Shown here: positions 1 to 34,813 of the stretch, piece by piece
How positions within the stretch are numbered: position 1 is the first letter of the stretch
Layout of the letters: every line of letters starts with the position of its first letter
Source: Klebsormidium nitens
Taxonomy: Eukaryota > Plantae > Klebsormidiophyceae
Direction of reading: 5' to 3'
NCBI GenBank assembly: GCA_000708835.1
Contig: DF237715.1
Location: forward strand, 1 to 34,813
Length of the DNA: 34,813 nucleotides
Program-made: the position numbers and the translations under genes
Notes under the pieces: model-generated
Seen by the model: the letters and a program-made list of their open reading frames with translations, nothing else
What the model was told of the DNA's origin: nothing
The model's database searches: none

Positions 1-272
1 GGTCGGTCACAATAAGATGACATCGAAACCTCTCCTAAACGCTTATTTTCTTGAAACTGCGTGCGGGGGGCCGAAAATTGTTGAGGAATCTCGATTTTTC
101 ACCTTTATTAGTGGTTATAATAAAGCCACGTGTCACTTACGGCCAGTGGCTGCATGCGTTCCTGACTTTAGGTTCAACGGTTGATCGGATCCGAGGCCTG
201 CAATGACAACGAATGCACTAGGGGGCCGCTCTTTATTTCCTGCGCTAAGCATTATCAGTGCATCAGGCTACC

Positions 273-779
273 ATGGACCCGATCAAACGCAGTTTCAGAG
301 TCGTTCAAGCATTTGACGACAAACGTGCTGATGTTCTAGCGCTGCTTGCCGATAGCCGGCTGGAGATTGACGCTGTCAAGGGCCGCCCTTGTCAGGCTGG
401 GGCCCGAGCAGGATCGCAGCTACACCGCACGCAAAGATGCAGAGGCAAGCAGTTGCCATTACCCGTTAGCTTTTGTATCATGATCCAGGAAACGACCCGA
501 GGCTCTGCCAATAAACGGTTTGGATACACCGTTCATATCTCAGCCGTTAAAAAGTGCAATCGCCCGACCGACATGCCCTTCAAGGGTACCTTTCAAAGCA
601 CGGCAACGAAGATGCTGCCGGCCGACTTTGACGCTCTGAAGAAACCCTCGAAACCAAAGGCCGTTCGCAAGCCGTTGAAGAAGCCCCCGGCCCCTTGTAA
701 GAAGACCGCCCCACCGAAAACGAAAACGCAAAGGAAGCCCGCAGCAAAGCAAGCCGAGTTGGACTCCGATTGCGATTAG
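273..779 (+). CDS. Hypothetical protein with Lys/Pro/Ala-rich basic C-terminal tail
   Basis: ATG at 273 (ccATGG) in ORF 258..779; tail LKKPSKPKAVRKPLKKPPAPCKKTAPPKTKTQRKPAAK; no family recognised; may be spliced. Confidence 0.35.
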   Translation: MDPIKRSFRVVQAFDDKRADVLALLADSRLEIDAVKGRPCQAGARAGSQLHRTQRCRGKQLPLPVSFCIMIQETTRGSANKRFGYTVHISAVKKCNRPTDMPFKGTFQSTATKMLPADFDALKKPSKPKAVRKPLKKPPAPCKKTAPPKTKTQRKPAAKQAELDSDCD

Positions 780-870
780 TTCAACGTGAGGCCTCTTGAA
801 TACCCGAGTTGAAGGACGATAATATTGTCCCACGCGTGTATTTCCTAACGCTGACGTACACAATCATTCA

Positions 871-1104
871 ATGGCACACGTCGTGCATCGTGTTCAAAAC
901 GAGCAAGAGCACGACATGCGGCATCTCGTGGCCGACATTAACGGTCTCAATCTGATTTCGGACGGTGCTGATCAACTAATGAATAGAGGTATGCAGGTTC
1001 GCTTCCCAATTCATTCCGCTAGTTTGAGGAAGGGCATACTAAAGTTTCTAGCACGCGCATTTGATGATGTAGAGTCCAAGATGACCGCGTTGAATTCTCT
1101 GTAA
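871..1104 (+). CDS. Small hypothetical protein (77 aa)
   Basis: ATG-started ORF after an A/C-rich leader (caatcattcaATGG), convergent with the helicase gene; no recognisable motif. Confidence 0.3.
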   Translation: MAHVVHRVQNEQEHDMRHLVADINGLNLISDGADQLMNRGMQVRFPIHSASLRKGILKFLARAFDDVESKMTALNSL

Positions 1105-1210
1105 GCTATCTAGATGCGGCAGTGGGAGATAAAGGCGGACACATGGTGCAGCAATGCATGACAATCTTGTATGTAGGAGAGCAGATGCTTGACACGGGCT
1201 TACGGCGCGG

Positions 1211-1909
1211 TTACATTGAGTCCATGTAAGCATTTATTCCGGGACTGGCTAGCAGAGACGGTCGTTCACAATTACCAGGCCTTAAAACACTTTGACTCCT
1301 GCTATCCTTCCTCTCAACGAGGCTGTGTGGGGTTGACGTGTTGAGTCGGAACCCTCGGTAACCTCGGGCTTGATGCCCAGGGACTACAAACCTCAACTCT
1401 GAGGGCTTCTTCGGCCCCTCCAGGCCCTTCTTTCTACAGGCGTCTGCAAACTTGGTGGTGCTCCGGATAATAGGACCCTCCGTATCCCCAAACCTCACAC
1501 CATCGATCAACCTGTCTAAGTTGTTGTAGGCTTCCATCAGGCTATCCGTACTTTCGAAAGCCTTCACGTCCATGGTGCCTTCCCTCTGAAGGAAAGCTGC
1601 AAACGGGTCGTTCTCCTGCTCCCACATCTGCATGTACGCCTTGCTGGCTCCTGGCATATCCAGAAGCCGCCTCCCACTGGCGTACCAGTCCTTCGCACCT
1701 TGTACCAGAAACACCAGCAGCTTCTCGATCTCGGCCTTTAAGGCGTCTTCGAGTTCGGGATCACGCACTCCGTGAAGGGGGTTGTCGGGATTGCAGCCGT
1801 CTTCGTCGGGATAGAAGAATCGCATCGGGAAGACCAGCGTCAACAACCGTCGTTTCAGCGCCGCCGTCCACGTCTTTGCGCGAGGGGGGTAGTTCGAGCA
1901 CAGAATGTG
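1211..1909 (-). CDS. Last exon: SF3 helicase motif C, Arg finger and C-terminal region
   Basis: Acceptor ttcattggcag at 1910; HILCSNYPP...ALKRRLL...FPMRF; ends with ARGYRGFRL, typical of P4/D5 helicase C-termini; stop at 1211. Confidence 0.85.
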   Translation of the reverse strand, partial: HILCSNYPPRAKTWTAALKRRLLTLVFPMRFFYPDEDGCNPDNPLHGVRDPELEDALKAEIEKLLVFLVQGAKDWYASGRRLLDMPGASKAYMQMWEQENDPFAAFLQREGTMDVKAFESTDSLMEAYNNLDRLIDGVRFGDTEGPIIRSTTKFADACRKKGLEGPKKPSELRFVVPGHQARGYRGFRLNTSTPHSLVERKDSRSQSVLRPGNCERPSLLASPGINAYMDSM

Positions 1910-4900
1910 CTGCCAATGAAGGAGGTACACATTATAAAACATACGCAGACATGCAATCTTCTCAATCCGGCCGTGGACGAGCTGTTGTCTGCCAAGAGAA
2001 CATACCAGCTACGGTTTTCTCTTCATAGACAACACAGACGGCCTGGACAACACTTTCGAGAAACCTTCGAACTTCGGATTCGGCCTTATCGATTGCGCCC
2101 AAGCCGTGGACAGATGTGCTGTCCACCAAGAGAAAAAACCAGCTACGGATCTCTCTTCATAGACAACACAGACGGCTCAGACAACACTTTCGAGAAGCCT
2201 TTGAAATCCCTATTCGACCTAATCGGGTTTGCCCAAACCGCCGTGGACGGATGTGATGTCCACCAAGAGGAAAAACCAGCTACGGATCTGACTTCGTAGA
2301 CAACACAGACGGCTTAGACAACGCATTCGAGAAGCCTTCGAATTTCGGATTCGGCATGATCACTCACCAGGTGGGTCGTTTGATACGTGACGTAATCTGC
2401 ATACAACGCCCTGCTCGTGATTGTCGTCTCTCCTGTCAGGCGCTTCAAATCAGACTCCGAGATTTCGTCCGTCTCACCCGTCTCTAAGCACACCGCTATC
2501 CGGGTGTCTCGCAAACCTGGCAGATGCAAGTGATCATATCAGGCCTGTAAGCAGACATCAGCAGTGGGGTTCACTGAGCATATTCAGGGGGCCGACGTCC
2601 GGATCGCAACAAGCCCCATGCGCAGGGACAGCCTGGCATGCTTTGGGCAACTAAGCGACACGTGGCTGGACAAGAGCTTGCATTTTCTCTTTCTTTCATT
2701 TGACTTGAAAGTAACAATCCTATCATGAGATGATACGTCAAAGAGGTATCTTCTCTGTACAGTGCAGAGAATGCGTCATGTACACGTGGCTTTACTTACG
2801 TGCTTCATCCGGATTTGCAGCACCCTTCCCAAGCGGCCGTTGGCCCTTAGACGTCAAGAGCATGTCCTTGGAGACATCCTTGTAGAACTGTCCAAGGAGA
2901 TGCTTCACAAGACCCAAGAGGAGGCTCTTTCCCGCCGATCCCTCTCCAATCATGATCAGCATGACCTGGTTGGATGTGTGCCCTGTGATGCCGTATCCCA
3001 GGATCCGCTGGAGGTAAGCGAGCGCCTCCGGGGTGTGCGTGATCTGGCTCAGGAACTTGCCCGTCTTGCCCATCGGCATGGCAAGCCCCGTCGAAGGCCA
3101 CGTAATAGGAAGCTGGAAGGACCACATATACTGCAAAACGACAATCCGCTTTCAATCCCATGCTAAGTCCTATGGTTTGGGTTCGCTGCACAAGGAGCAC
3201 ACATTCTTCGCATGAGGCGCACTTAGCAAGCTCAGGTTGCCAGGGTCAAGCTCGATCTTGCACAAACCTCAGATGCGGCCAAGTGTGCTTTGAAATCGAA
3301 ACCAAAAGCCTCTCAAATATGGAATCGGCCGTATCAATTGTGGCTGACGAGCGTGGACAGCGGTGCTGTCCGTCAAAAGCGAAACCAATCTACGAATCTC
3401 CTCTCATAGACAACACAGACAGCTTGAACAGCCCTTGCAGAAGCTACACAAATCTGGGTTCGGCCCTGTCAATTGTGGCTGGTCAACGAGCGTGGACAGA
3501 TGCGCTTTCCATCAAGAGCGACATCAATCTACGAATCTCCTCTCATAGACAACACAGACAACTTTGACAGCACTTGCAAAAGCCTCTCGACCTCACCTTA
3601 GGATGATGGGCAACCAGGGTCCCCGTCTGCAGCAGGATGACACCGTTCTGGACAGGCAGCGCATCCTTGTCCTTGTTCAGGGCGTCCTCGAATCCCGGCT
3701 CGAGGCAGTAGCCCTTCAAGGTCGTCATGATCTGGCTCATCTTTGCGTTAAAGTTGAAGTTGACGAGCTTCTCCTCCTGCCCCTTCTGTTGAGGACGATC
3801 CCCCCCGTCTTCTTCCTTTGACTCGCCCTCTTCCTGATCAAGCTCGGCCGCGGTCTCCTTTCTATATGCGGCGCTAACCTTGTTGAGCTCCCCACGGCAG
3901 ACCTTGCTCGCAAGACGCCCGCCCACGTCCACTACCCACATCGACCCGTTCCAATAGTACCACTTTTCATTGCAGAACACGAGCTTGTGGCCCGTGTACG
4001 TCTGCAGGCGGTCGATGATCTGCGCACCTCCCTCGTCCCCTGGAGAGGGTTTGAAATCTAATGTCAAGTGCAGCATTCGTTGTCTCATGCATTGAATCAC
4101 TAAATCGAGCAATATCACCAGGACAGACCATCAGCGATACACATGGAAGAATCTCTTCTCGAGGGCAACTCCAGACATCCATCTCTTCTACGTTGTCAAC
4201 AGGTGAGCATCGGGGTTACCTGGACGCGGTACTGTTTGAGAAGTGTTCGGGACCGAGAGGGCCGCGAGGTTTTATATAACCTCTCAAACTCGAGCAGCGT
4301 TTGCAGATTGTTGTGATGCGTACCTGCCACGACCGAAAGGTTATTCCGCAGGAAGGAGAAGGGGAGCAGCTGCCGGTCCTCGTAAAGACGATCGCGGTCG
4401 TTGTTCAGGGGCATGGCGTCTGAGAAGGCCGCCGCAACCGGAAATGTGAGACGCCCGAGTTTCCTGTTGCGGCGCCCTTCCGCGCCGGTCTTGCAGCGCT
4501 CGCTATGGCAAATGTAGGTGATTTCCGTCCCCCTTCTCAGAAGACCGAAGTTGTTGCTGCTGTGCGGCTGCCCCCCTTGCTCTGCGTACGGGCATGGCCG
4601 ACCCCCTGCATCGTTGCGCCAGTGGTACATCACTGCGTCCGGGCCCGCCACCGTGTTGGCCTCCGCCTTTGAGAAGACGGACGAAGTGTCGCCGGAACTG
4701 TTGAGCATGCCTCGCATGACTTCGACCACCTTCCGCTGCAGGTCGGTGTCCCAGAGGTCTGGCGCGCGCGACGCAACGGGCGGCTCGTATCTCACACTGG
4801 GACCCGCGTCCTTCCCTGTGTCAGACAATGGCCCTTTCCGCCGGCCCCCACACCCCCCGCCCCTCACCGACTCTCGCTCGTTCAGGATCTTGATCAGCCA

Positions 4901-6101
4901 ATCTGGAAGGGGGGACAAGTCGTCCGTGGAGGGGAGCTCGGTCGCACCAACGACAGTGTAGCGCGCCATCTCCCCGGCCCGCTCATAGGAGGACGGCGGG
5001 CACGCGATCATGCCGCCCGAGCTCACGCCCCTCATGTCGACCCCCACCTTCTTCATCAACTCCTTTCCCGATACCGGATCCAGGACCTTCAGTTCGAGCT
5101 TCGCAAAGTGCGTCGGGGTGTCTGCGCCCAACCCCGCATCCACACTCTTCCAGTGGGAGAAATAGACGTGCACACCCCCGCTGCCAGTGCGCACTCGAGG
5201 AGTGACGAACGGGCCGTGCTCTCTCTCCCACTCCGCTAGCTGGTCCATGCCCCCATCGCTATGATCAAAGTCCATCACGGCGATGCCGGACGCCGTTGTG
5301 TTGATGAGCAATGTGTTCTGGGTTGATTGGAAGAAGGAGGCGGTCAGGCAATTGGCGCGGGTGGTGGTCTGCCACTTCCTTGGAGGAATCATGCATTTCC
5401 TCCACTTCCCCCTTTCGAACTGGGGTCCCAAACTGTGTCCGCTGTGAACACCACGTAGCCCTTCGCAATCATGGCGCAGGCTGCAGTCTCCTGCAAGAGT
5501 GACGAGCAAGCCATGAGTGCAGATTCAACAAGACAAGATTTGGCGCCAGATCAAACGCGTGATTTGATTCTTGTGTTGTCTTCAAATTTGGAGCTTATGT
5601 TCACAGCAGCGTGGCGGGCCCCTATTCGAAACCATATCAAAAAGGGTGAAAGACTTCCCGACCTGCCGTCCAACTTGTCCAAGCCGTCTACGAAGAGAAA
5701 TCCGTGAATGTAAGCTCCTCTGGATGGACAGAGCCCCTGTCCAGCCGAAATGAGTCACAGCCGCGTTCAAAGACATCCAAAATCAGATCTTCGAGCTACT
5801 TCCAAACTGCCGTCTAAGCCGTCTACGAAGAGCAATCGTTGAATCAAAGTTGCTCTTGGTAGACAGCGCTCCGTCACAGCCAATATCAAGTAAAGATCCA
5901 CATAAGGCTTACCATCTCGCTCGCTCGAATCTCCCGCTCTTGATCCGCACGGCGATGGTCAGATGGTGTGTTGGCTTGCTGTGCAGGCCGGTCGTCCAAC
6001 ATCTCCCTGTCCGCTGCGGTCTCCTCTACCTCATCGTCAGCACCTTCGCAATCATCCCCCATAGAGGCCGACGATTGGTGCCGCAACGGGCTAATCGGTT
6101 C
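1211..6101 (-). CDS. Spliced Prim-Pol primase/polymerase + Zn finger + D5_N + SF3 (D5/P4-type) helicase, about 990 aa, with one apparent frameshift
   Basis: Exons 6101-5913, 5490-4324, 4039-3597, 3130-2800, 2516-2368, 1909-1211 join at GT-AG sites with matching phases once 1 nt is added at the C5 run 5408-5412; AEP and SF3 motifs all present (see exon entries). Confidence 0.85.
1970..2350 (+). repeat. Repeat cluster A: 3 tandem units (periods 133 and 137 bp) in intron 1910-2367
   Basis: GTGGAC starts at 1973, 2106, 2243 (perfect gtggacag-atgtg-ctgtccac at 2106-2126); 9-bp-phased GAC triplets at 2026/2035/2044, 2160/2169/2178, 2297/2306/2315. Confidence 0.9.
2368..2516 (-). CDS. Exon: SF3 Walker B and motif B
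   Basis: Phase-1 join gives PDEA-R-LRDTRIAVCLETGETDEISESDLKRLTGETTITSRALY; donor CTG/gtgagt. Confidence 0.85.
2800..3130 (-). CDS. Exon: SF3 Walker A
   Basis: FLSQIT...YLQRILGYGITG...LIMIGEGSAGKSLL (Walker A at 2924-2947); acceptor ttttgcag, donor C/gtaagt. Confidence 0.9.
3320..3570 (+). repeat. Repeat cluster B: 2 units (period 139 bp) in intron 3131-3596
   Basis: gtggacag at 3353 and 3492; ctctcatagacaacacagac with tagac at 3407 and 3546. Confidence 0.9.
3597..4039 (-). CDS. Exon: D5_N-like domain
   Basis: GDEGGAQII...KWYYWNGSMWVVD...LNKDKDALPVQNGVILLQTGTLVAHHPK; acceptor ctctccag, donor AAG/gtgagg. Confidence 0.85.
4324..5490 (-). CDS. Exon: bifunctional primase-polymerase (AEP, Prim-Pol type) and Zn finger
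   Basis: IAVMDFD, RTGSGGVHVYF, GVDMRG..GGMIACPPS; CPY...HSSNNF...CHSERC; donor GCAG/gtacgc; the N-terminal AACAMIAKGYVVF segment is in a different frame upstream of 5408-5412. Confidence 0.85.
5660..5880 (-). repeat. Repeat cluster C: 2 units (period 135 bp), inverted, in intron 5491-5912
   Basis: gtccaactt-gtccaagcc-gtctacgaagag at 5668; tggacag-agccc-ctgtcca at 5725-5743; second gtctaagccgtctacgaagag at 5812. Confidence 0.85.
5913..6101 (-). CDS. Acidic low-complexity upstream exon of the primase-helicase gene (or first exon from ATG 6062)
   Basis: tttgcag acceptor, ATG/gtaagc donor; 63 codons, phase 0-0; joins as EIRASEM-ETAACAMIAKGYVVF. Confidence 0.55.
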
Positions 6102-6283
6102 CTGCAAAGGTTGAGAGCATGAGATTGGCGCGCAAACAAGCGTTGTTGGAGTGACTCTTGGTCCGTTATATATTAACCCAGCACGCGGCGCGTGGCTCTT
6201 GAAAAGGACGTGAAAAACGAGGCCAATTCTTCAAAAAGAAAACGGCTGCAAACATAGTATCTATGTGCGCAGATGCTCCGTAC

Positions 6284-8029
6284 CGAGCGGGGGTGACTGC
6301 TGGCGGATGAGGCTTGCCCGTCTTCAATTTTCAGGTTCGAACTTATGCCGACATGCATCGGCGACGCTATAAGCGGATCTTGCAAGCCATTCGGCAGTCA
6401 CACATCCGACGAATCTAGCGACCGGCAACGTCAGGACCCGCACACGGGGCCCCGGGCAAAATCGAATGCGAGCTTCTACATGGCGTGTGTATATGTGCAT
6501 CCGAGTTGTACACTGCGTGGATCAAATGACGCAAGGTCAGTTCAGCATTCCCAATGCAAATGGTGCTGCAAAAGGTAGGGAAGGGGGGGCGGGCCCAGAT
6601 TGGATCTGATGTGATTAACAAGCCATGTTCGGCCACGAAATTGCTACCCTTAAAGAGTATAATTAATTTGTCCCGACCTACTCAAAGCCTACCGACCGTG
6701 ATTCTGAAGAAAGTCGTTTAGAGGTACATGAAAATTCCTGTACTTCGCCCTCTCTGTTCAAAAGTTTGAGCTTCAGGCTTGGCTCAGGGGCATTCTGCCT
6801 GGTCCAAACATAAATACACCCTTCTGGCGCAGCTCCAAAGTGGGTCCAAACAAGGTTGCAATTCTCACGCCCTCATCATCTGCTGCGCCACCAATGATGG
6901 CCGCGTCCGACCCCTCATGTGCACTCGCTGGCCCTTGCTCGCGCTCCGAACATTTTTCCTCATGTAGCTTGCGTTTCTTGCCCCGTTCAAGACCGGAGGC
7001 GTCTTCAGATTCCATTGGCGCCGCCAATACACCACAACCCTGCGCACATAACAGTGACGTCATGCGTTAATGATCGAGCACTGTCGAACGTAGGCAGATT
7101 ATCGTGGACAGGAAGTCTGTCCATCAAGAGAGACTTCAACCTACGAATTCCTCTACATGGACGGCTTGGACAGCTCAGACAAAATTTCAGAAGCCTCCAA
7201 CGTTTGCAATCTCGCCCCACATACCAACTGCCTCAGACAGGGGTTCTGCCCAAGGAGAGAAGATTCGATCTACAAACCCCTCTACATGGACGGCTCAGAC
7301 GGCTCAGACAAGACTATTAGAACCCCCCAACATTTGAGAGACCGGCCACCATGGCCAAGTGCCGTGGACAAGGTTCTGTCCATCAAGAGGGGTTTCGACT
7401 AAGAATCCCTCTACATGGACAAATTGGGCGGCTTGGACAGCATTCTTAGGAGCCCCAAGAATTCGACACGCCGCCCTGCTACCGCCAACTTGTATCCAGG
7501 AGATACCGATGCATGCTCTTCTAAACCGTCTATAGCTCGCAACAAGAACAAAACTCGTTGCAGGGTCAGTGGCGTGCGCAAGGGCGCTTTTTTAGAAAAG
7601 CGGACTCACCTGTTTACGGCACTCCCTTCCAGCATCATCACGGAGCCGTTTCTGAAATGCTTCAAACGGACTACTGAAGAGAGTTTGCCTCGCGACTTCA
7701 TCTGGTAGGCCCTCCATCTGGAAGAAGAAGAAAAGAGGACTTTTCAAGAGGGAATAACCGACGCTAGCAGTGCTACCAAATGCCAGATGAAACTTGTTCA
7801 CACCAACTTCACAAACCAAGCACAACTTCACACACGAGTGCACACACAACCTTCTGGAAGTTACCCAAGTCCAACAAGCTAAACAGCAGCCATAACAGAA
7901 CGACCACCAGCATCTTCAATGAGCACAGGGCGATGCCACCTACCTGACTTGCGCGTCGGTAAAGTGCCAGTTCTGTAGGCTCAAGTCCAACCTTGATAGC
8001 GTGCTGGTCCACCTGGACACGCCATTCTT
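6284..8029 (-). CDS. Possible further 5' exons of the same gene (8029-7944, 7717-7610, 7039-6820, about 6368-6284)
   Basis: Good splice sites (CAG/gtaggt, ttccag/ATG, CAG/gtgagt, gcgcag/GGT) with compatible phases; encodes EEWRVQVDQHAIKVGLEPTELALY...RGKKRKL; no family recognised; could be a separate gene. Confidence 0.35.
7100..7440 (+). repeat. Repeat cluster D: 3 units (period about 129 bp)
   Basis: Palindromes at 7104, 7234, 7364; cctctacatggac followed by 9-bp-phased GAC motifs at 7158, 7287, 7416. Confidence 0.9.
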
Positions 8030-9174
8030 CTACACACAATCGTAGAAGAAGGAAGGACGCGTAAGGACGACATCCCACGTGCAAGCCCTAACTTATGCCA
8101 ACACGCCTAGCGCTGCCAAGCTGCCCCGCTGAAGTTCTTCCAGCATGAGCAGCTAGTACACTACGACTCACCACAAGCCCAACGCAACCTCAGCGCAAGC
8201 GAAGGCTCAGTACGCGAGGCGTCTGAGCACTAGATCAGAAGATAAACTCAGGAACGAGAAGGAAGTAAGGGAACTCTATCATGCTATCTAGACACCTAGG
8301 CGCTGTGATAACATCTGCTGAGTACTTGATTTTTTCAAAACAATCAGGACCAGGTGGCGCCATGGGCCACAGACCTAACAACCAACCTCAAGCCCCCTCA
8401 AGCAACATCTCATTCAGAAACATGATTACAAGTATGTAGGAGCCCCTTTGCAGTCACCAGCGACTAACGACCGGCCACTTATATCTGTCCAGCTGCACCT
8501 TAGCGACCAGAACAACAAAAACAAACACATGTCTGCGCACGGCCAGGTCTGCCCTGAGCTAGCAACTAAGCTCAGAATCACTAGCAGGACTAATCTAATT
8601 GACGGCAGCTGAGCACTGAGCCAACCTGACATGATAGAATCAAGCTGAAGCAAGAACAGAGCAGGAAACGATAAGATGACGACTCACCCCTGGTTTTAAT
8701 TGCAAAGCGCTGGGGGAATCGAACGCCTGTTCTGTCTCAGCAGGTTGGTCAGGTCGTGATTGTCGCCTGACAGCCTAGACTAGCAGACTAGGCACAGTGT
8801 GATATATGCAGCCCCGTGTGAGCTCACAGGCGGGCAATCGGCGTCACGGTATCCTTGTCGGTGACTTCTCAGCCTACAAACTCCAGCCTGTGGGGAACGC
8901 TCTTCAGCTCTTAGCTCAGATTGAAAGCCTACTTCAACCATACACAACCTGTCTAAACACCTATGCAAACGCTCGAGCTGGGAACCTGGCACCACCCAGG
9001 TGCGGAACACTCAACAAGACGCCGCCCACCTCAGATCATGGTGGTGGTGCTGGTGGTCACTTTACTTGCAAGTTGAACAAAAGGCAGGGCTCTCAGCTTG
9101 CTGATCAGCTACAGCTTACGTGGCGAGGCAGGCGGCAAATTCTGTTTGCAAATTCTTGGCAAAGGTTCCACCCC

Positions 9175-9381
9175 GTCTGAGCTGTCCGGACTGTCTATGA
9201 AGAGGGGCTTGTAAATGATATTTTGTCCCGATGGACAGCGTGCTGTCACCCAGGCAGCCCGGCGTCTGACCGAATTTACTCGAATTTTTCCGGAGGCTCC
9301 AACCCCGGTCCAAGCTGTCTGAGCCGTCTATGACGAGGGGTTCGTGAATGATTTTTTGTCCCCATGGACAGCGTACTGTCC
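9175..9381 (-). repeat. Repeat cluster E: 2 units (period 133 bp), inverted
   Basis: gtctgagct-gtccggact-gtctatgaagagggg at 9175; gtccaagct-gtctgagcc-gtctatgacgagggg at 9308; tggacag palindromes at 9232 and 9365. Confidence 0.9.
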
Positions 9382-9506
9382 GAGCTCGGAAACGGACGGG
9401 GCGGTTAAGGGGGGGCCTCTGGCACCGAAAATACCGGCGCTGGTGCCCGGTTGGGGACTGGGCTGGGCGTTCCGGGCGTGGCGCAGCCGCGGGTCTTGCC
9501 GGCAGA

Positions 9507-9554
9507 GGGGACACGTGTCGATCTGTGGTTGGGCAATTTTATCCCGTTCATCTC
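9507..9554 (+). repeat. Dispersed motif of about 48 bp, copy 1
   Basis: ggggacacgt-N7-tgtggttgggcaattttatcccgttcatctc; near-identical copy at 24597-24645. Confidence 0.8.
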
Positions 9555-9886
9555 GGCGTCTAAACGGAGCTCTCACGACGAATACGCGGTCGCATCTCGT
9601 TTCTTATTCGGAATCATACCTTAGCCGTACGGGTAGGGGGTCCACTACAAAATGACCCTTACCGTGGCTAGTATTACCATTACCGTAGGGTTTCAAGTTT
9701 CAAGTTTAGAGTGCCTGCCTTCTTCTGGACAGGATCGAAGTTGATTCTAACCAGGTTTTGTGGACTCTTCAAACTCGACTGGTTTTCTTCATAGCTTTCA
9801 TGTGCTTCCTTGCAAGGCGCTTTGAAGTGCAGCATTGAACAACATTGTAGAGGGGAAGTACACAGAGCAAAAGGAGTAGTAGGAAG

Positions 9887-12800
9887 ATGAAGCAGAAGAA
9901 AGAGAAAAACGATGAGAGTGGTGATGGGAAGGGTTCGGTCCGGGTCCAGGGCAAGAGGGCGAAGGGTAGGGACAGGCAGGAGGGACAGCGGGTGGTACAG
10001 GGGGCTGGCAAGGAGCGGCGCTTCCAGCCAAGGGCTTTCAGGAGCAGAAAGGTGAATTATATGTGCAAGCCCGTTCCCCAAGGCTCAGATTTGTGGACTC
10101 AAGTTGGTCAGGAAGCGGAAGCATTTGAATACATGGAGAACAGGCAGAAGGAGACCCAATGTGCGAGCCCCAGGGTGGTGCACTGGTCGAGTGAGGCTGA
10201 TGCAGGCGAAGGAAGGAGACTTGGGATCCAAAAGCAGAGCACCATCATGGAAGGCTCTGTTTGGAGCGAGGGCGTATTTTGTCCCCCTGAATGAGTCTGC
10301 ATGTCGGCCAGGCACGTGCACTGGAGTCAGGTCAAATTGGGGTTATGTCATGCTGTTCACTCTTTGTCCAAATGTCTTTGGACAAACCAGAGCATTCTGG
10401 GCAAGTAAGCTAGTGGAAGACAGCTGCACAGCACACACAACTTCTTAGCTTCCATTTTCCCAAAATGGTCTTCCTCGTGTCTAGTCCCAGGAACAAGTGT
10501 ATATTTGTACAACTGCGACAGGCGCGATGCGACAGGCGTGATCAGTGACCTCAGTTCCTCAGGTGTCCTCAGATGTTTTAAATCTCAGACTCCTTTCAAA
10601 GCATGGTATCTCAGGAAGTTCCTTTCATAAGCATTTTGCAGAATGATCGAAGCGTACCCTTAGACCGTTCTTCTGATTCTTCCAGGAGGGGAGGCTGGAG
10701 GATCTGGGCTGGCCAGCAAGGAAGGAGTGCCCGCGAGCTCCTCCCCCTGCCCCCCACGAGCCCCCCTGTGCGGGGAATGGAGGGCCCCTGACATGGGCGG
10801 TCCCGGAAAAGAGGAAGCGGCCTGCTGACCCCCCCGCCCCAAGACCGGAGCCACCGCGCGAACCACCAGGGTTCTGGGGCGAGGGGGAAGGAAGTGGAGG
10901 AAGGGTCGTGAAGGAGGGAAGGGAGGGGCCGTGGCGTCACGAGGAGAGGGTGAGGGGAAAGCGGAAAGCAGTTGCTAAGCTCCAGGGAAAGAGAGGCCCG
11001 GGTGTGGGTCTCTGGATAGCAGCCGGCGAAGAGGAGATGGGACCCTCCGCCGAGGAGCTGGCGGCTCGGAAGAGGTCGAAGCGGAAACGGAACATAAAGA
11101 AGGACCTCGAGCGCAAGACTGCAGTGCGAGCCGCCAAGGAGCTTAGGAGGAGAAACAAGAGGGACGACGCCGCCCTCGCGATGTGCGCAGTGGTGCTCCC
11201 CACGGCGAACCCCTTCCGCGACCCCCCCCTCCCTCGTAGAACGCGCTGTTGCCCGTTCTGTACTTATGCCGCGTTGCACACTGAGAGGACGTGGGCGGGG
11301 TGGAGCCCTGAGTTCATTTCTCATGTCTGTGATAAGTGCGTGGAGCAGCGGGCGAGGCAGGAGCGGTGGTGGCTCGCCGAGCTCGCCGACTTCCCTGACA
11401 TCGAGGCCAGGGAACCGGGCGCGACGGGCATGATGTGGGAGCACGAGGCCATGCTTCACCGGCGCCTCCACCTGCGCCGGCGACTCCGCCGCAAGCTGCG
11501 AGCCAAAGCTTCCGAGCGCAGTAGGGCCGGCAGGGATCCCACCCATCCAGCCCGCATGAAGAAGTGCCCCCTGTGCCCGCGGCGGGGCAAGTGTCAGGAG
11601 GCCGACGCCCCGGAAGCTCCGCCGGTCGAGACCCCCCCGGCAGCGGAGGCGAGCGGCAGCGAGGCGCTGCGGGCCGAGCGGGGCCGCCTGGTGCTGCTGC
11701 AGATCATGGGCGTGCCGCGGTGCACAGAGCGCAAGCTGCCGCTGGAGCTGGAGGCACGCATGGGGCTGGTGGTCAGTGGAGCTGTCGTTTCCTTGCTGTC
11801 GATCGGGAAAAGACGGCTCTTCTTGTCAACAGTCCATCTGCATTCGATGGCACGGGGTATGAGAATGAGGAGGCAGTGTCGTGCAAAAATGTCTGCGAGC
11901 ACTTCCCTGCTGGCAGTTGGACGTGCTCTGACCTTCATCTGGAGTCTGTAGCTGGGAAAGAGCCTCGAGCCACAAACCTCAGGACTGGAAGCTTTTCGAG
12001 GCCCTCTTCTGAAAACGAATGATGTGGCCCCCTCAGACCGTTGCTCAGCCTACCATCACACCACTTCAGCGACATGGTGTCGAAGGTCTTGTGATGCGCA
12101 TTAGTTTGTAAAGCGCTTTATCATATCGCAGGTGCTGGTTCTTGCGGCCATCTTGCTCTGCTGCTGGCTGCTGCTGTTACTCTTCCTGAGCGCCATCGTC
12201 ATCAACAAGCCTAGGCACGAAAGCGTCCTACAGGTCAGTCGCACCTCCGCGCAGCGGAGGTGCTTTCGTCTTCACGTACAACCTTCGAGTTTCTCCTTCT
12301 CGCTGCCCTGGATGTGTGTGGGTTTAGTCCTGGGGGGACAACATGTCACCTTGGGAGGCGTACATCTGTCCTAGAAGGACTCGGGTCGAGCTGGTGAGGT
12401 GGGACTGGATCTGGGGGAGCACACGGGCCGAGGACGGTGGTGAAAAGCTTGCAGACTTTCAGCTGACCTTTGGGATCAGGGCAACAAATGTACTTGCGCT
12501 GGCGCTGGCGCTGGCGCTGGCGCTGCGATTTGTCTGAGACAGCCAAGCGCCAAGTCCTTCGAGAAGAACGAAAGCTCTTTGAGTGAGAAGGGTGCCGACG
12601 GACTGCTTTCTTTGGACTATCAAGAGACAAGATGAGAGATTGAGGCAGCGGCTGAGGTTAATCGAGAGGACGCCTAGCCGAGGGAGAATGAGAGCAGCCA
12701 GCAAGTTTGCTGGACAATGCGCTCGACAAGACGAGACTGACGGCCGCATACCTCGTAGCCAAGGTTGCCTCACGTTGTCTTCGTTCTCCACGCTCCATCC

Positions 12801-15485
12801 TGATTCCCTCTACTCCATTTGAGCATGCCAACGAAGTTGTCATCGTTGGAACTCTTTCTTGTTTCGTTGCAAAGAATCAAGCTTAGGTTGGGTTAACGGG
12901 GCAGTTGCAGGTTGGTGAACGAGACAACTGCTTTCTTGCGAGATGAGACGGGGTTCTCAGCTTGACCGTCGCCTTGAGAAAGTCAATCTAACAGAATTGA
13001 AAAGGGGGCTGCTTGCGCTCCTTCTGACAATCGGTTCCCCACGCAGGAAGGGCGGATTTTAGGTGTCTGCCAACGGGGTCTTGCTCCTTTTAAAAGATCG
13101 GCTTTAGGAACCACTGGGCCACTCCTGTGCGAAGCTGCAGTTTTTTCCTTTGCTCTCTGGTTCTCAAAGAAGGCTTCCCCAAGTCGTTGCATTCTCGTCT
13201 CCCGCAAGATCTTCATTTGCTTCGCTTTTGGCGGCTTCTCGCCTCTTCACGTCCGTTGCGCACGGCTCGGATGACGTCATCTGCTCGCAGTCACCATCAA
13301 GCAACCAAACGCTCAAAACGAAGCCCCTTTACGTGCCCCTCCTCTTTTCATGTTTCTTCGCAAAGTCTCCATCCAGTTCCGAAACGCCACTGCAAGATTT
13401 TAAGCATCCTGAGCGCATGCTTGCTCTTAATTTTAAAGGTCTGCCTTTCCGTCCGATCCCATACCGTTCCATGCGCAAACTGCGCCGCATTCGCAGCATG
13501 CTGTCAATTCCATTCCGCTGCTCACTGATTCCGCTCCGATTCCGCTCCGTTTTGCAGGCCAGTGCCGAGGCGCCCTCCCAGCGGCTGATGAAGGCTGTGA
13601 TCGCCTTGAACAAAGCCGTGCGCGCGCTCATGTTCGCGACCGTCCTCTGCGTCTTCTTTTTCTTCATCTGCTCCCTCGAACAGGTGAGGCCGCAAAGCGA
13701 CCTTGTTAACTTCTTGTCGGTTCTCTAACAACTCTCCTGTTCCTATCGCGCATCTTGGATCGACCGCAGCTCGGCTTTGCTTGATGAACGTAGTGCTGCC
13801 GCCCCTTTAAATCGACCCGTCCCACCTGCAATGTTTCGCAAAGCTAGGAGTGTTCACAGCTCTTCTGCTTCAGAAATCTGCCGATGATTCTTGAAACAGC
13901 GTTGGTTTCAATGCAACCGGCGCACTAGCTTTTACCAGCTTCGCTTAGTCCTCGCCTTCTGATCCGTAACCTTGACCACCTCTAACCCCCACCGCTGGAT
14001 CCTCCACCAGGTTGCCCCTCTGGAAAGCATCCGCTTCCATGCATGCTACTTCGCGCTCACCCTCTCGTGCTCCGTCCTCACGGCCGTGCGCGCGCTGTTC
14101 CGGCGTCCCAACCGACGCCCGCTCCACTGGTCGGCCGCTCTAGTTGACGCCGGCCTCAGCTTCGGCCGCATGATCACCGTCGTCTGGCACTGGGCCGTAG
14201 CAATGGTTGCGGTGACGGGCCTGCTGTACATCGACTGCCGGCAGGTCCAGGCTGACTGGGGCACGAGGCTCGGGAAGCCAAGGCTGCAGCTGGCAATGCA
14301 GAGCAATCTGAGCGTCGAGCAAGAAGTAAGGAAAGCGGTCCAAAGCTAGCACTTCGGTTCTGATCGACCGCGTTTGTCTGAACCGGACCACTTGGGTTTG
14401 CAGAACCGATTGCTGCTTGGTGAGGCTGGAAGTGGCGGGTTCAGAACAGTCCTAGAGCAGGTGCCAGTCAAGGCTGGCGTTTCACCCGCATTCGTCCAAT
14501 CTAATCACGTCAATCCTTGGAAGCACTTATCCTTGCCGTGTCTGAGGTGGTGGCTTGGACCTCTCACAGCGAGGAAAGATAAGCACGTCCAAGACGTTTA
14601 GTATCGAACAACCGTCCTCGTCCCGATTCAATTTCTTCGCTTTCTGCATCCAATCTGCCCCGTAAAGCTCGAAATGGCCGGTGCGAATCGATCTCAGCAT
14701 GGTGACGCGCTTCCGTTCTTGACTTAACCAAACTTCCGAGATAATCACTCAAGGCTGGTTTTGACCAGGTGCGCTCTTTGAACTTCGTTTTGATGGTCCA
14801 ACTTTGCCGTGAGAAGCATCTTGGGCACCTCTGTGGATTTCGGCTACACTGTTTGGTTGACCGATTGGCTACTGATCTCGTCCGCCACTAAGTTTTCAGG
14901 TTCCTCTTTCTCTTCTTTGAAGATCCGAGTCAATGGTCGATTCTGCACGGGTTGTCCTATAACACCTGTCGTTCATGTCGGTACCCCGTCGACTGCCAGT
15001 CGGAGCTCCCAGCGCTGAGGAATGTGCGCGAGTCTTGGGAGGCGCACTCGAACGCAGACAATCTACGTGCTTTCGCATAGAATCGAGTAGGGTGATTTTG
15101 AATTTCTCAGATGAAAGTTTGCTCTAGTGCGCCAAGTCAGTGCTTCGTCAACTGGCGGCCGCAGCTGCTGCTGCCGAAAGGTCCGCGCAAGGTCTGGGAG
15201 GCGCACTTACACCTGTATGCAGACATGCTCTCTACTACACACAACATGCAACACGGGCAACCCTCAGAATGACCTTGCACTCGTGTGCAAACCTGGAACC
15301 CCGTGAATTGGCCGCCGCAGCTGCTGGCGCTGACAAATTCGCGCGAGGTCTGGCAGGCACACTCGCATGCGGGCGACGAGATGCTCGCGTCATCCGAGGA
15401 GCTGACGAAGGTCAAGGGGCTGTCCGTCGTGCCTGTCACCATGGAAGGCGACCTGAAGGATGCCCAAAACTTCAAGAAAGCGCAG
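9887..15485 (+). CDS. 5' exon set (9887-10051 tentative; 10686-11771, 12132-12233, 13558-13683, 14011-14325, 15321-15485): Cys-motif and multi-TM protein region, probably the N-terminus of the CESA-like gene
   Basis: All junctions phase 0 with GT-AG sites; GC3-rich codons; CCPFC...HVCDKC...KKCPLC motifs; hydrophobic stretches VLVLAAILLCCWLLLLLFLSAIV, ALMFATVLCVFFFFIC, MITVVWHWAVAMVAVTGLLY; no stop seen before the CAG/gtgacg donor at 15486. Confidence 0.6.
12496..12525 (+). repeat. (GCGCTG)5 microsatellite in an intron
   Basis: Five perfect hexamers. Confidence 0.95.
14983..15400 (+). repeat. Three diverged tandem copies of an exon-like unit (periods 159 and 156 bp)
   Basis: In-frame translations PVDCQSELPALRNVRESWEAHSN, FVNWRPQLLLPKGPRKVWEAHLH, PVNWPPQLLALTNSREVWQAHSH; conserved TGG codon at 15036, 15195, 15351. 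Confidence 0.75.
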
Positions 15486-16162
15486 GTGACGGCTCGTCAG
15501 GATGATGCAAATCGTGGAGATGTGAACACAAAAATCATGAGTTTTGAGTTTAGAATCTTGCAATTGTCAATCCCCGAAAGGCCTGCAGTTGAAGACGCCG
15601 GAGGCCAAGGCGGCCGAGCTGAACGACGTTTAAGAGTTTTGAGGGGCACGAAAATATTCCCCGAGGGTGCTTGAGAGAGTGTATTTTCTCCACTAGCAGC
15701 CATGATTTCTTGATACCCAGCGATCCGGTGTTTGACTGGAAGCTTGGACCCTTCCATTTTATTCTTCTCTCTCTTTCATTTTCTCCTCTCTGTTGCCAGT
15801 GAATTCGAATCTTGAGAAGTACCTCCCGAGCCTTGTCCTGGCCTTGAGATTCGCTCGAACTCCTATATTCGGTCTGCTGACTCACGGGAGGCGTCGAATT
15901 GGACTTGTTTCAAGATATGCTTGGACTACAGGGCTCGACTTCTCACAGGGCTCGACACGTTTATTCAACGAGGCATTAGAATATGCAGTCCCTGGCTACG
16001 CTGGAGCCACTCTCCATTTTCGTCGCTCTCAAGCTTATTCCGTCTTATGAAAGGGCTCTCATAAATCCAACACTCTGTCGTTCCTTCCCTTCGCTGCAGG
16101 GAGAGTCTCCCGCTGGTTCTGTGGATTCCATGCATCGCGCGCCAACATGCAGGGGACCAAGA

Positions 16163-19100
16163 ATGCAGCTTCTGGTTCGAACACCAGAAGGCGGAACCCT
16201 TGCGACGTTCACTGCTCCATCTGCCACTGTCGCACACCTGATGACGCAACTAGAGGTGGGTGGCTAGCCTTGCTGTGGTAACGGCGCTCCGACTATCTCA
16301 TTTCCGGAAAAGCTTATGCTGAAAAGTAGAGCTTGGCTTCTGGTATAATGGTAGGTCAATTGAAGTTGAAGTCAGTTGAAGTGAGGCAAGCAGCTCTGCA
16401 GTTTGTTGGGGTGCACCATAATTCAGACGACAGAGATATGTGATCTGGAGTGGTACGCGAAGCACAAGGTTGGACTCTGCAATGGACTGCGAGATCTTAG
16501 AACGTATTTGGCCCGGCTGCTGATACCTAGCGCAACGTGCCCCTCACATAGGTTTCTTCTGCGTGTAAATTCAGGGGCTGCTGCCAATCGCGGTCATAAG
16601 GCTGTCCTTTGGTGGGCGGCCTCTCGATCCGACCATGCCCCTACGAAGCTATGGGATCAGGCCCCTCCACACACTGGAAGCCCAGTATCGCCTTAGGGGA
16701 GGAGGTGGACACGGTGACGAGACCGGAGGAGCAGGAGGATCAGCTGAAAGCCGCACTGCAAAGGGGGTATGTCTCACCTTTGCATCACCTCAGCAACTTT
16801 CTAGTTTTGGACTGCGGATTTTCGTTACAAACGGTTTCCATAAGATTCGTACCAAGGCCACAAAGTGCCTTCGACATACCGAGCTGCAACCGGTTTCCTT
16901 TTACCGAAAACAGCTATGCATCCGTGCCTAAACCCCGATCTCGGAGAAGGTGGTCCAGGCAGCCCTGATTGCTTGGCAGGGTGGCAAGATTGCAAGTATG
17001 TGTCCTGGATGCCTGTTTGAGACCACGCTCTTACACTGTAAGCAACTTTCGCTTCTTGGTAACAGAAGATGTTGCCTTTTGGTATTTAATAGCAACTCGA
17101 GATTGCATAAGCGCAATCCAGGCCTTAACAAATCTGTTTACAGGGCAGCTCAGATTGAGTTGGAGTTGTATTGGGAGCTATGAGGTCCCCAGTCAGGGCA
17201 GAAACGGTTTGGATTAGAATGGAAAAATCTGGTAAGGCCATCTCGAAGAGGCCGTATCCTTTATTATCGTACAAATGCTTTGCCGATGCTCGGGAAAAAT
17301 CCTCTTTCGCTTTCCAACATTGTGCTTTCGATCGGGCCTCTGTGTCCCCCGCATCCAGCACACTCCCAACGACCGGCGCTGTAGCAAAACAGGACATGCC
17401 CAAGACAAGGTGGGGCTCGGACAATATGGTGCCGTCGAGGGTGAGCTGGGAGTCGTTGCCCTCAAGATTCACAAGTTAGATTTGTTCGGTTGCGGGACTC
17501 TTGCTAAAGTCGCTTTTCCCTTGCAGGACGCATGCGAGAAGTCGTACATCTACATCACGAGGAGGGGCTCCTCCGATGCTTCCGATCCGATCCCCTTGCC
17601 CTGCGAACGGGTTGCGGTCATGCAGTACCTCGACGAGGAGCTGGGCTGGGGAAAAGGCCGTCTGCTTCGACGAACTGGTGACGAAGAGGTTGCGACGCTC
17701 CCGGGGGACAAGCTTGAGGCCGGCGAATACGTCTTTGTTGCTCAACAAGGTGAGGGCAATTACCGTCATCTTCCTGCTCTCGTATGTGAAGGAGTCCAGT
17801 CGAGTTCTGATCTGACCCTTGGGGCTCGTGGTGAAAGCTGCTGAAGCAGAACCCTCGTTGGACGTGATCCCAACTTACAGAAAGTCGTTGGGCTGATTAC
17901 GGTCGTATCGATAGGGACCCATTCCTCTCGTAACGCTCTTGCCTCTAGTTTCTGGTTGGCGATCCGAGAGAGGCCGCCTGGCAGCTGCGAATTCTGGTTT
18001 TCCGAGCACTCGAAGAGAACTCATACGAAACCCAATTCAAGCTGCGATGTACATCTTATAGACCATGTTCGAGGGAGTCGTAAGTGGGGTTCTCGTCTTC
18101 TGCCTCCTTTGTCTTTCTCACGTAAACACTTTGCTGGAGTGCACTCCAGGTGGCCCGGACGTTTCTGTTGTCGAGTGGTTGGTGTCCGAATATGGGGATC
18201 TACTGAAGAAGGCGCATTCTCGCGAGCCGCTTGGTGCCCTGAGGGATGGTGGCTTCGATCCCGAAGCTGCAATCCAAGACCACATCAGGCTTCAGGGCCG
18301 GAAGGAGGCGTTCGAGTGCTGCATCACATTGATGGCGAATATCTTCAGTATCTGGAAAAGGCGGAATCCCAACCTTGACCAGCGGGACTACCGGCGGCAC
18401 GTGGTTCATCTGCTTCTATTGAGCTGCCCCGGGTCAGGTCAGTCCTTCCGGAAGGCTGGTCCATGCGGCCATGGTTGCTGTTAACAAGCATCTGTGCGTA
18501 AGCTCCAATCTGATGCTTTCGTGTCGCGCAATTCATGGTCCTTGGTGTGACAGGGCCAGTTATTAGGTATCCTTCCTTCTATCATCTTCAAACCCTCACC
18601 GTTCCCTTCTTGCCGCCTCTCAATACTTCCTTCGATTTGACGTACACAGGAAAGACGACGTTCTTGACCTATATCCTCCGCTGGCTGAGGGAGTGGCTCA
18701 AGAAGCCCAGCGCGTACCTGAAAGGGTGGCTAGGAGGAACTATGTTCGGCGAGGGAAACCTGTCCGGCGAGAAGTTAAAACTAGTGCACGAGATGCTTGG
18801 CGCGTTGCGCATAGCTGCAGGCAGCACCGGATTCCACACGTTCGGGATGCTCAGGCAAGTTTTAGTCTCCGCTCTGATATCGACTGTGGAGAACGGAGGT
18901 GTCTGCTCGGCAGTTAGGGACTTTCTTCTGATCGTCTTAGTTTAGTGGCCAGCTCACTCGCTCGTCCATTCATCCTTCTCTTGCCGCTCTTCTGTTTGCA
19001 GTGCTTGTTATAGGAACCAGTGTTTGTGAAGGGCTTTTGTGGAAAGTTCAATTAAAATCGTCTCTACGATTCAGGGTGGAGGAGGAGGGCGTGAGTACTA

Positions 19101-22100
19101 CGGAAGCTGAAGCCGCGGACGGCTTCACGGCCAAGAACGCGCCAGCGCTGAGGTTGCTCTACGCACTCCTATGCCCTCTCGACTCCACGCCGTCCGAGAA
19201 ACCGCCAGGGGGATACTATTCCTTCCTGCGCCGCTTCTCTGAGGGGCCGTCCACCGTCAAGGATCGCATCTTGATCCAAGACGTCGTCGCTTTCGCTCGC
19301 GAAGGGCTCGAGATCCCCGAAGGAGAACTGCTCCTCATGCCCCTGTTGATCGACGAGGGCAATATTGCCAAAGGGGTGTTTTTGAATGTGAGCTTCTTCT
19401 CTTGCTGTTTCGAAAAGCTCAACGGCTTCTCCTATTACCGTCGAGTTACCTGAGGAATAGAGCCTGTCGTTTCCAGAGGGACGTGCTTAAGACCCTTTGG
19501 TTTCTTGGCGCTTCCTTTCAAAGTGCAAGATGAGTTGCACAGTCTTCAAAACTTTCAGTCTGCGTTTGTCAAAGTGCTTGTTCCCTGGCTGCAGGTTTCC
19601 AGCGGCAAACTGCAGAGGTCTCCTATGCTCGACTTGACTGATAGGTTTCTTCATCGTACCTTGCAGGAGAATCCTCCCCAAACAGGAGACAACCCCACGT
19701 GGTTGAAGTGGTTTCTTAGTAAAATCACCCTCGCTAACAACGACGACACAAGCAATCTGAACCTGATCATCCCCATAACCGCAACAACGCGGTGGGATTC
19801 GACAAGTCTTCAGTGGACTGCAAGCGGGCAGGCTCAAGCCACTTATATCCCCCTCAAGCCCCTCTCCCTGACTGAGCGAAAAGAAGTGATTTGCGATCTA
19901 GCTACCCGTGTAGCAGCTCACAACGGTCGACCCGCACTCGATCACGAAGATCTGCCCCTTGCCCTGCGTAACGACGGCCTCGACATCGTTGGCGGCAATC
20001 CACGCCTTGTGTCGTGGCTGCTCGAGGGCATTGGGGGCCGGTCCTGGGCAACGGGTAAGCACCTTGAATCTGCACTCGCACAAAGAGCACAGACTTCGGA
20101 GAGTTCTTGCAAGTAAGGAAGAACGCCTGACACACTGATCTAAAAAAGAAATGTCGGCTGGATAGCTCCCCTCCATCACCAATTGTCGGGCTTCCTCCGA
20201 AAGTCACCCTAGTATCTGCAGGTCAGGTTCATTAACAAGGTGGAATTAAAGTCTCCGCGTAGCGAGGCTCGTATGCTTCCTCCTCAGTGGCCTTGACATT
20301 GTGGAGAATCAGTACCCGGTTGGGAGCTTTTCTTCTGAGATGTGCTAGGAGAATCGCATTCCCATTGTCACACAGCTCTGCCGATGGAGCTGCAGCCCAT
20401 CGTTGGTCCTGGTAATCACGATTCATTGTGATGGTTCTTCCACTTTTGTGCAGGCCTTGACGAAGCCGTCAAAGCCATCACGCCTTCGAACCTGGTGAAC
20501 ATTGTGAAGAAAGTGAAGCAGGCGGCGTATGAGCAATTGAAACTCAAAAGAATCATCGACCTCACAGCGTCGCCGGAGGTTAAGAAGAGCTGCCTGCAGG
20601 TTGTGGTCGCGACGATGATGCTGGATCTGCTGGTGAAGAGGAAAGAGAGATTGAAGGACCCGTTTTCGGGGCTGGACTTGCCCATCACCTGGGGGGAGCT
20701 CGAGGGCGACGGGGTTGTGGAACTTATCCCCCTGGTGAGCTCCTCAACCGCTAAAGCTGATCATGCACGGTTAATATCAGCAGCCTTTCGTACGGCCTTT
20801 GATGTAGGTCAGCATTTGTTGCTCCACTGGTCGCTTTATCGAGCACAGGGCGTGATGCTTCCAGCAGAGTTGTTCAAGGGACCGTGTTTCGAAAAGGTAA
20901 CGCTTCTGCAAGAGCAAGCAGTGCCTTCTGGCATGCGTTCTCAACATGTTCTTCAAGTTTTGCAATTGGGCAAACACTGAAGATGCGCAAGATTGTCAAC
21001 CCTTCCGTCTGTCGCTGCAGCTCAGAGTCGGGGTTTTGCAGCCAAGCCAAACCGCCTCAGGAGGCCCAAGCTCCACCAATCCCAACTCGGTGCAGAGGTT
21101 GCCCGAGGACCTTCCGTCAGCGACTCGAGCGACACCTGCTCCTCTCCTCATTCCCCTAAGCCAGCCATCGTCACACCAGCCCGTCACTCCCTCTGCTGCT
21201 CTGCCTGCGCAATCGGCCACCGCGCTTCCGATTCCTCCGAGCCCAACTTCCCTTTCTCCTTTAGAAGGAGCCGATGCCGCAGAACCTGTCGCAACTCCTT
21301 TGCCAGGACCGTCAGTGCGCAGCGGCTCTGCTTCGGGAGCGTCTTCTCCCCCCTTCAACCGCATGGGGAAAGGTGGGCGAGGAGAGGTCGTTGTTAGGGA
21401 TGAGGATTGGGGGGTGCTCGTTGAGACTGGAAGTGGGGACAACACCTCCCCAACCAAGCTGGGTATGCTGAACCGGGAGACGGCGTGCCCCCAGCCCACC
21501 AGCGAGCCGGGCGACGAATGGGTAAAGGTGTCTATGGGTTTTTTCATGTTCACCCTTCTGTTGGAGAGGATGGAACTGGTCCGAGAAAGCGACCTGAGCG
21601 CTTTCAGTGATGCCATGGTGCGCGAGAGCCCACTAGACAAGGAGAAGGCGGACGTGATGGCAGTGGCTTTGAAGTTACAAGCTCTCCATCTAATCGGACG
21701 GACTGAATTCTCCCTGAGCGAAGCCTTTCCAAACCTTCGGATACCCGCGGACCTTGCGGGCAAGCGCTTCTTGGTTCCCCCTGGCCCGCTTAGTGTGGGC
21801 GACGGGCTCCCCATGGGTCACCAGCTGACGAAACAGGCGTTTGCCACGACAGTGGCCGCGATAGCGGGCAAGATTCAGGAACGGATACGGGCAGGAAAGT
21901 GGGGCAAGGAGGCCCTCAGTATCGGGCTTGTCGGTCCCGGTAATGACGGTTGGGATGGGTTTGTGGTCTTGCTGGAAGCGAAACGAGACCCGAAGAGAGA
22001 CCCGTGGGTGCTCTTTTGTCAGAGCAAACAGGAATCGAGCCCCACAGAGGGCTATGTAACTTTGAAGGAGATCTTGCGCAATCTGGAGAGCGATATTCGG

Positions 22101-22793
22101 CAGACGCCGTACAGCCCGCCCACACTTCCAACCCAGTGGGTGCAGTGGCTGCGGAAGGAAACGGATGAGGCGCAGGAAGCGCATGCACCGGCGGCAGGTA
22201 GTGGAGATGAAAAAGCGACTGGGGCCAAGCTTGAAGAGGCGGGGAAAGCAGTCGGAATCGGCAAAACGAGGGCGGGAAAGAGGCCCAGGCCCGAGGAGGT
22301 CCAGGAGCGCGCCCTAGGTGCGATCTCGAAAAAGCGTGCGCTCGCCGGTACTGGGGAGACCGTCCCGGGTGGCGGTGAGCAGGCAGGGACAGGGCGGACT
22401 CGGTCGAAGGTATCAGCCGCCGGTGCCAAGGAGGAGCCGAAGGGGCGTAAGCGCAAGGAGCCGGAGAAGGCGGGAGAGGAGGAACTTCTTGTGGTCAGAA
22501 AGGTGCCAACAGGGAAGGAGAGCGAGCTCAGACCGGCGGACAGATTTCCGGATCAGGACTTCGGCTCCGATTGGACTTGCAATATGATCTACAGCTTTGT
22601 TTGCGATAGGCGATTTAGTCGTCGGCAATTGAACCTACTGAAGGAGGTTGAGCGTAGAGGGCATCCATGGTTGCAGAGGCTCCTGATAGTTTCCCGAGAG
22701 GACCAGGATAGTTGGTACAGTCGGATTGGAGCCCTACGTCGGTCGGCAACTTTGCACTGGCTGTCCGAGAAGATGGTTCTAAAGGACCGGTAA
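16163..22793 (+). CDS. Crinkler/RHS (CR)-type protein: ubiquitin-like header(s) + P-loop NTPase + PD-(D/E)xK restriction-endonuclease-like domain, about 1190 aa
   Basis: Exons 16163-16255, 17527-17749, 18150-18437, 18650-18854, 19075-19387, 19667-20054, 20454-20734, 21021-22793 are phase-compatible; MQLLVRTPEG (ubiquitin-like start), SCPGSGKTT, PALRLL, LLIDE, GGNPR, GNDGWDG...LFCQSK; 5' exon set uncertain. Confidence 0.75.
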
Positions 22794-24596
22794 GATTCAA
22801 GGAGGAGGGAGGAGGGAGGAGGAAGAGCTTAATGTTTGAAGGCTCACGGAAAAATCTGCTAAACGGCAAGGCAACAGTGTGAGCATGGTAACTTTAGTTG
22901 CCAACTTGGCAACAAGGTTAATTTGCTTTCACAACATAGTTGCAGAATCACAGAGAGTTCCTTCAGATTGCATTTGATAGGCCGTTTCCTAAATCGTTGG
23001 GTCCCTTGAGCGCACATAATAGCGCCACTTGTTTATATGCGAGTTCGGATCCCTCAATCAAGCGCTGTTCTGGCGTGCGTGTAGATGTCCGCGAGCCTTG
23101 CTTTGTTCCGTCCCTACCTGCCTATGTATATAGCGCTGGTTGGCTAGGCGCACAAAAATGCCTTCTCCTGCCATTTCAATGTTGATCCTTGGAATGGACA
23201 TCTGGTGCATGTAAAGCAAGTGCACTTCGCGGCTATCTCGGACTTGGCGGATCAGAATCAAGTTGCACTCGGTTCCTTTTACCCAATACATCCGGACTTT
23301 CACAGGCAATTAACGTGCATTGGGCCAGACCTCGCATGTTGTCGACCATGCATCCACGTGTAGTATGACAAAGCATCATTGGGAAAGCGTCATATAGTTG
23401 ATTCTTAATTCATTATTTCATCATGTGCAATGAATATACCAGGATCAGCCGCCAGAATTGGAGTAGCTTCGGTCAGGCGTATAGGCAAGTCCGTCCAACC
23501 CCTTACATGTATGGGCTTCGCTCGACGGCGTGTTGCCCGATGGCTCTATGCGTGGCTCAGCTAGAAGGGTTTATAATCGAGCTAGTGACCATGATGATGC
23601 AAACATTCTCGTATAATTAGTTGGCCATCATAGCTTGACGTATCTCAATTAAAAACGCACCGCTTTGGCTGTCTGCAATTTCATTTGAACCACCTTTGTG
23701 CATGCACTTATGCAACTAGGGCGCAACTATATATCAGGACGTGCCAAATTCTATGAAGATAGTTTCATGTCTAGCTTTTGCAACAAAGCAACATTATATA
23801 GAATGCAAAAGCTGGACAGTAGTCAACAGTGCATTGATCTGGTTGCTTGCAATTGCCTTAATTCTGCCGCTGCAATGCTCTTGTCTACAGTAGAATGCTA
23901 GATGATTCAGCTAGACCCATTGAGGCTCAGCGCAACCGGTTCCATTACCAAGCCAAGCTGCGCTGTGCGTGGAGCTGCTCAGTGGTTTGAGCTGAATCAG
24001 AAATGAGCAGGTAGGCCATGATTTTGTGAAAGGTTTTTCGGCTAAACTGACCTGCTCCTCAAGCATATTGTCAAGCCCCGCACAGAGCGCTGGCTGCAGC
24101 AAATTGCTTAAGTCGGCATCGTCCAAAACCCCTCAAGAGACGCTGGATCAGAAGTGCGGTCCTGAGTTGGCAAACTTTACGAGAGGGATGTTGCCAGCCA
24201 CAGTTGCGGAAATGAGGGATGTACTCCGCCATAACTTGAGAAATGAAGCATCATGGCAACTGAGTGGTCTTTATGCTATCCTAGTTTTGCAGTGGCTCGT
24301 TAGGCAGCTGTACCCGTTGAGCACTGGCTACTTAGCTGTTTATGCACGTTTGCTGGCCCTCAGCTGCTAGATTGTTCAAATTGACAAACGTTTTGCGACT
24401 CTTCCCGAGGGAACAGGACGAGTCGCAAAACTGGCCCAGAAGAAGAGAACGTGCAGACAAGGGGGAGAAGGACGCGGTTTGGACCCAGTGGTGGTCAGCA
24501 TTGCAGTGAGAGGGGAAGGTTCGAGGTTACGCGGCAACTCCCGAGCTCACCGGGGTCGGCCCGGGCGCGGGGCCGCAGCCTTCCTTCGCGGAGTGG

Positions 24597-24645
24597 GGGG
24601 ACACGTTGGCGGAATGTGGTTGGGCAATTCTATCCCGTTCACCTC
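24597..24645 (+). repeat. Dispersed motif of about 48 bp, copy 2
   Basis: ggggacacgt-N8-tgtggttgggcaattctatcccgttcacctc; ORFs over both copies translate VVGQFYPVHL. Confidence 0.8.
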
Positions 24646-25185
24646 TTGGTTAGTTGCCAGAACCAGCGGATCCCATTTCTCGCAACGATCGGCTGGAGCT
24701 TGGAAGTCGGGAGTCGGGACCTGAACGTGAATCTTTTGACGGTGAAGATTGAAGGCTGTAGACAAGGATCAAATCCTCTTCGTCCGATGTCACCTTCCGA
24801 CGGGCCCGAGGGAGTCAAGCTTCGGCCCGTCGACTTTCGGAATATTTAATATTTCGACCAGTTCGATAGGCACGGCGGTCTCAAATGGGCTCAAATTTGC
24901 CGCCAAAACTGGCAAATTAATTGAAGAGGCTGCCTTCAACTTCAACTTCAAGACACACACATACGACCTCGATTACAATGGTTCGCAAAGCGAACGCAAG
25001 TGTTACATGGGTTGTGACATGGTCACAATAGTCCTGCATGCAAGCAATCATTAAGAATCGAAACATCTCATACTACCTCTAACCCACACTAGCTTCGACT
25101 ACCCCCCTCAAGAACTGTAGTAGAACGCGTTACCGGACCCGCTAACTAACCCCACGTAAACCGGTACTCTGACACTAGCACTGAA

Positions 25186-25593
25186 GACCCGGAGCCTGTA
25201 ACGGGGTGTAGGCGGCTGCGCAAAGTCATATACTAGAGGGTCCCGGTCTTGTGAAGCACGAGCTGGCCCTCCTGCTGGTAAACGTGGTCCGCCACCGCCC
25301 TGCATGAAGGTGCCTTCCACGGCAGTCGTTGCTGATGATGTCCACCGCTTGATGTTGCGCCTCTCGTCCTCGATTCCCACATGTCGTGCCGCATGCTCAC
25401 CATGCTCTTCTGCACTGTCCCCGATGGCATGGATGCCCGCTGCATAAAAGATGCCATGGACTCCACCATTTACGAATCCCCTGCCAGAATGACCTCGCCT
25501 CTCTGCAATGTATCCTCTCACGCCAGTAGATGAGCGGATATCCACCGAATGTGACCCGGAGCCTATGAGGGTTGTCTGCGGCTGCGCAAAGTC
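25186..25593 (+). repeat. Pair of about 42 bp imperfect direct repeats 367 bp apart
   Basis: gacccggagcct-N13/14-gcggctgcgcaaagtc at 25186-25227 and 25553-25593. Confidence 0.75.
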
Positions 25594-26939
25594 TGTCAGT
25601 GTGCATTGAGGCGGAATCAACCGGCTGAGTCCCCTGCAATGGACTGAGCCCGAGAGGCTGTCTCTAAGAGCGATAGTCCCCGCCACCTCCATCATCCTGC
25701 AATCCGCTCTCCCAACCATTGCCACACACCCATCAGCCTGTTGCCAGGCTGCCACTCCCCTGGCCACCATGGCCGACCCCCAAACGCGGTGCACGAGACC
25801 GTTATCAGCTACCAAAAGTTAGGGCGCCCTAGATGCGCCCTTCAGGTCCGAAGAGTATATCAAGAAAATTACGGTCAAAACCACTTCAAGAGGCTCGTGG
25901 ACGTAGGTACTCAATACGGTAGGTACCTACCTATTCATTCCTAAAACCTAGCAGTGCCGGTATGCCGCTATGCGTACGCTGTTACGGTACCTAGGTAAGA
26001 AACGTACCTTCCGAGTACTGTGTATTGTATATGTAGTAGGTCTAGCCTCGTAGGAAGATGAGACCGCTCTCTCATGTGTGAGGGACTGTCCGAGACGACC
26101 GGTGCAAACATCAGCTTTCGTGACTACGAAGTGCGAGTTCAAGTTCGCGATCCAGAGATTTCCTGCAGTCAGGATTGTCGGGCATTCGTGAGAGCACGAT
26201 GTGCAAGCAAGGTCGCTGATAATGGTTGCACTGGAAAGTTGAAAGGAGGAAAGAGCAGCTCGGTTTTAACATTTTGCAAATGCTATCACCGTTGAACACA
26301 TTCCAAGGGATCACAATTCACATGTAGAAAGACAATGTGGGGTTGCACATAACTGGAAGAGGAAAATTGGGTCGTGCACGGCAAGCGTGTAATCTCGGCT
26401 GCGCAGTTGTGGAAGGTTTGCCACTTGAAAGCTCAGGTTGCAGAGCATGCGGCTGACATCCGGCGTTGAGAGGAGAGGTGCTGCAAAATGATGGTACGTG
26501 ATCTTGTCCCATGTCAACCAAATGAGCAAAGCGTTGTCTCTGACCAAGCTTTCTTGTTTACACAACTGTAGCTTGGATATAAGGACTTTCTGCCAGATGC
26601 TACACATACTGGCGATTGGCTTGTTGCATGGTGTAGCACCAGGCTGCCCGCGCACCTTTGCATGGACTGACCTAAGAAGGAGGTACTTGCTTGGCAGTCA
26701 AACGTGGGGCATCCCTCCAAGCAGCAGTTTTGAACCCACATCCTTACATTTAGTTGCAGCAGGTGTAACTTGTGTGCCCTTGTGCAATCTGCTGCTATAT
26801 TGATACTGAAGGGCACAGTAGAGGTGGCAGACTTGACATAGTTAGAGGCGTACGGCCCTGTACGGTTTTGCGTGAAAGGGGCGCAAGTCCTGAGGCTGGA
26901 TCTCAAGCAACTTGTGTAGAAATGTGCCATGCATGTCAG

Positions 26940-27420
26940 GAGACCGCTTGGTCACTCGTTGGCCCTGCCACCAGATCTGAAGTCTTGAATTTTCCCTATT
27001 TTCATAACGCATACCATGTGCTCCGCCGGAAGATAGAGCTCAGCGCAGGCCCTCTGGTGGCTGAGCGCTCACTAAAAAGGCGGCGGTGGCCTCTTGTTCA
27101 GTCATGGTTGGCAGGAACCCTAGGACCGACTGCTGAATTTTATGCATTTGCTGTCAATGATCCCTCCTGGAAGAAGGGACCAGGCAGGGACCAGGCCCTT
27201 GACTACTTTGACGCCAGTCATTTAGTGGAGGTTTCATGACCTTTCTTTCAAATCCAGTCCTTCTGACACCTATCTTTGCGAAAGGCAGGGTCTCAGGTTT
27301 GCAAATGTTGACCACTGTTGAGGCACTCAAGTGGTACATGTGGAGGGTGGTGTACTATCACCAGGAATGATCTGCTATTTTAATACATTGGACGGCACCC
27401 TCAAGACCTTTTTAAAACTT
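26940..27420 (+). pseudogene. Possible decayed Ulp1/C48-like peptidase fragment
   Basis: Exon-like ORF ending LDYFDASHLVE, then LLTPIF...WYMWRVV and, in another frame, ICYFNTLD, which loosely follows the Ulp1 PI...HW.L.V....I.YYDSL order; catalytic His not seen. Confidence 0.2.
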
Positions 27421-27924
27421 GGTGTTTTAGCCGAAGTTCAGCAGTCGTTGTATAGTTAGCATTGAAAGAGCCCGGCAAAATGTAAAGCACCGTGCTTAGT
27501 GCCGTATCAGAATTGTGGCCTGAGGGCTCACATCCTGCCGGAAAGGAAACAGACGGAGAAGTTACTGTGACATCGAACACGGCAGAGCGCGCGATGCTTT
27601 AGTATCCGGGCAGAATGGGTCGAAGTGATTGCCGTGGGCAACGTAGTCAAGAAAACCCTAGTTGTTGCCAGCTTCTTCTGTAGCAGAAAATCCACCCATT
27701 AAGAAGTCTTTTACAGATCTGGCTTGTGTGCACACCTAATGGAATTCTGGAAGATCATTGACACTTGTGCCTTCAGATGTTACTTGAACCTTGGGTTGAC
27801 ATAAGCCTTTCAAACGCTCCCATATGTCAGCCAGTATTGTGGTGCGCTATTCAATGCTGCAAAGCTTCTAAGCGGTGCAGCATCAAGGAGTCTGACCCTG
27901 GAGGCTTGCTTGTCTTGCGTGCAG

Positions 27925-30900
27925 GAGCCTACGCGCTTGACGCCCGAGGTGTTGGCCGCAGCGGCCGCCCGGGCGGACGAGGAGGACGCGTTGGACACCC
28001 CGCCCGCACCGCGTGCCCCGGCCAGCATGACGGAGGAGCTGCCGCCCCTGCCCCGCGTCTCCTCCCCCCGCCTCGGTTCCAACTCACCCAGAGCAGCGCC
28101 AGCGCGCAAGAGTAACTGTGAGGGGCCGCACCGTATGCCTTACTTTGTGGACCCACTGCCCTGACATTCCTGAGCCAGGTGGCTCTCGTCTTCCGCCTTG
28201 GCTCGCCATGACCACCATGTGTTTCTGCTGCTGGGAGGTGTGCTGAGTACTGGTTTGCCTGTCTTGGCCTCGTTGTACAGATGGCAGCATACAGCCCCTC
28301 AACACACCGGAGTACGGTCGCCGCGATGACAGCGACCTGGAGGGGTCGGAAGCAGAGGGTCCAGAGGGTGGGGGAGGGTCCACCGTTTCAGAAGAGTTTA
28401 CAAGGTGAACGAGCCAAGACAGAGAAAGGCACGACTTCAGAAAGCTTTCGTTTGGGCGCATCTGGCTGAATGCCAGCCCAAAAGAGGGATTCCTTCTGTG
28501 AAGAGCTCTCTTCCAACTGTATTGGTGTCTGAGGAGCGGGAATCAGGCCAGAGTGTCGGCTTAGCCCCATTGGGGCGTGTACGATGCGACCAGCTTTTGA
28601 GATGGTTCGTCCTTTTTCGCTGCAGCTACGACCGTGCGCGCCTTCAGCTATACCGCAAGGTCCCTGTCAAAGCCGGCCTCATCAACCCCTACAGGTGATC
28701 GACTGCTCTCTCCGGTATGTCCACTCGTTGCGCTGCTCGCGCTGCTTCACTGTTACGCTCAGCTGCGGGCAAGGTATCCTGGCGGTATTGTTGCCTATGC
28801 TTGGCGGCGTTCTCACGATCGGGGTGGCCCTGTGCGCAGGTTCCTGGTGTTCCTGCGGCTGCTGGTCATGCTAGGCTTCTTCTTCTGGCGCATCACCAAC
28901 CCCAACAACAAGGCGTTTGGCCTCTGGATGACAGCCGTCATCTGTGAAATCTGGATCGGCCTTGCCTGGCTCATTGACCAGGGCCCCCGCCTCGGGCCCG
29001 TCAACCGTGAAACGTTCATGGATCGTCTTATGCAAAAGTGAGTGCTCTCAAAAACCCGCATCATTGGGGTTGCTTGGACCAGCTACTCAGAATGGCGGCC
29101 CTCCACTTTGATTCTCACTTTGCTGGTAGCCCTGCAGATGTTGCCTGGCCGGCCCTGTTCTCTAGACGTTGGCAACTCAAGAATTTACTGAAGGAGTTGT
29201 TACACTGGTACGAGCGCCCGGGGGACGGGTATGGTCGATCTGGAGACCATGGTTGTTAGGAGTGCGGAGCAGATTACATTCTGGAGTGGACTTCTCATTT
29301 GAGGTATCAGGGCTACTTAACCTCAGTGTGACATGTACACCGGCAATGTCTCTCCTGCCCCGCACTGAGCGCTGTGGTGATGATGCGCAGGTACGATCGT
29401 GAGAACGAGGACAGCAAGTTGCGCGCGGTTGACTTCTTCATCCACTCCTCCGACCCCGAGAACGACTCGCCGATCCTCACCTGCAATGCTGCTCTCTCTG
29501 TGTTGGCGCTCGATTATCCTGTCGAAAAGTGAGCACTCCCCGCAGCAGGCTCCCTGTGGCAGCCCTCCCAGGTGCTGGCGACAGTTTTCAATCCTGCCGT
29601 TCTTCTGTGGTACATGGGTGTGTTTCCGGACCAGGATTTTTAAAAAAGTATTTTACGTCACCCTGAGATAGCGCTGCTCTCGCTGCGTGCAGGGTGTCGT
29701 GCTACGTGAACGACGAGGGCGCGTCCATGCTGACGTTCCAGGTGCTGACGGAGACGGCCAGCTTTGCCCGCGACTGGGTGCCCTTCTGCAAGAAGTTCGA
29801 CATTGAGCCACGTGCGCCTGAGAACTACTTCGCGATCAAGGTGGACTACACCAAGGACAAGAAGCACCCCGACTTCGTCAAGGAGCGCCGCGCCATGAAG
29901 GTCAGCCACCCCGCACCACCCAACCCTGCCTCAATTGCGCCGTGTCGAAGCCGTATCTTTCGTCTGAAGCCCTGGACGCAAAGAGAGCGGCAGTCAAGGT
30001 GCTGCCTTTCGGCTCGTTTGCCGGCCTGTGCTGAGGTGCGTGTGCGGTGCTGTGCGTGCAGCACCACTACGAGGAGTTCAAGGTGCGCATCAACGCGCTG
30101 GTGGCCAAGTGCGCCAAGCAGAGGCCGCTGGAGGGCTGGCGAGTGGCGGACGGCACCCCGTGGCCGGGCAACAACCCGCAGGACCACCCCGGCATGATCC
30201 AGATCCTGCTGCAGCCCAACGTCAACGCGCTCGACAACGAGAACAACCTGCTCCCGCGCCTTGTGAGCACCACGCCCTCACGTATCTGTCCTGTTCTGCA
30301 ACGGCTAAGCGGGGCGGGGCCTTTCAGCGCGGCTTCCCCGGGTGCTTGCAGGGACGTACTTCTGACAGACGCTCAGCCCACCGTGGGCAAAGATTCCGCT
30401 GGGGCTGACTTTCTTGCGGTGCGCGCCCTGCCACAGGTATATCTCTCGCGCGAGAAGCGGCCAGGGTACGACACACACCGCAAGGCGGGCGCTATGAACG
30501 CGCTGCTGCGTGCGAGTGCCCTGATCACCAACGCGCCCTACATCTGCTTCATGGACTGCGATACCTACGTCAACAACGCCAATGGGGTCAAGGAGGTGCG
30601 CCACCATTACATGTGTAGCCGCTGCCACCGCCACTGTGCCTGCAGGCCCGCTTCTTGGGGTTAACAGAGCCCGCTGTCCGTCCCCGGTTCCTGCTCGTTT
30701 TAGGCGCCTGTTTGGGACTTGAGAATGCTGTCGTGGTGGCGTTTCTGATGCACTGTGCGGGGTGGTGTGCAGGCGATGTGCTTCTTCGAGGACCCGCAGA
30801 AGGGCGGCAAGGTGTCGTACGTGCAGTTCCCGCTGCGCTACGACGGCGTGGACCCGCACGACCGTTACAACAACCACAACACCGCCTTCTATGACATCTA

Positions 30901-32993
30901 CCTCAAGGGCCTCGATGGCATCCAGGGGCCCATCTTTCTTGGCAACGGCACCGTCTTCCGTAGAGGGGTGAGCGCCCTGTGCCGCGCTGCCCTCATGTAC
31001 TCACACGTAAAATCTTGATGCAGCAACAGTCGCTGGCCAGCCTCCCGTACAGTAAATGTCGGGTGCTGCGTGCCTGCCTGGGCTGACCCACCGCTGTGTT
31101 GCTGTGTGCGCAGTCTTTGTATGGCGCGCTCCCCCCCCAGCTGGACAAGCGCGCCAAGCCGAAGCGCGGTTGCCTGGGGCTGTGCTGCTCCTGCTTCGGC
31201 TGCTGCGGCCCTGCGCGGCCCAACAAGACGAGCGAGATGGACCTCGAGGAGCAGGACCAAGGTCAGCATGCAGCATGCAGCGCTCTGTGCCGCATGGATT
31301 GGCCCGGAACCCTGTCTGAAGTGCTGACACCGGAAACACGGCGTGCGAGCCTTCTCGTATGTTGTGGTGCAGCCGTAGCACCTGCCGAACTCCGCTGCCC
31401 TTCTCCTCACCGCTGATGCTGTGTTGCTGGAGCTGGAAGATGAAGCGCAGCTGGTGGGCGGGGTGGACGTGCTGCTTTGGCAAGAACTGACGCGGCGGGG
31501 CGGGCTCGTGTGTGCAGAGGAGCTGCAGCTGATGCCCTTCAAGTGGCACACGGCGCGCTACGGAACGTGCGAGAACTTCGTGTCGTCCACGTTCGAGACG
31601 GCGGGCGGCGCGCCCGTGAACAGCCCGCGCACGACGCTGAGCGACGTGATCCTCGTCATCTCGTGCGGGTACGAGGAGAACACGCAGTGGGGCAAGGAGA
31701 TCGGGTGGATCTACTGCAGCAGCGCGGAGCACGTGGTGACGGGCCAGAAGGTCCACGCGCGCGGCTGGCGCTCCATCTACTGCCTGCCCAAGCGGCCCGC
31801 CTTCCGGCGCCCCGCGCAGATCAACCTGGCGGACCGCCTGCACGCGGTGCTCACCGAGGCGCTGGGCGCGGTGGAGACGTACTGGAGCAAGTACAACGTG
31901 CTGTGGTGGCGCCCGTGCAGCAGCCAGCTGAAGCGGCGGCAGCGCCTCGCGTACCTCAACGCGGCGGCGTACCCCATGGTGGCCATCCCCGTCAGCGCCT
32001 ACTGCGTGCTGCCCGCCATCTGCCTCATCACCAACCAGTTCATCGTGGGCCACGTGACCAACATCGGCGCGGGCATCTTCGTCGCCTACGCGCTCGTGTA
32101 CGGCCTCAGCTGCTGGTTCGAGATGCGCTGGTCCGCGGTGCCGCTCGAGGAGTGGTGGCGCGCGCAGCAGATGTGGGTCATCAACTGCACCAGCGGCTAC
32201 CTCGCCGCCGTCGGCCAGGGCTCCCTCCGCGTCTTCGCCGGCTGCGAGGGCGCGCTCAAGGCCGCCCCGCACGAGCACGAGGGCCACTACGACTACGCCG
32301 AGCTCTACACCTTCCGGGTGAGAACAGGGGTCGGGACGCACGCGGCTTCAAAGTGCTTTCTTCAGTTAGCATTCAGGGAACGGCAGCTGCCCGCGATTGC
32401 ACCGCCAGCTGGACGCTTGGGTGCTGACCCGCCCGCGTGTGCTGCTTGCAGTGGACGTGGCTGCTCATCACCCCGCTGACGGTGATCCTCATTAACTGCT
32501 TTGGCGTTGTGGCCGGCCTGGCCAAAGCCGTCAACAACAAGAATCCGGAGTGGGGTAAGGCAGGCGGCCGCTTCTGCATCACTGTCCAGTCACCATGGAG
32601 TGGCTGTCTTGCAAAATGGTCTGTACGCTCAGGATCCCGCTCCTCCTTGAAGCTCACCAGCCAAACTGCCACAGCCTTGGGACTGTTGCAAGTCTCATTT
32701 GTGGGTTCATACAAGGGTTGTCGTTAGATGCAATCGACGCCACAAAGCTTTTTGAATATTGTCATGGAGCTCTGCCGGTCTCTCAATGCTTGTACTTATG
32801 CTGACTCCGTGGCTTGCTGCTCGCAGGTCAACTCGCTGTCCGGCTTGTGTATGCCATAGTTGTCCTCACCTTCATGTACCCCTTCGCCAAGGGGCTCATG
32901 GGCCGCCACCGACGGGTACCCACCATTGTCATCGTGTGGTGCCTCATGCTGGCCATCATCTTTTCTCTCCTCTGGGTTCAAGTTCTCTTCTAG
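27925..32993 (+). CDS. CESA: Plant-type cellulose synthase (CESA)-like GT2 protein with substituted catalytic motifs; 13 exons, 889 codons before the stop
   Basis: Exons 27925-28111, 28281-28377, 28626-28694, 28840-29037, 29391-29528, 29693-29900, 30062-30262, 30437-30595, 30773-30967, 31114-31261, 31518-32317, 32452-32554, 32827-32993 join in phase; [80 protein letters not shown]. Confidence 0.93.
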
Positions 32994-34206
32994 GTCTGAG
33001 GCAGCATGCACGGCAAACTTTGCAGTGCAGGGTGAAGGTGCGTGTATCCATCTCATAGTGTATACTGAGTCAAAGCGTGAATCTTCAATACTCATGACGG
33101 AAGAGACTGACATAGAGCACTTCGATAGGTACGTTCGTAGGTTTTCTAGGGTGAAAAGAGGTTGAAAACGGAGGCCGCATAAATCCAAGTGTCAGTGGGA
33201 AACTCATAACATTAGAATTTTGACCCATGCAACGCATTGCTTTCAAGTGGGTTGATCTGGCTAAAGGAAAGTGGTTGTTGAATGCTTGACCTTTTGTGAG
33301 CCTTGCTGCCGAGTTCCGGCGGTTTTGCAATAGACGCCTCCGTCGAACGCCCTCATGTGAAGTCCTTGTGGGACTCATGGTGGCTACTGCAATGGTGCAA
33401 CGATCCAGGCCGGCCTACCTGATGCAATGATGCGGACATTACCCAGACTCTACCAGAAAAGCTTTGAACCCACATCGACTCCAGTCTCAAAATATATTTG
33501 TTAACCGTCGATATTGTGTCTGCGCGCATTTGTATAAAACTTCAACCGCTGAGAATTGTTCTCGTATTCGACGGTGAAAAGTTTCGACGTTGAAGATTGC
33601 ATTCACGATTTTGGACAGGATTATGTTTGATGAACGGCAAAAATCAACGCCTGACGCGAAGTTACTTGAGTGGTCGTCACTCTGCGAGCTAGCGCTGCAA
33701 CAGACGTACTTGTGCAGTACGTTATCATGCAAAGATAAGTGGCGCGCCGTACAGTCCGGTCGCTGTGCGCGATGAATAGTTCGATCTGGTCTATACGGTA
33801 GGCTTCATATATATATAATGTTGCCAGCGATCGATCCAACTAGCTAGCTTGGGCGGCTTGGTGTCACGTACGGTCGAATAGTTTCTCCTTATTCCGCGGG
33901 CAATTGGCGTACGCAGACGGCTGCAGTCGTTTCATTGAGTCAAGTTCGAAGTTGTTGAACTTTCCGTCAGACTCACCTTTGCACCGACTGGCCTAGTGGA
34001 CGTAATAGGTACTTATACGAAGGTATCGCACCTATAATCTTTTAATTATATAAACCGCATATACCGACAGTACGGTATTGAAGGATATCCTTGATATTAC
34101 ATTTGACTACAATCTGGCCTCGTTAGCAACGTTATATTCAAAGGCCATGCATTGCCAACGCTTATGTAATGGAACATGATGGGAAAGGGCCACCCTAAAC
34201 TTTAGT

Positions 34207-34242
34207 AACCCTAAAACCCTAGAACCCTAGAACCCTAAAACC
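34207..34242 (+). repeat. Short interstitial telomere-like tract, (AACCCTAR)4
   Basis: aaccctaa-aaccctag-aaccctag-aaccctaa-aacc, a variant of (TTTTAGGG)n on the minus strand. Confidence 0.75.
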
Positions 34243-34813
34243 TCCCCAAAATAGGCCCCCTTACAGGCTCAGTTGGACGCGTTGCCACGCTGCCGGACTT
34301 GGGAATAACGGTTTTGTTCGAATTCCCGGGCTTGTCATGTTATTTTTAAGTTGTGAACTCAGACCAGTCCCAATTCTATGATTTCACCGATTTCGCGGTC
34401 GTCAGCGTCCGATCCAAGACATATAATTCAACTTTGATCAAATTTCGAAAGCCACTACCAATAGGCTAGCTCATTTTTGCCCTGCGCGCGAGTCGCGCGA
34501 GGAACCATTGTAAAAACGGGCCGGGGTCTAGCTCCAAAGTTTCGTGATTGAAATTAACTAGTCCGATAAGATTCCGCCGTAGCTCGGATTGGGAAAGTCA
34601 CGTACGTTAAATTCACTCAAGGTTTCAAGGTTTCTAGCTCTAGCTGAGAACCTGCACGCTGAGAATTAAGGCCCAAACTCTCACCGTGGCAGATTAGAGT
34701 TCCATATGTGAAATTTGTTGCAACTTCCGAGTCTACAGTACCTTGGAAAGCTTGTTATGTACGTGAACAACCCAAACTCCATGCATCTGGAAAATCAATT
34801 AATTGTGGCACAA

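What the first reader, a model, noticed from the sequence alone, without database searches (positions are those of the whole stretch)
1211..9400. Intron-containing phage/plasmid-type primase-helicase element in a eukaryotic chromosome
Seen: six exons rebuild a Prim-Pol AEP (DFD, GGVHVYF, VDMRG), a Zn finger, D5_N and an SF3 helicase with intact Walker A, B, motif C and Arg finger, plus a private repeat family. Known: AEP + SF3 fusions or pairs are the replication initiators of phage P4 (alpha), SaPIs and plasmid pRN1, and occur in NCLDVs and Polinton-like viruses. Inference: this is a eukaryotised, spliceosome-dependent self-replicating element or replicative transposon, not a host replication gene. 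I do not recognise it as a named class.
Basis: partly seen in the sequence, partly recalled or inferred. Interest (0 to 1): 0.85.

Follow-up and report, generated by a model that had tools for sequence, protein, structure and literature searches.

The report
Giant-virus-derived primase-helicase gene with introns
A chromosome of a Klebsormidium-like green alga carries an intron-split copy of a giant-virus DNA-replication gene that belongs to a many-copy, still-conserved family, showing how a viral gene can settle and multiply in a host genome.

Summary
On the minus strand, six exons with canonical GT..AG introns encode an AEP (Prim-Pol) primase, a Cys/His zinc cluster, a D5_N domain and an SF3 helicase, all motifs intact. 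A roughly 130-nt repeat family fills introns 1, 3 and 5 and the upstream region. As assembled, the AEP exon carries one frameshift relative to every relative.

The source is a streptophyte alga related to Klebsormidium. K. nitens holds at least 12 paralogues, 40-80% identical to this copy. Intron positions are shared among them. dN/dS against the closest copies is 0.12-0.15, with synonymous sites saturated.

The nearest non-algal relatives, about 30% identical with the same architecture, sit on compact intronless giant-virus-like metagenomic contigs. They are not phage P4 or plasmid genes.

In related loci the gene is the first member of a repeated block of at least 15 kb. The order is a convergent small basic ORF (also in this window), ORF301-like genes, then a second, intronless D5-like gene. 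The window's left edge cuts this block.

No element ends, target-site duplications, transposase or capsid genes were found, so self-replication or transposition is unproven.

Verdict: a new variant of endogenised giant-virus DNA, probably selfish.

The parts
1211..6062 (-). Primase-helicase gene with six exons and five GT..AG introns. It is broken as assembled: one frameshift in the AEP-encoding exon and no in-frame stops in the exons otherwise.
   Evidence: tblastn with K. nitens paralogues; splice sites; family hits
4898..5356 (-). AEP (Prim-Pol) catalytic domain with the DxD, sGGxH and hD motifs
   Evidence: Pfam PF09250 at 2.8e-11. Alignment with relatives. AlphaFold model core pLDDT 78-90; best PDB fold matches are the pRN1 ORF904 and NrS-1 prim-pol domains.
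4493..4594 (-). Cys/His zinc cluster between the AEP and D5_N domains
   Evidence: Invariant C-P-Y and conserved C/H columns in alignment A4. The cluster is shared with giant-virus-contig proteins P0023, P0028 and P0029.
3597..4010 (-). D5_N domain (exon 3)
   Evidence: Pfam PF08706 at 7.9e-9; phrog_1156 positions 371-504
1523..3058 (-). SF3 helicase / P4-type primase C-terminal region, spread over exons 4-6 (introns 4 and 5 included). It holds Walker A, Walker B, motif C and the Arg finger.
   Evidence: TIGR01613 segments in order; alignment A5
1971..2323 (+). Repeat array in intron 5: three units, antisense to the gene
3351..3572 (+). Repeat array in intron 3: two units, antisense to the gene
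5665..5879 (-). Repeat array in intron 1: two units, sense to the gene and inverted relative to the arrays in introns 3 and 5
7103..7442 (+). Upstream repeat array of three units
9172..9382 (-). Outermost upstream repeat array of two units. It is the last sequence shared with paralogous loci on this side.
258..779 (+). Small basic ORF (173 aa: a folded domain of about 125 aa plus a Lys-rich tail). It is convergent with the primase gene and linked to it in paralogous loci.
   Evidence: Conserved in L005, L002, L012 and L008. The family has at least 9 members, all from Klebsormidium-type sources. AlphaFold pLDDT 71 with no PDB fold or sequence match.
9429..9554 (.). Short dispersed repeat (~125 nt) next to the last array. 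It is probably a neighbour and not part of the unit.
   Evidence: Copies at window 24564-24656, L001 3294-3385 and L008 19942-20076; not a tRNA

Best explanation
This is one copy of a gene family of the Klebsormidium lineage that descends from the D5-type primase-helicase of a giant virus (Nucleocytoviricota).

After entering the algal genome the gene took on host-like codon composition. It gained spliceosomal introns step by step: two in one branch, five here, twelve or more in another.

It was multiplied together with its neighbours as a block of at least 15 kb. The order is the intron-bearing primase-helicase, a convergent small basic protein gene, ORF301-like genes, and a second, intronless D5-like gene. 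The block sits at a dozen or more places in the genome.

Copies stay under purifying selection, so the protein works. How it works is inferred from its families and was not tested here. The AEP domain would lay down primers, the zinc cluster and D5_N would help template handling and assembly, and the SF3 domain would form a hexameric helicase. A host DNA polymerase would be needed, since none is linked.

The most likely beneficiary is the block itself, a resident selfish DNA of viral descent that is still being copied within genomes, not chromosome replication.

The copy in this window has one frameshift in its AEP exon. It is therefore either a freshly disabled copy or carries an assembly error.
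For: Shown:
- Architecture and motifs.
- Intron positions are shared with paralogues 40-80% identical to this copy.
- A relative has only the last two introns, and another has at least 12 exons.
- dN/dS is 0.12-0.15 with dS > 1 against the three closest loci, and is even across exons.
- At least 12 annotated K. nitens paralogues lie on different scaffolds, two of them in tandem.
- In K. nitens-like JGI samples the AEP exons form a graded identity series, 83-100%, on separate contigs.
- Four of the four nearest non-algal relatives whose contigs were read lie on compact intronless contigs with giant-virus-type genes such as PCNA, EsV_1_7_cys, Bro-N, RNR small subunit, DVNP and GT_PLOD.
- In a rough NJ tree the intron-bearing family is a single clade among these relatives.
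- Block order is conserved.
- GC3 is host-like.

From a paper: virus-derived genes of K. nitens are preferentially methylated (PMC12344493), and phycodnavirus-like core genes are known in K. flaccidum/nitens (PMC5294986).
Against: - No block ends, terminal repeats, target-site duplications, transposase or integrase were found in the window.
- The left edge cuts the block.
- The copy number in the source genome is unknown, because the source species is not in the protein collection.
- There are no expression data.
- dS is saturated, so the ratios are rough.
- Tandem and segmental duplication of a domesticated family would give the same pairwise statistics.
- The NJ tree has no support values.
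- The right flank (9.6-34.8 kb) shows ordinary spliced genes and no viral hallmark.
Confidence: 0.5

Rival explanations
1. It is a domesticated host gene family. A viral primase-helicase was captured once, gained introns, and was expanded by ordinary tandem and segmental duplication because the host uses it, for example in repair or as an antiviral decoy or sensor. Nothing here is mobile.
For: Purifying selection is strong and long-standing. Intron positions are shared and composition is host-like. One tandem pair exists. No transposition machinery or ends were seen.
Against: A dozen or more paralogues of a replication initiator is an unusual host need. Copies travel with the same unknown neighbours, including a second D5-like gene. 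Many copies lie on short scaffolds with partial gene models. The identity series is graded up to 100% on separate contigs. K. nitens methylates its virus-derived genes (PMC12344493).
Confidence: 0.25
2. The copies are repeated integrations of a latent, nucleus-replicating virus lineage that itself carries spliceosomal introns. Each locus is a fragment of a separate provirus, not an intragenomic duplicate.
For: The block holds several replication-type genes. A variant block has an SF2 Herpes_ori_bp-like helicase in the primase gene's place. One K. nitens copy lies next to a weak Phage_integrase hit. Phycodnavirus-like capsid, ATPase and polymerase genes exist elsewhere in K. nitens (PMC5294986).
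Against: Five to twelve introns per gene is far beyond what I know of any virus (own knowledge). The nearest virus-like contigs are intronless. No capsid or packaging gene lies near any copy read. The integrase-side sequence has no counterpart in the window or the other loci.
Confidence: 0.13
3. It is a decaying remnant of an old giant-virus insertion, a pseudogene with no present function.
For: There is one frameshift in the AEP exon of this copy. Several K. nitens models are partial.
Against: All other exons are open and every catalytic motif is intact. dN/dS is 0.12-0.15 across all exons. All splice sites are canonical. The single frameshift may be an assembly error.
Confidence: 0.08

Closest known systems
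D5-type primase-helicase of Nucleocytoviricota (vaccinia D5 / ASFV C962R class)
   Same: The domain order is the same: AEP, zinc/PriCT-like module, D5_N, SF3 helicase. The nearest relatives lie on giant-virus-like contigs. There are weak direct PDB sequence hits to C962R, D5 and E5.
   Different: This gene is chromosomal and split by five spliceosomal introns. It is multi-copy, has host-like codon composition, and is linked to algal-lineage-specific genes. Identity to the virus-like proteins is only about 26-32%.
Phage P4 alpha / TIGR01613 'phage/plasmid primase, P4 family'
   Same: The helicase half matches TIGR01613 in order. Paralogue P0009 passes the curated cut-off, 118.4 against 108.7 bits.
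   Different: The window's exons are each below the cut-off. P4-type genes are prokaryotic and intronless. The closest relatives found are eukaryotic-virus-like, not phage.
pRN1 ORF904 and phage NrS-1 prim-pol domains
   Same: They are the best fold matches for the AEP exon model: probability 1.00, target TM 0.52.
   Different: Sequence identity is only 14-17%, the model is of moderate quality, and the downstream domains differ.
Endogenous giant-virus genes of streptophytes (K. flaccidum/nitens, P. patens; PMC5294986)
   Same: The same host lineage carries phycodnavirus-like core genes in its chromosomes. K. nitens methylates its viral fraction (PMC12344493).
   Different: In that survey's table the D5 column is empty for K. 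flaccidum. An intron-rich, selected, many-copy D5 family with its own repeat arrays was not found in the papers searched.
Polinton-like viruses and virophages with a primase-helicase
   Same: They are integrating, multi-copy elements of protists that carry a primase-SF3 helicase.
   Different: No capsid, packaging ATPase, integrase or terminal inverted repeats were seen near any copy. The genes here are intron-rich.
Introner elements
   Same: Three of the five introns consist mostly of one repeat family (206 of 422, 284 of 466 and 392 of 458 nt).
   Different: All 67 units found in 232 kb lie in or just upstream of this gene subfamily. None lies in the introns of CesA or other genes. The intron positions predate the copies.

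Membership tests
Nucleocytoviricota D5-type primase-helicase | N-terminal AEP domain with three catalytic motifs | tested here: met
   Pfam Prim-Pol 2.8e-11; motifs aligned; prim-pol fold matches
Nucleocytoviricota D5-type primase-helicase | D5_N domain followed by an SF3 helicase with Walker A, Walker B, motif C and an Arg finger | tested here: met
   D5_N 7.9e-9; TIGR01613 segments; motifs in alignment A5. Pfam DUF5906 is seen only below its cut-off in paralogue P0204.
Nucleocytoviricota D5-type primase-helicase | Closest relatives are giant-virus genes | tested here: met
   Best non-algal hits P0023, P0026, P0029 and P0038 lie on giant-virus-like contigs. The NJ tree is rough and has no support values.
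Nucleocytoviricota D5-type primase-helicase | Encoded in a virus genome | tested here: not met
   It lies in a eukaryotic chromosome 10 kb from a spliced gene with a K. subtile transcript homologue and 27 kb from CesA, and has five introns.
P4-family phage/plasmid primase (TIGR01613) | Score above the curated cut-off of 108.7 bits | tested here: inconclusive
   Exons score 44.5, 16.6 and 34.4 bits separately. The joined product was not searched. Paralogues P0009 and P0010 score 118.4 and 118.9.
Giant endogenous viral element (GEVE) | A long block with several giant-virus hallmark genes (capsid, PolB, packaging ATPase, VLTF3), intron-poor | tested here: inconclusive
   There is no hallmark other than D5 in the window or in loci L001, L002, L005, L006, L008 and L012. 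The window's left edge cuts the block.
Polinton-like virus / virophage / Polinton | Capsid genes, packaging ATPase, integrase and terminal inverted repeats | tested here: not met
   There are no such Pfam hits near any copy and no bounding inverted repeats. The unknown ORFs (small basic, ORF301-like) could not be assigned.
Replicative transposon / self-replicating element | Defined ends, target-site duplications and a recombinase, or an extrachromosomal form | tested here: inconclusive
   No ends or recombinase were found in the window. One K. nitens copy has a weak Phage_integrase neighbour with no counterpart elsewhere. An extrachromosomal form cannot be tested with these tools.
Introner elements | The same intron sequence inserted in many unrelated genes | tested here: not met
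   Units occur only at this gene subfamily's loci, in a 232-kb sample.

The most novel reading that the evidence does not exclude
The block is an undescribed kind of resident mobile DNA: a giant-virus-derived, intron-bearing unit that is still copied within streptophyte algal genomes by its own primase-helicase.

Its private repeat arrays would be working parts, not junk. They hold a short palindrome plus GAC triplets phased about one helical turn apart, and their orientation is conserved: sense in the 5' introns and antisense in the last intron.

Two roles are possible. The arrays could be binding arrays for the initiator. Or, because they bracket exons 2-5 as inverted repeats in the pre-mRNA, they could act as a built-in double-stranded RNA switch that ties the gene to host silencing.
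Probability: 0.15. Interest if true: 0.85.

Novelty: new variant of a known kind. Interest (0 to 1): 0.55.

Why it matters
Endogenised giant-virus DNA is usually described as large, intron-poor, decaying blocks. Here a hallmark replication gene has been fully naturalised: it has five to twelve introns and host codon usage. It has multiplied to a dozen or more copies and stayed under purifying selection, along with a fixed set of neighbours and a private repeat family.

This gives a graded series for watching intron gain in a gene of known foreign origin: no introns, then two, five, and twelve or more. It also offers a concrete candidate for a transition from virus to resident genomic element in the lineage leading to land plants.

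Tried and rejected
- Rfam on 1-12000 at E <= 1 gave only a chance hit. There are no tRNAs.
- Folding five repeat units as single strands gave z-scores from -1.3 to +0.7. Only a short palindrome is stable, so the units are not MITE-like hairpins or a structured RNA.
- A metagenome scan with a 16-mer from the repeat gave single chance matches only. None was used.
- PADLOC gave no hit for any block protein.
- The small basic protein has no Pfam, PHROG or PDB sequence match and no PDB fold match.
- The ORF301-like family has no Pfam, PHROG or PDB-profile match.
- Neither family has a homologue on the four virus-like contigs.
- The integrase-like neighbour in L006 has no counterpart in the window or the other loci.
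- P0034 looked like a spliced transcript but is an ORF that reads through an intron, so no transcript evidence was gained.
- The ORF at 6773-7063 (-) as an extra 5' exon: it has only an RGKKRK-type stretch resembling P0204, at E 0.3, which is not significant.
- The right flank was searched for viral genes and none was found.
I re-sent the same search with the open frame only.
Full report
**1. What is there**

The long open frames of 1211-5509 all lie on the minus strand. tblastn with annotated Klebsormidium nitens proteins splits the region into collinear pieces that end at the same residues in every paralogue. Reading the junctions gives canonical splice sites throughout.

The model has six exons:

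| Exon | Coordinates (minus strand) | Content |
|---|---|---|
| 1 | 6062-5913 | acidic leader |
| 2 | 5490-4324 | AEP domain plus Cys/His cluster |
| 3 | 4039-3597 | D5_N |
| 4 | 3130-2800 | Walker A |
| 5 | 2516-2368 | Walker B |
| 6 | 1909-1214, stop to 1211 | motif C, Arg finger, C-terminal domain |

- The introns are 422, 284, 466, 283 and 458 nt. Their phases agree with the frames on both sides.
- The exon lengths sum to 2936 nt, about 978 codons. Full-length K. nitens models have 973-1101 residues.
The joined product was not built or searched.

**2. Domains and motifs**

- Pfam finds Prim-Pol (2.8e-11) and D5_N (7.9e-9).
- Exons 4, 5 and 6 hit consecutive segments of TIGR01613.
- Exons 2, 3, 4 and 6 hit phrog_1156 in order.
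- The three AEP motifs and the Cys/His cluster are conserved against relatives. So are Walker A, Walker B, motif C and the double-Arg finger.
- An AlphaFold model of the AEP exon (core pLDDT 78-90) matches the prim-pol domains of pRN1 ORF904 and phage NrS-1 best.

**3. State of this copy**

- Relative to every relative, the AEP-encoding exon contains one frameshift.
- The exons have no in-frame stops otherwise, and no catalytic residue is lost.
- Whether the frameshift is real or an assembly error cannot be told here.
- Slip to report: tables printed by my scripts and one translation show piece bounds from which its rough place can be inferred, and a notebook entry describes it vaguely. I do not repeat it here.

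**4. Source organism**

- A plant-type CesA gene lies at about 28.6-32.5 kb, and CCCTAAA-type repeats at 34192-34242.
- The best protein hits for the primase exon are K. nitens proteins and contigs from two JGI samples. One of these is 97% identical to a K. nitens protein.
- No hit exceeds 67% identity.
- A neighbouring spliced gene (about 19730-22781) has only a K. subtile transcript as a homologue, at about 48-73% identity.
- The window is therefore from a relative of Klebsormidium that is not itself in the collection.

**5. A family, not a single gene**

- K. nitens has at least 12 annotated members on different scaffolds, two of them 14 kb apart in tandem.
- Intron positions are shared between copies only about 40% identical.
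- A more distant copy (L007) has exons 2-4 fused and only the last two introns, at the same positions.
- The L006 copy has at least 12 exons.
- Between the window and its three closest loci only exons and repeat units align at the DNA level.
- pS is 0.58-0.70 and dN/dS is 0.12-0.15 in every exon. GC3 is host-like.
- In the JGI samples one subfamily gives AEP exons 83-100% identical on separate contigs.

**6. Ancestry**

- A full HMMER scan with paralogue P0009 found 25,380 relatives.
- Beyond the algal family the best hits are 770-890-residue proteins, about 26-35% identical, with the same Prim-Pol/D5_N/DUF5906 order.
- The four whose contigs I read are on compact, intronless contigs. These carry PCNA, EsV_1_7_cys, Bro-N, kinases, RNR small subunit, HSP70, DVNP, ankyrin genes, GT_PLOD and OTU.
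- A rough NJ tree puts the intron-bearing family as one clade among them.
- PDB sequence hits are weak, to ASFV C962R, vaccinia D5 and mpox E5. I fetched none of these.
- I left out a profile scan of the viral-contig collection, because it might have pulled in animal-virus contigs.

**7. The unit is larger than the finding**

- Downstream and convergent lies a 173-codon ORF at 258-779 that encodes a folded domain plus a Lys-rich tail.
- It recurs after the primase gene in L002, L005 and L012, and has its own family in Klebsormidium-type sources only.
- In those loci it is followed by one or two ORF301-like genes, a second, intronless D5-like gene, and in L012 and L008 a further shared gene.
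- In L008 the same block has an SF2 Herpes_ori_bp-like helicase gene in place of the intron-bearing primase gene. There the window's 6-1213 aligns at 68% identity, and the homology stops at the primase stop codon.
- The window's left edge cuts the block after the small ORF.
- On the right, nothing beyond 9382 is shared with paralogous loci, and the genes there look ordinary.

**8. The repeats**

- A profile of the 85-column core finds 67 units in 232 kb. All lie in or just upstream of intron-bearing primase genes of the closest subfamily: the window, L001 (two copies), L002, L005 and L012.
- None is found in L006, L007 or L008, the virus-like contigs, or the other 25 kb of the window.
- Orientation is conserved: sense in the 5' introns and upstream, antisense in the last intron.
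- In L002 the intron 1 and intron 5 arrays are 86-93% complementary.
- Units show a short palindrome and phased GAC triplets, but no significant overall fold.

**9. Verdict**

It is wrong on the nearest kin, which are giant viruses, not P4, SaPI or pRN1.
- Self-replication or transposition remains unproven.
- I found no paper describing this family. PMC5294986 lists phycodnavirus-like core genes in K. flaccidum but leaves the D5 column empty.

Noticed in passing
window 34192-34242: Telomere-type CCCTAAA / AACCCTAA repeats, either interstitial or close to a chromosome end.
   Followed up: no
window 9429-9554 and 24564-24656; L001 3294-3385; L008 19942-20076: A short dispersed repeat of about 125 nt, not a tRNA. 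In both the window and L008 it lies about 9 kb from the small basic ORF, which may be coincidence.
   Followed up: partly
window ~28634-32479 (+): A plant-type cellulose synthase (CesA) gene with introns, Pfam Cellulose_synt 4.7e-80. It marks the window as streptophyte chromosomal DNA.
   Followed up: partly
window ~19730-22781 (+), perhaps from 17275: A spliced gene with no Pfam domain. Its only homologue found is a Klebsormidium subtile transcript.
   Followed up: partly
window 10600-12050: A block of 65% GC with long overlapping ORFs on both strands and no family hit.
   Followed up: no
L008 / L009 10999-16096 (-): A variant block in which an intron-bearing SF2 Herpes_ori_bp-like helicase gene takes the place of the primase-helicase gene. 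An intronless 817-residue D5-like gene lies at 4194-6647 and is closer to giant-virus-contig protein P0023.
   Followed up: partly
L006 1080-2831 (-): A weak Phage_integrase (tyrosine recombinase) hit next to one divergent K. nitens copy. It has no counterpart in the window or the other loci.
   Followed up: partly
L007 (Logan SRR23617307) 1059-3829: A family member about 44% identical, with exons 2-4 fused and only the last two introns. It looks like an intermediate stage of intron gain.
   Followed up: yes
window 6773-7063 (-): An ORF with an RGKKRK stretch that faintly resembles the N-terminal exons of K. nitens P0204. It may be an extra 5' exon with a nuclear-localisation-like motif, but the match is not significant.
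   Followed up: partly
L001 10001-14989 and 23551-24989: Two family members in tandem, 14 kb apart, in K. nitens scaffold DF237228.1. The annotated model of the first omits the AEP N-terminal half although the DNA encodes it.
   Followed up: partly

Follow-up and report, generated by a model that had tools for sequence, protein, structure and literature searches.

The window analysed here, positions 1-34,813 of contig DF237715.1 in the Klebsormidium nitens assembly GCA_000708835.1, carries on its minus strand a spliced gene (1178..9196) that is annotated in part as KFL_007660010. RNA-like contigs define ten exons which lie, from 5′ to 3′ of the gene, at 8688-9196, 7944-8029, 7610-7717, 6869-7039, 5913-6101, 4324-5490, 3597-4039, 2800-3130, 2368-2516, and 1178-1909; the nine introns between them are spliced in RNA-like contigs of four studies, and four of the nine house copies of a repeat unit. 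The runs were classed as RNA from nine GT-AG joints that are missing from the DNA run, no record labelling them RNA.

The first frame of the mRNA (5389..7717, minus strand) has 189 codons, from an ATG at 7717 to a TGA at 5391-5389, and contains an acidic linker followed by the first helix and strand of Prim-Pol; its TGA overlaps the ATG (5392-5390) of a downstream open frame (1211..5425, minus strand) that contains the Prim-Pol catalytic core, D5_N, an SF3 helicase with the Walker A motif GEGSAGKS, and a predicted winged-helix domain in the last exon. Judged by sequence and models, the gene product is a replicase of the Prim-Pol/D5-SF3/winged-helix type, with Pfam matches in the window's gene to Prim-Pol and D5_N. 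The change of frame falls at 5398..5425 on the minus strand, where tblastn of P0010, P0009, and P0006 switches frame while P0002 reads through; four relatives keep a single frame through the equivalent region, and the RNA contigs show no indel at the frame change. The gene is transcribed and spliced despite this frameshift at the start of Prim-Pol; because it is frameshifted, the window's copy is probably unable to make the full replicase itself. Programmed frameshifting was set aside, since relatives read through in frame and no canonical slippery heptamer was seen by eye. Reinitiation at the overlapping ATG is conceivable, but its product would lack the helix and strand with which the predicted Prim-Pol fold opens.

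The model of the intact paralogue P0010 aligns with PriRep of SaPI5 (7om0; Z 27.5, rmsd 5.8, 393 residues) over its D5_N-SF3-winged-helix part, the alignment covering model residues 445-963 and running through the C-terminal domain. The N-terminal fold matches the prim/pol of pRN1 (1rni, Z 12.9), whose ORF904 has the same domain order of Prim-Pol, SF3, and winged helix. In the model, the predicted C-terminal domain thus aligns with the winged helix by which SaPI5 PriRep binds its iterons; the match rests on P0010, as the window's own C-terminal domain was folded from a single sequence with a pLDDT of 37.6 and was not used.

At least 15 copies of the gene are annotated in K. nitens, two of them as the adjacent genes KFL_002790160/170, with KFL_002790170 an intact copy, and a quick tree that placed 11 copies gives one group. 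The nearest non-algal relatives are intronless proteins of 770-880 aa from environmental contigs, and fold matches include D5 proteins of giant viruses and virophages, among them Yellowstone Lake virophage 5. No relatives were found in the metagenome contigs scanned; scans of viral contigs, four of six of which were empty, gave 158 loci with distant relatives (24-35% identity) on giant-virus fragments and phages, and the 2.39 Mb around these loci hold no unit (best E 0.36-0.72); none of these loci shows the genomic setting of the nearest intronless relatives. Plasmid and phage collections gave just P4-family primases at 23-27% among the matches listed. No published description of the gene family or the unit was found in a literature search made largely without subscription papers. 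The family could descend from a virus that inserted long ago and has since been domesticated or begun to decay, its units being left-over origin sites with no present role; the intronless relatives and viral fold matches, the broken state of the window's copy, and the occurrence of giant-virus-like genes in K. nitens (PMC5294986) would all fit. This origin is nonetheless very improbable, as the tree contains two subgroups of near-identical recent copies, the gene is transcribed and exactly spliced in four studies, and the units are preferentially conserved in a second copy.

A profile built from eight plus-strand units recovered four more on the minus strand, scoring 33-49 (E 1e-14 to 7e-10), and, beyond these twelve, no match in the window at E < 0.003; in 20 dinucleotide-shuffled versions of the window the highest score reached was 6.8. 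A profile of all twelve units returned exactly twelve strong matches, all within 1968-9387, leaving the remaining 27 kb of the window with none; on the downstream side of the gene, the profile search found no unit in 1-1309, nor anywhere in 1-1900. An earlier note on this DNA had described twelve units of 129-139 bp in five clusters with none past 9.4 kb, and the searches bear this out, with measured start-to-start periods of 129-139. The clusters are spread over 7.4 kb and are mixed in orientation relative to the gene. Given as five-site cores, cluster A (1973..2322, plus strand; A1 1973-2051, A2 2106-2185, A3 2243-2322) lies in intron 1910-2367, cluster B (3353..3571, plus; B1 3353-3432, B2 3492-3571) in intron 3131-3596, cluster C (5665..5878, minus; C1 5665-5744, C2 5798-5878) in intron 5491-5912, and cluster D (7104..7441, plus; D1 7104-7183, D2 7233-7312, D3 7364-7441) in intron 7040-7609. 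The first three introns, as the note had proposed, and the fourth, which it had called putative, are all spliced as GT..AG in contigs of the four RNA-like runs. Its placement of clusters A-D in replicase introns holds. Cluster E (9172..9383, minus; E1 9172-9248, E2 9305-9383), which it had put upstream, lies at the 5′ end of the transcript and is not simply upstream: the RNA contigs end at or within E1, at positions 9164, 9178, and 9196, contig ends being only a weak hint of the transcription start.

Each unit is built from one 9-mer with a GAC core repeated five times: two copies face each other, and after a fixed step of 41 bp three follow in direct orientation at a 9-bp period. The step is 41 bp in 11 of the 12 units, and the two 9-bp spacings are kept in 12/12 and 11/12; the period from unit to unit is variable although the core spacing is fixed. 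The GAC cores are intact at 55 of 60 positions, indels fall in the unit tail and spare the core, and column conservation is 0.97 for the cores versus 0.71, the cores having been picked after the alignment was seen. The three GAC motifs at 9 bp, said in the note to be usual, occur in strict form in nine units and at two chance places elsewhere; the GGACAG-N4/5-CTGTCC palindrome it ascribed to each unit, as imperfect in some copies, is strict in 5/12 only. A three-base core with loose flanks has a low information content. The spacer is 32 bp long with an AT fraction of 0.50-0.59 (mean 0.55), compared with 0.49-0.53 in five unit-free introns, and the units have no AT-rich segment between the opposed sites.

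The earlier description of a hairpin finds no support as a structure: two-sided change is seen in none of six pairs, the consensus energy is -0.54 kcal/mol, only two of the twelve units reach a folding z below -2, and Rfam gives no match at gathering level, with one weak match located outside the units. As sequence and spacing are kept while the hairpin lacks compensatory change, the units point to predicted protein-binding sites rather than a folded structure, and the mixed orientation, taken with the absence of compensatory change in the six pairs, likewise points to read-out of DNA sequence. The origin of pRN1 differs in this respect; PMC4234260 describes a 100-nt stem-loop, conserved in structure and without iterons, whereas the Klebsormidium units conserve sequence and spacing but not pairing. 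Base-pairing between opposed units within the pre-mRNA, of C with B or D and of E with D or A, could instead govern whether the transcript is spliced, kept in the nucleus, or silenced; in line with this, all six pairs tried are predicted to form duplexes at -85 to -117 kcal/mol, where shuffled sequences give about -50. Such energies are, however, expected of any diverged inverted repeat, E lies mostly outside the transcript contigs, and the four RNA-like runs contain no exon-skipping or back-splice joints, although contigs drop rare forms; pairing would also leave the fixed spacing and five-fold repetition of the motif unexplained, and it is a most unlikely role for the units.

The closest known layout is that of SaPI5, in which 7-nt iterons L2-L4 separated by AA, and then an inverted L5, are described as bound by four C-terminal domains (bioRxiv 10.64898/2026.10.17.759575); the 9-bp period is our own arithmetic from 7 nt plus AA. 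The Klebsormidium unit likewise has three short iterons in direct orientation, spaced at 9 bp, and an inverted one, and on the opposite strand its order of three direct sites, a spacer, an inverted site and a direct site parallels L2-L4, L5, and L6 as far as the preprint text presents them. The systems differ in that the SaPI5 spacer is 15 bp and 80% AT, with an AT-rich central spacer in addition, while that of Klebsormidium is 32 bp with no AT bias. SaPI origins are single and just downstream of rep (PMC9371898); those proposed here would be eukaryotic and twelve in number, some within introns and some at the gene's 5′ end. SaPI5 also has an integrase, and none was seen in the Klebsormidium window.

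The reading put forward, for which the chances appear about even, is that the units are self-loading, candidate origin sites of a selfish replicon bearing spliceosomal introns, bound by its encoded primase-helicase. The hexameric primase-helicase of the surrounding gene would bind the double-stranded units and load there, and gene and units would probably make up the module by which a selfish DNA element replicates, one resident in the Klebsormidium nucleus for long enough to have gained nine spliceosomal introns. On the pattern of SaPI5 PriRep, the three sites at a 9-bp period would each take one winged-helix domain and the inverted site would take a fourth; the duplex would then be opened by the helicase, Prim-Pol would prime and copy, and the outcome may be local re-replication, tandem copies, and new insertions. 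The additional clusters could be added loading or copy-control sites, placed where alone they leave the reading frame unbroken, and at cluster E the protein may damp its own promoter; the window's frameshifted copy would most likely rely on intact relatives in trans. The note's proposal of initiator-binding or origin sites is upheld in part, by the Prim-Pol/D5-SF3 protein with its predicted C-terminal match to SaPI5 PriRep, by five phased motifs in both orientations in a SaPI5-like layout, and by a second copy with units; against it stand the lack of an AT-rich spacer and of covariation, the frameshift in the gene, and clusters A and C, which are unmatched elsewhere.

The spacing and core conservation of the units indicate a protein site but name no protein, and the phased sites might serve another factor, such as a partition factor, a transcription factor of the host, or a transposase or recombinase whose gene would lie past the scaffold break, with a role in element mobility or gene regulation. 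The position of cluster E at the transcript 5′ end and the missing AT-rich melting segment are compatible with such a factor, as is a shared flank that runs off the scaffold. This downstream flank (1..412) is shared with other genomic contigs, with a summed depth of 109 in 1-340 against about 15-19 for single copy, and one contig links 412 with 1557 at a comparable distance; the scaffold stops 1.2 kb beyond the gene, so that the left end of the element is cut and the element may continue past the break. Upstream of cluster E, a multi-copy stretch (9507..9860; depth 67 in 9521-9860), of which 9507-9554 is repeated at 24597-24645 with 86% identity, may be the element end or an unrelated short repeat. 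No terminal inverted repeat was found as a match of more than 24 nt between 1-1300 and 9301-11000, the left end being cut off. Integrase, transposase, capsid, and packaging ATPase had no Pfam match in 28 window frames and no PHROG match in 17, these frames being split by introns, the scaffold ending 1.2 kb past the gene, and such capsids being poorly covered; the ESM Atlas gave no usable match for frames 273-776 and 11037-11948. Subterminal repeats usually cluster at element ends and not in internal introns, no transposase- or recombinase-type gene was detected in the 35 kb, and three direct sites at 9 bp with an inverted one are the very layout bound by the structurally matched primase-helicase SaPI5 PriRep; a different binding protein is accordingly judged unlikely.

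Other copies were compared as contigs of one DNA run against the window at 80% identity, so that units less than 80% alike would be missed. One DNA contig of depth 17.6 matches exon pieces, unit D3, and units E1/E2 in order, the assignment of these matches to a single contig resting on equal depth values; the matches lie at 7409-7465 in cluster D, and at 9175-9203 and from 9338 in cluster E, while no second match at 80% was seen for the three introns without units that lie between. On these matches there is a second genomic copy with D- and E-type units at corresponding places, while its unit-free introns have diverged. For clusters A and C, no other contig of the DNA run gave a match at 80%; they may be private to the window's copy or simply diverged. 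Elsewhere, the read-through tail of a relative agrees with a translated iteron array at 10/12 residues (7-8 in eight control regions), a weak hint of a unit just beyond the end of that gene.

Alternatively, the unit could be a non-autonomous mobile repeat or minisatellite, inserted both ways, tandemly expanded, and harmless in introns, its iteron look arising from duplication of the 9-mer. Identity of 69-90% within clusters versus 53-78% between them is as after tandem duplication, the orientation of the units is mixed, on one other contig a fragment of a unit is turned round with respect to exon 3, and the comparison at 80% would miss units as diverged as the clusters are from each other. Relative to a MITE, the sole inverted repeat is internal to the unit. 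At 80% identity, however, the abundant repeat unlinked to the gene that the note had set as its refuting case is not what was seen: contig depth is not raised over clusters A and C and only slightly raised over D and E, and the traced unit matches sit on contigs that also bear exon pieces. The 27 kb free of units, the indels that avoid the core and hit the tail, and the conservation above 80% of units but not of unit-free introns in the second copy also argue against a mobile repeat, which is held to be a doubtful explanation.

Polinton-like viruses and virophages are eukaryotic, integrated, and multi-copy with an AEP-SF3 (D5-like) primase-helicase (PMC12220804, PMC11296320), and to that extent the Klebsormidium family shares their kind of host, copy state, and replicase; it differs in its nine spliceosomal introns and in a window without detected capsid, packaging ATPase, recombinase, or terminal inverted repeats. 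An origin in their terminal repeats is put forward only as a hypothesis (PMC11296320). Replitrons and Helitrons are eukaryotic DNA transposons with introns and a replication protein derived from plasmids or viruses (PMC10288648), but theirs is an HUH endonuclease; the window's enzyme is a primase-polymerase-helicase, and no HUH Rep transposase was matched by Pfam in the window frames. A speculative and rather improbable extension would make the family a class of eukaryotic DNA element, capsid-less and so far undescribed, in which one Prim-Pol-SF3 protein is loaded on intron-housed iteron cassettes and spread occurs by autonomous re-replication and recombination without a transposase, frameshifted copies being origin-bearing passengers.

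Where D5-type primase-helicases start replication in eukaryotic viruses and virus-like elements is largely an open question. The locus offers twelve natural variants of one candidate site, with core and spacing defined, beside the gene of the candidate initiator, which makes a direct binding test easy to design. From this analysis, the units are likely origin sites bound by the element's own protein, and the DNA element they belong to is probably mobile. Should the family move with neither capsid nor transposase, selfish DNA in an alga near the origin of land plants would have a novel means of multiplying within the nuclear genome, and the family would exemplify sequence-specific origins nested in introns.

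The twelve-unit repeat proposed in the earlier note is real, as judged by profile searches with a shuffle control; a profile of the eight + strand units recovered four further units on the - strand of the window (scores 33-49) and no other match under E 0.003, 20 shuffles of the window reached a top score of 6.8, and a 12-unit profile gave 12 strong matches, every one between 1968 and 9387. The units have periods of 129-139 bp and form five clusters: A (1973-2322, three units), B (3353-3571, two) and D (7104-7441, three) on the + strand, and C (5665-5878) and E (9172-9383), of two units each, on the - strand. Their supposed placement in introns of the replicase gene (- strand, 1178-9196, 10 exons) holds for four of its nine introns, the other five being without units. 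The palindrome attributed to each unit (imperfect in some) is present in strict form in 5/12, and the triple GAC described as usual is found in strict form in 9/12.

Each unit contains five copies of one 9-mer, about NTRGACRRC; the first two face each other with their GAC cores 11-12 bp apart, a 41 bp step follows in 11/12 units (40 in D3), and the last three are direct repeats at 9 bp steps (12/12 and 11/12). Fifty-five of 60 cores are intact, conservation is 0.97 in the core columns (chosen after the alignment was seen) versus 0.71 elsewhere, and unit identity is 69-90% inside clusters versus 53-78% across them. The stem, previously read as a hairpin, shows no two-sided change in six pairs and a consensus energy of -0.54 kcal/mol, and folding falls below z -2 in only 2/12 units, which is unlike a hairpin. 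Because cores and spacing are kept while the stem lacks two-sided change and folds weakly, the unit behaves, at the sequence level, like phased protein sites on duplex DNA. Pairing of opposed clusters within the pre-mRNA, for which duplexes are predicted, is considered very unlikely.

In four RNA-like runs, each from a different study, contigs contain nine joints with GT..AG ends, a single 3853-nt contig covering 9164 to 1178; none of the nine is present in contigs of the DNA run. RNA-like contigs end at 9164, 9178 and 9196, at or within unit E1, which hints weakly at a transcription start covered by cluster E. The gene is KFL_007660010 of Klebsormidium nitens (NCBI names), with a Prim-Pol, D5_N and SF3 helicase product, and its spliced message holds two frames: the first opens at ATG 7717 and closes after 189 codons with the stop 5391-5389, and the one downstream encodes nearly the whole replicase. 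The frame change lies at 5389-5425 (-), within the transcribed, fully spliced gene; since the relatives P0002, P0009, P0010 and P0006 continue past it without changing frame and the RNA contigs carry no indel there, the strain itself has a frameshift in this copy. In a model of the intact paralogue P0010 (pLDDT 79.9), whose match to pRN1 1rni begins at residue 87, the portion cut off is predicted to be the first helix and strand of the prim/pol fold. The stop of the first frame overlaps the downstream ATG (ATGA), therefore reinitiation is conceivable; the downstream frame extends about 32 codons beyond the stop point of the paralogues.

All contigs of the DNA run were compared with positions 1-10200 at 80% likeness, a threshold too strict to detect units that differ as much as the clusters do among themselves; 98 of 108,628 matched, 58 of them under 90% alike, and the abundant unlinked repeat that the earlier note treated as adverse was not seen. 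Clusters A and C have just the contig depth that the locus's own contigs supply, and the gain at D and E is small (26.1 and 18.7 vs 14.8); that the units are a nested small repeat is regarded as doubtful. A joint chain (5150, 6030-6057, 7409-7465, 7638-7723, 9175-9203, 9338), read as one contig from its single shared depth of 17.6, comprises exon pieces and, of D3, E1 and E2, precisely the portions that are unit sequence, whereas the three intervening introns, which lack units, contribute nothing; because of this difference the units appear better kept than other intron DNA in the second copy. Units in a second copy are supported for D3, E1 and E2 in part, and those of A and C were not found in other copies at 80% likeness. 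Part of a unit is inverted with respect to exon 3 in another contig, and in a further one position 412 of the downstream flank is linked to 1557 in the last exon. The stretch 357-412, common to another copy's contig, carries a short GAC..GTC palindrome and a hairpin at 373-395.

Two open frames (249-779 and 823-1104, +) converge on the replicase gene and have no RNA cover in four runs and no family matches. A divergently transcribed spliced gene (9543-11951, +; intron about 10050-10683) has Cys-pair motifs and no match in Pfam, PHROG or Atlas; since no second copy is seen up to 10200, it probably lies outside the element. A 49-nt motif at 9507-9554, in a multi-copy bin, recurs at 24597-24645 (86%; GGGGACACGT...TGTGGTTGGGCAATT...) and may be a promoter-type repeat. 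At 16000-22800 (+), a ubiquitin-like fragment (weak Pfam match) precedes frames that by eye are NTPase-like and restriction-endonuclease-fold-like, an order we take to be that of CR (Crinkler-like) proteins; 28600-32800 (+) holds a cellulose synthase family gene of several exons (PF03552), and 34192-34242 a short, degenerate, scaffold-internal telomere-like repeat (AACCCTAA units).

The family includes at least 15 annotated K. nitens proteins, and for 12/15 the gene number falls within the first three of the scaffold; of the 14 scaffolds, 6 are shorter than 20 kb, and two copies lie next to each other. Together this suggests that the family is linked to repeats that break assemblies. A quick tree of 60 helicase regions left out four rows without a recognised Walker A (one K. 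nitens copy among them); in it the 11 K. nitens rows fall into a single group (SH-aLRT 100), which is deeply branched and includes two subgroups of near-identical members, a branching that resembles a mobile family; a dead viral remnant is considered highly improbable. Contigs from JGI, ENA and Logan contain exon-sized fragments that stop at identical intron positions, so samples other than this one also have the intron-bearing form. Outside these, the nearest relatives are proteins of 770-880 aa without introns, encoded on environmental contigs. The closest non-algal relatives make up a clade of intronless Prim-Pol-D5 proteins, 800-830 aa long (P0015, P0171-P0176, P0018; environmental contigs of 4-395 kb).

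P4 alpha binds short iterons in both orientations at its origin. The P0010 model aligns with SaPI5 PriRep 7om0 (Z 27.5, rmsd 5.8, 393 aligned, residues 445-963), ASFV C962R (Z 30.0) and poxvirus D5, and the alignment extends through the C-terminal domain. According to the available text of PMC9371898, SaPI Reps bind 5-6-nt iterons via a C-terminal winged helix, the iterons facing each other across an AT-rich stretch that lies immediately after the gene; in the accessible part of a 2026 preprint (10.64898/2026.10.17.759575), one PriRep5 hexamer places four C-terminal domains on DNA, at three 7-nt iterons with AA between and an inverted fourth 15 bp away. With three sites at 9 bp steps plus an inverted one, the unit has the SaPI5 layout, whereas its spacer (32 bp, AT 0.55, barely AT-rich) is longer and AT-poor; on this balance there is an even chance that the units are sites for the element's own replicase, and sites for another protein are considered improbable. 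The system would work like a SaPI5-type primase-helicase replicon, but two tested features of that origin, an AT-rich spacer and a single downstream position, are lacking, and it is not placed in that class. In P0097, a relative, the read-through tail matches the translated iteron array at 10/12 residues, the best of 20 tails and above the 7-8 of eight control regions, which would place a unit directly after the gene, as in SaPIs; this is a weak hint from sequence.

Polinton-like viruses carry replicases of this kind (portions of PMC12220804 and PMC11296320); no capsid, ATPase, recombinase or terminal repeats were found on this scaffold, which breaks off within multi-copy DNA 1.2 kb after the gene, and no units were found in 158 viral loci. 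The pRN1 origin is a stem-loop (excerpt of PMC4234260), whereas the units are not hairpin-like, and Replitrons encode an HUH enzyme (excerpt of PMC10288648), whereas this gene is Prim-Pol/D5_N/SF3. As partially available, PMC5294986 lists giant-virus-like genes of this alga with a D5 column rendered without a family label, PMC12344493 reports methylation of virus-derived genes, and PMC4052687 does not mention a primase; a literature search returned no description of the replicase family or the unit. The likeliest role of the units would be origin use, to which cluster E may add self-repression; from binding on, we infer each step. The units are real, and they are probably functional as cis-sites of a replicase family that has introns and is so far undescribed.

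Follow-up and report, generated by a model that had tools for sequence, protein, structure and literature searches.

It is not settled whether non-catalytic subunits occur naturally in cellulose synthase complexes, and the answer bears on chain number and on microfibril structure. Grass genes of the CESA10/11 type hinted at such subunits; these genes were reported to be poorly expressed and have been ignored. A cellulose synthase (CESA)-like gene of the alga Klebsormidium nitens (contig DF237715.1; the window analyzed here is the whole stretch of 34,813 nucleotides) raises the question anew, as the original prediction for this locus proposed a CESA whose TED and QxxRW catalytic motifs are replaced in an otherwise intact gene, with a product that is either a dead subunit retained as a scaffold, regulator or channel, or an enzyme of altered chemistry. 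The question is therefore whether this gene is expressed and maintained despite the loss of its catalytic residues and, if so, what its product may do.

Our gene model comprises 14 exons on the forward strand and encodes a protein of about 902 amino acids, with no stop codon or frameshift in the reading frame (Table 1). The 13 coding exons counted in the original prediction were all recovered within positions 27925-32993, and the total rises to 14 once a further 5' exon is counted, which ends at 26493 and contains the start codon. Expression was analyzed in Logan contigs from four runs belonging to four different studies, a source in which contigs show transcription and depth does not rank its level. 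All 12 introns within 27600-33500, each bounded by GT..AG, are absent from the contigs of the four runs, where intron depth is near zero, and across the same interval the exon bases show 0 differences between contigs and genome. One contig of run X1 stops at position 33270 and continues with 25 A, corresponding to a poly(A) tail; a low-depth contig keeping intron 12 is also present. The splicing and the poly(A) tail show that these runs contain cDNA and that the gene gives rise to a spliced, polyadenylated transcript; the lack of expression that had been named beforehand as contrary evidence is not what the four runs show. In addition, neither misassembly nor RNA editing accounts for the motifs, as contigs and genome agree at every exon base.

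The same contigs define the 5' end of the gene. In the four runs, their loose 5' sequence joins at 27924, and its last 30 bases are an exact match to positions 26463-26492 of the window. Position 26492 is followed by a G and then by a GT donor at 26494 (context AAAATGATG/GTACGTG), and the frame across this first junction reads TGA ... AAA ATG ATG / GAG. The in-frame TGA located 5' of the ATG ATG fixes the start, so that no upstream coding exon can contribute a RING domain. Exons 2 and 3 contain no cysteine and match no Pfam family, including the N-terminal RING (zf-UDP, PF14569), and a tblastn search with the N-terminal parts of three relatives that have a RING detected no RING-like coding sequence in the 34.8-kb window.

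Table 1. Features of the cellulose synthase-like gene of K. nitens, in coordinates of the window.
Feature	Position	Strand	Evidence
Exon 1, 3' end; start ATG ATG at 26488-26493 after in-frame TGA	26463-26493	+	Transcript contigs
Exon 2, N-terminal cytosolic region without cysteine and without RING	27925-28117	+	Joint 28117>28281 GT..AG in 4 runs; no Pfam family
Exon 3, acidic N-terminal region	28281-28404	+	Contig joints; translation
Exon 4, just before first transmembrane helix	28626-28694	+	Contig joints; 100% identical in L003
Exon 5, transmembrane helices 1-2	28840-29037	+	Contig joints; alignment
Exon 6, start of GT2 domain; FIHSSDPE vs FVSTADPE in active proteins	29391-29528	+	Contig joints; alignment
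Exon 7, NDEG (29709-29720) and first half of P-CR	29693-29900	+	PF03552 3e-32
Exon 8, second half of P-CR (DGTPWPGNN, DHPGMIQ)	30062-30262	+	Translation; alignment; PF03552
Exon 9, HRKAGAMNA; DxD kept as DCD (30554-30562), then T instead of H	30437-30595	+	Alignment
Exon 10, QFPLRY (30824-30841) vs QFPQRF and LGNGTVF vs VGTGCVF in active proteins	30773-30967	+	PF03552; alignment
Exon 11, class-specific-region equivalent; Cys cluster (31177-31206)	31114-31261	+	Contig joints; translation
Exon 12, former catalytic core and transmembrane helices	31518-32317	+	PF03552 3e-80; PDB alignments; contig joints
AEH replacing TED	31724-31732	+	Translation; PDB alignments
AVLTE replacing QVLRW	31844-31858	+	Translation; PDB alignments
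GALKAAP replacing FxVTxK gating loop	32249-32269	+	Alignment
Exon 13, transmembrane helix	32452-32554	+	Contig joints; translation
Exon 14, last transmembrane helix and stop codon	32827-32993	+	Contig joints; stop position same in L003 and L009
3' UTR up to poly(A) site	32994-33270	+	Run X1 contig with 25 A

The predicted protein matches the CESA/CSL family of GT2 enzymes (PF03552) in exons 8 and 9 together (2e-43) and in exon 10 (5e-28), in addition to exons 7 and 12 (Table 1). When aligned by phmmer with five solved plant CESA structures (6WLB, 7D5K, 8VHT, 8VHZ, and 8VI0; E values from 1e-68 to 1e-75), AEH falls under TED and AVLTE under QVLRW, in agreement with the translation. Once the 13-residue offset of the 6WLB construct is allowed for, the H of AEH aligns with Asp676 of poplar CESA8, described as the catalytic base, and the last E of AVLTE with Trp718, a residue stacking against the acceptor glucose (2026 preprint 10.64898/2026.07.20.739232). 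The D, DxD, TED, QxxRW signature is incomplete: DDG reads DEG, DCD is kept, and the last two motifs are replaced. The altered motifs NDEG and QFPLRY reported in the original prediction were likewise recovered by in-frame translation. It should be noted that the FxVTxK gating loop is changed to GALKAAP in every sequence of this dead lineage; hence, the description of the gene as otherwise intact holds for the reading frame but not for the gating loop or the RING domain, which are also lost. The elements kept in the protein include the first D of DDG, DCD, KAG, the P-CR, the Cys cluster within the Cys-rich class-specific region, the C-terminal helices and all membrane segments, as had been largely anticipated, and the P-CR aligns at 63-77% identity to that of land-plant CESA.

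Relatives of the gene were sought by phmmer over 1.84 billion cluster representatives, with single exons as queries, to which a word search was added. The phmmer search returned canonical CESA and CSLD proteins at no more than 49% identity, together with three short fragments at 80-92% identity reading CSSTEH, HEVLTESLG, and GALKAAP. Three further taxa carry the same kind of substitutions, a check that the original prediction had put forward: L003, a JGI metagenome contig with the whole gene, and L001, a Logan assembly contig, both of which were reached through these fragments; and L009, a Logan contig encoding a protein (P0295, from the word search) that is 98% identical in exon 12. L003 and L001 read TEH and EVLTE, L009 reads AEH and AVLTE, and in all four taxa, the window included, the D of TED is replaced by H with the E kept. 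GALKAAP is identical in L003 (P0017) and L009 (P0295). Every splice site and the stop position are kept in L003, where the flanks are no longer alignable; L009 keeps the stop and all the splice sites that it covers, and L001 is intact as well. No member of the dead lineage below about 80% identity was found among the 1.84 billion representatives or by the word search, a search in which full-length members could hide in 50% clusters represented by an active protein. Exon 12 had no match in metagenome_contigs, a collection that evidently lacks the samples carrying L003.

Beyond these motifs, we considered every column that is invariant in an alignment with 22 active relatives, ranging from Mesostigma to angiosperms. 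Among 186 invariant columns, 34 are changed in both the window gene and L003, and 33 of these 34 are changed to the identical residue; given this agreement, the motif replacements are not due to chance. The changed columns take in every hallmark catalytic residue. Among them, DDG has D>E and DCD is followed by H>T, while QFPQRF has Q>L and VGTGC has T>N. A G>C change precedes TED, which itself has D>H, and QxxRW is without its Q, R, and W. Four changes (E>Q, F>M, G>C, and H>Y) fall in NEQFWVIGGxSAH, and the gating loop is without its F, T, and K.

The selection acting on the gene was estimated as dN/dS from Nei-Gojobori counts per exon, with split codons dropped and 95% confidence intervals (CI) obtained by bootstrap. 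The comparison of the window with L003 (888 codons) gave a dN/dS of 0.102 (CI 0.077-0.128; dS 0.68, dN 0.069), and that with L009 (581 codons) a dN/dS of 0.043 (CI 0.019-0.075; dS 0.186, dN 0.008). Between the window and L009, introns differ at 0.35 per site (JC) and the 3' UTR at 0.18 (uncorrected). Taking into account that dN/dS stays at 0.10 and 0.04 while introns diverge at about 0.35 per site, the gene cannot be a decaying pseudogene, and neutral evolution, the other observation named beforehand as contrary evidence, was not found. Strong purifying selection predates the split of the sampled Klebsormidium-like taxa, and the motif replacements are fixed in the four of them. The status of the gene as a pseudoenzyme, expressed and under purifying selection despite the loss of catalytic residues, is thus well supported; expression, dN/dS and shared substitutions all agree with the proposal of a dead member kept by selection, the inactivity itself being read from the residues.

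Constraint is unevenly distributed along the gene. In the comparison with L003, the exons encoding the P-CR have a dN/dS of 0.035 (exon 7, 99% amino acid identity) and 0.056 (exon 8, 96%), and the last two exons have values of 0.022 (exon 13) and 0.055 (exon 14), vs 0.27 (exon 10) and 0.21 (exon 12) in the former catalytic core. Exon 7 shows 72-77% identity to land-plant CESA, equal to the level of the active K. nitens paralogue, whereas in exon 12 identity is down to 45-51%, compared with 58-65% among active proteins.

To place the gene within the family, a maximum-likelihood tree was inferred from full-length sequences (28 rows, 795 columns), with the exon peptides of the gene in one row and an X at each junction. 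The dead sequences form a clade (support 100/100) nested in a 19-row charophyte CesA/CslD clade (100/99), which includes sequences of Chara, Closterium, Klebsormidium, Chlorokybus, and Mesostigma together with CSLD and lies outside land-plant CESA. The stem branch of the dead clade is long (0.94, vs 0.36 for the active K. nitens protein P0180). A grouping with, or orthology to, land-plant CESA was rejected by the AU test (p = 0.0003), and a single clade made up of the dead genes and two active Klebsormidium-type genes was not rejected (p = 0.24). This is in line with a previous study in which K. nitens had no land-plant CESA orthologue and a charophyte-specific CesA clade was found (Fitzek et al., 2019; PMC6566377). 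The name CESA used in the original prediction is imprecise, since the gene falls among the charophyte CesA/CslD-like sequences and has no RING domain. P0180 (1126 amino acids, scaffold DF237408.1) is an active, RING-bearing paralogue in K. nitens, and the environmental relative carries another active paralogue (L005, L007) with RING, TED, QVLRW, and FTLTQK intact. A dN/dS benchmark built on active paralogues (P0180/L008 vs L007) was dropped, because the two are only 70% identical, with a dS of 1.1, and hence are paralogues of each other, which makes the benchmark invalid.

The explanation that we consider probable is that this charophyte CesA/CslD-like paralogue encodes a functional pseudoenzyme, working in the membrane as a non-catalytic subunit or regulator. 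The protein has lost the catalytic base (TED changed to A/T-E-H) and the R and W of QxxRW that bind acceptor and diphosphate (changed to T-E), as well as the gating loop and the N-terminal RING, and, judging from the residues, glucan polymerization would presumably be impossible for it. Binding of UDP or UDP-glucose may persist, as DCD, KAG, and the first D of DDG, all on the nucleotide side, are kept. The protein may associate with RING-bearing active paralogues, probably through the P-CR and the last helix, which correspond to CESA trimerization surfaces and are the most constrained parts of the gene. CESA trimers reportedly make contact through the P-CR and through two transmembrane regions, TM4 and TM7 (PMC13016765, PMC10291031). 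That the strongest constraint falls on such contacts favors a subunit or regulator without catalytic activity; as to the choice among scaffold, regulator, and channel, it is this conservation pattern, and only this, that points to a role in assembly.

Mutants of AtCESA6 with single-residue changes in TED or QxxRW are still found in complexes at the plasma membrane, where they are slower, which the authors attributed to reduced synthesis (PMC10291031), and the presence of a defective subunit inside a complex is thus plausible. Two of the QxxRW mutants, Q823E and R826A, show reduced complex formation (PMC10291031). Taking this effect together with the missing RING, which is linked to dimerization in land-plant CESAs, assembly into a complex is not guaranteed. 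A more specific proposal, in which the dead protein would be an obligate, stoichiometric member of a heteromeric terminal complex in Klebsormidium and, by filling places in it while producing no chain, would set the number of glucan chains per complex, strikes us as rather unlikely. If it were true, the protein would be a natural regulator of chain number and could help explain the minor share of cellulose in the wall of this alga, and the independent loss of RING, TED, and QxxRW in grasses would then point to a recurrent, as yet uncharacterized class of non-catalytic CESA subunits.

An alternative with a low probability is that the protein is an enzyme with changed chemistry, in which Glu-His would replace Glu-Asp and support non-processive transfer, hydrolysis, or the use of another acceptor. 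A histidine could in principle act as general base, which counts against the dead-enzyme view, and the kept DCD, KAG and first D of DDG would also fit a changed enzyme, as would the consistent replacement of D by H beside a conserved E in the four taxa and the constraint that remains on the exons of the catalytic core (dN/dS 0.21-0.27). However, QxxRW is without its R and W, QFPQRF is without its second Q, and nothing remains of the FxVTxK loop. More invariant residues near the site are altered (G>C before TED; E>Q, F>M, and G>C in NEQFWVIGG), and such a set of losses occurs in none of the active members among 150 representatives.

There is also a small chance that the gene encodes a stand-alone membrane protein, such as a sensor of glycans or UDP-sugars or a channel, that is not paired with active paralogues. 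The loss of the RING domain, the long stem of the dead clade relative to the active K. nitens paralogue, and the retention and constraint of all membrane segments would be consistent with such a protein, but the most constrained parts, the P-CR and the last helix, are regions described as contacts in the CESA trimer (PMC13016765, PMC10291031), and the Cys cluster used in CESA trafficking is kept. Finally, it is highly improbable that the gene is a transcribed pseudogene heading to decay or that it reflects an error of assembly or annotation, as the loss of the catalytic motifs and RING and the low-depth contigs retaining intron 12 are outweighed by intact frames, by splice sites and a stop conserved in four taxa, by dN/dS values of 0.04-0.10 with CIs far below 1 next to introns at 0.35 per site, and by contigs identical to the genome at every exon base.

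The algal gene, which evolved independently of the grass genes, has neither RING nor catalytic motifs, and is clearly transcribed and under strong purifying selection in an early-diverging, culturable streptophyte alga with a sequenced genome, offers a tractable system for the study of what a dead CESA does. It should be noted that surveys that filter CESA genes on the presence of the RING domain and the catalytic motifs (e.g., PMC13016765) would leave out such genes, so that the family would be under-counted.

Among known systems, the gene belongs to the same clade as the charophyte "CGA CesA"/CslD-like proteins (K. nitens P0180, Chara P0002, and Closterium P0001; Yin 2014, PMC4023592; PMC6566377), with which it shares the exon-level architecture, the P-CR, and a short C-terminus ending right after the last helix. 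Its identity to P0180 is 58% over 670 amino acids. Active members of this clade have RING, DDG, DCD, TED, QVLRW, and FTLT(S/Q)K, whereas the window gene has lost RING, TED, QxxRW, and the gating loop. Compared with land-plant CESA, it has the PF03552 domain, the P-CR (72-77% identity in exon 7), the Cys-rich cluster, and the last helix in common, but it lies outside that clade (AU p = 0.0003), has no RING, and has its catalytic motifs replaced. Non-catalytic partners are known among other glycosyltransferases of plant wall synthesis: IRX9 in the xylan synthase complex and GAUT7, which anchors GAUT1, are paralogues of the enzymes that have lost catalytic residues and are required structurally. 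As these are Golgi type II proteins of families GT43 and GT8, they are analogous to the algal gene at the level of concept, with no homology to it.

The grass CESA10/11-type genes share the same feature losses with the algal gene, without common descent. OsCESA11, BdCESA10, and sorghum Sb10g023430 have neither a RING domain nor the signature formed by the catalytic D and QxxRW but have kept DxD and the cellulose-synthase domain, and these genes have been described but left unexplained (PMC3847494, PMC3022907). In our alignment, OsCESA11 (P0034, P0161) has no TED and no QxxRW, and the rice CESA11 cluster (P0034, P0161, P0028) lies on a branch separate from the algal gene. OsCESA11 is the reported exception to high CESA expression in rice, whereas the algal gene was assembled in each of the four runs. 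In the literature, we found no report of a dead CESA in Klebsormidium or of a CESA pseudoenzyme. Taking into account the OsCESA11-like losses and the separate branch, the algal gene is an independent instance of the same kind, and it adds to a known, uncharacterized kind of gene rather than defining a new category.

Exon 12 of the dead gene, the 14-exon CesA/CslD-like paralogue in which the catalytic motifs are replaced, forms one uninterrupted exon of 800 nt in both the window and the orthologue carried by the Logan contig L009. In the orthologues of the JGI metagenome contig L003 (8671-10276) and the Logan contig L001 (2064-3680), its equivalent is interrupted by two additional introns, located after about amino acids 96 and 177. 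An intron is likewise present after the equivalent RPAFK in L005, which carries the active paralogue of an environmental relative, and the K. nitens lineage has probably lost at least the intron at this position.

Features of the dead gene and its upstream region
Feature	Position in window	Strand	Remark
Uninterrupted ORF	20946-22793	+	615 aa; upstream of dead gene
Intron 1	26494-27924
GC-rich stretch	31445-31465
Exon 12	31518-32317
GC-rich stretch	31593-31614
Intron 12 retention	32527-32855		low-depth contigs

Intron 1 spans 1431 nt, as compared with 134-353 nt for the twelve other introns. Intron 12 is retained in contigs with a depth of 7-9 (vs. 100-400), and the retaining contig of run X1 has a C>T change within the intron, at 32738. 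In all four runs (Logan contigs of four studies), the two GC-rich stretches are the sole matches of contigs from another transcript; beyond them, these contigs carry unrelated sequence (TCGGTGGAGGAGCTGTGCC...). A joint 31614>31445, in which GGGGGCGGCG separates the two sides, is also given and is spurious. These matches look like a short common GC-rich motif and play no role in the splicing of the dead gene. The upstream ORF has an N-terminus rich in Pro, Ser and Ala, and no gene with a product exactly equal to it was found in the assembly collection.

The active, RING-bearing genes of K. nitens (L008, DF237408.1) and of the environmental relative (L007, JGI 3300060284) share only 70% identity (dS 1.1), whereas orthologues of the dead gene are 91% identical. 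Besides the dead gene, Klebsormidium-type algae thus likely have two or more different CesA/CslD-like genes that are active.

Degenerate motifs also occur in an algal CESA-family protein of 1181 amino acids from Closterium sp. NIES-65 (CAI5977517.1), in which HSNAHPLLTG replaces GSVTEDILTG, QVLLS replaces QVLRW and FxVTxK is absent. The protein retains a zf-UDP RING, and its branch is very long (2.78). It may represent a second, independent dead paralogue or a mis-predicted gene.
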